Assembly (NCBI GenBank): GCA_039804105.1
Contig: JBDRZU010000001.1
Location: forward strand, 960,001-1,024,000
DNA: 64,000 nucleotides
Reading direction: 5' to 3'
Source: a candidate division WOR-3 bacterium
GTDB lineage: Bacteria; Hydrothermota; 32-111
Shown here: positions 1-64,000 of the stretch, one piece after another
Numbering within the stretch: position 1 is the first letter of the stretch
Layout of the letters: every line of letters starts with the position of its first letter
Made by a program: the position numbers and the translations under genes
Notes under the pieces: generated by a model
What the model was told of the DNA's origin: nothing
The model's database searches: none
What the model saw: only the letters and a program-made list of their open reading frames with translations

Positions 1-1083
1 ACCCGTAAGTTTTACTTTATTCCCCACACCAGGTATCATTTTTATAATCTCAGTTAAAGGTCCCATCTTTTTTAACTGTTTGATCTGAATTAAATAATCT
101 TCAAAATCAAATCTTCCTTCTTTCAATTTTTTTTCAATCTCTTTTGCTTCATCTTCCTTTATTAACTTTTCTGTTTTTTCTACAAGTGTTACTATGTCTC
201 CCATCCCAAGTAACCGTGAAACAAATCTTTCTGGATAAAATTTTTCAATGTTATCTATATGTTCACCATTACATATAAATTTTATAGGTTTTTCAACAAT
301 CTTTACAATCGTTAAAGCAGCACCACCTTTTTGATCACCATCCATCTTTGTTAGAATTATACCTGTTATGTTTACAGTTTCATTAAAGATTCTCGCACTA
401 TTGACAGCATCCTGTCCTGTTAAAGAATCCCCTACAAAAAGTTTTTCACATGGTTTGAATCTTTGATCTATCATCCTAAGCTCTTGCATAAGTTCATCAT
501 CTATATGTAACCTTCCCGCTGTATCGAGAATAAGTGTATCAAAACTATTTCTGTGAGAAAATTCCATAGCATCATTTATTCTTTTTATCAAGTCCTTTTC
601 ATTCGTTTCAAAAAAACTTAAAGAGTGTTTTGTTGACAGTTGTTTGAGTTGATCATAAGCCGCGGGCCTTTTAATATCGCATGGAACAAGTAAAGGTTTT
701 CTACCAATTTTTTGAAAAAGTTTTGCCAATTTAGCCGAAGTCGTTGTTTTTCCACTCCCCTGCAGCCCAACAAGAGCAACTACTGCTGGATTACCTTTAA
801 AGTTAATCTCTCTTTCACCAGCAGAAAAGAGTTCAACGAGTTTGTCGTTTACACTTTTTATAATGATATGTTCGGGTTTTAAAGATTTGTATACTTCTTT
901 TCCAACCAAATCTTCTTTCAAAGAATCTATAAACTCATTTACAATTTTATAGCTGACATCCGCTTCAAGAAGTAAAAGTTTTATCTCCCTTAAAGTGACA
1001 TTCAAATCATCTTCTGTAACTTTACCCTTGTTTTTTATTTTGGAAAAAATGTTTGTAAATTTTTCTGTCATTTTTTCAAGCAT
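1..1083 (-). CDS. ffh: Signal recognition particle protein Ffh (3' end runs off the window; absent from the ORF track)
   Basis: Manual translation from ATG at 1083: MLEKMTEKFTNIFSKIKNKGKVTEDDLNVTLREIKLLLLEADV, with GTPase motifs GLQGSGKTT, DTAGRL, TKMDGDQKGG and RLLGMGD. Confidence 0.96.
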   Translation of the reverse strand, partial: MLEKMTEKFTNIFSKIKNKGKVTEDDLNVTLREIKLLLLEADVSYKIVNEFIDSLKEDLVGKEVYKSLKPEHIIIKSVNDKLVELFSAGEREINFKGNPAVVALVGLQGSGKTTTSAKLAKLFQKIGRKPLLVPCDIKRPAAYDQLKQLSTKHSLSFFETNEKDLIKRINDAMEFSHRNSFDTLILDTAGRLHIDDELMQELRMIDQRFKPCEKLFVGDSLTGQDAVNSARIFNETVNITGIILTKMDGDQKGGAALTIVKIVEKPIKFICNGEHIDNIEKFYPERFVSRLLGMGDIVTLVEKTEKLIKEDEAKEIEKKLKEGRFDFEDYLIQIKQLKKMGPLTEIIKMIPGVGNKVKLTG

Positions 1084-2008
1084 CTTTTAAAACTCCTGCG
1101 CTTTTTAAAATCTCTTCAACAAGATCATCATATTTTATTCCATCATATTCAGCTTCCATAGGAAGATCGGAAAGATCCGTCATTCCTGGTATTGAATTCA
1201 CCTCAAGTTCAAAAATGTTCATATTTTGATCTATTATATAGTCAACTCTTGCAAATGATCTCATATTTAAACTTTCAAATATTACTTTTGTGCTTTCCAT
1301 CAAAGATTTTATTACTCTATTATCAACTTCAGGTGGTATCAAAAAATCGGTTTTTCCTTTTGTATATTTTGCTTCATAATCATAAAATTTGTTTTTCGGC
1401 TTCAACTGCAAAGGTGTTAATACTTTTGTTTCCCCTTTATATTCGATAACTCCAACCGTAACTTCGATTCCACCTTCAACATATTCTTCGATCAAAAAAT
1501 CATTAAATTTCAAAAAACTTTCTTTCAGACGATCCTTTGCTTTATAACTCTCTTCTATAAATGTTCCAACTGATGAACCTCCAGTATTGGGCTTTACGAT
1601 GACTTTATTCTTAAAATACTCTTCAACTATATTTTCATTCTTTTCAAAAGTTTTTTTGTTTACATATATTGACTTTAAAACGGGGATATTTAATGATTTT
1701 ACCATTTGTTGGGTAAGGTATTTATTTATCGTTAAAGATGAAGGTATAACTCCAGAACCTGTATAGGGTATTTTAAGATATTCAAGAATACCCTGAACTA
1801 AACCATCCTCACCAGGTCTTCCATGCATAACATTGAATACTTTATTAAAACCTTTTAACTTTTCTGTAAGTTTTTCATCATATTCAACTTTTATAGCATT
1901 ATAACCTTTTCTGATCAATGCATCGAAAACTCTTTGACCTGATCTTTTCGATACTTCACTCTCATTTGATGGGCCACCAAAAAGAACAGCTATCTTTTCA
2001 TCCATCAA
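1076..2008 (-). CDS. ddl: D-alanine--D-alanine ligase
   Basis: GGPSNESEVS, HGRPGEDG, GSSVG, YDYEAKY, EVNSIPGMT. Confidence 0.96.
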   Translation of the reverse strand: MMDEKIAVLFGGPSNESEVSKRSGQRVFDALIRKGYNAIKVEYDEKLTEKLKGFNKVFNVMHGRPGEDGLVQGILEYLKIPYTGSGVIPSSLTINKYLTQQMVKSLNIPVLKSIYVNKKTFEKNENIVEEYFKNKVIVKPNTGGSSVGTFIEESYKAKDRLKESFLKFNDFLIEEYVEGGIEVTVGVIEYKGETKVLTPLQLKPKNKFYDYEAKYTKGKTDFLIPPEVDNRVIKSLMESTKVIFESLNMRSFARVDYIIDQNMNIFELEVNSIPGMTDLSDLPMEAEYDGIKYDDLVEEILKSAGVLKDA

Positions 2009-3023
2009 GAATCTCCTTTAAAATTTTTGTTTTTTCAAAGAATTCAATTTTATAATCTTTTTGATTTTTATCAAGTATTATAAATGTTAGATGTTTTTTC
2101 AAACTCTCATCTTTTAGATCTACTTCTCCAGTTATAATAAAAGTCTTTTTCTTGAATTCTAAAGCTTTTTTTACAATCTCTCCATTTATCTTTCCTTTCA
2201 TTGATTGTTCATCGAATTTTCCCTCATTAAGTATCACAATATCAGATTCTTTCAAAATTTTTTCTATTGATATAAATTTTGATAAAAAATCCCAGCACCC
2301 AACATTTTTTCCACCAACAAATCGTGTAAAAAATCCCAATCCACCTCCACTACCTAAATATTTTTCACCAGAAATATTATACTTTTTTGCAACATAATCA
2401 AAGATCGATTTATAGAATTTTATTTCTTCTTCCTCCACACCTTTCTGCTTTAAATACAAAGATGCACCTGTTTTACCATTGAGCGGAGAAACCACATCAC
2501 AAACCGAAACAAGATTGTTTAAAGTTATGCTATTACTGGTTCTTTTAAAATCTATCAAAATTTCACTATCAGGAAATCTCAAAACTTCATAGCCAAGTAT
2601 CTTAAAAGATCCTGAGCCGATATCAAATGTTGTTGTTCCACCAATACCCAAAAAAATTTTTTTATATTTTTTATAAACTTTTTTTAAAATATATCCTATA
2701 CCGTAACTACTCCTTCTTTCTGGATTTTTGGATATATCCTTTATAGTTTTAAAACCAACAATTTTTGCACTTTCTATAAAGAGATGTCCATTATATTCAA
2801 GTGTTTCAACTTTTATTTTTTTCCCCTCAGGTGAAAATGTTTCAAAAATTTTTATTTTTGAAGAAGGATAAAAAAATTTTATGAAATTTAAAAAACCATC
2901 TCCGCCATCAGATATTGGAAGAATAAAATCTTCATTTGATCGAAAAATCTTTTTATATAATTTGGTAACATCCTCATTTGATAAGGTTCCTTTCAGAGAG
3001 TTGGTAAAAAAAACTTTTTTCAT
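1998..3023 (-). CDS. glxK: Glycerate kinase (GlxK/GarK family)
   Basis: SLKGTLS, PISDGGDG, GIGGTTTFDIG, EGKFDEQSMKGK. Confidence 0.85.
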   Translation of the reverse strand: MKKVFFTNSLKGTLSNEDVTKLYKKIFRSNEDFILPISDGGDGFLNFIKFFYPSSKIKIFETFSPEGKKIKVETLEYNGHLFIESAKIVGFKTIKDISKNPERRSSYGIGYILKKVYKKYKKIFLGIGGTTTFDIGSGSFKILGYEVLRFPDSEILIDFKRTSNSITLNNLVSVCDVVSPLNGKTGASLYLKQKGVEEEEIKFYKSIFDYVAKKYNISGEKYLGSGGGLGFFTRFVGGKNVGCWDFLSKFISIEKILKESDIVILNEGKFDEQSMKGKINGEIVKKALEFKKKTFIITGEVDLKDESLKKHLTFIILDKNQKDYKIEFFEKTKILKEILDG

Positions 3024-4960
3024 TTTATAAGTTTTTTAAGAAATGTAACGTTTCCAAACTGATCATAAATTTTAACCAATATTGAAAGTGTTCCTTTATA
3101 ATCAAAAGGTATATCTATAACAAATCTTTCTTCTCTGTTATCATAGATTTGATCAACAGGTAAGACCTCTTTGAAATCACTTCCATTTATTGAAACTTCC
3201 ACTTTATCTATAAAACTTGCTTCATCATAAGTTGAAAATTTTAATCTATTGTTTTGAAAAATATCATCTTTTACCTGTGGTGGAGTGTTATCGATTAAAA
3301 ATTCGCTTGATACTTTTTGATCTTTTAAAAAATCCGTGTTATCAACTGAGTCCGTTGCAACCACCTTTATTTTATAGTATCCAGTTGAGAAATTATCATA
3401 ATTGAACACAAAATAATTATCCTCTATCTGTAAAACTAAGGGATATTCGTACCTATCATCTTGAAGAAACAAAGAATATGTTAATCTGTCGCCGTCAGGA
3501 TCAAGACCTTCCCATTTGATAAATATCTTTTTCTCAAAAACTTTAAAAATGTTCTGTTCTTTCAAATCCTGATAATTTTTCTTTTTAAAACTTTTATCTA
3601 TCTTTATATTCTGTGAAATCGCATAATCAGGCAAAATTCTTGGAGGAAAAACCTCAATATTTTTAATTTTGGGTACTCTATTTTCACCTTTATAAAAGAT
3701 TTCTATTTTCTTGAAATTATCTTGATCATCGTTCAAAACAACTTTATACTGGAAACATTTTGATTTCGGAAGTTCGATATTGTATCCATTAACTATAGGG
3801 TAAAAACTCGTCCAGGTATTATCAACCTCATAGGAATCTCCAAATCTGAAAAAAACTTTTGTTTTACCTGAGATTTCTGGATAGATGGATGTTATAGATT
3901 TTGGGGAGTTGAAGTCGAAAACTCTAGAAAAAAATTCTCCTTTTCCATCATTTTCTTTAAGTCTTATAAGAGAGGGTTGTCCATCATTTCCAACAAATAC
4001 ATTTTCATCGGTACTGTAAACTGATGTCGGAAATTCAAAATCAAAACTTCCAGCAAAAAAAACAGTTTTAAAATCAAAATAGAAAATACTCGCCGGTTTA
4101 GATAGAAAAACTAAAATACCTTTTTTAAAACCTATAACCTGTGAAATGTGTGAATCGAATGAGTATAAGGTATCTATAATATTTTTATCGATTAAAACTA
4201 TATAGGACTTATATTCCTGAAAAATGGGATCTTCGCTTTTAGAAATTTTAGAGTTAATAAAAATAAAGATTTTTTCATCTTTAAAATAAAAATCTTTTAC
4301 CTCACTATCATTTGAAACAAAAATATAGTCGGTTTTTCCACCTTCATAACTTAAAAGTTTTCCATCACCTTCTGTTGAAAAGAACAAACGGTTTTTATAC
4401 TTTTTCATCTGTAAACAGTTTCTGTCGTTTACCTGAAAAAATTTTTCAAATTTATCCTTTTTGAACTCAAAGACATTTTCTCCTACAAGAGCATATATTC
4501 TTCCATCAATGGATATTATTCTATTGATACTTTTATTTCCATCCTTAAAAAGAGTATCACATTTCTTTTTATTATCAATTCTAACTATTATTCCAGATGG
4601 TTCAATTGATGCTAAAAAATTTTTTTTATCAATAACAAATATGTTTCTTACGATTTCACCTTCTCTAAATTTTACAATTGTATCTTTATTGGTTACATTG
4701 TATATGTAAGAGTTTCCTCCCGTCCCTACAATAAGATCTTGATCAAACTTTGAGATTGAGAAAATCGGATCAAAAATTTTAATATCCAATTTTTCAAGTA
4801 AAAATCCTTTTTTCACAAAATTTTCAGATACCATAACTCCATCGCGAACTTTCAATGATTTCATATTTTCGATCGGAGTATCTATCAATCTTCCTGTTTC
4901 CAGAGCAGTTAGTAGAATAATAAATGTGATCAAAATGTATAGAATAAAAAATTTTTTCAT
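3020..4960 (-). CDS. Secreted protein with N-terminal beta-propeller-like repeats and C-terminal Ig/FN3-like domains
   Basis: Signal peptide; beta-rich repeats; W..DPDGD.L.Y and DNTPP Ig-like motifs; adjacent to the S55 peptidase. Confidence 0.55.
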   Translation of the reverse strand: MKKFFILYILITFIILLTALETGRLIDTPIENMKSLKVRDGVMVSENFVKKGFLLEKLDIKIFDPIFSISKFDQDLIVGTGGNSYIYNVTNKDTIVKFREGEIVRNIFVIDKKNFLASIEPSGIIVRIDNKKKCDTLFKDGNKSINRIISIDGRIYALVGENVFEFKKDKFEKFFQVNDRNCLQMKKYKNRLFFSTEGDGKLLSYEGGKTDYIFVSNDSEVKDFYFKDEKIFIFINSKISKSEDPIFQEYKSYIVLIDKNIIDTLYSFDSHISQVIGFKKGILVFLSKPASIFYFDFKTVFFAGSFDFEFPTSVYSTDENVFVGNDGQPSLIRLKENDGKGEFFSRVFDFNSPKSITSIYPEISGKTKVFFRFGDSYEVDNTWTSFYPIVNGYNIELPKSKCFQYKVVLNDDQDNFKKIEIFYKGENRVPKIKNIEVFPPRILPDYAISQNIKIDKSFKKKNYQDLKEQNIFKVFEKKIFIKWEGLDPDGDRLTYSLFLQDDRYEYPLVLQIEDNYFVFNYDNFSTGYYKIKVVATDSVDNTDFLKDQKVSSEFLIDNTPPQVKDDIFQNNRLKFSTYDEASFIDKVEVSINGSDFKEVLPVDQIYDNREERFVIDIPFDYKGTLSILVKIYDQFGNVTFLKKLIK

Positions 4961-4961
4961 C

Positions 4962-6605
4962 CTACCTCCACAATTTTAAAACTATACTTTTGGTTCCCTT
5001 TATCACAAAATCTGTCGAAAATCTCTTAACAACAAGATTGTTCCCATTAACCATCTTTTTCCCCATCATAAGTTGTTCTTTTACAAAAGATGTCGGATAG
5101 TTAAAAAATTCAAGGTTGTTGTCTATAAAACCTTTTTCAAAAGACACCAATCTTACAATTAAACTGTTTGATGGGTTTATTTGATCTATTATGTTCTCCA
5201 GAGTTTCAATATCTTTAAAATCAAATTTTCCCGAACTTCTCGAACTTTCAAAATATAGATCATCTCCTCCTCCATTGACTGTAACCATTATTGAATCATC
5301 TTTTATATTATCAGGTATTTTAATTTCTAACTCTTTTGTCAACATCTCTTTATCATATCCTTTAAGTTTGATCAAAAGTCGTAAATTTTCTCCATTTCTA
5401 TAATATTTTTTGTCGGTTATAATATCATCTATCATAAATACAAGATTCTGTTCAACAACCTCAGATTCAATTTTGACAGAATCGATTTTGATCGTTCTAT
5501 ATATATTGTTTGTATATGCCGTAAAAAGACCCGAAATATCAAAAAACATCTGCAAAAGTATATTATCACCTGAAAACATATTTTTATACTCAAAACTTTT
5601 TTTGTTTGAACCGAAAACTTCTATTCTGTATTTAACAGAAAGATTACCACCAGATTTAAAATTTTTTGAAATCGTTGAGAGAAAGGTCAACGGAAGATAG
5701 TTCGAAATGATGTCCTTATCGTTCACTATTGAAAAATTGTATAAATTTTCGTTAACCTTCATACCGACCTTTACCATTTCAGATTTTTCCTCTCCAACAG
5801 CATAAACACCAAAAGTCCTATCCTGTTTTGCTTTTCCGACATTGTCTTTCAAAGGAAATCCCATTTTAAAAGAAATATCGTTTTTTGGTAAAATGGTATA
5901 GATGTAAGCTTCCGATACTGGGAAATCAACTTCTCCTTTTAAAGTGAATGGATGACCTAACGAATAAATATTTTTTTGATCAACATAAGTAACGGTTCCT
6001 ATAGCTGACACCTCGAAATCTCCCTCAATAAGTTTTATCGCTATCGCTTTACCTGGAATAAGTTCACTTTTTTTAGTATCTTTTATGTTTATATTGTTTC
6101 CACCAGCAATTATAGAACTTTTCGAAAAAATGTTTTGCTTTTCAGCAAGGTCTAAAACTTCATTTGAAAAACCATAAAAGACTATTGGAACAGATATTTC
6201 TTTAAACTCAAATTTTTTTTTCTTGTTCTGATTTTCATAATTTTTTATTTCTATAATTTTCTTTATCGGTATCACACCACCAACAGGTTCTTTTAAATTA
6301 TCCCATGTATAACTCAAACTTCCAGCAAGTTTTCCTTGAAAATAAACGGGACTACCACTCATACCAGCTGCAACTCCCGTTTTTTCAACATTTTCTCCGG
6401 AACATTTTACGAGTATCATTTCCATGTTCGAATCTTTCATAATATCGATTATTTCAACCTGAAAGGTGTCAATATCTGTTCCATGAAAAACTGTTGCACA
6501 ATAACCCTTCATTCCAATCCTGAGATCATTAAGATCAATAAATTCTTCAGCACAAACAAAAACAAAAAATAATAGAATCAATACAAAAAAATATTTTTTC
6601 ATCAT
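4962..6605 (-). CDS. SpoIVB-like peptidase S55 domain secreted protein
   Basis: GMKGYCATVFHG, catalytic-Ser motif GVAAGMSGSPVY, GTVTY..LGHPF. Confidence 0.85.
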   Translation of the reverse strand: MMKKYFFVLILLFFVFVCAEEFIDLNDLRIGMKGYCATVFHGTDIDTFQVEIIDIMKDSNMEMILVKCSGENVEKTGVAAGMSGSPVYFQGKLAGSLSYTWDNLKEPVGGVIPIKKIIEIKNYENQNKKKKFEFKEISVPIVFYGFSNEVLDLAEKQNIFSKSSIIAGGNNINIKDTKKSELIPGKAIAIKLIEGDFEVSAIGTVTYVDQKNIYSLGHPFTLKGEVDFPVSEAYIYTILPKNDISFKMGFPLKDNVGKAKQDRTFGVYAVGEEKSEMVKVGMKVNENLYNFSIVNDKDIISNYLPLTFLSTISKNFKSGGNLSVKYRIEVFGSNKKSFEYKNMFSGDNILLQMFFDISGLFTAYTNNIYRTIKIDSVKIESEVVEQNLVFMIDDIITDKKYYRNGENLRLLIKLKGYDKEMLTKELEIKIPDNIKDDSIMVTVNGGGDDLYFESSRSSGKFDFKDIETLENIIDQINPSNSLIVRLVSFEKGFIDNNLEFFNYPTSFVKEQLMMGKKMVNGNNLVVKRFSTDFVIKGTKSIVLKLWR

Positions 6606-7906
6606 ACTCCTTTTATATATTTTATGAGTTCTATTTTTTCAATATTTTTATCACTTTCTTCTATCTTAAATGAATTCTTTAAAATCTCAACACTTTCATG
6701 ATAATCATGTTTTCCAACAAAGATTTCAAATATTAGATCACCCTTTGATACTCTTTCCTTTATCTTTTTATAAACTTTCAGTCCAGTTTTATGATCTATA
6801 CTGTCCTCTTTTCTGAATCTTCCCGCTTTAAGATGGATAAGTGCTATTCCTATTTTGTAAGTATCAAAATAAGAGATGTATCCATCTTTATCTGAATATA
6901 TTTTTACAGAATTTTGATAGAAGAGATCTTCGCTTTCTAACTTATCAGTGTTTCCACCTTGAGCGGAAACTATTTTTAAAAAGGTTTCATAAGCGTATCC
7001 TTTTTTTATTACATCCTTTACTTTTTCAATTCTATCTTCACAACTTGTTCCAATACCATTTTTTTCCATTAAAAGAACTGCCATCGCTTTAACAAGTTTA
7101 AAAACATCATTTTCAAGTTCACCTTTAAGAATTTTTAATGATTCATAAATTTCACATCCATTTCCAGCATATTCGCCTAAAACCTGTGACATATCAGTTA
7201 TAAGGTAAACCATTTTTTTATTGAACATTTCTCCAATAGAAAACATATTATCAGCTAGTTTTTTGGCATCATCAAAAGTTTTCATAAAAGCACCATTTCC
7301 ACATTTAATATCAAGTATCAACGAATCAATCCCTTCCGCAAGCTTTTTGCTCATTATTGACGATGTAATAAGAGGTATTGATTCAACTGTTCCTGTTACA
7401 TCTCTCAACGAATAGAGAAGTTTATCTGCTGGAACAAAATTTTCTGTTTGACCTCCAAAACCTCCACCTATCTTTTCTACCATATCATACATTTTTTCTC
7501 TACTCAAAAAAACATTCATTCCCTCTATAGATTCAAGTTTATCGAGTGTTCCTCCTGTATGTCCGAGTCCACGTCCTGAAACCATTGGAACTTTAAACCC
7601 AAGCGAAACAAGGACTGGAAGAAGGGGAATTGAAACTTTATCACCAACCCCACCTGTTGAATGTTTATCAACCTTTAATCCTTCAATATTTGAAAAATCA
7701 TACTTATACCCAGAATCCATCATTATTTCAGTTAAAACTTTTGTTTCAAGATCAGAAAAACCTTTCAAAAAGCCCGCCATCAAAAATGCTGACATCTGAT
7801 AATCAGCAATTTTTCCTTCAATATAACCTTTTATAAGAAAATCTAATTCATCCTTTGTCAATTCATTTCCATCCCTTTTCTTTTTAATAATCTCTACTGG
7901 ATTCAT
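6602..7906 (-). CDS. pdp: Pyrimidine-nucleoside/thymidine phosphorylase
   Basis: DKHSTGGVGDK, SGRGLGHTGGTLDKLES, SIMSKK. Confidence 0.96.
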   Translation of the reverse strand: MNPVEIIKKKRDGNELTKDELDFLIKGYIEGKIADYQMSAFLMAGFLKGFSDLETKVLTEIMMDSGYKYDFSNIEGLKVDKHSTGGVGDKVSIPLLPVLVSLGFKVPMVSGRGLGHTGGTLDKLESIEGMNVFLSREKMYDMVEKIGGGFGGQTENFVPADKLLYSLRDVTGTVESIPLITSSIMSKKLAEGIDSLILDIKCGNGAFMKTFDDAKKLADNMFSIGEMFNKKMVYLITDMSQVLGEYAGNGCEIYESLKILKGELENDVFKLVKAMAVLLMEKNGIGTSCEDRIEKVKDVIKKGYAYETFLKIVSAQGGNTDKLESEDLFYQNSVKIYSDKDGYISYFDTYKIGIALIHLKAGRFRKEDSIDHKTGLKVYKKIKERVSKGDLIFEIFVGKHDYHESVEILKNSFKIEESDKNIEKIELIKYIKGV

Positions 7907-8552
7907 AGATCTCTCCCATTATTTTTACAGAGTTTGAACTTCCTATCCTTGAAGCACCATTATTTATCATTTCAACAGCTGTTTTAAGATCCCTGATTCC
8001 ACCACTTGCTTTTATCTTTATCCTATTATCACCAAGATTTTTAAAAAGTTTTATATCTTCAATTTTTGCTCCAGATGTTGAAAATCCTGTTGAAGTTTTG
8101 ATAAAATCAGCTTTACTTTCGATAAGAATCTCTAAAATCTTTTTCTTTTCTTCTTGATCAAGCAAACATGTTTCAACGATAACTTTCAGTATTCTATCGC
8201 CACATATGTTTTTTATTTTCTTTACCTCATTCAATATATGATCATATTTTTTTGACTTCATATAACCTATATTCATAACCATATCAATCTCATCTGCACC
8301 AAGATCAAAAGATCTTTTAGTTTCATAAAGTTTTGTTTCGATGTCCGTTGCACCAAGTGGAAAACCAACAACAGTACAAACTTTTACATCACTCTCTTTA
8401 AGGATACTCTTTGCATATTCAATATAACTTTGGTTCACACATACTGAGAAAAACTTAAAATTTTTTGCCTCCTCACACAATCGTCTGATATCTTCAAAAG
8501 TTGCCTCAGGTTTCAAAAGTGTATGATCAATGTACCTGTTTAAATCTTTCAT
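7884..8552 (-). CDS. deoC: Deoxyribose-phosphate aldolase
   Basis: IDHTLLKP, VGFPLG, FIKTSTGF, IKASGGIR. Confidence 0.97.
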   Translation of the reverse strand: MKDLNRYIDHTLLKPEATFEDIRRLCEEAKNFKFFSVCVNQSYIEYAKSILKESDVKVCTVVGFPLGATDIETKLYETKRSFDLGADEIDMVMNIGYMKSKKYDHILNEVKKIKNICGDRILKVIVETCLLDQEEKKKILEILIESKADFIKTSTGFSTSGAKIEDIKLFKNLGDNRIKIKASGGIRDLKTAVEMINNGASRIGSSNSVKIMGEIYESSRDY

Positions 8553-9451
8553 CTTTCGACTCCTTCAACCTTCACTATATTACCATTCAAAAAATACCAG
8601 ATATTATAATATCCTGGTTTTTTCAATATCTCAATGATTATCATCCCATCATAATTCTTATTATATTTTAGATTTCCACTTACAAATAAAACAGCATCTT
8701 TGTTTTCATCAACAGGATTAATTAAAACTTTACCATATCTGAACAAACTTTCCTTATCCTCAGGATAGAATCTATTGTTCTCATGAAATTCCTGTAACAT
8801 CTTTTTTGCTTTTTTAGCGTTGAATTTAATCTCCATTTCAATATCTTTTTTAAAATCAAAATCTCTAAATTGAACGAAAAGAGGTGTGTAATAATCTGTG
8901 AATTCACCTTCAAGACCATCCTCTCTACTTTTTAAAATAGCGATGCCAAATCCTTTATCAATAAAATAACAGGAATATAAATCGATCACCTTTCCACGAA
9001 CAACATCCTTTGTTATCTCTTTTTCTTTAAGAACACTTTTAAAATTATATGCTCCGAATTCATTTTTCTCCTTTTGATATTCAACTTTAATGCTGATTGG
9101 AAGATCGTTACTCAAAATAAAACTATCACCTACCATTTCACCTGAAAACCTCAAATAATCTCTTCCATTTTTAAAATTTAAAATTTCACCATATTTATCA
9201 AAAAAGATTTTTTTTATATCTTTTAGGTCTTTATAATCTCCCTCCTGCCTTGAAAATTTCAAAAACAGTGAAATCTTTTTTGTTTCAAGAGAGAAAACCT
9301 TAAGCTCTGTGAAAACATCACCCATTTGGTCGATTATTTCATAATAAAAAGCAAAATGTTTCCCATCGTCAGAAAATCCAATAATCTGCGGTTCTGAACA
9401 TAATATTGATATTGAAAAAACAATCATTAAAACAACAAAAAAAATTTTCAT
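8549..9451 (-). CDS. Secreted hypothetical protein (N-terminus resembles DUF2259)
   Basis: Signal peptide followed by IIGFSDDGKHFAF; overlaps both neighbours by 4 nt. Confidence 0.5.
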   Translation of the reverse strand: MKIFFVVLMIVFSISILCSEPQIIGFSDDGKHFAFYYEIIDQMGDVFTELKVFSLETKKISLFLKFSRQEGDYKDLKDIKKIFFDKYGEILNFKNGRDYLRFSGEMVGDSFILSNDLPISIKVEYQKEKNEFGAYNFKSVLKEKEITKDVVRGKVIDLYSCYFIDKGFGIAILKSREDGLEGEFTDYYTPLFVQFRDFDFKKDIEMEIKFNAKKAKKMLQEFHENNRFYPEDKESLFRYGKVLINPVDENKDAVLFVSGNLKYNKNYDGMIIIEILKKPGYYNIWYFLNGNIVKVEGVER

Positions 9452-10752
9452 TTTATTCTCCTTATTACAATTTTACCTGAAATATTTTTCAATAATACCT
9501 CCTGGGGAGGAAAACCTGAAGAGATCTCAATGTGCGAAGGGTCCACTTCAAACTGTTTGAATGTTGGATCAACAGTATAAATAGTTCCTTTGTAAAAAAC
9601 ATTGTTCCAAGCATGGTACAAAAATTCTCCCTCTGAAAAAACTATTCCAGAAACAACGTTGACCCTAACATTTTTTGAGATCAGTATTGAAGCAAAAAGT
9701 TGAGCATGTTCTGTGCAATCACCATAAGAGTTTTTTAAAATCTGTGATGGAGTTAAAAGTCCAGAAAATATTTTTTTTCTCAACTTTTTGTTTACAAACT
9801 CCATGCTCTTCTTTATGAAAGTAAGGGTATCATGTTTACTTTTGTTAAACAGTTCGTTGGCAACAAGAATGATAGAACTATCTGGTAAAAGGTAAAACGA
9901 GTCATTAACATCTTCAAAACCTCTATTTGATATTGCTCTTCTAAAAACTTCTAATGTATCCTTTCTGTGTATCTGTCTATAATTTGAAAGATTTTTATCT
10001 TTAATTCCATCAACAATATATTTTGCATAATTTTCCTTTCTTATATTTCGAAAGTTACCTTTGGCTTCAATTTTAAAATAGTCCAGAATGTTAAAATCTT
10101 CTTGTGGTTCCTCAACCTTTTTAGCCAATACCATCTCAATTCCCTGATCATTTGATGATTTCACACATTTGTTATCATTATCAAACCAGAGATAAAATGT
10201 TGAACTTTCTGTTTTTAAAAGATATTTTGATGTAATTACTTTCTTTTCGAGTACTTCAAGAGATTCATTTCCTAAAAATTTTATATCAATCTTTTCAAGT
10301 TTCATATTCAATGGATTAAATGTGAAAATATTCTCCTTTAAAATTTTTTTATCAATAGTTTCAATGTTGAATACTATTTTTTTACCTTTTAAATCAATTG
10401 TATCAGTTCTATCTTTTCCTGAAAGATCAGTTTTTATTATCAATTTTTCATTCTCGACAAAACCGTTCATATAAAAGGAAATATCTTTACTATTTATTCC
10501 CGAAAAAAATTTTTTAATATTCCAATCTTTATCAAAAAAGGATACAGAATTTGAAAATATTTCAACATCGTTACCATATACTTTGAACTTCATTTTACTT
10601 TTTTCCTCTAATTTTAATATATTATCAAGAACAGTCTTTTCCTCAATAAAATATCCTATTTTTTTTCCTCCAATAAAAACATCCATAATCCTTTGTTCAG
10701 AAAAAAGTCCAATATAAAAGTTTATCAAAAGTAGGAAAATATATCTTTTCAT
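9448..10752 (-). CDS. Secreted transglutaminase-like domain protein
   Basis: Triad motifs GDCTEHA, YHAW, VDPT. Confidence 0.85.
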   Translation of the reverse strand: MKRYIFLLLINFYIGLFSEQRIMDVFIGGKKIGYFIEEKTVLDNILKLEEKSKMKFKVYGNDVEIFSNSVSFFDKDWNIKKFFSGINSKDISFYMNGFVENEKLIIKTDLSGKDRTDTIDLKGKKIVFNIETIDKKILKENIFTFNPLNMKLEKIDIKFLGNESLEVLEKKVITSKYLLKTESSTFYLWFDNDNKCVKSSNDQGIEMVLAKKVEEPQEDFNILDYFKIEAKGNFRNIRKENYAKYIVDGIKDKNLSNYRQIHRKDTLEVFRRAISNRGFEDVNDSFYLLPDSSIILVANELFNKSKHDTLTFIKKSMEFVNKKLRKKIFSGLLTPSQILKNSYGDCTEHAQLFASILISKNVRVNVVSGIVFSEGEFLYHAWNNVFYKGTIYTVDPTFKQFEVDPSHIEISSGFPPQEVLLKNISGKIVIRRIK

Positions 10753-13700
10753 TTTTTTACTATCTTTAAATTTTTAAAATACCTTTTTCCTTCTGAAAAA
10801 TCATTTATATCAATGCTTAGAAGATAAACTCCAGGCAGCAGTTTTCTTTTATTTTTAATGTCAACAAGAATACTGTTAAAACCTGATTTAAAATTTTCCT
10901 TTCCCACATCCAGAATATTACCTTTATCGTTAAAAATTTTATAAGTTAAAAAACCTGAAGAGTTCGAGTTAAATGTTATGTAAAAATTATCATTAAAAGG
11001 ATTCGGATAAACCAGAATATTTTTCGTCAGATTCGTCTGCGGATGTTTGATAAATACGGTTTTTTCATATTTTTTCAGATTGTTATCAAAAACAACAACC
11101 TTTAAAGTATCGATCATAGAATAGGCACTATCTATAAAAATTTCTGTCTTAAAAGTATCCTCTACAACTATAAAATTGTTAACAATTATCTTTTTATCCT
11201 GATTGATATTAACAGATGGTTTAAAACCTGTTATGTTTGCAAGGTATATTCCCTTTTTTGACACAAACTCTATTCCAAGTTTGTATTTTTCTGATGCCAG
11301 AACAGTATCAAAAACTTCTATTCCATTCACCTTTACAATAAGTTCACTCATTGAAAAGGATGTATCTTTTTCAATTTTATAAAAGACTTTTTTGACTTTT
11401 GAATGGATAAAACTATCATCTTCAAAAATCGAAACAATGTTCAACCTTGAAAGATATTTTTTGTTTTCAAATGTATCGGGTAATATAACTTCAAATATTC
11501 TTTCTTTTTTATTGTCTGACATTCTTCTCATTATTCCATCATCTTTAACATAATAGATGTAAGCGTATGGATAGGTATGCAGATAATCGTGTGAATCAAC
11601 ATAAAAAGGTTGATATATATCAAGAAAAACTTTTTCATCGTTTTTATAATTGTATGAAAATCCTATGTTACAATTTGTTCCAAGTGTTACCGTATCCTGT
11701 GAAATTATATCTATATCATATTTATATTTTTTTATAACCATCGAAGGATCACCAAAGAGTTGATGTGATGTATAGGTATAGTTATTTTTGTTTATCATAG
11801 CAAGGTAATATTCACCAACAGTTTTATATCCTCCATAAAGAAAGAGGTCATATACAAAAGACAGATAAAGAATATTTCTGTTTTCATCAGCACCTGTTGC
11901 CCTCGTTGCAGCAATCGTAGCAGAGAATCCTGAGTAGGGAAGGATTTGAAAATCTCCGGCTATACAACCATAATCGTTATCGAATTGTCCGGCCTGACAT
12001 GTTCCAAAAAGAAATATGGGGTATTTGTAAATGTTATCAAAAAGATCAAGATCTGTCGGATACTCTAAAAAATGTTCATGTGTTAAAGAATAGTATGAAC
12101 CGTGCCCATAAAAGAACCCGAAATTTACTCCTCTCGAAAGAATATCTTTCAATACAAATCTGACATCCCTTTTAAACCCGGGATTGTATGGCCAGTGTTC
12201 TGTCTTTTCAAGATCACCTTTGTAATCTGTAAGATATAATTTTTCTATCGCAAAAATATTTCCCAAAAGATTTGAAAGTTCTTCACTCGCATTTATAAAA
12301 CTTATATCGTTAAAATCACTCGTCAACCTTGAACTGTATTCATCATCAGATATCATAACGCTTCTACTCTTTATATAGGTTGGAGTTTTTGTTTCATAGT
12401 CGATAATCTTGTTCAAGGCATAATACGCCTGATCTTTTGTATAGACGGTTATTCTCCCAGGTATAAGATCAATATAGTTATCCCCATCAAGAAGTGTATA
12501 CCATCTGTCAACACATTCTGATCTATAGGAGGTAAGAAGAGCAAGTTTATATACACCATATCCGGTCTCATAAACTGGAACAACACTCCTGTTTTCAAAA
12601 GTGTTCAAACGGTTTTTATAATCGAATGAACCTGAACCAAGAAGAAGAAGATAATTCGGAAATTTAGCCCATTTTTTTTGAGCATAATAAAGAAAAGACT
12701 TTATTGATGTTGGAGTCCTCATACCAAATGAAAAAGCATTATCTATCTGATCGAATTCAAAAACTTTTACACTTAAACCGTTTTTCTTTCGATACTGTAC
12801 ATAAGAATTAACACTGTTTTTATAACCTTTTCCAGTTATCACAAGTATGTCACATCCATCATTAAAATCAAAAACAGTTGAGCAATCGACATATTCAAAT
12901 TGATCAACCTTTTTCAGGTTTTTTGAAAAGCAGATTTCATCTGAGTTAAAAGTTTTTATATTAACCTGCTTATTTTTTTCTAATTTTCCCAAAAAGGAAT
13001 TTTGAGCAGAAGAAAGAAAACAAAAAAGATTTTCTTGAGGTTTTACAGTTAAAATTTCTTTTTGATTATTTTCAATTTTTAAATCTTCATCACCACCAAG
13101 AAACGCTTTATACTCAGGTTCTATGGAACAGAGATAAAACACTTTATTTTTATTATCTGTATTGACAGGTATTATCCTTATAGAATTCTCTTTTTGAAAA
13201 TTAGTAACATCAAATGAAAAACTTTTGGGAATCGTAGTATAAGCCCCCCTTGCAGAAGCTCTTCCAATAATCTTTCCATTAAGTTCAATATCGATGTCAA
13301 AAGTATCATTAAGATCTGTTTGAAAGAAAAATGAAACAAAAAGTTTTCCAGTAGAATCAGCTAAATTGTTTAACTTAAAATTCCAGAGATAATCCTGTTG
13401 ATCAGTTGAATCTTTATACACGGAAAACTCTCTCCATGCCCAACCATAACCAGCCATTAAAGGATTTATCGAATCATATCTGAAAGTGATTAAAACATTT
13501 GCAAAAGAATCACCCTTTACACTGTCGTATTCAAGATTACTTATTTCAATGAAATTTGAATCATTAAAAACTAGAATGTACTGGTTATAATCAGTAAAAG
13601 GATTATTAAAGAGATCATACGAAAGATAAAAATTTTTCCCTTTTCCTTTGATCGAATTACCATAAAAAACAAAATATTCTCCTTTTTCAAACGAATTATC

Positions 13701-14426
13701 ATCATCACCAAAAAATTTTATGGGGACTTTTATTGGATCTTTATAGTAGAACATATTTGAGGTATCAGCAGGAAGAACGAGATTTTTTCTTCTATAGAGA
13801 CCCAAATTATTTGGAGAAACGAATTCAGGTGTCAAGCCAGCATTTTTTAGATCCGTATAATCAACCCGATATAATCCATCATCTTTTATCTCCAATTTCA
13901 GGTATGATTTTATTTTTGGTTCATCGGATTTCGAAAAGATTGAAAATTGAGAAAGAGAAACAAAATTACTGTTCACACTTGTAGAAAGCAATGGATTGTA
14001 AGATGGACTTTTAAAAAGTTGATTTTTAAACTTTATTTCTATCGATATTTTATTGTATAGTTGAAGCATTTCCTTATTGAATTTATAAACAGGAAAAATT
14101 TTCAATTGTAGAATTCTCTGCTTTGAAGCATACACAAAATGCTTTTCATACAACTTTTCGGCTTTATTTAAACCTGTAAAAAAATTTTTTCCCTCTTTTT
14201 TGCCTTCACCTTTAACATATATTTCAACATCACCTTCAGGTACATTTATATATATATTTTTGATAAGATAACCATTTTCATATTCAAAATCATAAAATGG
14301 TATTTTTTCATCAAAAGGATAATATTCGACTTTTGCACTTTTTTCATCAACATTGCTGATAATCTTTGAAAAAATTATAACGCAGTATAAGAAAATAAAA
14401 ACCAATATAAAAGTTTTACTTTTCAT
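10749..14426 (-). CDS. Peptidase C25 (gingipain/PorU-like) with C-terminal sorting-type Ig domain
   Basis: GRI motif, His/Cys dyad motifs YGHGS and GTCQAGQFD, LFGDP, C-terminal VYPNPF...GVYL. Confidence 0.85.
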   Translation of the reverse strand: MKSKTFILVFIFLYCVIIFSKIISNVDEKSAKVEYYPFDEKIPFYDFEYENGYLIKNIYINVPEGDVEIYVKGEGKKEGKNFFTGLNKAEKLYEKHFVYASKQRILQLKIFPVYKFNKEMLQLYNKISIEIKFKNQLFKSPSYNPLLSTSVNSNFVSLSQFSIFSKSDEPKIKSYLKLEIKDDGLYRVDYTDLKNAGLTPEFVSPNNLGLYRRKNLVLPADTSNMFYYKDPIKVPIKFFGDDDNSFEKGEYFVFYGNSIKGKGKNFYLSYDLFNNPFTDYNQYILVFNDSNFIEISNLEYDSVKGDSFANVLITFRYDSINPLMAGYGWAWREFSVYKDSTDQQDYLWNFKLNNLADSTGKLFVSFFFQTDLNDTFDIDIELNGKIIGRASARGAYTTIPKSFSFDVTNFQKENSIRIIPVNTDNKNKVFYLCSIEPEYKAFLGGDEDLKIENNQKEILTVKPQENLFCFLSSAQNSFLGKLEKNKQVNIKTFNSDEICFSKNLKKVDQFEYVDCSTVFDFNDGCDILVITGKGYKNSVNSYVQYRKKNGLSVKVFEFDQIDNAFSFGMRTPTSIKSFLYYAQKKWAKFPNYLLLLGSGSFDYKNRLNTFENRSVVPVYETGYGVYKLALLTSYRSECVDRWYTLLDGDNYIDLIPGRITVYTKDQAYYALNKIIDYETKTPTYIKSRSVMISDDEYSSRLTSDFNDISFINASEELSNLLGNIFAIEKLYLTDYKGDLEKTEHWPYNPGFKRDVRFVLKDILSRGVNFGFFYGHGSYYSLTHEHFLEYPTDLDLFDNIYKYPIFLFGTCQAGQFDNDYGCIAGDFQILPYSGFSATIAATRATGADENRNILYLSFVYDLFLYGGYKTVGEYYLAMINKNNYTYTSHQLFGDPSMVIKKYKYDIDIISQDTVTLGTNCNIGFSYNYKNDEKVFLDIYQPFYVDSHDYLHTYPYAYIYYVKDDGIMRRMSDNKKERIFEVILPDTFENKKYLSRLNIVSIFEDDSFIHSKVKKVFYKIEKDTSFSMSELIVKVNGIEVFDTVLASEKYKLGIEFVSKKGIYLANITGFKPSVNINQDKKIIVNNFIVVEDTFKTEIFIDSAYSMIDTLKVVVFDNNLKKYEKTVFIKHPQTNLTKNILVYPNPFNDNFYITFNSNSSGFLTYKIFNDKGNILDVGKENFKSGFNSILVDIKNKRKLLPGVYLLSIDINDFSEGKRYFKNLKIVKK

Positions 14427-14592
14427 CAAGTTTTTTTGCTTTTTCTATCAACATTACAGGTATATTGTTTTTTATCTCAAAATATATATTATCCTTTTTA
14501 CATATAAGGATATCCCTTTCCTCATCATAGATGAGTTCTCCTTTACATTTGGGACATATTAAAATATCGAGTAATCTTTTGTCTATCATCAT
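14416..14592 (-). CDS. Trm112/UPF0434 (YcaR-like) small protein, 58 aa, absent from the ORF track
   Basis: Manual translation MMIDKRLLDILICPKCKGELIYDEERDILICKKDNIYFEIKNNIPVMLIEKAKKLDEK; AGGAGG RBS; ATGA overlap with the upstream gene. Confidence 0.9.
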   Translation of the reverse strand: MMIDKRLLDILICPKCKGELIYDEERDILICKKDNIYFEIKNNIPVMLIEKAKKLDEK

Positions 14593-15686
14593 TCCTCCTT
14601 AATATAAATATCTTTATAATCAAATGGCAATTTGTTGATAACCAGAATCGTTGATAGAACTTTTTCGTTCAAATCTTTTATCATCAGAATTTTGTTTATT
14701 TTCGTATACTTTGAATAAAATGAAAACTTCCCCAATTTACATACCATTTCATAATCTTCATCAAGTTCAATATCTTTAAAATTAATATTGTATAGATCAC
14801 CTTTCTTTTCAACAAAAAATTCTTTTCCATATATAGTTAAAATTTTATCCTGTTTCAAAACAGTATTTCTTAAATCAAAATTCATATAAAGGATATCGTT
14901 CCCTTCATTATCAGGTGATACATACTTGAATCTATAGAATGAAAGGGAATCCTCTAAAAGCATGTTTAAATCAAAATTATATTTTTTGATATCAAAGTTA
15001 AAATAAACTCTGTTGTTCTGAATTTTTCCAAGATCTGATTGAAGTAACCTTTCGTTCAGATTTTCAATCTCTTTTTTATTTCCATATATCTTTATATTTG
15101 TATCTAAAAATTTATTTTTATATTTAATATTTTCTATTTCTTTAAAATGTATCTCAACCTGAAAATTTTTTTTATCAACTAAAGTAACAAAGATTTTTTT
15201 CTTTTGAGAATAATAGTAAAGTAAACCATCCTGTAGATAGTTTGCAGGGTCTATTATCGCTGTATTGACTTTCACATCAAAAATGTATGCTCCATTTTCA
15301 AAAGTTTTTAATACCATTTTTTCACTATCTATTATATTTTCAATGAATAGAGGTACATCTATAATATCTTCAGTTTCTTTTATAAGATCTTTTCTCCTGA
15401 TCCATTCTTCCCCTGTAAATATATGATCATAGGAATTTTTCTGATCCAATAAATTAAAATAGCCTTTTAAAGTGAATCTGTTTAAAGGATCCTTTTCACC
15501 TTTAAAGGACAAATCTATAAATTCATCTTTTATCATGATATTGTATTCATAGGTTGATTGAAGAAGATTCTTTATTTCATTTTTGAGTGAATTTTCATTG
15601 TTCTGTAAAGTTGTTACCTTTACATCATACTTTTTCACACAAGAAAAAAAAATCAACATTAACAAGATTGAAAATAATCTTTTCAT
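14589..15686 (-). CDS. Hypothetical lipoprotein
   Basis: Lipobox-like FFSC after a hydrophobic N-terminus. Confidence 0.6.
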   Translation of the reverse strand: MKRLFSILLMLIFFSCVKKYDVKVTTLQNNENSLKNEIKNLLQSTYEYNIMIKDEFIDLSFKGEKDPLNRFTLKGYFNLLDQKNSYDHIFTGEEWIRRKDLIKETEDIIDVPLFIENIIDSEKMVLKTFENGAYIFDVKVNTAIIDPANYLQDGLLYYYSQKKKIFVTLVDKKNFQVEIHFKEIENIKYKNKFLDTNIKIYGNKKEIENLNERLLQSDLGKIQNNRVYFNFDIKKYNFDLNMLLEDSLSFYRFKYVSPDNEGNDILYMNFDLRNTVLKQDKILTIYGKEFFVEKKGDLYNINFKDIELDEDYEMVCKLGKFSFYSKYTKINKILMIKDLNEKVLSTILVINKLPFDYKDIYIKEE

Positions 15687-16066
15687 AGTTTAAATCTTTT
15701 GGGAAAGAGTTCACAAAATTTGAACTTTTTTCTTTCAACATTTGAAAAAAGTACAATTTCAAAATCATCATCAACAAACTCCGACATAACCTGCAAACAT
15801 GCACCACACGGTATTGGAAGAATATTAGAGTCAGCGTACACATAAATTTTTTTAAACTTTCTTTGTCCATCCGTTATTGCGTTAAAAAAAGCACTTCTTT
15901 CGGCACAAATGGTCAACGAATATGAACCGTTTTCCACATTAACTCCGTAATATTCTTTCCCTTTTTCCGATATTAATATCGATGAAACCGAAAATTTAGA
16001 ATATTTTGAATAACTCTTTTTGGAAAGTTTCTTTAACTTTAAAAATATTTTTTTTTCATCCATCAT
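15683..16066 (-). CDS. cdd: Cytidine deaminase (start shortened from 16192)
   Basis: NVENGSY, CAERSA, PCGACLQ; family homology starts at MMDEKK. Confidence 0.93.
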   Translation of the reverse strand: MMDEKKIFLKLKKLSKKSYSKYSKFSVSSILISEKGKEYYGVNVENGSYSLTICAERSAFFNAITDGQRKFKKIYVYADSNILPIPCGACLQVMSEFVDDDFEIVLFSNVERKKFKFCELFPKRFKL

Positions 16067-16121
16067 TGTTTTTATTTTATATTGGATTTTAAGATAATTC
16101 AATAAGTAACTAAAAAAACTA

Positions 16122-16150
16122 TTGACAAAATTATCTATTGGATTTAATCT
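16122..16150 (+). promoter_or_regulatory. Sigma70-like promoter for the candidate sRNA
   Basis: TTGACA (16122-16127), 17 bp, TAATCT (16145-16150). Confidence 0.55.
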
Positions 16151-16156
16151 TTTATT

Positions 16157-16228
16157 GGAAGCAGGTCTAAAATTGTCGTAAACACTACACATTCAAAAAA
16201 ACGACAATCCTGCTTCCTCTTTTTTTTT
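16157..16228 (+). ncRNA. Candidate small RNA (bulged hairpin plus U tract), family unknown
   Basis: GGAAGCAGG pairs with CCTGCTTCC and ATTGTCGT pairs with ACGACAAT; followed by a T run; own promoter; opposite strand to both neighbours. Confidence 0.5.
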
Positions 16229-17483
16229 ATTCAAGCAAAATAAATTTAAAATCTTTTAAATACTTCTGAAGTGTTTTTGTAACTTTACCACTTTTCAGTT
16301 TATCGAGTTGTTTTATAAATTTGATATCGTAATCATAATCACCAAATATCAGATAATTGTAACCAAGAGCAAAACTTCGATTGGAAGTTCTTTCGTTATC
16401 CAGGAAAAAGGATGTTTGATATACATTTTTCATATCATCTATCTCTTCCTGTTTTATCCCTTCCTTTTTTACCTTTTCTATTTCATCTCTATAAAGTTTT
16501 ATAGCAGAATCAGGATAGAGTGTACTAACATAGAAAACTCCATAGTTGACCAGTTTATTCGATGCCCCAACATACGCAGCGTAAGTCAATCCATGTTTCG
16601 TTCTCAATGTCTCATAAACTCTTTTCGAAAGTATTGAAAGTCCTACTCTTACAGGGAGATATTCTTTATCTTTAACTGATGGAATTTTAAACTTGCAACC
16701 AAGATATTTTGTTTGCAAACCACCTTTTTCATATTTTAAAATAGTATCTCCTTTGCAAATATCAAATTCTTTAACACCTGTAATTTTTTCTCTTTTTCCA
16801 TCTATGAATCCAAACTCTCTCTTAAAAAATTCTCTACTATCTTTGAAAGGAACACCTGAAACGACACTTATCACAACTCTTCTGTTCGAAAGAATCTTTT
16901 TCAGATGGTTATAAAGATCCTGTTCCTTCATATTCTGAACAGTTTCAACATACCCTTCTGGATTTGAAATATATGGATGGTTTTTAAAAAAGTATTCGTT
17001 CAATTTTAAATACAACATTTCATCAGGATCCTCTTCTTTCGATTTGATCTCATCTATCATTCGATTTTTTTCCTTGTCCAGAATAGTTTCAGAAAAATCT
17101 GGTTCTCTAAAATTATCCGCAAAAATTTTTGTAACATCAAAAAGATATTTATTCAAAGTTGAAAAGGTAAAGGAAGAATAATCGTATGAATTATCATAGG
17201 ATACATTAACAAAATACTTATCCATCAGTTCATTCATCTTCGTTTCAGAATAATTTTTACCACATTTTTCTATCATCCTAAAAATTAAGTTTTCTATGCC
17301 TGATTTTTCATAATTATAGTTGGCACTTCCTCCTTCTATAAATATTGTTACTGAGGAAATATCATTCTCAGGAACATATTTATATAATAGCTCCAGATTT
17401 TTAGAAATCCTTTCCAAATAAACTTCTGAAAATGAAAAAATGAAAATCGTTATTATGAAAAAAACAAAAAATATCTTTTTCAT
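16227..17483 (-). CDS. M16 family peptidase, non-catalytic subunit
   Basis: M16 features (LRTKHGLTY) but no HxxEH; signal peptide. Confidence 0.85.
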   Translation of the reverse strand: MKKIFFVFFIITIFIFSFSEVYLERISKNLELLYKYVPENDISSVTIFIEGGSANYNYEKSGIENLIFRMIEKCGKNYSETKMNELMDKYFVNVSYDNSYDYSSFTFSTLNKYLFDVTKIFADNFREPDFSETILDKEKNRMIDEIKSKEEDPDEMLYLKLNEYFFKNHPYISNPEGYVETVQNMKEQDLYNHLKKILSNRRVVISVVSGVPFKDSREFFKREFGFIDGKREKITGVKEFDICKGDTILKYEKGGLQTKYLGCKFKIPSVKDKEYLPVRVGLSILSKRVYETLRTKHGLTYAAYVGASNKLVNYGVFYVSTLYPDSAIKLYRDEIEKVKKEGIKQEEIDDMKNVYQTSFFLDNERTSNRSFALGYNYLIFGDYDYDIKFIKQLDKLKSGKVTKTLQKYLKDFKFILLE

Positions 17484-17484
17484 C

Positions 17485-18831
17485 TTATTCTCCCTTTAAA
17501 AATGATAATTTTTTCTTGTAAGTTGTAGAATCGGTTAAAAATCCTTCCATATAAAATCCATTCGATATGTATTTTGATACAACCGATATTATATCTTCTT
17601 TTGAAATATTTTTTATTCTCTCGTTGTAATTTTTGAAATTGTCAACTCCACCAACACACCACCAGTATCCAAGTGTTAAGGCAAATGATAAAGATGATTC
17701 AAGTCGTCTGAAAGTGTTTACTTCTCCATATTCTTTTGAGTGTTGAAGAAGATCATTATCATAATAATCTATTTTATTCAAGTTCTTGATATGTTCAAAA
17801 AGAATCTTTTTGACAGTGTCTATGTTTTCACCCCTGAGATCAAGATAGAATGAAAACTCTGATCCATCTTTTAAACCAGAATATCCAACATAATAGTTGT
17901 AGACAAGACCACTCTCAACAAGATCTTTGTAAAGTTTTGATGATGTTAAAGAGAGATAATCTGAAAGCAGATCAAAGGCATAAGGTTCATTCGAATTTCC
18001 ATCAAAATTTGGTGCTCTGAATGATATGAGATATTTTGTTGTAGCTACCTTATCAACTATGATAAATTTTTTATTTTTTTCAAGAATTGGATGTTGTGGG
18101 AAATCAAATTGAACATCTTTTCCTTTTTCCCATCTATCAAAATATTTTTTTACACTTTTTTCGGTTTTATCAAAATCTATATTTCCAACTATAACCAATG
18201 CACAGTTGTTTGGTATATAATATCTGTTTTTTATCTCATACATCTGCTCTCTTGTAGCATTAGCGATAACATTTTTAAAACCTATAGTATTTTTTCTGTA
18301 AAAATATTTTTCATACATAACAGAGTCAGCCATTTGATAAAACTTATAAAATGGGACAGAAAAATCTCGATCAAACTCATTCAAAACAACATTTCGTTCC
18401 TTTTCAAGTTCCACAGAATCAAATAAAGGATCCATGATTGCGTATGACATAAATTCAAGCCCTTCATCGATATTTTTTGAAGGCAATGTAAAATAGTATC
18501 TAACCGATTCGTTTGAAGTCATACCGTTATAGATTATGCCCAGCTCTCTAATCCTTTTATTGTACTCTTCTTGACTTTTCCATTTTACATTACCTTTAAA
18601 GAACATATGTTCGTAGAGATGTGAAAGTCCACAGTTTTCAGGTGTTTGTGTATATGAGCCATTTTTGACAGCAATTTCAATCGTAACTATCGGTTGAGTT
18701 GTTGTTTTTACCATCAAAACTTCAAGCCCATTATCAAGTTTAAAAATTTTGAAATCCCTTTTATAGAGTGTTTCAGAAAAAATTAAAAATGATAGCAAAA
18801 TTATAATAATAAGATAAAAAGTTTTTTTCAT
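17485..18831 (-). CDS. M16 family zinc peptidase, catalytic subunit
   Basis: LDNGL, GLSHLYEHMFFKG (HxxEH), ERNVVLNE, YYIPNN. Confidence 0.92.
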   Translation of the reverse strand: MKKTFYLIIIILLSFLIFSETLYKRDFKIFKLDNGLEVLMVKTTTQPIVTIEIAVKNGSYTQTPENCGLSHLYEHMFFKGNVKWKSQEEYNKRIRELGIIYNGMTSNESVRYYFTLPSKNIDEGLEFMSYAIMDPLFDSVELEKERNVVLNEFDRDFSVPFYKFYQMADSVMYEKYFYRKNTIGFKNVIANATREQMYEIKNRYYIPNNCALVIVGNIDFDKTEKSVKKYFDRWEKGKDVQFDFPQHPILEKNKKFIIVDKVATTKYLISFRAPNFDGNSNEPYAFDLLSDYLSLTSSKLYKDLVESGLVYNYYVGYSGLKDGSEFSFYLDLRGENIDTVKKILFEHIKNLNKIDYYDNDLLQHSKEYGEVNTFRRLESSLSFALTLGYWWCVGGVDNFKNYNERIKNISKEDIISVVSKYISNGFYMEGFLTDSTTYKKKLSFLKGE

Positions 18832-19778
18832 CTATTCTCCTTTTTTGTATTTTGCTTATCAAAAATGAAAATTACTCCACCAACCAAACTATAAATTACC
18901 GAAACGATAAAAAATGTCAGAGAAAGTGACAATATTTCTTCTTTTGTTGTCAACTTAAAAAAGTTTATGTAAGCCCATTCCCTTAAACCCAGACCATTTA
19001 TTGTTATTGGTATCATCGAAATTATTGATATAAATGGAACATAAATTATTTCATCGACCAACCGAACCGACAATCCCTGTGAAAGAACTATGAGATGGTT
19101 TGTAAAAACAAAGACAACCTGAATCATTACCGATAACAAAAGGTTATAAAAAAGATCCTGTTTTCTATATTTTACTATCCTTAACGAATGCATCAGAGAG
19201 TTTATCCTATTACCAATTTTAAAAAAAGTAATTTTAGAAAAAAGAGATACAAAAAATGTGAAAATTTTATCAGAAATCAAGACAGTTAAAAAAATAATTG
19301 AAGATAAAATTCCAATTATAGAAACATATAAAAAATACTTTGTTATTCCATATTTGAAAAATAAAAGAGGTGTAATCGAAATATAAACTATTATACCTAA
19401 AAGCCCAATCCACCTTTCAATGATTATCGAAGAGATCACATCAGCAATTCTTTTTTGGTCGGAAACAATATATGCCCCCCTAATAAAGTCCATTCCAACA
19501 GTTGATGGTAGAAAGTTGTTAAAAAAAAATGCAATGTTGTATATTCTGAAAACTTTTGATAAAGAAACATTAAAATTATAAAGTTTCAAAACGAGTTGCC
19601 ATCTTAAAGCAACAATAAAACAGACAAGTCCAACAGTTAACACAGCGAGAAAAAGAAAAAATATGTTTGAATTTTTGAGAATGTGTAAAAGTTGTGAGGT
19701 ATTTACACTTTTTAAAATCAAAAAAAGTATAAGAATCGTTATTAATAATCTCAGTATCTGAAAAAAAATTTTTTTCAT
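18828..19778 (-). CDS. Lysylphosphatidylglycerol-synthase-like transmembrane (flippase-like, UPF0104) protein
   Basis: RW, FFNNFLP..G.D..R, ER, PITINGLGLRE; multiple TM helices. Confidence 0.85.
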   Translation of the reverse strand: MKKIFFQILRLLITILILFLILKSVNTSQLLHILKNSNIFFLFLAVLTVGLVCFIVALRWQLVLKLYNFNVSLSKVFRIYNIAFFFNNFLPSTVGMDFIRGAYIVSDQKRIADVISSIIIERWIGLLGIIVYISITPLLFFKYGITKYFLYVSIIGILSSIIFLTVLISDKIFTFFVSLFSKITFFKIGNRINSLMHSLRIVKYRKQDLFYNLLLSVMIQVVFVFTNHLIVLSQGLSVRLVDEIIYVPFISIISMIPITINGLGLREWAYINFFKLTTKEEILSLSLTFFIVSVIYSLVGGVIFIFDKQNTKKENR

Positions 19779-19820
19779 TCATTAAAATATACTTTACTTT
19801 AACTTTTTGTCAAGTTAACC

Positions 19821-21389
19821 TTAGAAGAAGGAATATTTTAAAAGTAAATAAAAACTATAAATATCTCTGTTATTTTTCACAATCCCCAAATTTGTCTTAA
19901 CCAATCCATTGATCGAAAAATTTAAACCGTAAACTATTCCTTCACCACTTCTATATATTTTCAGAGGGTAGTAATTAGTAAACGAGTATTCATATATTGA
20001 GAGATAGTCGGTTTCAAAGATTTTAAAAGTATATATGAATGCTGACAATTCAAAACTTTTACTCTTTATGAAAAGATCCATCTTTTGATAATTTGAATTT
20101 TTTTGGTTTAAAAAGAAAGTTAATTTTAAAGATAAAAAGTCATCATAACTTTTAAAAAATTCAAGTTTTATAGAACTTTTGTTTTTATTGAGTAAATCAT
20201 AAGAAAATGTAGGTTTCAAAAAATTAAAAAATCTTATGGTTAAAGAATTTTTAAACTCCTCATAATCACCTTTAACAAAATCTATTCTGTTTTCAAACCT
20301 TAATCCTTTTCTCTTCGAAATATCAAAGAAAAATCCAAAAAAATCTTTTTCATCTATATAGTTTGAATGAAGATTAAAAAATCTTTTGTTCAAAATAAAA
20401 CCAGACAGAGTCATAAAATCTTTATTTTCGTTTTTCAGGCAAAGCGATAAACAGTATCCTTTGTTTGGATAAGAAAAGCCGAAATCATAAGAAAAAAAAG
20501 GAATTTGACCAAAAAATGATAAAACAATGTTTTTATCAGAATCGATCATATTCATTTTTTTTGAATAATCTGCGTAATATGTTGCAAAATTCAGATATTC
20601 CTTTTTATGATTAAAAATAAGACCGAAAGAACTCTCCCTCAAATTATTATCCCTTGATGATGAAAGAGAATCGTTATGTATGTTATATGTTAAAATCTTT
20701 TTAACATTGTTCAATGTATCGAGTATACAGTCATAATAAACATTACTTAAAAATGGTATGATGATACAATTTTTTAGGAAAAATGATTTAACTATACCAA
20801 AAAAGGATGGATATTCATTGTATGAATCATCTAACTCTATTCTGTTAGAATAAAAAACTCTATTGAAAATATTTTCAAAACTCGTACTGTTTGAGAGAAC
20901 TCCTCTTCCTGTTTTTAAAACATAATTACCAACAATAAGATCTTTATATGAAAAACCATATTTTAAATTATCATAGAACACTTTTTCACCGACATCTTTT
21001 TCCGTAAGAAGGAAGAAATCAAATTTTTTGTATCTACCAAAGATTTTAAAAAAACTTTTATTATTTAGTGAAAAAAGAGAATCAAGATTAACACCAAGAT
21101 CTATTCTAAAAAACTTTTTTTCTTTACTAAGATTTCTTTCGATCATTTTAGAAATGATCTGATTTCCTGTTATTTCAAAAATTTTTCGATTGGTTATATT
21201 TTCCTTCGTATAGTATAAACTTTTAATTTCATCTATTTCATTTTCTGTTAAAAAATCTTTCAGATCCTGAATTACAAAATCAAAAGAATCAACAAAAATC
21301 GAAACTTCATAAAACTTCTCTTCCTGCGAAACCAAAATATTGAAAAAAATTATTAATAATAATATTAAATTAAAATACTTTTTAATCAT
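19821..21389 (-). CDS. Putative outer-membrane protein (start moved to MIKKY)
   Basis: Signal peptide, aromatic-rich beta strands, C-terminal YSFF; EKDVGE and VGNY..G.G motifs recall ComEA-associated barrel proteins. Confidence 0.5.
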   Translation of the reverse strand: MIKKYFNLILLLIIFFNILVSQEEKFYEVSIFVDSFDFVIQDLKDFLTENEIDEIKSLYYTKENITNRKIFEITGNQIISKMIERNLSKEKKFFRIDLGVNLDSLFSLNNKSFFKIFGRYKKFDFFLLTEKDVGEKVFYDNLKYGFSYKDLIVGNYVLKTGRGVLSNSTSFENIFNRVFYSNRIELDDSYNEYPSFFGIVKSFFLKNCIIIPFLSNVYYDCILDTLNNVKKILTYNIHNDSLSSSRDNNLRESSFGLIFNHKKEYLNFATYYADYSKKMNMIDSDKNIVLSFFGQIPFFSYDFGFSYPNKGYCLSLCLKNENKDFMTLSGFILNKRFFNLHSNYIDEKDFFGFFFDISKRKGLRFENRIDFVKGDYEEFKNSLTIRFFNFLKPTFSYDLLNKNKSSIKLEFFKSYDDFLSLKLTFFLNQKNSNYQKMDLFIKSKSFELSAFIYTFKIFETDYLSIYEYSFTNYYPLKIYRSGEGIVYGLNFSINGLVKTNLGIVKNNRDIYSFYLLLKYSFF

Positions 21390-21912
21390 TCTCGAAATAT
21401 TCCCATAAGAGAAGTGCAGCGAGGGTTTTACCATCTATTATATTTTCCTTCAATATAAAATCCCTAAGTTCGGTTTTTTTTATTTTAATCACATCTATAT
21501 TCTCATCAAAATCCTTCTCCTTTTCATTTTCGACAAGATCCTTTGCAAGAAAAATATGTAGAATTTCATTTAAAAAACCAGGCGAAGATGCAATACTTTT
21601 CAATTTTTGTAAGTTATTAGAAATAAAACCTATTTCCTCCGATAGTTCCCTGTTTGCTGCCACAACAGGATCTTCTCCTTCTTCGAGTGTTCCCGCAGGA
21701 ATCTCTATCATATATTTTTTGAAAGGGTATCTGTACTGTTTAACAAAAAACACTGAATTGGTTTTCTCATCAAATGGGATAATTGCAACAGAACCTCTAT
21801 GCAAAACAACTTCTCTAAAAGTTTCTCTTCCGGATGGAAGTATAACGGTATCTTTTCTCAAACTCAATATTTTTCCCGTATAGATCAGTTCTGAATGTTT
21901 TGTTTTTTCCAT
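21382..21912 (-). CDS. nudF: NUDIX hydrolase, ADP-ribose pyrophosphatase type
   Basis: Nudix box EIPAGTLEEGEDPVVAANRELSEEIG; QYRYP; SPG. Confidence 0.85.
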   Translation of the reverse strand: MEKTKHSELIYTGKILSLRKDTVILPSGRETFREVVLHRGSVAIIPFDEKTNSVFFVKQYRYPFKKYMIEIPAGTLEEGEDPVVAANRELSEEIGFISNNLQKLKSIASSPGFLNEILHIFLAKDLVENEKEKDFDENIDVIKIKKTELRDFILKENIIDGKTLAALLLWEYFEND

Positions 21913-21914
21913 TT

Positions 21915-22937
21915 TTAATCTCCAATAAAAGTTTGTTCTTTTAATTTTTCTATACTTTTTTTACCTATTCCAGGTAATTTTTCGAGTTCATCATAAGAGT
22001 TAATTTTACCATTTATCAAACGATAAATATATATTCTTCTTAAAACAGTTTTACTCAACCCTTCGAGTGAAAGAATTTCTTCATAAAACGCTCCGTTTAG
22101 ATTTATTTTTTCTTTTTTTATAAAACCTTTTATCTTTTTCGCTTTTACTGGTATATCAAATGTAACCTTGTTGGTTTTAATTTTTTGCAAGGTATAATAT
22201 TTATTCTCTCGATACAAGGAAAATCTAATGTCATTTGAAACTGAAAAATAGGGATGAACAAAGTTTGAATACTCTATCATATATGGAAATTTAACAACCT
22301 GTAGACCAAAAAATATTCTCTTTTCACTATCTAAGGAAACATTTACTTTAAAATTATCATACATCTGATATGCAACCTTTCCAGTAAAAACAAAACCATC
22401 ACGATAAAAAGTTTCAAACTGGATATCGAATTCATTTTTCGAATATCCAATTAAAAATATAGAACCATTCTTATACTCTTTTATAAAATAGGAAGAGATG
22501 ATATAAAAATTTTCCTCTTTTATCATCCCCGAAACTATCAACCCAAATTTGAAGTTGTTTACACTATCACAAAAATCTTTGAAACTTACATAGGGAGAAA
22601 TACCTATTTTTATATTCGTTGCGTTGTAGGCCCCTTTCAAAGATAAATTATAACCCCTGTAAATATTATTAAAATCACTTATCAAAAGATGACCGAAAGA
22701 AAATTTTTTAAAGTTATAATTTGAGAGAGAATAAAAATTATTTAAATCTTTAATCAAAAATCTGTTGGAGCATCCAAAAGTCAAATAGTTGTAGGAAACA
22801 TTTTTGTTGAAAGGTAAAAGATCTTCGAAAATATTACAGAAGTTTAGATCCGATGAAAAAAATGTTGTTGAAAATATTTTAAGTTTAAAAATAAGAATCA
22901 AAACAATTAAACATTTTTTTGATATCACCCTTCCCAT
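21915..22937 (-). CDS. Envelope protein with C-terminal ComEA-like helix-hairpin-helix domain
   Basis: INLN...L.GL...I..YR...G.I.S.DELEKLPGIGKKSIEKLK. Confidence 0.7.
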   Translation of the reverse strand: MGRVISKKCLIVLILIFKLKIFSTTFFSSDLNFCNIFEDLLPFNKNVSYNYLTFGCSNRFLIKDLNNFYSLSNYNFKKFSFGHLLISDFNNIYRGYNLSLKGAYNATNIKIGISPYVSFKDFCDSVNNFKFGLIVSGMIKEENFYIISSYFIKEYKNGSIFLIGYSKNEFDIQFETFYRDGFVFTGKVAYQMYDNFKVNVSLDSEKRIFFGLQVVKFPYMIEYSNFVHPYFSVSNDIRFSLYRENKYYTLQKIKTNKVTFDIPVKAKKIKGFIKKEKINLNGAFYEEILSLEGLSKTVLRRIYIYRLINGKINSYDELEKLPGIGKKSIEKLKEQTFIGD

Positions 22938-22975
22938 ATAAGTATTCTAAAAAATAATAAAAAAATGTAAAGAGA

Positions 22976-23710
22976 TTATTTCATGTTTCCAGTTATTGAG
23001 TCATGAATTTTCTTATCCTGAAAATTATCAAAATTGGTTGTTGACACAATTTCGTTTATCAAACTATCATACAGATCAAATTTCTTATTTGCTTTGTAAG
23101 TTTCCGCAAGAAAAAGTTTCCCTGTTATCGAATTTTGATTTTTTTCAATATATTTTTTCAAAAAAATTTCAGACTTTTCAAATGATTGCCAATTCGTATA
23201 ATACGGTACTTTTGGTGTTATATAAAACAATCTCCCAAGTATTAAAAATGCTCCATAATCATCGATTTCAGGTTTTTTTTCAACAACGATTTCAGCATAT
23301 TTTTTTATTTTGTTTGGAATATTCATTTTAACAGCATCCCAAATATTACATGTTTTAGCATATCGTCCATACAAAATTGTTAAACAATAGTAGATTTCCG
23401 GTGAATCACTCTCTTTTAACAGACTCTCAAGGTAATCGATCAGTTTTTTGTACTCTTTCTTTTTCCTTTCACCATCTTGTTCGAAATATTTGTAGTAAAT
23501 ATCAAGACACAAAATATATTCAACCAAAACATCTTTATTTTTTATAAAACTCTCGTTTTTATCTTTTAAATCTTCTATGCTCTCTATCAATTTTTCTTTG
23601 AAAAGTTTCTCATCAAAAAAAAGTTGTTTTTCCTTTCTGCACGAATCAAATGCAATAATTTTTTCATTTATTAAAAGAAGAGCCAAAACAAAAAACCAAA
23701 AATTTTTCAT
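22976..23710 (-). CDS. Secreted TPR-like (TatT-like) protein
   Basis: Helical repeats, GAFLILGRLFY..P; start at MKNFW overlaps the upstream stop (TAATG). Confidence 0.55.
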   Translation of the reverse strand: MKNFWFFVLALLLINEKIIAFDSCRKEKQLFFDEKLFKEKLIESIEDLKDKNESFIKNKDVLVEYILCLDIYYKYFEQDGERKKKEYKKLIDYLESLLKESDSPEIYYCLTILYGRYAKTCNIWDAVKMNIPNKIKKYAEIVVEKKPEIDDYGAFLILGRLFYITPKVPYYTNWQSFEKSEIFLKKYIEKNQNSITGKLFLAETYKANKKFDLYDSLINEIVSTTNFDNFQDKKIHDSITGNMK

Positions 23711-25011
23711 TAGAAAAATACTTTTGTTGTTAACTCTAAACATCCAAATTTTTCAATCTTTTTAAAATAAGATCTTTCTGTTCCATTTATGTAATAAAAG
23801 GAAAATCCAAACGAAAAATCATCCATAAGATTGAAAGTTATCTTAGGATTTATTAGGAGACCACCCTCGTTTTTTAAATTTTTCCAATCAACTATTTCAT
23901 AAGCAAAATTCAAAGGTTCAAAAAGTATCTTTTCATTAAGAAAACTTATCCTTGAATAGAAAAAGAGGTAATCGTTTAAATTTTCTTCCCCATAAGTACC
24001 CCTTAATCCATGAACAAACTGAGTCATAAAATAATATTTACCAGAAATGTTATAATCAAAACCTATAAGAAAATTAAAAAAGATTTTGTCTTTTGAAAAA
24101 GATGTATCAACTATACCTTTTCCAAAATCAGTTAAATCGATCTTGAATTTGTTATCCCTTATATAGTTATTAACAAAATCAAACCATATCGAAGCATCAG
24201 CGAACGATCCACTAAAACTCAATCCAAAAGTATTCATCCGAGGAAAGTGAAATTTGGCATCAGCGAACGCCAATATTGGTGTAACCATTTGTATTTTCAA
24301 GTTTGAAGGTAAAGGTGTTGTTGTTCGGGTATATCCATAAAAACAGGATGTGTGAAAATTATTGATATCTTTTAAAATTTCTATAAACAATTCACTACTT
24401 TGAAAAATGTTTTCAGGATAAATGATACTATCTTTTATGTTAAGATTACCAAAATAATCTTTGAGATCGATATATCCTTTTGGAAGAATTGATGGAACAA
24501 AAAAAGGAGAATAGATGATATTCAAATCAAAAAATTTAAAGTATGATTCAACAAGAAACATTCCCTTCGTTACCTTTCTATCCATTCTCAGTGGATCTGA
24601 CAGATCATCCGGGTTAACAATATCAGCAGGAGAAACTGTGAATCCTTTCCCTATATTGTAAAATGTTTTTCCAACAGTAACATCAATGAAGTCAAATGGA
24701 TATTTTCTAAAAAAAATCTTTGCCTCATAGATTTTAAAAAAGTTTTTATTAAAATTCTCTGTATCTGTTAATCCTTTTATATTTTTTATAACCACTGATA
24801 AATCATTTTCAAATTGAATATCAAAATATAAATCCAATTTTTCGTTAAAGTTTTTTTTGGATTCTGCCTCAAAGAACAATATATCTGATAAAATATTCCC
24901 ATCGAACACAAACAACCTTGAATTATTTTCAACCTTACTACTGATATCAAATCCAGAAATCGTGAAAAAAAACTGGATACTGGTAATAAGAAAAAAAATT
25001 TTTTTCATCAT
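23710..25011 (-). CDS. Putative outer-membrane beta-barrel protein
   Basis: Signal peptide, amphipathic strands, terminal Phe; same operon as LolA-like and MMPL genes. Confidence 0.6.
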   Translation of the reverse strand: MMKKIFFLITSIQFFFTISGFDISSKVENNSRLFVFDGNILSDILFFEAESKKNFNEKLDLYFDIQFENDLSVVIKNIKGLTDTENFNKNFFKIYEAKIFFRKYPFDFIDVTVGKTFYNIGKGFTVSPADIVNPDDLSDPLRMDRKVTKGMFLVESYFKFFDLNIIYSPFFVPSILPKGYIDLKDYFGNLNIKDSIIYPENIFQSSELFIEILKDINNFHTSCFYGYTRTTTPLPSNLKIQMVTPILAFADAKFHFPRMNTFGLSFSGSFADASIWFDFVNNYIRDNKFKIDLTDFGKGIVDTSFSKDKIFFNFLIGFDYNISGKYYFMTQFVHGLRGTYGEENLNDYLFFYSRISFLNEKILFEPLNFAYEIVDWKNLKNEGGLLINPKITFNLMDDFSFGFSFYYINGTERSYFKKIEKFGCLELTTKVFF

Positions 25012-25742
25012 TGCTCCTTTAAAAATCTATCCGTAAAAATATCATCTGAAAGGTTAGTATCAAAAAAAATACTATCGTAGTTCATTATCGTTTGATGGTC
25101 ATTTTCAATATTTTTCATAATCATCTCTTTTGCAACATAATAACTTTTTATCTTTTCTATTTTTTTTCTCTCAAGTATTTTGGAACATTTTCCTTTTTCA
25201 AAAAATTCTATTTTGATCGGAATATAAAATCTCTTATCAACGGTTATCAAAAGTTTTTCATAAAAACTGTTTTTTTCCTTTTTCGGAAAAAGTTCAAGTA
25301 AAAACAGAGAATCGTTTTCATTCAATATTTTACCTGTATAATCCCTTGCAAAACTTGACATCTCCATATCCTCATAAGTAAAATCAGTTCCTGAAAATGA
25401 ACCATTTTTTGATTGAGAGGTTATATTTTTAATTTTTTTATATGCTGGAAGATAAATATGCATAATATTTCCTGGTAGAGACAAAAAACCAAGTCCCTTC
25501 TGCTCTTTTGGATAGGTAAATTTTCCAACCCTTTTATCCTGTCCTTTTTGATACATTGTAATTTTTCTTATAGATTGATCTTTATTCTTATCGATTAGAG
25601 TGATGGTTATAAAAATTGTTTGATCTTTTGGAGCGTTTGTTATGTTATCTACTTTTTCGAGTATCTTTTCAAGAGTCAACTCATTTGCTCCAAGTGTTAA
25701 AAAGTTTAATATCAATACGAGTGTAACCAAAAAATTTTTCAT
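25008..25742 (-). CDS. Outer-membrane lipoprotein-sorting (LolA-like) protein
   Basis: F..P...KG..FL, YLPA, GSFSGTDFTYEDM, FTDRFL. Confidence 0.85.
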   Translation of the reverse strand: MKNFLVTLVLILNFLTLGANELTLEKILEKVDNITNAPKDQTIFITITLIDKNKDQSIRKITMYQKGQDKRVGKFTYPKEQKGLGFLSLPGNIMHIYLPAYKKIKNITSQSKNGSFSGTDFTYEDMEMSSFARDYTGKILNENDSLFLLELFPKKEKNSFYEKLLITVDKRFYIPIKIEFFEKGKCSKILERKKIEKIKSYYVAKEMIMKNIENDHQTIMNYDSIFFDTNLSDDIFTDRFLKEQ

Positions 25743-25744
25743 TT

Positions 25745-27946
25745 TTACTCCTTTTCTTTTAGTGAATTTGAAAGAATGATAACCGTTGAAAAACCTGCTA
25801 TAAGCATTGTAAGCATAATTAAAAGACCAAAGTTTGATAGAGGTTTTAAGTTTGATAATATAAGTATCGCAAAACCAGCTGCTACAGTTAGAACATTTGT
25901 TAAAATAGCTTTGCCCGTTGTTAAAAGAGTTATCCTTCTTACTTCTTTAAAATCATTATTCTTTTTTTGTTCATGTTTCATTCTTATCATATAGTGTATA
26001 GAATAATCTATACCTATTCCTACTGCGATAGAACCAATCAGATTAGTTGCAATATCAAGAGGGATTTTCAGTAATGACATCAAACCGTAAATGCATATTA
26101 TAGTCACAAAAATTGGAACGACACCTTTGATACCCTTTTTGATAGATTTGAAAACGATTGAATGTAAAATTAATATTAGAACTAATGATAGAGAGGTCGA
26201 AAGAACGGTTGACCTAAGTATTGTTTGGTCAAGTTCTACATATATTGACGGCATTCCGGTCACTTCGAATTTTACATTTTTTTCGATGCTTTTTATTCCC
26301 CTTTCAAGATCGAAGAGTAGTTTTTTGACTTTATCTAATGATAATCCATTTGGAAATGAAGCTTCGATAACCGTTTCACTTTTATCATTTTTAATCAATC
26401 TATTTAAACTTTTTTCTCCTTCCAGTAAGAAATAAAGATTTGATAGTTTTTCATCGTTATCAGGTATTTTTCTTTCGTTTTCGATGATAAAGTTCATCCT
26501 TTTTATAACCTGAACTATTGAGTTGGTATTTTCTATTCCAAGAGAGTCCCTGATAAAATTTTCCAGATTTTCTACCTCTTTTAAATTACAAATATAGTTC
26601 ATGTTACCTTTTGCAAGGATTAAAAATCTTGATGAACCACCAAAATTCTTTTCTATCATATCATTTGAAATTCTAAATTCCGCTTTTTTGTTGAAATAGT
26701 TTATTATATCTGCACTCCTTGAAATTTTAGGCAAAACTGAAATTGATCCTAAAAATAAAACAATAACAAACAGAGTCAAAGGTTTTCTTAGTTTAAGAAT
26801 TCCATCTGCAAAAATTTTAAATTTCTCATCTCCATTTATATCAGAAATAAACTTGTTCTTTTTTTTCGTATAAACCATCAATGATGGAGCAAAAGTAACT
26901 GAAAGTATAAAGGACACCAGAACACCTATCGCAGAAAAAATACCAAACTCTTTTATCATCAAAAGATAGGATCCTCCAACAAAAGACATAAATCCTATAA
27001 AAGTTGTAAGTGCAGCGAGAAAAACTGGTAAAAAAATTTCTTTGAATGAATTCTCTATCGATTCTTTTCTCTTTTGATTCTTACTTTCCTCTTCATAAAC
27101 TTTACTAACAAAATGTATTGAATATGCGCTTCCAACAGCAATGAGTATTATCGGAATAATATTTGAAATTATAGTAACTTTAACTTTCAGTATTGACATT
27201 AGACCAAAGACAACAACTATTGAGATAAAAGAGTTCAGCAGAGGTATGAATACACCTTCAAAACTTCTGTAACTTATTCCAAGAATAAAAATCATAAGAA
27301 GCAAACATGGTAAAATTAATTTTAAAATATCTTTTAAAATAAGATTTCCAACCTCTTCAAGAAGAAAAGGCAATCCACCATAATAGAGTTTGCCTTTTAA
27401 ATCAAGATCTCTTAACAATTTTTTAATCTTTGCACAAACTTTTTGTTGATCAGTATTATCGGCGAAAAATAAAATTATTAAACTTTTTTTCGCATCTTCT
27501 GAAAGAAACTTTTTTTTAAAAAATTCATCCTCTAAAAAGATTTTTTCTTTGTCGAAAAGATAATTTTGATCATTTAAGGAATCCATTGATAAAACCTTTT
27601 TAATTAGAATATCATCGTTTTCACTTTTTATATCAACTATATTTGTTAAAGAATTAACACGATTGATACCTTCTATCTCTTCTAATTTTTTCGTTATAAG
27701 ATTTATCTCTTCAAGCGATCGCTTGGAAAAAATTCTGTCATTTTCATAAACTATAAGCCCTGTTAAACTTCCTCCATATTCGGTACCTATTCTTTTGAAA
27801 TTTCTTACTATCTGCTCATCCTCTGGAAGATAATCTATAACATTTGGATTTATTTTTAACTTTAAAGCAAAAAAACCCATCAATAATGTCAACAACAATG
27901 TTAAAATAATAGTATACTTACTGTTTTTTAGTATCAATTTTTCCAC
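25745..27946 (-). CDS. RND-superfamily MMPL transporter
   Basis: Two TM bundles; AVGSAYSIH and GIGIDYSIH; TGKAI. Confidence 0.9.
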   Translation of the reverse strand: MEKLILKNSKYTIILTLLLTLLMGFFALKLKINPNVIDYLPEDEQIVRNFKRIGTEYGGSLTGLIVYENDRIFSKRSLEEINLITKKLEEIEGINRVNSLTNIVDIKSENDDILIKKVLSMDSLNDQNYLFDKEKIFLEDEFFKKKFLSEDAKKSLIILFFADNTDQQKVCAKIKKLLRDLDLKGKLYYGGLPFLLEEVGNLILKDILKLILPCLLLMIFILGISYRSFEGVFIPLLNSFISIVVVFGLMSILKVKVTIISNIIPIILIAVGSAYSIHFVSKVYEEESKNQKRKESIENSFKEIFLPVFLAALTTFIGFMSFVGGSYLLMIKEFGIFSAIGVLVSFILSVTFAPSLMVYTKKKNKFISDINGDEKFKIFADGILKLRKPLTLFVIVLFLGSISVLPKISRSADIINYFNKKAEFRISNDMIEKNFGGSSRFLILAKGNMNYICNLKEVENLENFIRDSLGIENTNSIVQVIKRMNFIIENERKIPDNDEKLSNLYFLLEGEKSLNRLIKNDKSETVIEASFPNGLSLDKVKKLLFDLERGIKSIEKNVKFEVTGMPSIYVELDQTILRSTVLSTSLSLVLILILHSIVFKSIKKGIKGVVPIFVTIICIYGLMSLLKIPLDIATNLIGSIAVGIGIDYSIHYMIRMKHEQKKNNDFKEVRRITLLTTGKAILTNVLTVAAGFAILILSNLKPLSNFGLLIMLTMLIAGFSTVIILSNSLKEKE

Positions 27947-28532
27947 TCTTGACTCCTTTTGAAATTCCGTAGAAAAAAATTTCTAACATTGATCGAATAA
28001 CTTTTTCCACATAACCGAATTCGACTTCAGATGTCCATCTATATTCAAAACCTTTCATAGCTACAACAAAGGATTCGGCAGTCAGAGAAACATCTATATT
28101 TTTTAGTTCACCTTTTTTTACACCATCCTTTAAAATATCTTCTATAAACTTTTCCTCCTCTATATCAAACTTTTTCCTCAATTGTTGTACAAATTCAAAT
28201 TGCCTGTAATAATCCTCCTTGAATGTCTGATAAAAGTTTGCCACATCTTTTAAAAGTCTGTATCTATTCAAAACATATGTTTGTAACTTTTCCTTAGTTG
28301 TTTTCTTTTCTACAATCGATTGAAAAAGTTTTTCTTTCAAATATATTATCTCTCTCTCAATAACTTCAATAAACACTTCTTCTTTTGTTCTAAAATAGTA
28401 ATATAAAGCGCCCTTTTTCTTTCCAACCGCTTTTGCAATGTCATCCATTGTTGTTTTCTCATAGCCGTATCTTGCAAAAATCTGGTTTGCTTTTTTTAAA
28501 ATTTCCTCTTTTACATTTTTTTCTTTTTTCAT
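27918..28532 (-). CDS. TetR/AcrR family regulator
   Basis: FARYGYEKTTMDDIAKAVGKKKGALYYYFRTKEE HTH. Confidence 0.93.
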   Translation of the reverse strand: MKKEKNVKEEILKKANQIFARYGYEKTTMDDIAKAVGKKKGALYYYFRTKEEVFIEVIEREIIYLKEKLFQSIVEKKTTKEKLQTYVLNRYRLLKDVANFYQTFKEDYYRQFEFVQQLRKKFDIEEEKFIEDILKDGVKKGELKNIDVSLTAESFVVAMKGFEYRWTSEVEFGYVEKVIRSMLEIFFYGISKGVKSGKIDTKKQ

Positions 28533-28541
28533 AAACTCTCC

Positions 28542-28592
28542 TTTGACTTTTTGACTTTTTTAGTATTATAGTCAAAAAGTCAAATTAGTCAA
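28542..28592 (-). promoter_or_regulatory. TetR operon promoter with overlapping 15-bp perfect inverted repeat (probable operator)
   Basis: TTTGACTTTTTGACT (28542-28556), 13 bp, AGTCAAAAAGTCAAA (28570-28584); minus-strand TTGACT (28592-28587), 16 bp, TATAAT (28570-28565). Confidence 0.8.
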
Positions 28593-28627
28593 GTGTATGT
28601 AAAAAATTCATTTTTTATGAGGAAATT

Positions 28628-29629
28628 TTATTTTCTTTTACAGAAATAGATATCGGACTCTATCATCGTATCGTTTCTAAAAAAATGATGAACAAAATAG
28701 AGATTCCCTTGTTCATCAAGAGTTGGTTCACCGGCGAACTGTGAAACCATCAACTCTGGTTCACACCATGTATTGTTAATTCTTTTTGATCTAAAAATCG
28801 CAGGTGTTCCCATATATGTTCTTGAAAACCAAAATTCTTTTCCATCTTTTGAAACGAATGGGTAACCTTCATCACCAACCGTGTTAGCAACTTCGAAATT
28901 GACGGGTTCACTCCAGCTATCATTGTTTTTAAAAGTGTACCAGATATCCAGCCCTCCTTTCCCATCACTTCTTGTTGAATGGAAAAAAAGTGTATCTTTG
29001 TGAAGATGAACTTCTCCTATCTTGTATTCTTTCATGAGTAGATCTCCGCAGTATTTCCAGTTTGTCCATTTTTCACCATCGAACTCTGCTACGAACATAT
29101 TGACTCCTTCATACCCCTCCCTTACAGAAGCAAACCACATGATTGAATCTTCAACACAAACTGCACCATCTAAAGAAATCTTCCCCGGTTCTATCAACCA
29201 GACCCTGTTTGCCTCTTGCCAGATCCCATTTTCATATTTAGAAAGCCAAACTCCAGTAACACTATCGAATATCTGTTTTTCAACAGAAATTCTTATATCG
29301 GGAGTGAAAAAAAAGTATAAAGTTTTTCCATCAGGTAATACGAAAGGAGAATCCTCCGCTCCTTTCGTATTCACTCCTCCCTGAACGGGAACGGGTTGTT
29401 CAAATTCGTTTGAATAGAGTAATGGAGCGTGTTGATCCATATCAGGAGTAACTTTTGTTATATCATCTGGTAATTTTTCGATTCTACTAATAATCGGATA
29501 TTGATTATCTTTAAAAAAATTACATCCCAGTATAAAAAATAATACCAAAATTATTATTAAGATTTTTTTCAATTTAATTTCACTTTTAACACTTTTACTC
29601 GCAGAAAAGAAAATTTTACAGTTTTTCAA
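28628..29629 (-). CDS. TolB/PD40-like beta-propeller lipoprotein
   Basis: Lipobox ILGC; repeats VNT.G.E.SP..PDGK.LYF and NT.GDEGYPFVSKDGKEFWFSR. Confidence 0.75.
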   Translation of the reverse strand: MKNCKIFFSASKSVKSEIKLKKILIIILVLFFILGCNFFKDNQYPIISRIEKLPDDITKVTPDMDQHAPLLYSNEFEQPVPVQGGVNTKGAEDSPFVLPDGKTLYFFFTPDIRISVEKQIFDSVTGVWLSKYENGIWQEANRVWLIEPGKISLDGAVCVEDSIMWFASVREGYEGVNMFVAEFDGEKWTNWKYCGDLLMKEYKIGEVHLHKDTLFFHSTRSDGKGGLDIWYTFKNNDSWSEPVNFEVANTVGDEGYPFVSKDGKEFWFSRTYMGTPAIFRSKRINNTWCEPELMVSQFAGEPTLDEQGNLYFVHHFFRNDTMIESDIYFCKRK

Positions 29630-30712
29630 ATCTTTTTATTATTGTTTTTTATTGTCATAATTGTTTTCTCATCAAGTCCCAAAATATTTTTCATTACATC
29701 TATGGTTTTTTCATCTATATTTTTTATCATTTCTTCTTCTTGATAGAGTGCGGTTCTTCTGTCCATTTGATTATCGTTTATCATATTACAATAACTGAAA
29801 GCATCTTTTGTGCAGCCATATAGTTTATAAAATGCCCAGTTCATCACTGGATGAATTTTACAGTCGTTTCTCCATGTTGAAATATGACTTTTGTCTTTTT
29901 GCCATCCGAGTTCTGCAATAATAGTGTTTTTGATCTCTTCTCTATTCCATTCAACATAATCAAAAAATGAAATTTCTTTTATATTCTTTTCTTTCAATTT
30001 AAAAATTTTGCTTTTCAATGAATTCCCTGGAACATAAAACTCAAGTTTAAAAAGAAAAAATAGAATATTAGCGATTATTAGATTTTTATTGAAAAATTTA
30101 TTTTTTGGATTCTTAAAAAACTCTTTATATTGTTGTCTATAATAACTAGAAACATCAACCAATCTCTCAACTGTTGCTTCATTTGAAGAATTACCCCATA
30201 AAATGAGAGGAATTTTTTTGCGATGCTACCTTATAAACCGCAGCTTTCTGTCCAAAAGCACATGCAGAACACATATTGTTTATAATTCCAAAAGGACCAG
30301 TTGAACTTGTTGCTTTAATAAGATTCTTTGTTATAAAAAATGGCAGTTTGAATCTCGATTTCAAAACCATAAAATCGGTTTTTAAAATTCTACAACTATT
30401 TTCAATATTTTTTCTTGCCTGTTCATTTACAAAATCGTTATCAAAACTAACTGCAAGAACTTTTAGTTTTAATTTTTTTACAGAATAATAAAGAACAAAT
30501 GTTGAATCTCTTCCACCACTTACAGGTACAACAGCATCATATATTTTATTTCGATTTTTTAACTTCTTTGTTTCCAATATTATCTCTTTTAGATTTTCTT
30601 CTCCCTTTTCTTTGATGTGAGTATAACTTGAACAAAGAGAACAGATACCATTTGAATCAAATTTAATATTGGGAACAGTATCAGGTGTTATACATTTTTT
30701 ACATCTTTTTAT
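29626..30712 (-). pseudogene. N-acetyl sugar amidotransferase-like (WbpG/PP-loop) gene with ATA at the start position and a frameshift in an A7 run
   Basis: Reads IKRCKKCITPDTVPNIKFDSNGICSLC...VPVSGGRDS; after T7 at 30213-30219 the motif IPLILWG continues in the frame of ORF 29626-30162. Confidence 0.75.
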
Positions 30713-30793
30713 AATTAAATTTTATATATAATCAAGAAAAAAACAACAAATTTTTAATATTGACTATATCCTCATTCGTATTAAAATTTTAAT

Positions 30794-31651
30794 ATGAAAT
30801 TTAAAGACATTATTTTTTTGATATTTTTTTTGTTTTTCTTCTCATGTTCAAAACTTACTAACAAAGCGAAAAATATGGAGGACTATATTATTTACGAAAC
30901 CAAAGACTTGAATCAGATCTCTTTAGAAAATTTTATAAAAAAATTAAATGAGTACGACATAATCCTTTTTGGTGAAAAACATGATGATGAATTCACACAC
31001 AGATTAGAGTTGATGATCTTTGAATACATGTTTAAAAACAACAAAAAATTAGCATTGTCTCTTGAAATGTTTGAAAGGGATGTTCAAAATGTTCTTGATT
31101 CTTATTTAAAAAATGAAATTACAGAAAATGAGTTTTTACAGAGTTCAAGACCCTGGCCTAATTATTCAACTGATTACAAACCATTAATAGAATTTGCAAA
31201 AGTTAACAAAATACCTGTCATCGCATCAAATATTCCAAGAAAGTTTGCATCGATCATATCAAAATCTGGAAAGGACTCCCTTTATAAAATTGAAGATATA
31301 AAACATCTTTTTTTTGAGCCTGTTGTTGATCTTCAGTCATATAAAGAAAAATTCTTCGAATTCATGTCTTCAATTGTTCCATCGTCACCTATGGGAAATC
31401 TTAACAAAGAGAATACCTATATTTCTCAACTTTTTAAAGATGCAACAATGGCGGGCTCTATAAAAAATTTTTTGGATCATCACCACAACTACACAGTTTT
31501 ACATCTAACTGGAGAGTTCCATTCAAATTATCATCTTGGCATCTATCCTCAATTAAAAAAGATGATGCCCGACAAAAAAATAGCAACGATAGCTGTTGTA
31601 GATTCAAAAGATTTTGATCCATTTCTGGCTGATTTTATTATCATCAAATGA
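30794..31651 (+). CDS. ChaN family (heme-uptake) lipoprotein
   Basis: FFSC lipobox, FGEKHD, LSLEMFERD, ASNIPR, GEFH. Confidence 0.85.
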   Translation: MKFKDIIFLIFFLFFFSCSKLTNKAKNMEDYIIYETKDLNQISLENFIKKLNEYDIILFGEKHDDEFTHRLELMIFEYMFKNNKKLALSLEMFERDVQNVLDSYLKNEITENEFLQSSRPWPNYSTDYKPLIEFAKVNKIPVIASNIPRKFASIISKSGKDSLYKIEDIKHLFFEPVVDLQSYKEKFFEFMSSIVPSSPMGNLNKENTYISQLFKDATMAGSIKNFLDHHHNYTVLHLTGEFHSNYHLGIYPQLKKMMPDKKIATIAVVDSKDFDPFLADFIIIK

Positions 31652-32889
31652 ATGAGAATCCTAAAATTAAAATTGAAAAAATCGTATCCGATGGAAGAGG
31701 AATAGGAAGGTTTGAAGGAAAAGTATTTTTTATCAATGAGGTAATTCCAGATGAGGTTGTTGAAGTTGAAAGAGTAAACGAAAAGAAAAATTTCACAGAA
31801 GGCAAAATAGTATCGATAGTAAAAAAATCTCCTTACAGAGTAAATCCATTATGTCAGTACTATAAAGATTGTGGTGGTTGTTCTTTTCAGCATATTGACT
31901 ATAGATATCATAAAATTATAAAAACCCAGATTTTAAAAGAACTCTTAAAAATGAATTCTAAAATCAATTATGAAGATGGGATCGAATTTGTTGAATCTAT
32001 TCCATTTTTCTATAGAAACAAAATCACTTTAAGAGTTAACGAAAAAGGTTTATCACTTTTAAAAGAAAAATCAAATGAGTTTGTTAACATTGATTCCTGT
32101 CAGATTGTAAACCAAAAGATAAATGAAATCATTCATGTTTTAAATCGGATGAATCTTTATGGAAAAAATGTCCATAAGGTAAGTATAAGGTTATCAAGAG
32201 CAGGAAAAATTTTACTAACTTTTTACACTGATATTATTGATCTTTCTTTTTCCTCTTTATTTTTTGAATCTTTAAATGTTGATAATTTGATTGTTTTTTT
32301 AAAAAACCAAAAACCAGTATATTTGAAGGGAAAAGGTGAACTTGTAAACCTTATAGATGAAAATATTTTTCATTTTTCACATTCAAACTTTTTACAGGTT
32401 AACGATTTTATTGCAGAAAAACTTTACACATATTTACATAGTGTTGTAAAAAAAGGAGAAAATCTTCTTGACCTTTTCTCAGGGATTGGGATATATTCAA
32501 TAATTTTCAATAGAATGTTTAAAAAAATATATTCCGTTGAAGGTAACACATCTTCAGTTCATTTCCAGAGAAAAAATATTAAGGAAAACAAAATAAACAA
32601 CATTTCCGTTATCAACAGATTTATAGATTCAACATTTGAATTAGGGAAAAATATTTATTTTGATACTGTGATAATTGATCCTCCTCGTGAAGGAGTCGAT
32701 AAAATATTTTTAAAATCGATTCTTCCTAAAATAAAAGATCAGTTAATTTACATCTCTTGTGACCCTGCGACTCTAACAAGGGATATTAATACAATCAAAG
32801 AAGAATTTTTCATAAAGGAGATAAAAATTTTTGACATGTTTCCCCAAACAAAACACTTTGAAACTGTTGTTATTTTTGAAAGGATTTAA
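31648..32889 (+). CDS. rlmD: 23S rRNA (uracil-5-)-methyltransferase, TRAM plus 4Fe-4S
   Basis: C.YYKDCGGC, FLQVN, LDLFSGIG, DPPREG, YISCDPATL.RD, DMFPQTKHFE. Confidence 0.88.
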   Translation: MNENPKIKIEKIVSDGRGIGRFEGKVFFINEVIPDEVVEVERVNEKKNFTEGKIVSIVKKSPYRVNPLCQYYKDCGGCSFQHIDYRYHKIIKTQILKELLKMNSKINYEDGIEFVESIPFFYRNKITLRVNEKGLSLLKEKSNEFVNIDSCQIVNQKINEIIHVLNRMNLYGKNVHKVSIRLSRAGKILLTFYTDIIDLSFSSLFFESLNVDNLIVFLKNQKPVYLKGKGELVNLIDENIFHFSHSNFLQVNDFIAEKLYTYLHSVVKKGENLLDLFSGIGIYSIIFNRMFKKIYSVEGNTSSVHFQRKNIKENKINNISVINRFIDSTFELGKNIYFDTVIIDPPREGVDKIFLKSILPKIKDQLIYISCDPATLTRDINTIKEEFFIKEIKIFDMFPQTKHFETVVIFERI

Positions 32890-33808
32890 ATTTTAATAAA
32901 ATTTTTACAGATTCTTCTGTTGACCTTGAATCAACGCATTCAATCCTATCACAAAGATCATAAGCAGGCCCATGGTCTGGAGATACTCTCAAAAAATCAA
33001 GACCCAAAGTTATATTAACCCCACTATTGAAAGATAACATTTTAAAAGGTATAAGAACTTGATCATGATATGTTCCAACAAAAAGATCGTATTCCTGTAT
33101 ATTGTTTTTATTGAAAGCGGAATCAGCAGAAACTGGACCATCTATTTTAAAATCTTTTTTTAGGGAGCAGATTATCCTTTTCAACCTGTAATCAGATAAC
33201 CCAAGAAGTTTTCCGTCTGAACAATGTGGATTAACACATAAAAGCAATATCTTTGGTTCTTTTTTCAAAAAGTTTCTATAAAATTCCTGTACATTTTTTA
33301 TTTGTTTCCGAATATTCGACTGAAAGAGTTCGTTTTCAACTTTTTCAAGTTTTATATGTCTCGTTAAAGGCAAAACAGAAATTTTTTTTGAATAAAGAAG
33401 CATGCTCAATTTTTTTCTAAATTTTTCTTCTAAATATTCTGTATGCCCAGAAAAACCAATTTTAAATTTTGCAATCTGTTCTTTATTTATAGGCATAGTT
33501 AAAAGACCATAATAATTATCTTTTTTCTTTATCATCTTCTCAATTGAAAAATCAAGTGATTTTATCGATAACAATGTTGATTCTTTTGTTGGTTTTCCTA
33601 ATTCTAATTTTATATTTTTTGACTGTAAAAAATCAAAAAAAATGTTTTTCAATTTCTTTTCAATTTTAAAATTTTTTAATACATCATAGAAAATTTTTTC
33701 AGAAACTGAAATTTCAAAATCAATATTTTGATATTTTTTTGCAGCAACATATATCAGATATGAGTTGATCCCTCCAATATCTCCAATTGAAACCAGAATT
33801 CTTTTCAT
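32870..33808 (-). CDS. pdxA: 4-hydroxythreonine-4-phosphate dehydrogenase PdxA family
   Basis: PINK, GHTEYL, NPH, YHDQ.LIPFK, RVSPDHGPA. Confidence 0.9.
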   Translation of the reverse strand: MKRILVSIGDIGGINSYLIYVAAKKYQNIDFEISVSEKIFYDVLKNFKIEKKLKNIFFDFLQSKNIKLELGKPTKESTLLSIKSLDFSIEKMIKKKDNYYGLLTMPINKEQIAKFKIGFSGHTEYLEEKFRKKLSMLLYSKKISVLPLTRHIKLEKVENELFQSNIRKQIKNVQEFYRNFLKKEPKILLLCVNPHCSDGKLLGLSDYRLKRIICSLKKDFKIDGPVSADSAFNKNNIQEYDLFVGTYHDQVLIPFKMLSFNSGVNITLGLDFLRVSPDHGPAYDLCDRIECVDSRSTEESVKILLKFKSFQK

Positions 33809-35070
33809 TCGGAATATACTTTGATAAAAGATTTTCCCTTTTCTCTATCGATTAATTTTTGGATCTCTTCTTCAACCTTTCTGCTTTCAAGAACCGATGC
33901 TATTAATTCTCTAACTTCCTCATAGGAACTGATCTTCCCTCCAGAAATGTTTTTAACCATAAAGAGTTCATATCCAAAATCACCTTTTATCACATCGGAT
34001 ACCTCGTTCTCCATTAAATTTTTTAAGACACCTCGAACATTTTCAGATACCATTTCATACACAACTCTTCCAACGAATCCACCTTTATCTTTTGTCCACT
34101 CATCGTTTGAATATTTTTTCGCTGCTTCTTCAAATGATATTTTTTTACTAATAATTTCTTTTCTTATGTTGCTAATTTTATTATACGCTAACACCGAATC
34201 ATCTTTCGTTACAGGAAATTTTAAAAGTATCTGCTTATAGTTTATAGAATCTTCATTTCCATCGATTATTTTTATTATATGCATTCCATCTCTTGATTGT
34301 GTAAAAATAAGAGTATCCGATTTTCTATTCTGATAAAGAAAATTTGCAAGTTCAACTGGTAAATCACTATACTTTTTATAACCAACAATACCACCTTTTT
34401 TTGCATACTTATCTTCAGAATAGATTTTTGCAAATTGTGCAAAGTCCTTCCCATTTTTCAAATCCAATACGATAGATTCAAACTTTTGTAAGAGATCAAA
34501 CAATCTTATACTGTCGGGCTGAATTATTATAGAGATATGGTAAAGATCAGCAGCAGGTTGAACATAAAAAGAATCTTTATTCTGTTCATAAAAGTTTTTT
34601 ATTTCATTTTCATTCACAGATGTTTTTATCATTCTTTTATTCAGAATCTGTCTTTTAAGATATAAACTGGTTGCTTGCTGGAAATAATTTTTTCTTAGAT
34701 CTTCTATTTTTATTCCATTTTTTGACAGATAATCATAAAACTCTGTAGTATCATTAAAATTCTTTTTTAACTCTTCTATCCTTCTATCAACTTCTTTTAA
34801 TAACATTAAACTATCAATTGATATTGAATCTTTATCTGCAATTATCTGAAGAACTTTTGAATCAATGAGAATCTGGATCAAATTTCTTTTTAAAGAATCA
34901 ATTGTCTCCTTATTAAAAAGCGAAGAGTTTTCTAAAAGAAAAAGTTTTTCTTTATATTCTGATTCAAGAATAATCGAATCGTTTACTTGAATAAAAATCC
35001 TATCCGCTTTTAGGTTTAAAGCGGATAGGAAAACTATAAAGAAAAAAAGATTGAAAATTTTACTTTTCAA
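33805..35070 (-). CDS. surA: SurA-like chaperone with two parvulin PPIase domains
   Basis: N-terminal VND.IIL.SE; two F...AK.YS.D...GG domains; directly upstream of pdxA. Confidence 0.75.
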   Translation of the reverse strand: MKSKIFNLFFFIVFLSALNLKADRIFIQVNDSIILESEYKEKLFLLENSSLFNKETIDSLKRNLIQILIDSKVLQIIADKDSISIDSLMLLKEVDRRIEELKKNFNDTTEFYDYLSKNGIKIEDLRKNYFQQATSLYLKRQILNKRMIKTSVNENEIKNFYEQNKDSFYVQPAADLYHISIIIQPDSIRLFDLLQKFESIVLDLKNGKDFAQFAKIYSEDKYAKKGGIVGYKKYSDLPVELANFLYQNRKSDTLIFTQSRDGMHIIKIIDGNEDSINYKQILLKFPVTKDDSVLAYNKISNIRKEIISKKISFEEAAKKYSNDEWTKDKGGFVGRVVYEMVSENVRGVLKNLMENEVSDVIKGDFGYELFMVKNISGGKISSYEEVRELIASVLESRKVEEEIQKLIDREKGKSFIKVYSE

Positions 35071-35926
35071 ATTTGTACTCTATCTTTGCTTTTTCTCTTA
35101 ACTGCTGTGTATACGCTTGTATAAATGATTTTGATTTTTCAGAATATAAAAGATTTGTAAGCATTCCCTTGATCGTATTTTCATCAAGATTTGATGGTTT
35201 AAAATCAACAAGTTTAACTATATTGTATGTTCCATTTATTTCAGCAAAAGGTGTTGATATTTCCCCTTTATTTTTCAATGAGAAGGCAACAGAATCAATG
35301 TTGGCAAATCCTATACTTGTCAACTGTTTGAAGGTAAACCATGTATCGATTGCTCCGCCTTTTTGTCCCGTCTGTTTATCAAGCGATACCTCTTTTGCAA
35401 CAGTTTCAAAACTCTTTTTACCTGACTTTATCAAATTGTATATGGAATCAGCATACCCTTTATCAGCTGGAAGAACAATGATTGCTATTTTTATATTTTT
35501 ATCAAAATTTGGTTTGTTCAACTGGAAATATGCTGTTATTTCATCCTGTGTTGGTGCAGGCATTTCTTTAATTTTCTTTTCCATATATTTGCTTGCAAGA
35601 GTTATAATTTCTTGTAATTTAAGTTGATTCATCAAATTTGTATCGTTTTCGATTCCACTTTTCAACGCCTCATGGTATATTAGAATGTTGTCGATCAACT
35701 CATCAACTACCAGTTTTTTGTTTTCTTCTGGAACCGGTTGTCCCTGTGTTACAATGTTGACCAACCCTTCAGAAATGTTTATACCATTAACTGTTGCAAG
35801 AACTTTACCTGAAGTTTTTAAACTAACTTTTTCTTCCTGTGTGTTTTTCAAAACTATGTATCCAAGAAGGATAACTACGATTAATGAAAGCACAAGGATT
35901 ATGATAACTTTTGTGTCTTTTTTCAT
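35060..35926 (-). CDS. Membrane-anchored parvulin PPIase
   Basis: LATVNG, FETVAKEVSLD...KGG, AFSLK.KGEIS.P; AAGGAG RBS before MKKDTK. Confidence 0.8.
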   Translation of the reverse strand: MKKDTKVIIILVLSLIVVILLGYIVLKNTQEEKVSLKTSGKVLATVNGINISEGLVNIVTQGQPVPEENKKLVVDELIDNILIYHEALKSGIENDTNLMNQLKLQEIITLASKYMEKKIKEMPAPTQDEITAYFQLNKPNFDKNIKIAIIVLPADKGYADSIYNLIKSGKKSFETVAKEVSLDKQTGQKGGAIDTWFTFKQLTSIGFANIDSVAFSLKNKGEISTPFAEINGTYNIVKLVDFKPSNLDENTIKGMLTNLLYSEKSKSFIQAYTQQLREKAKIEYKFEK

Positions 35927-35930
35927 TTTT

Positions 35931-37607
35931 TTACTCCTTATTTTCACTGATTGTTTGGTTAACTATTTTGTCAAAAAGATTTCTGTTAACAAATATCTTG
36001 ATATTTTTCTTTTCTTTTTCTATCTGATCATAATATATACTATCAGTATAAAATTTCAGATATTCATTTTTCAACTGTCTTGATTTGAATTCGTCGGTTA
36101 AATCTTTTGGTCTTGGTGGAATCACATCAACAACATATATTATATTATATCCCTTTGAATTCTGGAAAATATCGGATATCTTTCCTTTTCCTGTTTCGAC
36201 TGCTTTTTGGTAATATCCTGTTGTATCGGTTTCATCGAAAATAAAATAATCAGGTTTTGCAAACTCCTTAGGTTTTATCGTAGAATACAATCTTGCAAAA
36301 CGTTGAAAATCTTTTTTCTTGATCTTCAAAGAATCTTTAACCATATTCACTTTTTGGAGATCATTGTTTGAAACAATGTAAACATACGCCTTTCCTTTTT
36401 CCATAAATCTATCGATTTTTTCTTTATAAAATTTGACCAGAAGTGAATCATCTGTTGGGATCGAATTCATTATATCTTTTCGAACTCTCTGATCACAGAT
36501 AATAGCCATTTTAACATCGGTTTCCTTAGCAAATTCTTTTGAAAGGTTTCCTCCCATCCTTCTTCCTTTTTCATAAACTGTCATAAAGAATAGCATCCTA
36601 TCTATGAAGTTCTTCATAACCTCTGGTTGAGAGAATGGAACTTTTCCAAAACCACCTTTCTGTGCTTCTCTGATAACATCATCTATAGTCCATGCACCGA
36701 ATATTGAAGTTGCAAGAACAAGTTTTCTTTCATCTTTTAATGAATCGAGTATTACATTGCCAACAGAATCATATTTGAATGCCTGGAAAAGTTTGTTTAT
36801 GTTTTCTAGATTAACATTTATCTTTCCCATTTTTCTCAACTTTTCTTCTGACTTTACAGCAACTTCATTAAGTTTTTTTCTTTTTAATGTATTCTCAACA
36901 GCTTTTATCTCACTCTGATATTTTGATGTATCCTTTTTTTCTCTTTTTAAGACCCTTATGATATGATATCCAAAAGGAGATTTGACAGGTTTTCCAATAA
37001 CATTTATAGGTTGTTTAAAACATGCATCCTCAAACGGTTTCACCATTACTCCACCTGAAAATTCTCTAAGCATTCCCTCATTGTTTTTGTTGTTTGTATC
37101 TAAAGAATATAAGGCTGCAAGTTCTCCAAACCTTTCGGGTTGTTTTTTCAGTATTTCATAGAGTGAATCTGCAAGTTTTTTTTCTTCAACAAGTATATGC
37201 TGAGCCCATATTGTCGTTTTATTTCTGATATATGTGTCCCATAATTCCTTTTCACTTATCTTAACTTTTTTTGTAACCTCATTGTCATATACTAGCCCTA
37301 TCAACCTGCTGTTTTCTGACTGAACTTTTTGGGTAATCAGATCTTCTGTAAGAAGATTATTCTTTTCCATATAGTTATAAACTATCATCTGGTTTATCAG
37401 GTTGTTCAAAACATCCTCTGCCTTTTTCAAATTTTCTTCTTTGGTAAGGTTTGGCATCGGTACATACATCTTTTTAAAAGTGCTTTCAAACAAAACTTTA
37501 TTATCAACTTTTGCAATCACATTATCTTTTTTTGAACAACCAGAAAAATTAAAGAGAATAAAAAATAGCGTTGTCAGAACTATAACATTTTTTGAAACTT
37601 TCATCAA
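35931..37607 (-). CDS. Parvulin PPIase lipoprotein
   Basis: FSGC lipobox, AQHILV, MVKPFEDACF, KSPFGYHII. Confidence 0.85.
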   Translation of the reverse strand: MMKVSKNVIVLTTLFFILFNFSGCSKKDNVIAKVDNKVLFESTFKKMYVPMPNLTKEENLKKAEDVLNNLINQMIVYNYMEKNNLLTEDLITQKVQSENSRLIGLVYDNEVTKKVKISEKELWDTYIRNKTTIWAQHILVEEKKLADSLYEILKKQPERFGELAALYSLDTNNKNNEGMLREFSGGVMVKPFEDACFKQPINVIGKPVKSPFGYHIIRVLKREKKDTSKYQSEIKAVENTLKRKKLNEVAVKSEEKLRKMGKINVNLENINKLFQAFKYDSVGNVILDSLKDERKLVLATSIFGAWTIDDVIREAQKGGFGKVPFSQPEVMKNFIDRMLFFMTVYEKGRRMGGNLSKEFAKETDVKMAIICDQRVRKDIMNSIPTDDSLLVKFYKEKIDRFMEKGKAYVYIVSNNDLQKVNMVKDSLKIKKKDFQRFARLYSTIKPKEFAKPDYFIFDETDTTGYYQKAVETGKGKISDIFQNSKGYNIIYVVDVIPPRPKDLTDEFKSRQLKNEYLKFYTDSIYYDQIEKEKKNIKIFVNRNLFDKIVNQTISENKE

Positions 37608-37637
37608 ACCTCCTTACAAGATGATTTTTAATTATAA

Positions 37638-40625
37638 CTATAATAATATTTTTTTCAAGTATTCATAAACCCAATTAAAAATTCGTTCATCTGTAGTCAA
37701 TTTTACTACAACCGTGAAAGATGGATCATAAAAAATTTCAAAATTTTCTTCTATCCTTGGTATAATCTTTTTTATTGCAGAATTTACACTCTCATCGATA
37801 CCAGTATAAAATTCTATGATGAGTTTTGAGTTTCCATATTCTAATCTTGAAATTTTATTATTTTTACAGAGTATTTTCAATTCCTGAAATTTAAAAAAGT
37901 TTTCAACATCATAATATATTTTTCCATATATATCTTTGACCTCCTTTTTTCTTTTCTCAAGTGTTTCAAAACTATCTATAGAGTTTATAGACCTATAAAG
38001 TTTTATTTTCGAACTTTTTGTCATATTGTAATGTTCTGAAATATATGAATCAAAAGGTATATTTATTGTTGGTTCTATGATATTTGATTTTTTAATCCCT
38101 TTTATCTCTTCAATCGCTTCATTTAAAAGTTTAAAATACAGCGAGTATCCAACATTACCTATATATCCATGTTGTTCTGTTCCAAGTATTTTCCCTGCCC
38201 CTCTAATCTCTATATCTTTCATTGCAAGGGAAAGACCTGCTCCAAGTGAAGGATATGAGGAAAAAACCGAGATCCTCTTTTTCGCATTATCACTCAAAAA
38301 TTCTTTTGATGGAATTATAAGATAACAATATGCTTCCCTTTCTGATCTACCAACCCTTCCTCTCAACTGATGAAGTTCTGCAAGTCCAAATCTATCAGCA
38401 TTGTTTATAAAAATTGTATTCACATTTGGATTGTCTATTCCAGATTCAATTATTGAGGTGGATAGAAGTATATCAAACTCTTTTCTTTTAAAACGATGCA
38501 TCATAAGATCGATATGTTTTGAACTCATCTTTGCATGTAAAGTCACAATCCTGACATTGGGTAAAATTTTTAAAAGATGTTGTTCCAAGGATTTTATATT
38601 TTCGATTTTATTGTTCACAAAATAAATCTGACCCTCCCTTTCGATCTCTTTCAGTACAGCATACTTTATGATGTTGTCATCCCATTTTATTATAGAGGTT
38701 TTTATATTTTTTCGTCCTGGAGGTGGAGTGTTTATACTACTTATATCTCTCACACCCATAAGTGACATTTCAAGTGTCCTTGGAATCGGAGTTGCTGATA
38801 AAGATAAGACATCTATATTTTTCTTCAATATTTTTAACTTTTCTTTCTGTTTTACTCCAAAACGGTGCTCCTCATCGATTATTAAAAGTCCCAAATCTTT
38901 AAACTCAATTCCTTTTGATAATAGAGAGTGTGTTCCAATGATTATATCTATTTTTCCATTTTTCAAATCATCTTTGATTTTTCTTTTTTGAAACTCATTT
39001 TTAAATCTGCTCATAACCTCTACAACAACACCAAAATCTTTCAATCTTGATATAAAAGTTTCGTAATGTTGTTGTGCAAGGATTGTTGTTGGAACCAAAA
39101 AAGCTACCTGCTTATCGGAAAGCACCGCTTTAAAAGCTGCCCTCAAAGCAACTTCAGTTTTACCATAACCAACTTCACCAACAACCAATCTGTCCATCGG
39201 TTTTGGTCGTTCCATATCTTTTTTGACTTCTTCTATCACTCTCAACTGATCTTCTGTCTCTTCATATTCAAAACTCTCTTCAAGTTCAAGTTGTAAAAGA
39301 TCATCTTTTTTGAAAGGAAAACCTTTAACAAGATTTCTTTCAGCATACAATCTTAAAAGTTCGCCAGCAATAGTTTTTATCGAATTTTTTATCTTCTCTT
39401 TTTCTTTTATAAAAGAATTTGATCTAAGAGAAGATAGTTTCAAATGTTCACCTTTATCTCCAACATACTTATCAACAAGATATATCTGTTCAACCGGTAC
39501 AAAAAGTTTATCATTATCAGCGTAGATTATTTTCAAACAGTCCGTTGTTCGATTGTTGTATTCTATCTTTTCGATTCCTGCATATATTCCGATTCCGTAG
39601 GTCTGATGAACCACAAGATCACCATTTTCAATCTCGTCGAGTTGCTCAAGATATATCGGGCTTAACTTTAGATGTGAATATCTTATATTTCTTGATCTGT
39701 TAAAAAGTTCAAAATCGTTTATATATATTTCTTTCGAATAGTGTGATATAAAACCTTTAAAAATATTGAATTCAAAATATTCAAATTCATTCTTTGTGAG
39801 TTTTTCAATTTTTTCCCTTTCATATTTTGATGAGCAAAAGATTTTCACTCTATAACTGGAAAAATTTTTCCTGTAATATTCCAAAAAATTTGTAAAACCA
39901 GAATCTTTTAAGGATAATGGTCCAAAAAGTTTAAAATCTGGTTCAAGTTTTAAAATTTCATCTGAAAAATTAAATATTCTGTAATCGGAAAAGAAAGAAT
40001 CAAATTCAACTGTTTTAGAAACATTTGAATCAAAATCTGGTGGAATAAAAATTTCTTCAACTTCTTCCTGGCTCAGTTGAGTATCCAAAGAAAACTTCCT
40101 TATCGATTCTATTTTTTCTTCGTTAAGTTCAATTCTATACGGTTCATCTCCATAAGGAAAAATATCTATTATGAAACCTCTAACAGCGAATTCCCCCTTT
40201 TCGAAAACATTATCAACTCTTTCAAAATTCAAACTCTCAACATTCTGAATGAATGTTTCAATGTTCAGTTCATCACCTTTTTTTAAAACTATTCCTTTTT
40301 CTTGAACATAATTTTGTGTTGGATATTTAAAATCTTTTAACCTTTTTTGAGATACTATATTTTTTTTTAAGTTTTTTAGTAAAAAGAGTTTTTTATAAAA
40401 CTCATCTTCGCTCCCACTATCAAGAAACGATATTTTTTCTCCAAGGAAATTTTTTAAATGTTCAAAAAGATATAAAGATTCATCAAAAGAATCATTTAAA
40501 ATTAAATATTTTTCATCAGATTTAAAAATTTTACTTGTTAGAATAAAAGGCAAAACTTCAGGAATCACCTTTTTTTTATCCAATTTATTAAATTTTTCTA
40601 ATAATTTCACTAATTCTGTTGACAT
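37638..40625 (-). CDS. mfd: Transcription-repair coupling factor
   Basis: VVH..YGIG.Y, MDRLVVGEVGYGKTEVA, DEEHRFG, SATPIPRTL, QLRGRVGRS, DIEIRGAG. Confidence 0.95.
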   Translation of the reverse strand: MSTELVKLLEKFNKLDKKKVIPEVLPFILTSKIFKSDEKYLILNDSFDESLYLFEHLKNFLGEKISFLDSGSEDEFYKKLFLLKNLKKNIVSQKRLKDFKYPTQNYVQEKGIVLKKGDELNIETFIQNVESLNFERVDNVFEKGEFAVRGFIIDIFPYGDEPYRIELNEEKIESIRKFSLDTQLSQEEVEEIFIPPDFDSNVSKTVEFDSFFSDYRIFNFSDEILKLEPDFKLFGPLSLKDSGFTNFLEYYRKNFSSYRVKIFCSSKYEREKIEKLTKNEFEYFEFNIFKGFISHYSKEIYINDFELFNRSRNIRYSHLKLSPIYLEQLDEIENGDLVVHQTYGIGIYAGIEKIEYNNRTTDCLKIIYADNDKLFVPVEQIYLVDKYVGDKGEHLKLSSLRSNSFIKEKEKIKNSIKTIAGELLRLYAERNLVKGFPFKKDDLLQLELEESFEYEETEDQLRVIEEVKKDMERPKPMDRLVVGEVGYGKTEVALRAAFKAVLSDKQVAFLVPTTILAQQHYETFISRLKDFGVVVEVMSRFKNEFQKRKIKDDLKNGKIDIIIGTHSLLSKGIEFKDLGLLIIDEEHRFGVKQKEKLKILKKNIDVLSLSATPIPRTLEMSLMGVRDISSINTPPPGRKNIKTSIIKWDDNIIKYAVLKEIEREGQIYFVNNKIENIKSLEQHLLKILPNVRIVTLHAKMSSKHIDLMMHRFKRKEFDILLSTSIIESGIDNPNVNTIFINNADRFGLAELHQLRGRVGRSEREAYCYLIIPSKEFLSDNAKKRISVFSSYPSLGAGLSLAMKDIEIRGAGKILGTEQHGYIGNVGYSLYFKLLNEAIEEIKGIKKSNIIEPTINIPFDSYISEHYNMTKSSKIKLYRSINSIDSFETLEKRKKEVKDIYGKIYYDVENFFKFQELKILCKNNKISRLEYGNSKLIIEFYTGIDESVNSAIKKIIPRIEENFEIFYDPSFTVVVKLTTDERIFNWVYEYLKKILL

Positions 40626-40654
40626 ACAACTTCTTTTCAGTTAAGTTATTATAT

Positions 40655-41110
40655 ATGTATAAAATTTTTCTTTCAATACTCGTTCTGATTCTTCTGAGTT
40701 GTTCCATGGATTATTCTCTTGAAAAAGCAACAGTAACATATATAGGTTTTGACTTTTCGAACAATGGTGCAAACTCTGATCCAACCCAGAACGATATTGT
40801 ATCTATACTTGATTACAATCCATCATCTTCAACGATAACAAGGGAAGGGTATATTTATTTTTTGATAAATGAAAAATCAAAAAAACAGGACATCGTTGAC
40901 TTAGGTGAAGCGCCTTTTAACTCAATCGATAGGGTGTCCTATTCAATGTTTACTGATTCAGTTTGTCCTCCAATAATGGCGGGGCATCTTTATGTAATAA
41001 AGTGTAAAGATGGATACGCAAAAGTTTATGTTGTATCGTTTAGAGGAGAATCACTTCTGAGATTGCAGGTGAATATTATGTACGAATTTTCCTCAGATTC
41101 TGTATTCTAA
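40655..41110 (+). CDS. Hypothetical lipoprotein (start moved to MYKIF)
   Basis: LLSC lipobox; GFDFS and GHLYVIKCKDGYAK; promoter directly upstream. Confidence 0.6.
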   Translation: MYKIFLSILVLILLSCSMDYSLEKATVTYIGFDFSNNGANSDPTQNDIVSILDYNPSSSTITREGYIYFLINEKSKKQDIVDLGEAPFNSIDRVSYSMFTDSVCPPIMAGHLYVIKCKDGYAKVYVVSFRGESLLRLQVNIMYEFSSDSVF

Positions 41111-41664
41111 CTTCCGCAAATATCAGGATACTTACTCTTTGCCCTTTCAAAACCAACCTGAACCGCTTTTATATTCATATCGAGAAAATTTTTCGGAACA
41201 TTTTTTTCAACCGATTTTAGAACACTCTCTTCAGAAAAATATTTCCCAACAACGGTTATTATCCCAACTGAGATCATATTTGAAAAAAGTTCAGAGTTAG
41301 CAAGTTCTTTTGACATCTCAGAAATTGGAAAAGAAAGAATCCTTCTATCGAGTTGATCATAGTTTTTCACATAGAAAGAATCTATTATCAATTTTCCATC
41401 TTCTTTCAGTTCTTTTGAATAACGGTCATAAGCTTCCTGTGATAGGCACAATAAAATATCAGCAGCAGCAATTTCAAGTGTATATATATCTCCATCATCT
41501 ATAATAACATCAGCTTTTGAAAGTTCACCTCTTGCTGCAGCACCATATATCTGTGATTGAACAACATTCAGATTTGAGAAAATACCTGCTGCTTCAGCAA
41601 TCACTTTTGCAGCGAGTATTATTCCCTGACCACCGCTACCTGCCAATCGTATTTCTGCTCTCAT
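41107..41664 (-). CDS. korC: 2-oxoacid:ferredoxin oxidoreductase gamma subunit
   Basis: EIRLAGSGGQGIILA, YGAAARG, NMISVG. Confidence 0.88.
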   Translation of the reverse strand: MRAEIRLAGSGGQGIILAAKVIAEAAGIFSNLNVVQSQIYGAAARGELSKADVIIDDGDIYTLEIAAADILLCLSQEAYDRYSKELKEDGKLIIDSFYVKNYDQLDRRILSFPISEMSKELANSELFSNMISVGIITVVGKYFSEESVLKSVEKNVPKNFLDMNIKAVQVGFERAKSKYPDICGS

Positions 41665-42488
41665 CTCTCACCCCTTTTTGCTTTTTCTATAACATTTTTT
41701 TCATAGGATTCAACATATTCTTCTCGCTGTTCATCAACAAAAATACCTATTGGAAATTTTCCCTTCTTCTCTTCTTCACTCATCTCCTGCCATTTTTTCA
41801 AAGATACAGCCCTTTCAGCAACAAAATCAAGCATCTGATATGGTTCTTTCAACTTATTTCTTCTACCGAACTGAGTTGGACAGGTAGCCATAACTTCTAC
41901 AACTGAAAATCCTTTGTGAGATAATGCTTTTTCCATCACATTGTCAAGAAGAGCGATATGGTAAGCATCAGCCCTTGCAACGAAGGAGGCACCTGCTCCA
42001 ATTGCAAGTTTAACAATATCAAAAGGCGGTTCTACATTACCATATGGTGCTGTTGAAGCATAATAATCTTTGGGAGTTGTTGGAGAGTACTGTCCTCCGG
42101 TCATACCATAAATATTGTTGTTAAAAATTATTGCTTTAATATCAATATTTCTCCTGCATGCATGTATAAAATGGTTACCCCCTATTGCAACAGCATCACC
42201 ATCACCCATCACATCTATAACCATCAATTCGGGTTTTGCCATCTTAATTCCTGTTGCAAAGGTCAAAGATCTTCCATGTGTTGTATGTAAAGTGTTCATA
42301 TCAAGATATCCTGGTGTTCTTCCAGAACATCCGATTCCAGAGAGAACAGCGACCTTGTTTTTATCAAGTTTCAACTTTTCAATTGAACGAAGGAGTGCTC
42401 CTACAATGATTCCATGGGCACACCCTGGACACCAGATATGTGGTAATTTATCGGTTCTAAGATAATCAAAAATATGTTCATTATACAT
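41661..42488 (-). CDS. korB: 2-oxoacid:ferredoxin oxidoreductase beta subunit
   Basis: WCPGC, SGIGCS, HTTHGR, GDGD..AIGGNH, NN.IYGMTGGQ.SPT. Confidence 0.92.
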   Translation of the reverse strand: MYNEHIFDYLRTDKLPHIWCPGCAHGIIVGALLRSIEKLKLDKNKVAVLSGIGCSGRTPGYLDMNTLHTTHGRSLTFATGIKMAKPELMVIDVMGDGDAVAIGGNHFIHACRRNIDIKAIIFNNNIYGMTGGQYSPTTPKDYYASTAPYGNVEPPFDIVKLAIGAGASFVARADAYHIALLDNVMEKALSHKGFSVVEVMATCPTQFGRRNKLKEPYQMLDFVAERAVSLKKWQEMSEEEKKGKFPIGIFVDEQREEYVESYEKNVIEKAKRGER

Positions 42489-43620
42489 TCATTACCTCCC
42501 GAATCTTTGATAAAATCTCAGTTGGAGTTATAAATTCTCCATTTGCTTTTCCAAGAAACTCCACTTTCATCTTCGTTCCACATGCTCCCCTTTCAACTTC
42601 ACCAACGATCTGTCCAAGATTCATTTCAACAACAAGAAACTTTTTACAATGTTTTGAAAGTTTTTTGATCCTATCATAGTTGAATGGCCAGAGTGTAATC
42701 GGTCTGAAAAGTCCTGCCTTAATGTTTTCTCTTCTTGCATCCTTTATAGCCCTCATTGCACTTCTTGCAACTGATCCATAAGCAACAACAATTATTTCAG
42801 CATCATCGGTCATTCTTTCCTCATACCAATCAAAATTTTTCCTATTTTTTAAAATTTTATCTTTCAACCTTTCTTGAAGTTTTTCAACTATATTTGGATT
42901 CGAGGTAGGAAATCCGGTTTCATCATGTGTTAAACCTGTTATATGAAATCTATAACCTTCACCGTATGGAGCAAGTGGTGGAACAAGCCCATATTTGTTA
43001 TCAAAAGGTTTATATTGTTCACTCTGAACTGACGGCTTTACTCTATCTATTATCTTATAATTTTTTGCTTCATCGAGTATAACTTTTTCTCTCATATGAG
43101 CGATTATTTCATCTGTAAGAAGTATTACAGGTGTTCGATACATTTCAGACAGATTAAATGCTTCAAAAGTCAATTTAAAAGTTTCCTGTACTGAACACGG
43201 AGTTAAAACAATGATCTGATGGTCTCCATGGGTTCCCCATCTTGCCTGCATCACATCACCCTGTGAAGGATAAGTTGGCATTCCAGTTGAAGGTCCTCCC
43301 CTCATAACATTAACTATCACAACCGGAATCTCCCCCATTATAGCATAACCGATATGCTCCTGTTTTAAAGAGAATCCGGGCCCACTCGTTGCTGTCATTG
43401 ATTTTACCCCAGTTAAAGATGCACCTATTGCAGCACCTATTCCTGCAATTTCATCCTCCATCTGGATGAATTTACCTCCAACTTTTGGAAGTTCTTTTGA
43501 CATCCCTTCAGCGATTTCTGAAGAAGGAGTAATTGGATAACCTGCATAAAATTTACATCCACACATTATTGCAGCTTTTACAACCGCTTCATTTCCTGAT
43601 ATCAATTCTATATTTGACAT
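42481..43620 (-). CDS. korA: 2-oxoacid:ferredoxin oxidoreductase alpha subunit
   Basis: GYPITPSSE, QMEDE, ATSGPG.SL, RGGPSTG.PT, VEMNLGQ. Confidence 0.92.
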   Translation of the reverse strand: MSNIELISGNEAVVKAAIMCGCKFYAGYPITPSSEIAEGMSKELPKVGGKFIQMEDEIAGIGAAIGASLTGVKSMTATSGPGFSLKQEHIGYAIMGEIPVVIVNVMRGGPSTGMPTYPSQGDVMQARWGTHGDHQIIVLTPCSVQETFKLTFEAFNLSEMYRTPVILLTDEIIAHMREKVILDEAKNYKIIDRVKPSVQSEQYKPFDNKYGLVPPLAPYGEGYRFHITGLTHDETGFPTSNPNIVEKLQERLKDKILKNRKNFDWYEERMTDDAEIIVVAYGSVARSAMRAIKDARRENIKAGLFRPITLWPFNYDRIKKLSKHCKKFLVVEMNLGQIVGEVERGACGTKMKVEFLGKANGEFITPTEILSKIREVMNV

Positions 43621-44123
43621 TATTTCTCCTGTTTTATCATTGTTTTTCCATTTTTATCTATAAAAACTATCAGTGGAAACCCATCTATTTTCGCTTTGAA
43701 AAGTGCTTCACTCTTAAATTCTTTGAAAAGAACAGGTTCAATATGTTTTACTCTACTACCATACAAACTTCCAAGTCCACCAAATGCTAAAAAATATATT
43801 TTACCATATTTTTTATGTATATCAATATTTCTTTCTCCTTTACCTATGGTTCCTAAAATTCCATTTTCAAAAAGAAATGGTAAAAATCTATCCATTCTTT
43901 TTGAAGTCGTTGGACCAAAAGAAAAAAAACCTTTTTCATTTTTTTCTGTTGGTCCCGCATGATAAATAATACTATTTTTCAAAAAATCTGGAAAAATATT
44001 TTTTTTTTCCATAACTTTTAAAACTCTATCCCTTGCAACGAAGATTTCTCCTGATAATAATATACATTCTCCACTTTTGAGTTTTTTTATTTTTTCAATT
44101 TCAAAACTGTTCAATTCTTTCAT
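43620..44123 (-). CDS. Fe-S hydro-lyase (class I fumarase/tartrate dehydratase) beta subunit
   Basis: ARD, YHAGP, GPTTSKRM, IGKG. Confidence 0.88.
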   Translation of the reverse strand: MKELNSFEIEKIKKLKSGECILLSGEIFVARDRVLKVMEKKNIFPDFLKNSIIYHAGPTEKNEKGFFSFGPTTSKRMDRFLPFLFENGILGTIGKGERNIDIHKKYGKIYFLAFGGLGSLYGSRVKHIEPVLFKEFKSEALFKAKIDGFPLIVFIDKNGKTMIKQEK

Positions 44124-44932
44124 AGATATATAACACCAATCCTTTCCTGATAACAGTTAAACTGAATCGACAACGGAAATGTTGCAATATGTCTTTCACC
44201 AAAAATAACTCTGCAATCAAGAACCGTTTTACCAAAACCCAATCCCATAAAGCCCGTTTTTATATCAAGCGATTTTTCTAATACTTTTTCACTAATCCTT
44301 TTTTCAAAATACTTTTTGTTATGAAAAAATTTTCCTGTCAAAGCCAATTTTGAAAGCATTACAGATTCTAAACTACTTTTTCCTGAACCAATTCCAAGAA
44401 TATAAGGTGGACAACCTCTATCTTTTGCATCTTTAACACTCTCTATGATTTTAAAAACAATTTCATCCTCTGTTGTTGAAGGATTCAACATAAAAAGTTT
44501 TGAAAGATTTTCACTTCCACCACCTTTTGCCAGCAAAACAATTTTTACATTTTTTCTTTTTCTTTGAAAAATATAAACAGATGGAGAGTTTGAATATTTA
44601 CCATTATTATCAACTATCGAGTATCTTAAACCTAAAAGTTTTGTTTCTTTGTTCAAACTTTTTCGCAATTCACTTTCAAGATCAAATCCAAAACAAAAAT
44701 TTTCTGGAATTTCTATAAAAACCGAAAGATGGCCTGTGTCCTGACATAAAGGTGTTTTATTTTTTATTGATAATAGGTTATTTTCTTTATAGGAATCTAT
44801 AAAAAATTTTTCAACTTCGTTTGAAGTTTTTTGATTTTCAATTTTCTTTTTTACAAAAGAGGAAGGTTTTAAATTTATATTTTGATATAATTGAATAATT
44901 TTTCCAACAACACTTTTATCTATCTTTTTCAA
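44120..44932 (-). CDS. Fe-S hydro-lyase (class I fumarase/tartrate dehydratase) alpha subunit
   Basis: PLCQDTG, KGGGSEN, CPP..LGIG, HIA. Confidence 0.88.
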   Translation of the reverse strand: MKKIDKSVVGKIIQLYQNINLKPSSFVKKKIENQKTSNEVEKFFIDSYKENNLLSIKNKTPLCQDTGHLSVFIEIPENFCFGFDLESELRKSLNKETKLLGLRYSIVDNNGKYSNSPSVYIFQRKRKNVKIVLLAKGGGSENLSKLFMLNPSTTEDEIVFKIIESVKDAKDRGCPPYILGIGSGKSSLESVMLSKLALTGKFFHNKKYFEKRISEKVLEKSLDIKTGFMGLGFGKTVLDCRVIFGERHIATFPLSIQFNCYQERIGVIYL

Positions 44933-44949
44933 GAGAAACCCACTTGAAA

Positions 44950-45171
44950 TTATTTAACTTCTTCTTTCTGCTCTTCACATGTATGAACCTGAATTGCAAA
45001 ATCAGGACATCTGAGTTCGCACATATGGCAACCGATGCAATCATCAGGTCTTGCAGCAACTACTTTTCTGTCCTCTCCAATCTCAAGGACCTTTTTTGGA
45101 CAGTAGTGAACACAAAGAGAACATCCTTTACAAAGATTTTTAAAAATTTTATGTGTATATCTTTTTTTCAT
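44950..45171 (-). CDS. korD: 2x[4Fe-4S] ferredoxin, oxidoreductase delta subunit
   Basis: CKGCSLCVHYCP and CIGCHMCELRCPDFAI. Confidence 0.88.
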   Translation of the reverse strand: MKKRYTHKIFKNLCKGCSLCVHYCPKKVLEIGEDRKVVAARPDDCIGCHMCELRCPDFAIQVHTCEEQKEEVK

Positions 45172-45196
45172 AAAACCTCATTTTGTTAGTTTTATG

Positions 45197-45224
45197 ATTT
45201 TATAAAACCATAGATTAAAGTCAA
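45197..45224 (-). promoter_or_regulatory. Sigma70-like promoter of the kor/fumarase operon
   Basis: TTGACT (45224-45219), 16 bp, TAAAAT (45202-45197). Confidence 0.6.
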
Positions 45225-45228
45225 TAGT

Positions 45229-47520
45229 TTAGTTGTCTTTATCTTTAAAAGTGTTGGGCAAAATGAAAAGAAAGAGTGAAAATAATGAAAGCTTTATATA
45301 TGATTCTGGAAGCATCGGAATGCCATTTGTGAACGCTAAAAACCATAAAAATATAAGAAGATTTAGCCATGCTAATAATATAAAAATGCTTTTCACAAAA
45401 GATGGAAGAAAAATGATATTTTTTAAAATTGAAACAACAACAAAAAATATTATTAAAAATATCAGAGATTGAATTATGTTAAACCTTAAAAAGTAAAGAG
45501 GATTCTGTATTTTTTCATATTTAAGTATCAAAAAATTCAACCTATCAAAAAAATCTCCCTTTTCATTTATTATCATATTGTAAGTTAAATTATCAAAACT
45601 TTCTTTTTTTCCTGTTATAAAATAATAGCCATATTTTACTTTTTCGTTTTTTATACTACCAAGTAATTTTATCTCTTTTTCTTTTTCCTGCTTCATATTC
45701 AATCTATCATATATACCTGCAAAAGTTGTTGTTCCCCAAAAATTGACTCTAAAATTTGTGTCCTTAACACTTTTTTGATAAAGCAATATTGAAGAAAAAA
45801 TTATTATAAAAAGATAAAAAAGCCCAGGAATTATTTTGAAAAAGTTTAAAATTTTCCTATTTTTTCTTTGTTTTGAAATAATCTGTCCTACTCTTTTCGG
45901 ATCATCCCACAAGTTTTCAACTTCATCACTTGATTTCAGATTTATTGATTGTTCAAAACCTAAAATTTTCTTTAAAATTTTAACAGATTTCAAATCGATC
46001 TCATTTTTTTCAAGTATTGATATTATTTTTCTGTTTTCAATACTGGTGAGTTGATCCTTTTCTGAATATCTTTCAAGAAGAATTCTCAAACAGGTAATTT
46101 TATCCTTTTCTGACAATCCTGAACTATAAACAAAAATAGTTATATTTCTTATCACTTTTACTTCATTATTCGAACTCTTTGTTAAATCTATATATTCATC
46201 TATAAAACTTATAAATTCTCCGTTCAGCATTAAATCGATTATTTTGTTCTCAGCGGCAGTAGATTTTCGTGATAGATATTTGAAAAGAAAACTTTTTAAA
46301 TTGTTAACAGTTATTTTTTTCCCAAAAATAACAAAAGGCAAACTTTTATTGTATTGATAGATCAACCTCATTATTTTTAAATCTTCATTTATACCCGAAT
46401 CTTTTAAACTTTGAATGAATTTTAAATCTTTTTTCTGTTTATTGAAATCACAAACTGATGAAAATTCACCTCGACCGAGATTTTTAATCGCCAAATTCCA
46501 GTTTTCTTCATTTTCAGCAATCCCATAAGAAAGATCTTTTAAAGAATTATAAAATTTCCCATTTAACTCAAAAGGTTTTGTTATACTTTCAGTTTCATCT
46601 TCCTCAACAACTTTTTCTATTTTTCCGATTATCCAATTATTGACCTGCTGAAAACCCCATCTTTTTTCGTAATCTCTAAGAAGTAATCCTTTTATCAGGA
46701 TTCTTAAATTTTGATCTATTTTTTCAGGTATCTCTATATTTTTTGTTGTGATATTCACAAAAACTACTTGTTGCGTAGCACCTTTAAAAGGTAACTCACC
46801 AAAAACCAACTCATAAAGAGTCATTCCCAATGTCCAATAATCCGATTCTTTTCTCATAGCACCAGATAACATTTCTGGAGACATATAACTTGTTGTTCCT
46901 CTGACCTGTGTGAACCTCATAGTTTGTTCATCATCAAGAAGGTTTGAAATTCCAAAATCAGAAAATATTACAGATTTAATATTGTCATTTCTTAACAATA
47001 GATTTGATGGTTTCAGATCAAGATAGATTATTCCTTCATCATGTAAAATTTTTAACCCTTTATTAACCTTTTTAACAAATTCTTTAGTTTCATTGAGCGA
47101 TAATTTTCTTTTTTTAACAAAATCTTTTAATGTCCCCGCTTGAGCGTACTCCATTACTTCATAATATCTTTCATTAACATCATCATATTCGAACTCATAA
47201 ATTTGAACAAAAAAATCTTTATTATTTTTGCTTAGGTTCATTATCTTTTTTATAACTTCACTCTTGGGTACTATGCCCTTTCTATAAAATTTTAGAAAAT
47301 ATTTTTCATTGTTCTTTGAAACAAGATATGTATCCGATTCTCCTCCTTGAGCAGGGAATTCCTTTTCAATGATATAATCTTTAATCTTTGTAGGTCTGAC
47401 AGAATTTTCTTGAACATTTTCTTTTCTTGACACTGAATAATTTTTTACTATTGTTTTTTCATCTTGTAAAATTTCATTATTTTCAAAATTTTTCCTTATA
47501 GTTTTATCATTATCAAACAT
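45229..47520 (-). CDS. Hanks-type Ser/Thr protein kinase with C-terminal TM helices
   Basis: QGGES, LK, VMEY..GTL, YLDLKPSN, DFG, GT..YMSPE, DYWTLG; about 4 hydrophobic segments in the C-terminal part. Confidence 0.92.
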   Translation of the reverse strand: MFDNDKTIRKNFENNEILQDEKTIVKNYSVSRKENVQENSVRPTKIKDYIIEKEFPAQGGESDTYLVSKNNEKYFLKFYRKGIVPKSEVIKKIMNLSKNNKDFFVQIYEFEYDDVNERYYEVMEYAQAGTLKDFVKKRKLSLNETKEFVKKVNKGLKILHDEGIIYLDLKPSNLLLRNDNIKSVIFSDFGISNLLDDEQTMRFTQVRGTTSYMSPEMLSGAMRKESDYWTLGMTLYELVFGELPFKGATQQVVFVNITTKNIEIPEKIDQNLRILIKGLLLRDYEKRWGFQQVNNWIIGKIEKVVEEDETESITKPFELNGKFYNSLKDLSYGIAENEENWNLAIKNLGRGEFSSVCDFNKQKKDLKFIQSLKDSGINEDLKIMRLIYQYNKSLPFVIFGKKITVNNLKSFLFKYLSRKSTAAENKIIDLMLNGEFISFIDEYIDLTKSSNNEVKVIRNITIFVYSSGLSEKDKITCLRILLERYSEKDQLTSIENRKIISILEKNEIDLKSVKILKKILGFEQSINLKSSDEVENLWDDPKRVGQIISKQRKNRKILNFFKIIPGLFYLFIIIFSSILLYQKSVKDTNFRVNFWGTTTFAGIYDRLNMKQEKEKEIKLLGSIKNEKVKYGYYFITGKKESFDNLTYNMIINEKGDFFDRLNFLILKYEKIQNPLYFLRFNIIQSLIFLIIFFVVVSILKNIIFLPSFVKSIFILLAWLNLLIFLWFLAFTNGIPMLPESYIKLSLFSLFLFILPNTFKDKDN

Positions 47521-47523
47521 CTA

Positions 47524-47964
47524 TTACCCCTCCTTTTCCACCTCTATTAAAAGGTCCCCGGCAAGTGAGATTTTATCTCCTTCTTTAATTTTATATTGTT
47601 TGTATTCTTCACATTTTTTTTCGTTTAAAAATGTTCCATTTGAACTTCCAAGATCCTCGATGAACCATTCGTTTCCTTTTTTCTCAACTCTAATATGTTC
47701 TCGTGATACTGTTTTTATATTTGAACAATCAATCTTTACCCCTTTTCGACCAATGATATCTCCACTTTCAATCTCAAATTTTTTGTTCATACAACTAAAA
47801 ATAATCGTTGTAATATTTTCATTTTCTTCTTTAACTACTTTATTATTCAAATCGTTTTCATCAACAGGTGAAATATCCGCAATATTATTATTACATTTTG
47901 AACAATTCATTTGAGTTATTTCATTCTTTTCATTACAAACTGGACAGATTTTTATCAATCCCAT
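47524..47964 (-). CDS. Zn-ribbon plus FHA domain protein
   Basis: CPVC...CSKC; IIGR, VSREH, DLGSSNGTFLN. Confidence 0.92.
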   Translation of the reverse strand: MGLIKICPVCNEKNEITQMNCSKCNNNIADISPVDENDLNNKVVKEENENITTIIFSCMNKKFEIESGDIIGRKGVKIDCSNIKTVSREHIRVEKKGNEWFIEDLGSSNGTFLNEKKCEEYKQYKIKEGDKISLAGDLLIEVEKEG

Positions 47965-47972
47965 AAAAACCT

Positions 47973-48527
47973 CTATTTTGGTATTCCTGAAATTATAAAC
48001 TCGTTTTCAAACTTAAATTTCTGAAAAATATTGTTTTTTCTTGTTCTTCTATATTTTTCATATTTTTCCCTTATCATATTTTTCTTGCTCAAAATTATCA
48101 TTTTTTGATTGTTCGATCCTCTCCAGATAAGGTTCGATTTTTTATCTTTTATGTAATTTCCATCGATTAAAACTGAAATATATTTCAAACAAGTTTTAAA
48201 ATTATTCCTTATATTCTCAAATCTATAACCGGTGTAAACTAAAATGTCATCATATTCTTGTTTTATTTCTTTTAATAGGATCAAAAGAGATGAATACTGT
48301 AAAAAAGGTTCTCCACCCGATATTGTTATTCCTTCACAACCAGATTTTTTAGATACAATCATTTTTTTTATCAGATCCTCAACCAAAATTTCAAAGCCAC
48401 CTTTTTTATCCCATGTGTGTTGTGACATACATCCCTTACATCTTATATCACATCCCTGTGTCCATAGAACAAACCTTTTCCCGGGTCCAAGATTGTAAAT
48501 TGGAAAATAAAAAGCACTTATTCTCAT
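47973..48527 (-). CDS. NrdG-like radical SAM (activase-type) protein
   Basis: LGPGKR, QGCDIRCKGC (CX3CX2C), ISGGEPF, YTGY, IDG.Y, RGSNNQ; ATGA overlap with the ATPase stop. Confidence 0.85.
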   Translation of the reverse strand: MRISAFYFPIYNLGPGKRFVLWTQGCDIRCKGCMSQHTWDKKGGFEILVEDLIKKMIVSKKSGCEGITISGGEPFLQYSSLLILLKEIKQEYDDILVYTGYRFENIRNNFKTCLKYISVLIDGNYIKDKKSNLIWRGSNNQKMIILSKKNMIREKYEKYRRTRKNNIFQKFKFENEFIISGIPK

Positions 48528-50347
48528 CTTTTTATTAACATTTTCCATCTGTTATCTTCCTTGACTATTTTTTCTATAATTAAATTTTCTCCTTCCTTTG
48601 ACTCTATTTCAAACAGAGTTCTTGAAAGTGTATTTATGAAAACATCTTCTATAACATTTCCTATTCCCCTTCCTCCCATCGATAAATCTTTTGTCGCTTC
48701 AGAATACACAGTTCCTAATGCTTCAGATGTTAAATTTACTGTTATCTTTTTTGTATCCAGAAGTTTGTCTTTTACTCTATTTATCATCTTATTCACGATA
48801 TTCAATGCAACATCTTTCCTGATAAAATCGAACACAACAATATTTTCACCAATTCTGTTTAAAATTTCTGCTCTATTTATTTTATACTTGAAAAAGTCAT
48901 TTATAGCATCTTTAATTCTTTTTTCTATTTCAGAATATTCCATCTCCGGACTTATTCTTTGTATTCTTGTTCCATCATCTTTTCTTTCATAGACACCAAG
49001 ATTACTTGTAAAAATTATCAAAGATTCAGAAAAATAGGCAAGTTCTCCCCTTCCAGAAGTTAATCGACCATCATCTAGTATTTGTAAAAATATATCGAGT
49101 ATTTTACTATGTGCCTTTTCTATCTCATCAAAAAGTATCACGGAAAATGGTTTTGCTTTTATCGAATTAATAAGTTCTCCCCCTGTTTCATATCCAACAT
49201 AACCGGGAGGAGCACCTATCAACCTCTGGTCCGAGTGTTCTTTTGAAAATTCACTCATATCAAATCTTATATAACTTGTCTCATTCCCAAAAATCAATTT
49301 TGTAATTGACTTTGCAAGTTCTGTCTTCCCAACTCCTGTTGGTCCTGCAAAAAACAAAACACCTTTTGGCCTCTGTGAAATAGAGGAATATTGTGAACCT
49401 GATAGATTGAACACTGATCTTTTGATTATATCTGCTGCTTTAGTCACGGCTTTTTCCTGTCCAAAAACATCTTTTTTCAAAATATCTTCACTCTTTTTTA
49501 TAACTTCGAGGTTTAATTTCGACCATGGGTTCTCTTCAATGCCAAGTTTATATCTTCTGATCGCTTCTCCTATTTCAAAAAAAGAAAGGTTTTCTTTTTT
49601 TGCGATCGATACAATCGATGCTATTTCCTGTCCTTGTAATTCTGTTGTTTGACCTATAAAGATTTCCTTAATCTCATTTACTTTTTGATTGTTTTCTTCA
49701 AACCCTTTTATATTTTTTGATAGTAACTCAACGATAATCTTTCTTGTTTCATAATCTGGCTTTGGGATATTTAACGATTTTATTCGATAATTCCCAATGT
49801 TAAACCAGGCAGGTAGATCATTATCTTTTTCAAGAATCCATAATACAAGGTTATATTGAGCCAAATTTTTCTCTTTGATAAACACTGGCTGACATACAAG
49901 CGATAATCTAAAAAGTTTATAATAAAATTCATCTATCTCATTTCTTGAAAGTTCACCATATCTTGATGAGAAACTCAGTTGTACTATTGATAAAATTTTT
50001 TTATTGTTTACTATTTTTTCTATAATCACTGCAGAATCCTTTAATCCACAATCAAGATAATTCTCTTTATTTATACTGTACCCTGTTATCTCTTTTGCAT
50101 AATCCTCTTTTCCTGAAACTAATTTAAAACCATATTTTGGTTCAAATGAAAATACGAGATCATACCCTTCCTCTTTTAAAACATAGTTCAAATAATCTTT
50201 TAGACCAAGAGTTGTCGGAATCACTGTATTCTGACTGTTCATATAATATGGATAAATATCATAAATGTTACCGCATAGTAAAAATTGAGATTTTATCGAA
50301 CAAAACCTTTTTAACTCTTTTGCCCATTTTGGATAGTAACCTGCCAT
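48524..50347 (-). CDS. AAA+ ATPase with one intact ClpA/B NBD2-type domain
   Basis: GPTGVGKTELAK, DMSEF, GAPPGYVGY, FDEIEKAH, LDDGRLT; no Walker A in the N-terminal half; GGGGAGG RBS before MAGYY. Confidence 0.9.
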   Translation of the reverse strand: MAGYYPKWAKELKRFCSIKSQFLLCGNIYDIYPYYMNSQNTVIPTTLGLKDYLNYVLKEEGYDLVFSFEPKYGFKLVSGKEDYAKEITGYSINKENYLDCGLKDSAVIIEKIVNNKKILSIVQLSFSSRYGELSRNEIDEFYYKLFRLSLVCQPVFIKEKNLAQYNLVLWILEKDNDLPAWFNIGNYRIKSLNIPKPDYETRKIIVELLSKNIKGFEENNQKVNEIKEIFIGQTTELQGQEIASIVSIAKKENLSFFEIGEAIRRYKLGIEENPWSKLNLEVIKKSEDILKKDVFGQEKAVTKAADIIKRSVFNLSGSQYSSISQRPKGVLFFAGPTGVGKTELAKSITKLIFGNETSYIRFDMSEFSKEHSDQRLIGAPPGYVGYETGGELINSIKAKPFSVILFDEIEKAHSKILDIFLQILDDGRLTSGRGELAYFSESLIIFTSNLGVYERKDDGTRIQRISPEMEYSEIEKRIKDAINDFFKYKINRAEILNRIGENIVVFDFIRKDVALNIVNKMINRVKDKLLDTKKITVNLTSEALGTVYSEATKDLSMGGRGIGNVIEDVFINTLSRTLFEIESKEGENLIIEKIVKEDNRWKMLIKR

Positions 50348-50413
50348 TTTTATTTCCTCCCCTTGTACTTTTTTCAATTAAAATAAACTTAAATTTTTCA
50401 TTAAAAGTAAATT

Positions 50414-51781
50414 TTATTCAAAAGAAGATTTTATATTTTTCTTTTCCTCTTGTCTTTTTTCTTTTAGATTTTCTTCTATTAAAACTTCATATTCTATGTT
50501 ATCAAATTCTGGTTCAACTACTATTAGGTCTTCAAACATTATTTCTTCCAAACTTATTTCTTTTAATATGTTTTTGTACAGATTGCACCATTTTCTTGCA
50601 TTATTTTCATCTTCTTTTTTTTCAAAGTCACTGACAGAATCCTTTCTTTTTGTACTTCTTTTTACATACTTTGTAATTATCTTTCCATCACTATAAGATA
50701 CTTTCACAACATATTCACCTTTTTTTATCTCTACATTTTCACCTTCAACAAGTTTTTCAAAAAGTTTTTCATCAAGTATAATCCATCCTTCCTCTTTTAC
50801 TTTTTTTTCAAATAAAGGCAATTTTTCTTTTAACTTGTTTTTTCTTTCCTCTTCATATAAAAATTGTTCAATTTCATCTTCCAACTTTTCATACTGGTTA
50901 GGATCAATTAAATCCTTTCGCATCAAATTCCCTAAATTTCTCATTAAAATCTGGTATTTTTGATTTTTATTTTCAATATTCATAACATTATTTCGATATT
51001 CCGATAATTTTTCTTTCAAAATTTCGTTCATCACAGATATTTTTTTTATGTTTTCAAAGTTGTAAACAAGTTGTGTATATAATGTATCAACTCTTGTTTT
51101 ATTGTCTGACTTCAAAATCTCTTCAAGAATTTTTTGATTTTCATTTTCATCTGATCCAGTAAAATTCTTTATTTTTTCATATATTAATTTTGCTTTTTCC
51201 TTTTTTTGTTGTAATTGAAGATTTTCATTTTTTGCATAAGAAATGTTTGAAATAACTTTTTCTTCTTTCAAATTCGAACCTTTCATTGCCAGATAGTTTT
51301 GATACTTATTCACTATATCATCATTTTTGATTTTTAGTTTCTCAAGTTTTTGTTTTTGTATATAAATATCTTTTTCATTTTTAATTTCATCAAGTTCTTT
51401 TTTTATTACATTTACCTCATTAAAAAAAATATTTCCAATATCACCAAAATTCAAATCACTTTCAATCTTTGTTATATTTGCATTGTTATTTAAAATAATT
51501 TCATTTTCCTCATTTTCAATTTTTTTTATTTCAGTAAACAACTTATGAAAATTTCTCCTCATATTTTTTTCAACCTGTTCCATAACGATTGAACTTCTTT
51601 CATATCTAATTTCACTGTTTATTTTTTTAGCAAGATCATTTATCTTAACTTGAATTTCATTTTTTCTTTTATCAGAAATTTTTGATATTTTTCTCTCACA
51701 TTTCATCAAGTTGTTAGTTAAAATGTTCATGATCCTTTTCTTCTCGTTCAAATAAATTCTTGTTTCTACATAACTACTCAT
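50414..51781 (-). CDS. Coiled-coil-rich hypothetical protein
   Basis: 455-aa E/K/N-rich ORF overlapping the PP2C stop. Confidence 0.75.
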   Translation of the reverse strand: MSSYVETRIYLNEKKRIMNILTNNLMKCERKISKISDKRKNEIQVKINDLAKKINSEIRYERSSIVMEQVEKNMRRNFHKLFTEIKKIENEENEIILNNNANITKIESDLNFGDIGNIFFNEVNVIKKELDEIKNEKDIYIQKQKLEKLKIKNDDIVNKYQNYLAMKGSNLKEEKVISNISYAKNENLQLQQKKEKAKLIYEKIKNFTGSDENENQKILEEILKSDNKTRVDTLYTQLVYNFENIKKISVMNEILKEKLSEYRNNVMNIENKNQKYQILMRNLGNLMRKDLIDPNQYEKLEDEIEQFLYEEERKNKLKEKLPLFEKKVKEEGWIILDEKLFEKLVEGENVEIKKGEYVVKVSYSDGKIITKYVKRSTKRKDSVSDFEKKEDENNARKWCNLYKNILKEISLEEIMFEDLIVVEPEFDNIEYEVLIEENLKEKRQEEKKNIKSSFE

Positions 51782-52538
51782 CTAAACACCTCACTATAAT
51801 AAAGGTTATATTATCTTTTCCTCCATTTTCGAGTGCTTTTTCAAGTAAAAATTTTCCTGTTTCTTCAAGATTTTCTTTTTGAAATCCCTCTTCCATTGTA
51901 TCGATTTCTACACTATCCCAGAGTCCATCGGAACATATTAAAAATGTATCTCCCTTTTCAAAACTTTTTTCAACTATATTCATTTGTGGTATATTTCCCG
52001 CTCCGTCCCCTGAAATTGATGAAGTGATAACATTATGGGGAACATTTTCTATCTTGTCAGATATTCCATTATCCTTCATCATTTCAAGAACAGAATGATC
52101 TTTTGATAACCTTTCAAGATATTTACCTGAAAGTTTATAAACTCTTGAATCACCAACATTAAAAACAACGATCTTCTCTTTGTCAAATGTAATTCCTGCA
52201 ACAGTTGTTCCAAGTCCCGATAATTTTTCATCATTTTGGGAAATATTGTCAAGTTCGATTTTTGATGATTTTATAAATTCTTCAATTTTTTTATCATTTT
52301 TTTCTATGATATAACCTCTTAAATGTTCAAGAACGATTTTACTTGCTATTTCTCCTCCCTTATTCCCTCCAATCCCATCAGTCACTGAAAAAATCGTTTT
52401 ACTTTTCTCAAAACAATGCGATGTTACAACCTCCATATTTGTTCTATTAAATATCATATCATCAACAAGTAAAGAATCTTCATTGTTTTCTCTTTTTAAT
52501 CCAATATTGGTAACAAATACCACCTTAAATTTTGTCAT
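51774..52538 (-). CDS. PP2C/PPM-family Ser/Thr phosphatase
   Basis: G.KRENNED, VTDGIGG, GTT, NVGDSRVY, DHS, CSDGL, GGKDNIT. Confidence 0.93.
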   Translation of the reverse strand: MTKFKVVFVTNIGLKRENNEDSLLVDDMIFNRTNMEVVTSHCFEKSKTIFSVTDGIGGNKGGEIASKIVLEHLRGYIIEKNDKKIEEFIKSSKIELDNISQNDEKLSGLGTTVAGITFDKEKIVVFNVGDSRVYKLSGKYLERLSKDHSVLEMMKDNGISDKIENVPHNVITSSISGDGAGNIPQMNIVEKSFEKGDTFLICSDGLWDSVEIDTMEEGFQKENLEETGKFLLEKALENGGKDNITFIIVRCLDE

Positions 52539-53514
52539 ATTCCTTCTCCCTGAATCTTTTGATATTCTCTTTTACCTTCTCTTCAGAAAAGTTCGCATAA
52601 CAATAAACACAAAGATGCATACATGTGTTATATTCTCCAACATCCTTACTAATAATACAACCACAATCAGCCCTCTGTCCTTTATCCTTCAATTTTTTGT
52701 TTTCAACATAGTCGGAAAAAAGATTTTCATCATACCCCAAAAATTCCATCAACTTTTTGTCATCCTTGAACAATCTAACCATAAATTCATCATCAACACA
52801 TTTATTCTTTTTTATTCCATAAACTGACAGATCAATGTTTTCAGCACATGTTGCAACTTCAAAATTATATTTTCCCCCAATCTCAGAAACATTCTTTGCT
52901 ATTTCAATTTTTTTATCATCATCAAATTCAATATATTTTATATTTTTTTTGCTTAAATTATTTTTTACCTTTGAGTAAATCTGAATATCAGCATAACTGA
53001 AAACAAGTTTTTCAGTATATCCTTTCAATTCTTTAGCAATATTTTCAATTTTTTTAGTCAATTTACCTATACTAAGTTGATCAGTCAGAATCAACGGATC
53101 AAATCTCCATATCACTTTCTCTTTTCCAATTTTTTCAGACAATTTTTTAAATATCTTAACTCTCTCTCTAAGATTTATCACATTTGGCTCAAACCCTTCT
53201 TCTTCATAATCGTTCAAAGTGAACTGAAAATAGTATCCAATGTTTCTTTCATCAAGCAGTTTTAAGTATGGGATTATCGGTTTCGGATTTTTTGTCCAGA
53301 AAACTATAACTCTCGTCTCATCAAAAAAGACATACGACTCTTTGTTGTTGAAAGGGTTCACCCATTTTATATAGCCCTTCTCAAAGCATCTAAAAAACCA
53401 CTCAGAATGAAACGCAGGTATATCGGTTGCTCTACTTGCTGAAATTATCACAGGGCAAACACCTTCCTTTTTTTGTCCATCAATAATCTTTTCAATTTTT
53501 TTCCATTTATACAT
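52525..53514 (-). CDS. DUF1848 family protein (radical-SAM-like Cys motif)
   Basis: IISASRATDIPAF, FWTKNP, WRFDP, DVGEYNTCMHLCVYCYAN. Confidence 0.9.
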   Translation of the reverse strand: MYKWKKIEKIIDGQKKEGVCPVIISASRATDIPAFHSEWFFRCFEKGYIKWVNPFNNKESYVFFDETRVIVFWTKNPKPIIPYLKLLDERNIGYYFQFTLNDYEEEGFEPNVINLRERVKIFKKLSEKIGKEKVIWRFDPLILTDQLSIGKLTKKIENIAKELKGYTEKLVFSYADIQIYSKVKNNLSKKNIKYIEFDDDKKIEIAKNVSEIGGKYNFEVATCAENIDLSVYGIKKNKCVDDEFMVRLFKDDKKLMEFLGYDENLFSDYVENKKLKDKGQRADCGCIISKDVGEYNTCMHLCVYCYANFSEEKVKENIKRFREKEYDKI

Positions 53515-54549
53515 ATAAACTCCAAAAATATCCTTCTTTTGTATTTTTTGTTAGTTCATTACATTTTTCAATCTTACCATTTTTACAAATGTTAAAACCT
53601 GAAGATGTTTCAGCAGCAAGATATTTTGAATTATCAGAAACTTTTTTATTTATCAATTTCAAAGCAATTTCTTTTTCAAGGATTATTTTATAATTTGTTT
53701 TAAAACTATCATAAATCATTGATCCAAACCCAAAATCTCTTATTATTTGAAAATTTATCTGTGTGAAGCAATCTCCATTATTGTTAACGCAATTGTGATG
53801 ATTTAAATTGCATTGAACAGGTAGTAAAGTTGTATAATTTTTATTGTTTCTGTAAAATTTTTTTAATTCCTGATTCATAATTATCGGGAAAAATCTCCCA
53901 TCATTGTTTTTATCGCAAACATCTGTTAAAAATATTACACCATCTTTGTTTAAGTATTTTACCATTTCTTCTGTAAAAATTCTATAATTTTCTTCTTTAT
54001 TTCCTGTTCTGTAAAATTCATTGATCATATTGAAACATAAAATGATATCAAATTTTTCTTTTAGTGATTCCATCAAATTTTTCAATCTGTTAGAAAATTT
54101 TTCTTCTGATGTAAAATCATAAAGTAGATAAGTTGAATTTGTGCTTGTATTATTTTTTATATCAAAATAATATTTATACTTAAAAAAGTATTTTTTCATT
54201 ATAGGGTTTGAATCAATAAGATAAAACTTAAAATTTCATAATTGAATTTGTTATTTATAAATGCTTTAATCATTCCAAAAATTTCAGGTGCTACACCAGA
54301 CCCAATATCGAGTATTTTTAATTCTTTTTTATTTTTAATAATTTCAGTATAGTCAGTATTTTCTATCAAATTATTGAACACAAGATATGAAACAACTTTG
54401 CTTCTCACAAAATATGTTCCAAGATATTCTAAAACTGTCTCCTCATCAGCATTTTTAAAAGTGATTATCCCACCACCCCTTTGTTTGTATTTTCCTCCAA
54501 TTGTCTCAAGAAACCTAAAAACTTCATTACTTATTCTTATGTTTATCAT
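53507..54549 (-). pseudogene. SAM-dependent methyltransferase-like gene split by a 1-nt frameshift near 54227-54237
   Basis: Motif I ILDIGSG in ORF 54199-54549; motif II-like FYLIDSNPIM lies in the frame of ORF 53507-54199, which also has FDIILCFNMINEF. Confidence 0.65.
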
Positions 54550-54567
54550 ACCCCTCCCTTTAAATTT

Positions 54568-54756
54568 TTATTTTACCTTCTTAAATATTTTTCTCCAAAA
54601 AAGTCCTGTTCCTGGAATTCCAACACTTATTGATTTTTCTTTACCTGATGTAAATTTTAAACCTCTAACCCCTGACGAAACACTAACACCACCTTTATTG
54701 ATATTCAACCATAAACCCGGTAAAATTTTTATAACTTTTTTAAACCTTATTCCCAA
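54568..54756 (-). CDS. Stand-alone DUF4236 small protein
   Basis: MGIRFKKVIKILPGLWLNINKGGVSVS.G...SVGIPGTGL; GGAGG RBS. Confidence 0.85.
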   Translation of the reverse strand: MGIRFKKVIKILPGLWLNINKGGVSVSSGVRGLKFTSGKEKSISVGIPGTGLFWRKIFKKVK

Positions 54757-54768
54757 TTTTGCCTCCTT

Positions 54769-54942
54769 TTATGGATTGAAAATTTTATATACTATTCCAA
54801 TAAAAATAAAACCAATTATGATTCCAAATATTCCAAATGACGGATCAAAAACAAAAAGCAAAAATCTACCAATAATTATCATCAAAAAAAGTAATCCAAT
54901 CATAGTCAGAATAAACTTTATAAAGATTTTTAAATTTTCCAT
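54769..54942 (-). CDS. Small two-TM membrane protein
   Basis: GGGAGGG RBS before MENLK; two hydrophobic segments. Confidence 0.65.
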   Translation of the reverse strand: MENLKIFIKFILTMIGLLFLMIIIGRFLLFVFDPSFGIFGIIIGFIFIGIVYKIFNP

Positions 54943-54998
54943 ATCCCTCCCTTTACACAAATAAAACTGAAATTTATTTTAAAAAACAAAAATATTTT

Positions 54999-55553
54999 TT
55001 AGTAAGGTAAATCTTCTTCATCAACATCATAGAATTCATCAAAATCATAAATAAAATAATTCTTTATTCTTTCTCCAATATCTTTTTTTATTTCATTTTC
55101 AAGTACCTTCAAATTTGTTGAAATATCATTTAGTAGATTTTCAATTTCAATTCTAAATATAGGGAAATATCTAATTTCATAAAGTTCGCCAATCATTATA
55201 TTTTTCTTTCTCATCTCAACTTCAAAAATATCAGCTAATATTGGAAAGAAAGTTTTGTTGCATATTACAGTGTAAATAAAATCCGATTTAATAATTGCTG
55301 GAGCATTTGCAATTTCTTTATTATATAAAATAACCGAAGCAATATCTCTTGGCTCAGATAAAAAATTTGTTAAAACAAATTTTAATATATCTTTGTTTTT
55401 ATCATTGCAAAAAAGATATTCAAACAATTGATCAAGATTCATAATGTTTTTTATATCATAATTTTTACCAAAAAGATAAAATGTGAAATCAGCATATTTC
55501 AAGAGGTAATTGCAGATTGTTTCAACAGTGATCTGTTTTCTTCCGTTTAACAT
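54999..55553 (-). CDS. Hypothetical protein, probable paralogue of 55684-56247
   Basis: AAGGAG RBS; shares Q.T...I...L..Y..F, F.N..N....KF and FIYD. Confidence 0.7.
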   Translation of the reverse strand: MLNGRKQITVETICNYLLKYADFTFYLFGKNYDIKNIMNLDQLFEYLFCNDKNKDILKFVLTNFLSEPRDIASVILYNKEIANAPAIIKSDFIYTVICNKTFFPILADIFEVEMRKKNIMIGELYEIRYFPIFRIEIENLLNDISTNLKVLENEIKKDIGERIKNYFIYDFDEFYDVDEEDLPY

Positions 55554-55554
55554 A

Positions 55555-55653
55555 TTACTCCTTTTTTAAATTTTTTAATATGATAAATCTGACAACAATC
55601 ATTTTAGAAACAATAAAAATTACACATAAAAATACTGGTAAAAAATTTACCAT
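55555..55653 (-). CDS. 32-aa hydrophobic peptide, absent from the ORF track
   Basis: MVNFLPVFLCVIFIVSKMIVVRFIILKNLKKE; GGGAGGG RBS; its 3' end contains the RBS of the next gene. Confidence 0.55.
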   Translation of the reverse strand: MVNFLPVFLCVIFIVSKMIVVRFIILKNLKKE

Positions 55654-55683
55654 TATCTCTTCCCTCCCTTTTTATTTAATTTT

Positions 55684-56247
55684 CTAAACAAAACAAAATG
55701 GATCTATAAAATCATCGTAAATGAAAGATTTATAAGTACCTTTAATAAAAAAAGATCTATTTTTTAATTCCTCTATAAATATTGTTGTATAAATGTTATA
55801 AATATCTTTAAAATTTTTCTCTATATCTTTCACAGCATTTTTAAAATCTGGTGTTGTATTACCAGTTTTTATTATATCTATTAAAATAGTCTCTTTTATG
55901 TTATAACGATTAAGAATTCTACCGAGTTCAAAAGAACAATGTACCATTTCATTTATCGGCCTTATAAAATAAAGAAACTTTGCAACCTGTTTTAAATTTT
56001 CAGTATCTATTTTACTAAAAAAATAATAAGGAATACCCGTACGAACAATATGAATATGAAAATCTATTAAAAATTTATATACTTCTCTATTTTCTTCATT
56101 GCTAAAAATACTTCTAAGTATTTCATCTGCACTTCTTTCATCATCTGAAAATTTATGATTATATAATTTACAATAGAATTCCATATACTCAATAAGAAAC
56201 TTTATTATCCCATCCATTGTTACTTGATTATTTTTTTTCTTTTCCAT
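55684..56247 (-). CDS. Hypothetical protein, probable paralogue of 54999-55553
   Basis: AGGAGGG RBS; shared motifs as above. Confidence 0.7.
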   Translation of the reverse strand: MEKKKNNQVTMDGIIKFLIEYMEFYCKLYNHKFSDDERSADEILRSIFSNEENREVYKFLIDFHIHIVRTGIPYYFFSKIDTENLKQVAKFLYFIRPINEMVHCSFELGRILNRYNIKETILIDIIKTGNTTPDFKNAVKDIEKNFKDIYNIYTTIFIEELKNRSFFIKGTYKSFIYDDFIDPFCFV

Positions 56248-56920
56248 TTACCCTCCTTTTTTGTTATTTTTTCAAAAAACAAAACCTTATGACTTCCAGT
56301 AAAATTGTTCAGATGAATTTGAATTTTGAGGGTTTTTAATATAAATAAACTTAAATTTTTTTGAAAAACAAAAAATTTTTAAAATTTTTTTTATCTCCAG
56401 TTTATTCTAATAACACAACTTCTTTCTGAATTATTTAATAATTTAAAAGCAATTATTTTTCAAGAAAGGTTAGACATCCTGTTTGAAAACTATCATAATT
56501 AAAGATTGAAGAAAAAAATTTAGGGAAATTTGATACATATAAATTTTATAAGTTTCATCTTTAGAAATTTCTTTTTTTAGTTTTTCAAATTCTATATTGC
56601 CATAACAAAATAAATATTTCACCTTTTCAAATAAATCATTGACCTTTTTCCTGCACTATCTCTTTTAATTTACAAAATTTATAAATTTTAGGTGAAATTT
56701 TCATCTATTTATCCACTTAGAAAAATTCTTTTTTCTTTCTAAAACAAAAGAAATTTTACAAAACAAGAAAATGTTTCAAAATTAGGATCTTGATATTAGA
56801 ATTTTTTAAAATTTTTATTTTTTACTATCCTTATAACCTAAGGTTTTAAATACAGTTACAGAAAAATGTCAAAAAGTCAAGCACCGTCCCTAAATTAACC
56901 AAATTATAATAATAATAAAA

Positions 56921-58048
56921 TTATTCGTTTCCATATTCTCTATTTAGATAATCTGCTGCCCAATTTAAATTTACACTATTATTATCAGATATTTCGATTC
57001 CAAATCTTCCTCCAAAATCATCTCCTTTTTTATATATTCCAATTAATATTTTCTTATCAGTATCAACTTTGAAATAGATTCCTTTTATTGCTGCCTGTCC
57101 ATAATAGGGCATCGAATAGCAGGTTTTGATCCATTTATTTTTCTTCCAAATCTTATAGACAAAATCTTCAAGACCTTTTGGATAATGATGTTCACTAAAT
57201 GTTGGTTCTTTTCTTTCATCATCATTCAAACTAATTAAATTTGGAGCTTTAGGATACCTAATTCTAAAAGATTCAAGATATATAGTTCCAAGTGTATTTA
57301 ATGAATACAAACGTCCTTCTTTTGTATCGATTGTATCAATAAAGACTTTCAATTTTTCATCCAATACAATTTCATTAATATTATCAATAGTATCTTCTCT
57401 TTCTAAGAGCGACAACAGATCAGCATTTTTCCCTAAAATATCATAGTCCAACGAAATAGGTAATGGGGGAAAATCTATAATCTCATTAAATTTTTCATGT
57501 TTATAAAATACTGGAATATTTAATGTTTGTCCTAAAATTACTGCAACTGCTATTTGTGCCTTATATCCTCCAGTTGCATCTATTGCAATATATTCAGATC
57601 CATATTTTTTAATCATTTTACCAAGTTTCTTAACAAGATTTCTTAAACCTTCTTTTTTAAATTTTTTAGGATCTTTATCTTGAAGCAATTCAATTATTTC
57701 AACTTCAACATTTTTAAGATTTAAATCTTTTCTATTTTCATAGTATAGTTGTAGAAATTTGCCTGTATTTTTGCCATCTTCAGTATCAGAGACAAAAAAT
57801 ACAATATTTTCTAATGTTAACCATCTTTTCTTTCTTATTTCTTCAATTGTATTTATCTCTGCACCACAAAATCTTTCTGAAGGATTTATGGATTGAAATA
57901 GTTCAGATAATTTGTCCCATTGCTTTTTTTCAAAAGAATCTTTAATTTCTTTCCAATATTCTGGTTTATTTTCAAAATTTTCATTTAATTTTTTCAAATT
58001 TCCTTCAAATAAACTTGCTCCAACAGTACACAATAAAGTCGTTTTCAT
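56921..58048 (-). CDS. CRISPR-associated CARF protein, APE2256/Crn1-like N-terminus with an extra C-terminal domain
   Basis: LLCTVGASL, GAEIN, SDTEDG, IDATGGYKAQ, YKHEKF..I..FPPLP; directly downstream of the array. Confidence 0.85.
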   Translation of the reverse strand: MKTTLLCTVGASLFEGNLKKLNENFENKPEYWKEIKDSFEKKQWDKLSELFQSINPSERFCGAEINTIEEIRKKRWLTLENIVFFVSDTEDGKNTGKFLQLYYENRKDLNLKNVEVEIIELLQDKDPKKFKKEGLRNLVKKLGKMIKKYGSEYIAIDATGGYKAQIAVAVILGQTLNIPVFYKHEKFNEIIDFPPLPISLDYDILGKNADLLSLLEREDTIDNINEIVLDEKLKVFIDTIDTKEGRLYSLNTLGTIYLESFRIRYPKAPNLISLNDDERKEPTFSEHHYPKGLEDFVYKIWKKNKWIKTCYSMPYYGQAAIKGIYFKVDTDKKILIGIYKKGDDFGGRFGIEISDNNSVNLNWAADYLNREYGNE

Positions 58049-58146
58049 ATTTTTTCCTCTTTTAATTTTTTTAATATTAAATTCTATCAATTTTTAAAAA
58101 TATCATCCAACTTTTAGATTATCCAGTTTCAAAAATATTATATAAA

Positions 58147-61006
58147 CACCAATGACCAAAAATGGTGCGATTAAGACCCAGATTAAGAGGCTGTTCCATA
58201 AGATTTCGCCACAGGGCATCTGGTTTCCATACCAAAAATGGTGCGATTAAGACAGATACCATCAAACATCAAATGGAAAGGGAACATTAGCAGTAGTTTC
58301 CATACCAAAAATGGTGCGATTAAGACTAGTGGAAAATAAAGAAGTAGATGTTCAGAAATGACTTATTATGTTTCCATACCAAAAATGGTGCGATTAAGAC
58401 CTTGACAAGAAAGTGAGTTTTAAAACTTTAAATTTCGAAGTGTTTCCATACCAAAAATGGTGCGATTAAGACGTATAGAGTAATTGGCTTAGATAGGAAA
58501 GTATCTTTTATAGTTTCCATACCAAAAATGGTGCGATTAAGACTTAAAATTGAAACTAAAAATTTTACATATTATTACGAAATGTTTCCATACCAAAAAT
58601 GGTGCGATTAAGACGAAAAAATGAAAAAAGAGGTTTTAAAAGAAAAACTTTTTAATGGTTTCCATACCAAAAATGGTGCGATTAAGACTCCAAAAAATGT
58701 ATCAGCATACATATTGCTGTCAGAAATGTTTCCATACCAAAAATGGTGCGATTAAGACGTTACCAGAGAACAAATCATTAACTTTCTTATGCCAGCTCGT
58801 TTCCATACCAAAAATGGTGCGATTAAGACCGAAGTGGGGATTGTATTTTTGACTGCTATTTCTTAACAAGGTTTCCATACCAAAAATGGTGCGATTAAGA
58901 CTGGAAGACATTGACAAATGGACTGTTGCACACGAATTGGCAAGGTTTCCATACCAAAAATGGTGCGATTAAGACAGAAGAAGACATAGAACAAATAGAA
59001 ATGATTGAACAACGTTTCCATACCAAAAATGGTGCGATTAAGACATTATTTTCTTCAAATTCTGATGGTTTTAAATTGAAAAGAGTTTCCATACCAAAAA
59101 TGGTGCGATTAAGACGGAGGTAAAAATGATACTTGACATTTCAAGAAATTGTGATGAGTTTCCATACCAAAAATGGTGCGATTAAGACCATCTTGGTATA
59201 TCTGATGGTAGTGTTGAAGTATGTGGCGAACCGTTTCCATACCAAAAATGGTGCGATTAAGACGGAGAAAGAGCCGAATATTGCATGGCAAAATCTCTTA
59301 ACCAAATAGGTTTCCATACCAAAAATGGTGCGATTAAGACGTGAGGAGGAAAAAATGAGACCAATGCCAAGAAAACTATATTATAGGTTTCCATACCAAA
59401 AATGGTGCGATTAAGACCTTGGAACATATGGTAAAAAGTTGGCAATAACTAGTATAAGTTTCCATACCAAAAATGGTGCGATTAAGACTGGATACGCATA
59501 TCCTCTAGTTGCAGATAATGACATACCAGTTTCCATACCAAAAATGGTGCGATTAAGACGGTATTATCTGCCCCCGTCATTTCTGTCTAATGGTAAAGTT
59601 TCCATACCAAAAATGGTGCGATTAAGACGTACAGTACATGTTGGTCTACATGTGATATACATGTGTAGGTTTCCATACCAAAAATGGTGCGATTAAGACC
59701 AAGAAGCACAGATATTAGTAAACGAGAACGTGCCAGATAAGTTTCCATACCAAAAATGGTGCGATTAAGACCAGTGGAGGAAAAAAGGATGAATAAAATA
59801 GAAAACATTATAAGGTTTCCATACCAAAAATGGTGCGATTAAGACACATAGAAAGGTATATGTTGTATATGTGACAAGATTTTCTGTGTTTCCATACCAA
59901 AAATGGTGCGATTAAGACATAATGTCAATTATGATTTTCCAGAAGCGCCATATGTTGGAAATGTTTCCATACCAAAAATGGTGCGATTAAGACCAAATAA
60001 AAGAAATAGGTTGGATTTTATTCCAGATAAAGTAGTTTCCATACCAAAAATGGTGCGATTAAGACCTATAGAAGCAAAAAATGAAAAGAAAGCAGAAATG
60101 ATAGCAAGTTTCCATACCAAAAATGGTGCGATTAAGACCTGATATAATATACCACATTGAATGGTATTTTTTCTCTTAGTAGTTTCCATACCAAAAATGG
60201 TGCGATTAAGACTCATCAATATATGATTCTGGCATCGAATACTGGGTTCCTGGTTTCCATACCAAAAATGGTGCGATTAAGACTATGGTTTATAAAAATA
60301 AAAAAATGGTTAATAAAGGAGGAAAAGTTTCCATACCAAAAATGGTGCGATTAAGACAATAAAAGAAATAGGTTGGATTTTATTCCAGATAAAGTATAAG
60401 TTTCCATACCAAAAATGGTGCGATTAAGACAGGAAAAGATGAATAAAATAGAAAACATTATAAGAGTTATTAATGGTTTCCATACCAAAAATGGTGCGAT
60501 TAAGACTGTAAAGAAAATAAAATTGGTATAGATATTTTACAAAAAAGTTTCCATACCAAAAATGGTGCGATTAAGACATTGTTTGAAAGAGTATCTCCTA
60601 TTAAACTTACATCATCATGTTTCCATACCAAAAATGGTGCGATTAAGACCAAAAAATTATAAAACCAGAAAAATTACCTGTTATAGCAGTTTCCATACCA
60701 AAAATGGTGCGATTAAGACTTGAAGCAGAACTAGATATATCATTGACAATATCATCAAGTTTCCATACCAAAAATGGTGCGATTAAGACTTTCATTAGAA
60801 TAGAACGTATCCAACATACTATCATTCCGTTTCCATACCAAAAATGGTGCGATTAAGACGACATCCCAGAATACATAAGACCAGCAGTGGATGCTGCTAT
60901 AGGTTTCCATACCAAAAATGGTGCGATTAAGACAAAAACAATGAAAAATTGGCATCATATGCTGCAACTATTATTGTTTCCATACCAAAAATGGTGCGAT
61001 TAAGAC
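58147..61006 (-). CRISPR. CRISPR array: 39 identical 31-nt repeats plus one degenerate trailer repeat, 39 spacers of 38-46 nt
   Basis: Repeat GTTTCCATACCAAAAATGGTGCGATTAAGAC on + (minus strand GTCTTAATCGCACCATTTTTGGTATGGAAAC, ending in an ATGGAAAC handle); degenerate copy at 58147-58177; leader at the cas2 end. Confidence 0.99.
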
Positions 61007-61158
61007 AGGATCATAAATTTAATCTTATTATATACTTATTTTAAAATTTGTCAAGATTTTTCTGTCGATCGGTGGTCGTGCAAAAAACCCGGGGGATCGA
61101 CAGAAAACTAAGTTGCTATAATTAAATTTAATAATATTAAATAAAAATTTAAAAAAAA
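61007..61158 (-). promoter_or_regulatory. CRISPR leader with promoter and 13-bp inverted repeat
   Basis: Minus-strand TTGACA (61054-61049), 16 bp, TATAAT (61032-61027); TTTTCTGTCGATC (61058-61070) and GATCGACAGAAAA (61095-61107). Confidence 0.85.
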
Positions 61159-61428
61159 TTATAGAAAATTATCCATTTCTTCGGAAGTTATCCCCACTCC
61201 ATGCAATTCTCTGTAAAGCCATCTTTTGTCTCTCATATAATAAATTATTAAACCATCTTCATTTTGATCACAGTTTTGAGAAAAATAATGTTTTATCTCT
61301 CTGATTTCCGACTCTGTCAATTCACCTTCAAAAACAGATCTCTGAACCCATTTTAAATATTTTTTTAAAAACTTATGAAATTTGTTAACTCTTTTTTCAC
61401 CAACATCATAAACAATAATCACATACAT
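61159..61428 (-). CDS. cas2: CRISPR-associated endoribonuclease Cas2
   Basis: MYVIIVYDV, RVNK, WVQRSVFEGEL. Confidence 0.96.
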   Translation of the reverse strand: MYVIIVYDVGEKRVNKFHKFLKKYLKWVQRSVFEGELTESEIREIKHYFSQNCDQNEDGLIIYYMRDKRWLYRELHGVGITSEEMDNFL

Positions 61429-62418
61429 TTAATATTCCATTTTAAAAGGTGTATATTTTTCAAGTCCAATGATATGTTTTAAAATTTTATAACACTCAGT
61501 CCTGATAAGCATTCTGTATGATATATATTTTTCCATTTTTTTGTAATAAATTGTCTGCCCCAACCTTTTATCATATTCCTTCAAAACAATTCTTTTTCCT
61601 TTGTCGTTAAGAAAACAGATTTCTTGTTCACTTTCAAAATGAGAGTCATCAACCATATTTTTGTTTAAAATGTAAAAAATTATCCTATCAACAACTATCG
61701 GTTTAAAAATATCTGCTATATCAAGTGATAAAGAGTATCTCCGTTCTCCTGGCTCATGCAAAAAACTGATTGTTGGATCAAGTTGAGTTATATAAATTTC
61801 AGAAAGCACAGTCGAATATAAAACAGAATTTAAAAATGAAATCAAAGTGTTAACAATATTATTTGGAGGATTTTTTATTCTTTTTTCAAATTCAAACTCT
61901 TCATTTAGCCATTTTTTCCATGAATCATAATAAATCTTTCTTATGTTTGCTTCTGTTCCCATAATCTCGTTTATACTCTCTTTTGTATCAAGTTTTTCAA
62001 TAAAAAGTTTTATATTTTCGATTTCATTTTTTAAATCAATTTCTCTTCTGTTATAATATTGCATAATACTCAATATGTTTTCAGAACTTCCTTTAACAAT
62101 ATTTTTTGCAAGATATGATCTTTGTTCTATGTTTTTATAATGTTCAATTTGACATAAAAGAGTTTTACCTGAAACAGTTCTATCCATCGGGAAAAAACTT
62201 CCTGTATAATACCCATAATAACTGAAAAAATGTATAGGTATCTGATGACCTGCTAAAAGATTAACAAAATGAGTGTTCAAATCTATACTTCCAAAAAGAT
62301 ATAAGTTTTCAATATTTTCTATTGGAATTGCCTCCTCTTTTCCATCACTTTCAAAATATACAGTATTATCCTTTCTCTTTAATCTTCCATTTGAAATGAT
62401 AAAATAATTTTTGTCCAT
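61429..62418 (-). CDS. cas1: CRISPR-associated integrase Cas1, resembling subtype I-B
   Basis: G.LKRKDNT, FSYYGYY.GSF.P, MGTEA, N.LISF.NS, SFLHEP..RR.SLSLDIADIFKP; start moved to MDKNY. Confidence 0.95.
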   Translation of the reverse strand: MDKNYFIISNGRLKRKDNTVYFESDGKEEAIPIENIENLYLFGSIDLNTHFVNLLAGHQIPIHFFSYYGYYTGSFFPMDRTVSGKTLLCQIEHYKNIEQRSYLAKNIVKGSSENILSIMQYYNRREIDLKNEIENIKLFIEKLDTKESINEIMGTEANIRKIYYDSWKKWLNEEFEFEKRIKNPPNNIVNTLISFLNSVLYSTVLSEIYITQLDPTISFLHEPGERRYSLSLDIADIFKPIVVDRIIFYILNKNMVDDSHFESEQEICFLNDKGKRIVLKEYDKRLGQTIYYKKMEKYISYRMLIRTECYKILKHIIGLEKYTPFKMEY

Positions 62419-62423
62419 AAAAA

Positions 62424-62915
62424 TCAACTCCTGCATATCATAAGGTAAGAACATTTTTTACATTTATACATCTCTGAAAGTTCGGGTGGATTTTCATCCT
62501 CTTCTACCTTCTTCATTTCATCGGTCAAATTTTTTATTTTTTCTTCATCTCCTTCTTCAAGTTTGACTTCTATAACCTTTTTCTCTTCAGGGAAATTTAA
62601 AACACCTTCGATTTCTTTATTATAGATTTTTTTATAAATCAAAAGATAGAATTTTAATTGAATTTTATGATTTTCTATAAAAGCAGAGGACTTTTTTATC
62701 TCATGAATTTTTCCATCAGGTCCAACAAAATCAATAATATTCTTTCCAAGCAGTATATTTCTTTCCTCTCTTGGATAACTCGTTTTGTCAATCAGTTGAC
62801 CTATTATCAAGTCCTCATTTTTTCCGTCTGGAGAAATCCCTTTTGTAATAAGATAAAACTTCCTCTTACAAAAAAGATAATCTCCAACCAAACTCCCTGT
62901 ATAAAAAAAGTCCAT
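62424..62915 (-). CDS. cas4: CRISPR-associated exonuclease Cas4
   Basis: Y..CKRK, ID, HEIKKS, QLKFYL, C-terminal CKKCSY..IC. Confidence 0.93.
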   Translation of the reverse strand: MDFFYTGSLVGDYLFCKRKFYLITKGISPDGKNEDLIIGQLIDKTSYPREERNILLGKNIIDFVGPDGKIHEIKKSSAFIENHKIQLKFYLLIYKKIYNKEIEGVLNFPEEKKVIEVKLEEGDEEKIKNLTDEMKKVEEDENPPELSEMYKCKKCSYLMICRS

Positions 62916-62933
62916 CAGAAATTCAATAACTGA

Positions 62934-64000
62934 TTAATATTTCTGGTTGTTATTTATAAATTTATATTTTTTAATTTTTTGATCTTTTTTAATTTCAGGT
63001 AAAACTTGATTAATAACAGGTTTTGTGCCAGTACTTTTGATAGATCTGTTTGCTACAAACCATTCAAAAGTTTTATCACTATTTTCATTTAAAGGATAAG
63101 AAATATTTGTTGGTGCTTCTTTATAATTTGTGATTATCAATAATTCATTTAAAATTTCTTCATTTGTTTCAGGAATAAAATTATTATCTAATTGATAATC
63201 CTCAAATTTGTATATGACTTTCTCATTTGAATTTTCCAACTTTCTTATCTTAACTTTTATTACATTTATCTTAACACTTCCCAATCCAAGTGGTTTTCCT
63301 AAACCAATCTTATGTGCATTATCTTTTCTTGCTCCAAAATTTAAAGACCAAATTAAATTTTTTAACTCATTTTCCGTGAGATTATTAAAATAAACTTTAA
63401 AATCAAATTTACATTCTGGATTAACAAGAGGTCTAATACAGACATTTCTTTTTGTTCCCTTTTCAATTTTAATCAAATTCAAATCTTTAAAATTATTATG
63501 ATGCCAATAAAATTTTCTTCCTTTTATTTCAGGTTTATAATCTATCTGTATTTGGTATTGATTATTTTCAAAACTTAATGCATAGTCATAATTCCATAAT
63601 CCAAGTTTTATATTTAAAGGTTTTTTTAAATAAAACTCTGTTGCTGTTAATTTGGGAGAAGCTTGTTCCTTTACAACTATTGGTTCTTTTGAATACAATT
63701 CTTCTAATTTGATATTATCATTTGAAAGTTGTGCATCAGTAAACCTTACTTTTGAAGAAATTGAATCCTCCTTATTTGCAAATCCAAAGACTTGACATGC
63801 AGGACAAAGTTCTTCTTTTTTATCGCAAGGAGAATGTTTCCCTATTAAACTTTTTAAATTATTGTAAAAAACTTCTCTTCCAATGCATGCTGGAGATAAA
63901 TAAATTAAACGTTTATTTCCTAAATTTAATATACTGTAATATACTAAAGCACCTTCATTTCTTATTCTGTTAATAGTCATTTCTCCAACTTTTTTATATT
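62934..64000 (-). CDS. Type III-D large Cas7-like RAMP with insertion (TIGR03986-like); 5' end beyond the window
   Basis: CPACQVFG, KVRFTDA, PK.T..FYL, GRKFYWH, G-rich loop KIGLGKPLGLGSV; frame stays open to the window edge. Confidence 0.85.
   Translation of the reverse strand, partial: YKKVGEMTINRIRNEGALVYYSILNLGNKRLIYLSPACIGREVFYNNLKSLIGKHSPCDKKEELCPACQVFGFANKEDSISSKVRFTDAQLSNDNIKLEELYSKEPIVVKEQASPKLTATEFYLKKPLNIKLGLWNYDYALSFENNQYQIQIDYKPEIKGRKFYWHHNNFKDLNLIKIEKGTKRNVCIRPLVNPECKFDFKVYFNNLTENELKNLIWSLNFGARKDNAHKIGLGKPLGLGSVKINVIKVKIRKLENSNEKVIYKFEDYQLDNNFIPETNEEILNELLIITNYKEAPTNISYPLNENSDKTFEWFVANRSIKSTGTKPVINQVLPEIKKDQKIKKYKFINNNQKY

Follow-up and report, generated by a model that had tools for sequence, protein, structure and literature searches.

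A widespread gene cassette of a kinase, a Clp-like ATPase and a radical SAM enzyme, and its putative role in conflict, beside a CRISPR-Cas locus of a candidate division WOR-3 bacterium

Do the eight co-oriented genes that lie beside a CRISPR-Cas locus in this candidate division WOR-3 genome form one system, and what might such a system do? All positions below refer to the window, the whole 64,000-nucleotide stretch of DNA that was analyzed. The first-pass annotation described eight overlapping or nearly abutting genes, and this layout was confirmed by checking coordinates and junctions. All genes at 45229-54549 were located on the minus strand at the coordinates first assigned, with overlaps of 8 nt (methyltransferase/DUF1848), 14 nt (DUF1848/PP2C), 8 nt (PP2C/coiled-coil) and 25 nt (AAA+/radical SAM), and with gaps of 8 nt (radical SAM/FHA) and 3 nt (FHA/kinase). 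The gap between the coiled-coil and AAA+ genes was 36 nt to a TTG start, or 66 nt if translation begins at the ATG used by an identical 607-aa database protein (P0001). All domain calls were reproduced with Pfam, but the gene called as a methyltransferase was found to be two ORFs split by a 1-nt deletion.

The neighbors were also as annotated (Pfam, PADLOC and repeat families). Ferredoxin, fumarase and kor genes (Pfam) were located on one flank. The other flank held a CARF-family CRISPR ancillary protein (56921-58090, minus strand; Pfam Cas_APE2256, 3.7e-34; PADLOC CARF7--CARF_DUF2103, 1.7e-102), a CRISPR array of approximately 40 repeats (58150-61045) and, beyond the array, cas2, cas1, cas4 and a RAMP gene (61159-63980, minus strand; Pfam Cas2, Cas1, Cas4 and RAMPs). 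The earlier "type III" label agrees with the CARF/Csm6 matches; effector genes fall outside the window. A kor promoter had been placed at 45197-45224, and a promoter-like site (10 of 12 matches) was found at 45224-45197, but such sites were no commoner here than in shuffled sequences (86 observed versus 76.6 ± 7.4).

Six of the genes, designated Module A (45229-52538, minus strand), encode a PP2C phosphatase, a coiled-coil protein, a Clp-like AAA+ protein, an NrdG-like radical SAM enzyme, a zinc-ribbon-FHA protein and a membrane Ser/Thr kinase. Catalytic motifs were checked by a scripted pattern search of the proteins, and those of the kinase, PP2C, FHA, Walker A/B and CX3CX2C were intact. The kinase (763 aa, 45229-47520; Pfam Pkinase, 3.2e-41) has a Hanks kinase domain (residues ~59-294, with YLDLKPSN, DFG and SPE motifs) and a family-conserved middle domain that reaches residue ~490; a membrane scan predicted three membrane segments, at 557-575, 686-704 and 712-730. 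The FHA protein (146 aa, 47524-47964; Pfam FHA, 5.1e-16) carries two CxxC pairs (CPVC and CSKC) and GR, SREH and SSNGT motifs, and was the sole FHA gene found in the genome (one match in a PF00498 genome search). The phosphatase (254 aa, 51774-52538; Pfam PP2C_2, 4.9e-12) has NNED, DGIGG, DGLW and DNIT motifs and scored 159.7 bits against the Stp1/IreP model (NCBIfam cut-off 230).

The Clp/Hsp100-type AAA+ protein (Pfam, NCBIfam) is 617 aa long (48524-50377), or 607 aa from the ATG at 50347, and was matched by AAA_2 (2.2e-45) and ClpB_D2-small in Pfam. The first domain (residues ~13-290) is D1-like but has no Walker A motif. The second, a ClpB-D2-like module (residues ~290-617), contains Walker A (345), Walker B (413) and a GYVG pore loop (392); from these motifs it is predicted to be active. 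In the AlphaFold model (pLDDT 90.2), residues 13-617 were aligned to D1+D2 of ClpC, ClpB and ClpA (Z ~31, ~510 residues aligned). G279, an invariant residue of the ATPase, falls within a stretch equivalent to the usual "WTGIP" motif of Clp proteins.

The radical SAM enzyme (191 aa, 47973-48548; Pfam Fer4_12, 1e-35, and Radical_SAM) is of the NrdG/PflA type, with CX3CX2C at residues 33-40, GGEP at 78-81 and, in the family alignment, an invariant G-I-P terminus. It scored 116.3 bits against TIGR02491 NrdG (cut-off 126.1), and its best solved relative was the PFL activase 3c8f (1.8e-12). None of its partners was found to carry a glycyl-radical domain or motif. Because the genome's NrdD has a separate activase of its own elsewhere, and because the FHA gene is the only one in the genome, these parts appear to be dedicated to the cassette. 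The helical "coiled-coil" protein (455 aa, 50414-51781) had no match in the Pfam, NCBIfam, PADLOC or PHROG families. Its model (pLDDT 85.3) is mostly helical, and a variable helical part is followed from residue ~318 by a conserved C-terminal alpha/beta domain with invariant G332, D391 and W398 in alignments; in the model, G332 is placed where a helix ends and not at the tip of a hairpin.

In order to determine which genes travel together, a census was anchored on the special N-domain of the ATPase. It comprised 80 loci, 24 of which (including L118 and L122) were flanked on either side by 4 kb or more. Radical SAM genes were present in 47 of the 80 loci, kinases in 40, FHA genes in 39, helical proteins in 38 (a family of 38 ORFs), PP2C in 26, DUF1848 in 2, DUF4236 in 2 and the methyltransferase in 1. 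The corresponding counts for the well-flanked loci were 19 (radical SAM), 18 (kinase), 15 (FHA), 15 (helical protein), 12 (PP2C), 1 (DUF1848) and 1 (methyltransferase). The radical SAM gene directly followed the ATPase gene in 42 of the 47 loci that have it, and two loci (L103 and L142) paired the ATPase with FHA and had no radical SAM gene. The kinase, FHA and PP2C genes co-occurred with the ATPase and radical SAM genes across phyla, as the first-pass annotation would have expected, and the Module A cassette recurs in many bacterial phyla. These data showed that its core is the ATPase, the radical SAM enzyme, the kinase and the helical protein, which FHA and PP2C join in most non-proteobacterial versions. 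The proteobacterial variant is composed of the AAA+ protein, the radical SAM enzyme, a 2,100-aa protein (Ser/Thr kinase, DUF4011, SF1 helicase and MTES_1575 nuclease) and a 450-aa protein homologous to the helical protein (hhalign probability 98.1%, E 1.2e-13). Across loci, the C-terminal part of the kinase is hypervariable, comprising NHL, Sel1, TPR, RCC1, beta-helix or SH3/Ig domains, membrane segments or a helicase-nuclease.

The cassette was found in 4 of 40 relatives, in 12 of 301 genomes of one Pseudomonas-type genus and on nine plasmid records, five of them typed conjugative; none of the phage records carried the ATPase N-domain. The N-domain family had 1,204 representatives (E ≤ 1e-3) among 1.84 billion. 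Taken together, the distribution showed the cassette to be widespread, sparse and horizontally mobile.

Genomic context was assessed by running PADLOC (E ≤ 1e-12) on the ORFs flanking 21 cassette loci and 18 ClpB control loci. Enrichment near defense genes, which had been anticipated, was observed: 21 of 144 flanking ORFs (13/21 loci) had a match versus 2 of 126 (2/18 loci) in controls (Fisher p = 0.002 by locus), and a stricter defense count gave 9/21 versus 1/18 (p = 0.011), with control loci differing from case loci in source and in ORF sampling. We consider it likely that the cassette is an anti-phage or anti-plasmid conflict system, a reading drawn from gene content and context.

Alternatively, Module A could be a signaling and proteostasis module. 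A receptor-type kinase would sense envelope or environmental cues and, via FHA and PP2C, control a Clp-like remodeler and a radical SAM enzyme that repair or modify host proteins. Many of the kinases indeed resemble receptor kinases in having repeat domains after membrane segments (a predicted membrane segment often precedes the C-terminal repeats), an obvious toxin is missing from most variants, and in the window version no recognizable toxic effector was found besides the membrane part of the kinase. Furthermore, 8 of the 21 loci had no PADLOC neighbor, and the ATPase occurred without the radical SAM gene in 5 of the 24 well-flanked loci (L118, L122, L003, L005 and L157). In some of these loci the ATPase gene stands by itself in a housekeeping neighborhood: L118 is next to Rho, aconitase and a transporter, L003 adjoins RtcB and Mla genes, L005 is a further case, and L122 is included by ORF layout only, which is the same as that of L118. 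This reading is nonetheless rather unlikely given the patchy distribution, the plasmid carriage and the excess of defense neighbors over controls. The helicase-nuclease that in Proteobacteria and on a Clostridia plasmid is fused to the kinase or adjoins it, the defense genes inserted inside the cassette at two loci (GmrSD with RhuM, and ParE with DUF1848), and a site that adjoins CRISPR-Cas and differs between sister species also argue against it.

It had also been proposed that all eight genes are one system. In such a system the methyltransferase and DUF1848 protein would cooperate with the kinase, ATPase and radical SAM enzyme, for example by marking self through methylation in the manner of MADS or BREX. 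End-to-end gene overlaps in the window and in the sister genome G001, including the 14 nt of DUF1848/PP2C, are consistent with this, as are a metagenome locus (L150) where DUF1848 separates the ATPase and radical SAM genes and the best PADLOC match of the kinase, to mad6. However, Module A recurs alone, DUF1848 and the methyltransferase are nearly absent from the well-flanked loci, the L150 DUF1848 gene is accompanied by one for a ParE toxin but by no methyltransferase, the methyltransferase of the window is itself frameshifted, and MADS membership fails (see below). A genome of another genus in the same family (G008) has PP2C, helical protein, AAA+, radical SAM, FHA, kinase and DUF4236 in that order, with neither methyltransferase nor DUF1848. 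Conversely, two sister species of the same genus (G002 and G003) have DUF4236, methyltransferase and DUF1848 beside fumarase/kor, at the same site of the chromosome, and have no cassette. In public run X2, one contig continues from the cassette directly to a CRISPR repeat at 53092, with nothing covering 53114-56585. A single eight-gene system is thus highly improbable, and the eight genes are not one conserved set.

The remaining genes constitute Module B, a different unit from Module A. The DUF1848 protein (329 aa, 52525-53514, minus strand; PF08902, 1.9e-93; PADLOC RTasDUF1848, 1.1e-42) has a C-terminal CX3CX2C (C298, C302 and C305) and is paired with the methyltransferase in sister species. 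The SAM-dependent methyltransferase (53507-54549, minus strand; weak Methyltransf_31 match) is broken into ORFs at 54199-54549 and 53507-54199, and DNA alignment with the intact 347-aa gene of G001 placed one missing base at 54235/54236. Module B is, as read from the sequence, inactivated in this assembly by the frameshift; the extra base is present in one contig each of public runs X1 and X3. A 62-aa DUF4236 protein (54568-54756, minus strand; PF14020, 6e-18) probably belongs to Module B as well, since it precedes the methyltransferase in G001, G002 and G003, although it follows the kinase in G008. Overall, two adjacent yet separable modules occupy a variable island between fumarase/kor genes and the CRISPR-Cas locus, and we put at about even odds this picture taken together with the conflict role proposed for Module A.

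A RiPP-like pathway, in which the kinase and radical SAM enzyme modify a small precursor for the ATPase and membrane parts to process or export, is very improbable. Small ORFs that could supply such a precursor do adjoin the genes (DUF4236, and a 63-aa protein with two membrane segments by membrane scan and a strong ribosome-binding site at 54769-54960, minus strand, conserved in G001 only), and the kinase weakly matches lanthipeptide synthetase kinase domains (LanL, 5.1e-15, 54.9 bits versus a cut-off of 650). Yet these ORFs do not travel with the cassette, the radical SAM enzyme is of the activase type with no SPASM-type peptide maturase match above cut-off (NCBIfam), and no conserved lyase, cyclase or transporter genes were found in the loci.

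That Module A is a diverged MADS, Mokosh type I, Dodola, PDC-M37 or TerY-P triad is hardly credible: the kinase matches mad6 (1.9e-46) and MkoA (2.1e-23) and the ATPase matches PDC-M37B (2.9e-29) and DolB (1.7e-19), but every PADLOC match is confined to the generic kinase or AAA core, mad7 had no match, mad8 reached only E 0.0012, and the kinase scored 101.5 bits against NCBIfam MADS6 (cut-off 460). MAD6, 7 and 8 are mandatory in the MADS authors' model (bioRxiv preprint 10.1101/2023.03.30.534895). The operon also lacks a vWA/TerY gene, as noted in the first-pass annotation, a DolA-like gene and a PLD nuclease (Pfam, PADLOC). No named system was matched above curated cut-offs in PADLOC-DB 2.0.0 or NCBIfam 20.0, and the literature search returned no description of the cassette, which seems never to have been described before.

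If Module A is a conflict system, the kinase would sense a trigger or carry an effector through its hypervariable C-terminal part (membrane segments here, repeats elsewhere, a helicase-nuclease in Proteobacteria). The FHA protein would be the reader of phosphothreonine marks and PP2C their eraser, and we infer that phosphorylation may gate the ATPase and radical SAM enzyme. In the helical protein, the conserved C-terminal domain could be a scaffold or target. The output would be a hexameric unfoldase of the Clp type, its D1 ring dead and its D2 ring live. This unfoldase may work with the radical SAM enzyme, whose gene directly follows its own, and together they would probably act on a protein substrate.

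The eight genes that the first-pass annotation had joined into one phospho-switched conflict system are two modules, not one system. The first is a cassette of six genes (45229-52538) encoding a PP2C phosphatase, a helical 455-aa protein (50414..51781), a Clp-like AAA+ ATPase, an NrdG-like radical SAM enzyme (rSAM), a zinc-ribbon and FHA protein and a membrane kinase. The second (52525-54756, minus strand) consists of DUF4236, methyltransferase and DUF1848 genes. The original observation was largely right and its spirit held for the six cassette genes, and the boundaries that it had drawn around a single system were wrong.

Nine open reading frames (ORFs) were found on the minus strand at 45229-54549, with overlapping or nearly abutting ends as described in the first-pass annotation, and its domain calls were upheld by Pfam, NCBIfam and PADLOC. 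By Pfam, the methyltransferase gave a weak Methyltransf_31 match, the DUF1848 protein was matched at E 1.9e-93, the ATPase was recognized as a ClpB-D2-type module (AAA_2 at 2.2e-45, plus ClpB_D2-small) and the rSAM, a small enzyme, matched Fer4_12 at 1e-35. Calls of a PP2C phosphatase and of a protein with a zinc ribbon and an FHA domain were also obtained, and the Hanks-type kinase is 763 aa long with three predicted membrane segments. No family was matched by the 455-aa protein in Pfam, NCBIfam or PADLOC. A script search for known motif patterns found those of the kinase, PP2C and FHA domains, Walker A/B, the pore loop and CX3CX2C all intact. Within the window's genome, the FHA gene of the cassette is the sole FHA match, and one further Hanks kinase, of housekeeping type, is encoded on contig 1 (19907-20665, in a 563-aa frame). 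The flanks were likewise as claimed: the ferredoxin, fumarase and kor genes border one end, and the CARF gene, a ~40-repeat array and the cas2/cas1/cas4/RAMP genes border the other. A promoter and terminator scan gave site counts that were not above those in shuffled sequences. Between the CARF gene and DUF4236 lie two minus-strand genes for unnamed proteins of 184 aa (54999-55553) and 187 aa (55684-56247), which are weakly alike (BLASTP E 3e-5 over 55 residues); they matched no family, and their conservation was seen only in the sister genome (G001).

Eighty loci were compared (6 full-length loci from species genomes, 3 from relatives and 71 from metagenomes, many of them on short contigs). 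The metagenome loci were found with alignment A3, and the ORFs of all loci were searched with the window proteins and with profiles iterated from them. The ATPase was accompanied by the rSAM in 47 loci, the kinase in 40, the FHA protein in 39, the helical protein in 38 and the PP2C in 26, versus 2 loci with DUF1848, 1 with the methyltransferase and 2 with DUF4236. The 24 loci flanked on each side by 4 kb or more, a set that takes in two loci without partners (L118 and L122, each with a longer ClpB gene upstream), the close relative G001 and the near-duplicates L107/L108, contained the rSAM 19 times, the kinase 18, the FHA and helical proteins 15 each and the PP2C 12, versus DUF4236 twice. The six cassette genes recur in other loci, and the methyltransferase and DUF1848, each present in 1/24 well-flanked loci, were removed from the conserved set.

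The rSAM gene immediately follows the ATPase gene in 42/47 loci. It is not adjacent to the ATPase in L094, L141, L146 and L150, where it stays with the FHA and PP2C genes, and in L121 the FHA gene stands between the two, with PP2C upstream, next to the genes for the kinase and the helical protein. A D1-like ATPase followed by an NrdG-like rSAM, together with the kinase and the helical protein, was present in the window and in other loci, and these four make up the core quartet. The ATPase was found without the rSAM in 5/24 well-flanked loci; in L118 its neighbours are housekeeping genes, for Rho, aconitase and a transporter, an ORF layout shared by L122, and in L003 it adjoins RtcB and Mla genes. 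In L141, seven ORFs of 126-211 aa without a Pfam family were observed between the kinase and rSAM genes (13933-17881).

The separation of the two modules is also visible among relatives. A genome from another genus of the same family (G008) carries PP2C, helical protein, ATPase, rSAM, FHA, kinase and DUF4236 genes in that order, with no methyltransferase and no DUF1848, and its cassette is flanked by a type I restriction gene, PDC-M24A/B and an AbiEi gene. Conversely, two sister species in the window's genus (G002 and G003) have no cassette, and DUF4236, methyltransferase and DUF1848 are located directly beside the fumarase and kor genes at the same site as in the window. From these layouts, the interval from DUF1848 to the ferredoxin/fumarase genes either holds the 7.3-kb cassette or lacks it, and the chromosomal site is a variable island. 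In a further variant, from public sequencing run X2, a contig over 51777-53092 passed straight into the CRISPR repeat, and X2 coverage of 53114-56585 was absent; the cassette is kept in this variant, and the 5' part of DUF1848 together with the methyltransferase, DUF4236 and 184/187-aa genes is missing. Upstream of the DUF4236/methyltransferase/DUF1848 trio of G003, at the same chromosomal site, an HSP70-like gene, three genes of unknown function and an OmpA-like gene were observed (L171, 706-6574).

The methyltransferase had been counted as one gene and was found to be two ORFs, with one base missing at 54235/54236. It is intact in G001 (347 aa), and the extra base that restores the frame was present in one contig each from X1 and X3, hot-spring runs from different studies, so that the break in the window is either strain-specific or an assembly error. 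In the available portion of Mestre et al. (NAR 2022, PMC9226505), a methyltransferase function is described as genetically linked to DUF1848 in the UG25 defence-associated reverse transcriptases, and the PADLOC model RTasDUF1848 matched the window DUF1848 at 1.1e-42. The window module likewise combines a methyltransferase function with DUF1848, but it has no reverse transcriptase, encodes the methyltransferase in a gene of its own and includes DUF4236 as a further partner. The recurrence of the pairing in UG25 fits the second module as a separate small unit. Sequence searches of the PDB with the methyltransferase and DUF1848 returned nothing below E 0.05, and only DUF4236 was matched in PHROGs.

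The first 290 residues of the ATPase (the N-domain) matched no Pfam family. A search with them returned 66 clusters of proteins of 580-660 aa, labelled only as 'AAA family ATPase' or 'Clp ATP-binding subunit', with WOR-3, Nitrospirota, Campylobacterales and Calescibacterium among the source names shown. A profile of the N-domain retrieved 1,204 representatives at E<=1e-3 and 804 at 1e-10 (among 1.84 billion); nothing below E 0.05 was returned when it was searched against PDB sequences. In the AlphaFold model (pLDDT 90.2), residues 13-617 align with D1+D2 of ClpC, ClpB and ClpA (Z 30-31.5, ~510 residues, rmsd 4.8-6.2), the two-tier fold of class I Hsp100 proteins, and the sole Walker A motif is at residue 345. 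By this alignment, the N-domain is an AAA+ domain of D1 type whose Walker A motif has been lost. The protein has neither a Clp N-domain nor a middle domain, and the most fitting reading is a Clp-type unfoldase of two tiers, of which the upper ring (D1) is dead and the D2 ring live. Identity with ClpB, ClpA or ClpC was rejected on the single Walker A and on curated scores (250.3 bits vs 1232.1 for ClpB TIGR03346; 217.1 vs 993.15 for ClpA TIGR02639). A complex prediction for the ATPase and rSAM scored 0.00 and carries no weight for or against their pairing.

The rSAM resembles NrdG over nearly its full length (residues 21-151 on model positions 13-151 of 154), scoring 116.3 bits against TIGR02491, just under the cut-off of 126.1, and NrdG identity was not assigned by this curated score. 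Its closest solved relative is PflA (PFL activase), and the CX3CX2C and GGE SAM-binding motifs of NrdG are present as CDIRCKGC at residue 33 and GGEP at 78, both invariant in 36 family members. Unlike NrdG and PflA, the cassette enzyme adjoins neither NrdD nor a PFL-type enzyme. NrdD was rejected as its paired substrate; it is encoded elsewhere (C2:256027-257928), a Fer4_12 gene of its own following immediately downstream, and since NrdD thus has its own activase on another contig, the cassette rSAM is an extra, dedicated paralogue. A further difference is an added C-terminal stretch of 40 residues that closes with an invariant Gly-Ile-Pro (G188, I189 and P190 of 191; window 47973-47985; alignment A6), which could be a docking tail.

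Sequence resemblance suggests that the rSAM makes a radical on a protein. Using Pfam, no glycyl-radical domain or motif was found among the cassette partners. The invariant G332-aromatic pair of the helical protein was considered as a glycyl-radical site, but in the model a long helix ends there, and the idea of a glycyl-radical target is kept only as a reading of low probability. The candidate glycine of the ATPase is in what we take to be the Clp 'WTGIP' motif; the candidate glycines of both proteins look structural.

The helical protein evolves fast, with a retained C-terminal alpha/beta domain in which G332, D391 and W398 are invariant. Foldseek found no PDB match to the model at E<=0.001, VIA-align wide gave only helical-bundle matches at Z<=11.5, under the level trusted for helical proteins, and the protein was assigned to no fold. 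Its end domain matched KA1, COR and appendage domains at Z ~8 (VIA-align wide), and with the C-terminal domain as query the ESM Atlas returned clusters without names (top score 0.88). A 450-aa protein that ends the proteobacterial version of the cassette was identified as a homologue (hhalign probability 98.1%, E 1.2e-13).

The kinase keeps its kinase domain and a middle region across loci, and its C-terminus varies by locus and was found as an NHL propeller, Sel1, TPR, RCC1, beta-helix, SH3/Ig or DUF5122, often after a predicted membrane segment. Five of the loci examined, namely three from species genomes (labelled Pseudomonas sp., Bradyrhizobium and a proteobacterial MAG), one on a metagenome contig and one on a conjugative plasmid of Rhizobium, encode a ~2,100-aa protein that begins with the kinase and also contains DUF4011, an SF1 helicase and an MTES_1575 nuclease. 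On the 44-kb plasmid of Aristaeella lactis (L180, 1-17032), a separate DUF4011 protein was observed beside cassette genes on one strand, in the order DUF4011, kinase, hypothetical, FHA, rSAM, ATPase, PP2C, DUF6273 and second kinase. Only generic names are given in the NCBI annotation of the Rhizobium and Aristaeella plasmid records. The P. aeruginosa hotspot cDHS1 is flanked by a 'DUF4011 gene plus radical SAM protein' in the available part of PMC10250203; these flank genes may be the proteobacterial cassette form, fixed as core genes in P. aeruginosa.

The full-length ATPase was present in 4/40 relatives of the window genome and in 12/301 sampled genomes of the genus of another collected locus (L001). 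It was found on 9 plasmid records, 5 of them typed as conjugative, and no N-domain match was found in phage records. The flanks of 21 cassette loci were compared with those of 18 randomly drawn housekeeping ClpB loci, the number left after three that partly matched the N-domain had been dropped. PADLOC models were matched at E<=1e-12 by 21/144 flanking ORFs (>=120 aa) in 13/21 cassette loci and by 2/126 ORFs in 2/18 control loci (Fisher p 0.002 by locus), a rough control in that the source collections differed and the 7 nearest ORFs per locus were set against all flanking ORFs of the cassette loci. With generic matches set aside, the comparison was 9/21 vs 1/18 loci (p=0.011), and the enrichment near defence genes that the first-pass annotation had proposed to score was seen. 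A PADLOC neighbour was absent in 8/21 cassette loci, which, like the well-flanked loci that have the ATPase and no rSAM, speaks against a defence role. The matched models included type I and IIG restriction, AbiE, Wadjet JetA, PtuA-like/PDC-M62A, MkoA-like and DrmD-like systems. In two loci, known defence or toxin genes were observed inside the cassette between ATPase and rSAM: GmrSD and RhuM in L094 (12883-16324), and ParE and DUF1848 in L150 (1569-2964).

The threonine phosphorylation pathway of the P. aeruginosa H1 type VI secretion system (T6SS) comprises the PpkA kinase, the PppA PP2C phosphatase, Fha1 and ClpV1. As an analogy it is the nearest working one, since in both cases a Hanks kinase of the membrane is encoded alongside a PP2C, an FHA protein and an ATPase of Clp/Hsp100 type, and sub-threshold NCBIfam matches were obtained for the ATPase to TssH/ClpV (1.2e-58) and for the FHA protein to TagH (1.9e-6). 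In contrast to that pathway, the cassette ATPase has a dead D1 and no Clp N-domain, and the rSAM and helical protein are core. Membership was rejected, as the window operon has no T6SS structural genes and TssC/VipB (PF05943) gave no match in the window's genome (85% complete).

The logic of the cassette is shared by the Esr threat-sensing pathway (bioRxiv 10.64898/2026.09.08.750141) and the vWA-MoxR ternary conflict systems (Kaur et al. eLife 2020, PMC7159879), which, in the available portions of these papers, combine a sensor that varies with an AAA+ ATPase, a paired kinase and phosphatase, and an FHA protein as output, with repeat or beta-propeller sensor domains that diversify. The cassette gene set is not described in those portions of either paper. 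The cassette differs in that its ATPase is of Clp rather than MoxR type, its rSAM is of NrdG type and no vWA protein was found in the window.

Type I Mokosh consists of MkoA, a kinase fused to a helicase, and the PLD nuclease MkoB. The window kinase matched MkoA at 2.1e-23 (PADLOC), and in the proteobacterial variant a DUF4011/SF1 helicase and a nuclease are joined to the kinase in one protein, but the ATPase, rSAM and helical protein are not Mokosh parts, and membership fails on a window kinase with membrane segments and no helicase and on the lack of a PLD gene. In the available text of the preprint on MADS, the methylation-associated defence system (bioRxiv 10.1101/2023.03.30.534895), its operon acts beside CRISPR-Cas, and the MAD6 kinase, MAD7 and MAD8 are mandatory in the authors' detection model; from the same text, an operon of about eight genes with kinase, methyltransferase and ATPase is shared, and mad6 is the top PADLOC match of the window kinase. 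However, only the kinase domain matches, at 101.5 bits against antiphage_MADS6 (cut-off 460); mad7 is absent, mad8 was matched at E 0.0012 over the AAA core only and mad2 at E 4.2e-4 only, and the window methyltransferase is frameshifted and lies outside the conserved cassette (with it in 1/24 well-flanked loci). The TerY-P triad was dismissed because no vWA family was found among the operon proteins (Pfam, E<=0.01) and the helical protein does not have the vWA fold by model comparison, and Dodola and PDC-M37 because their defining features were lacking. The earlier remark that the combination was not recognised as a named system stands against MADS, Mokosh, Dodola, PDC-M37 and TerY-P. No description of the cassette gene set was found in the literature as available; the supplementary candidate lists of large discovery papers could hold one.

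Taken together, these findings make the cassette a good candidate for a conflict system of a new kind. In the proposed working, a trigger would be sensed through the variable part of the kinase, or an effector carried there; phosphothreonine would be read by the FHA protein and erased by the PP2C; and this switch would control the unfoldase and its rSAM partner, a pair whose substrate would be a protein and for which the helical protein would serve as scaffold or target. A defence or conflict role for the cassette is somewhat favoured over its absence, and the whole statement, a conflict system with the proposed switch mechanism and two modules, is given a probability of about 0.5. Far less probable is the strongest form, a new class of immune system in which the kinase/FHA/PP2C switch licenses a pseudo-ring Clp unfoldase to present a protein (the helical partner or an invader's) to a glycyl-radical-activase-like rSAM, with protein-centred radical chemistry as the output.

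To our knowledge, no described defence system pairs a Clp-type unfoldase with an rSAM of the protein-activase kind. If the cassette is a defence system, it would add a type with both at its core, and would tie a full bacterial phosphothreonine writer, reader and eraser set to an immune output. At 1,204 representative clusters, the family is big enough to study, and its mesophilic members include those of Pseudomonas, Bradyrhizobium and Rhizobium, genera in which assays with phages and plasmids are standard practice. The swaps at the kinase C-terminus (repeats, membrane segments, helicase-nuclease) provide a natural experiment on sensor and effector exchange. Finally, the division into two modules prevents a false 'methylation-linked' reading of the cassette, and DUF4236-methyltransferase-DUF1848 emerges as a second small unit worth attention.
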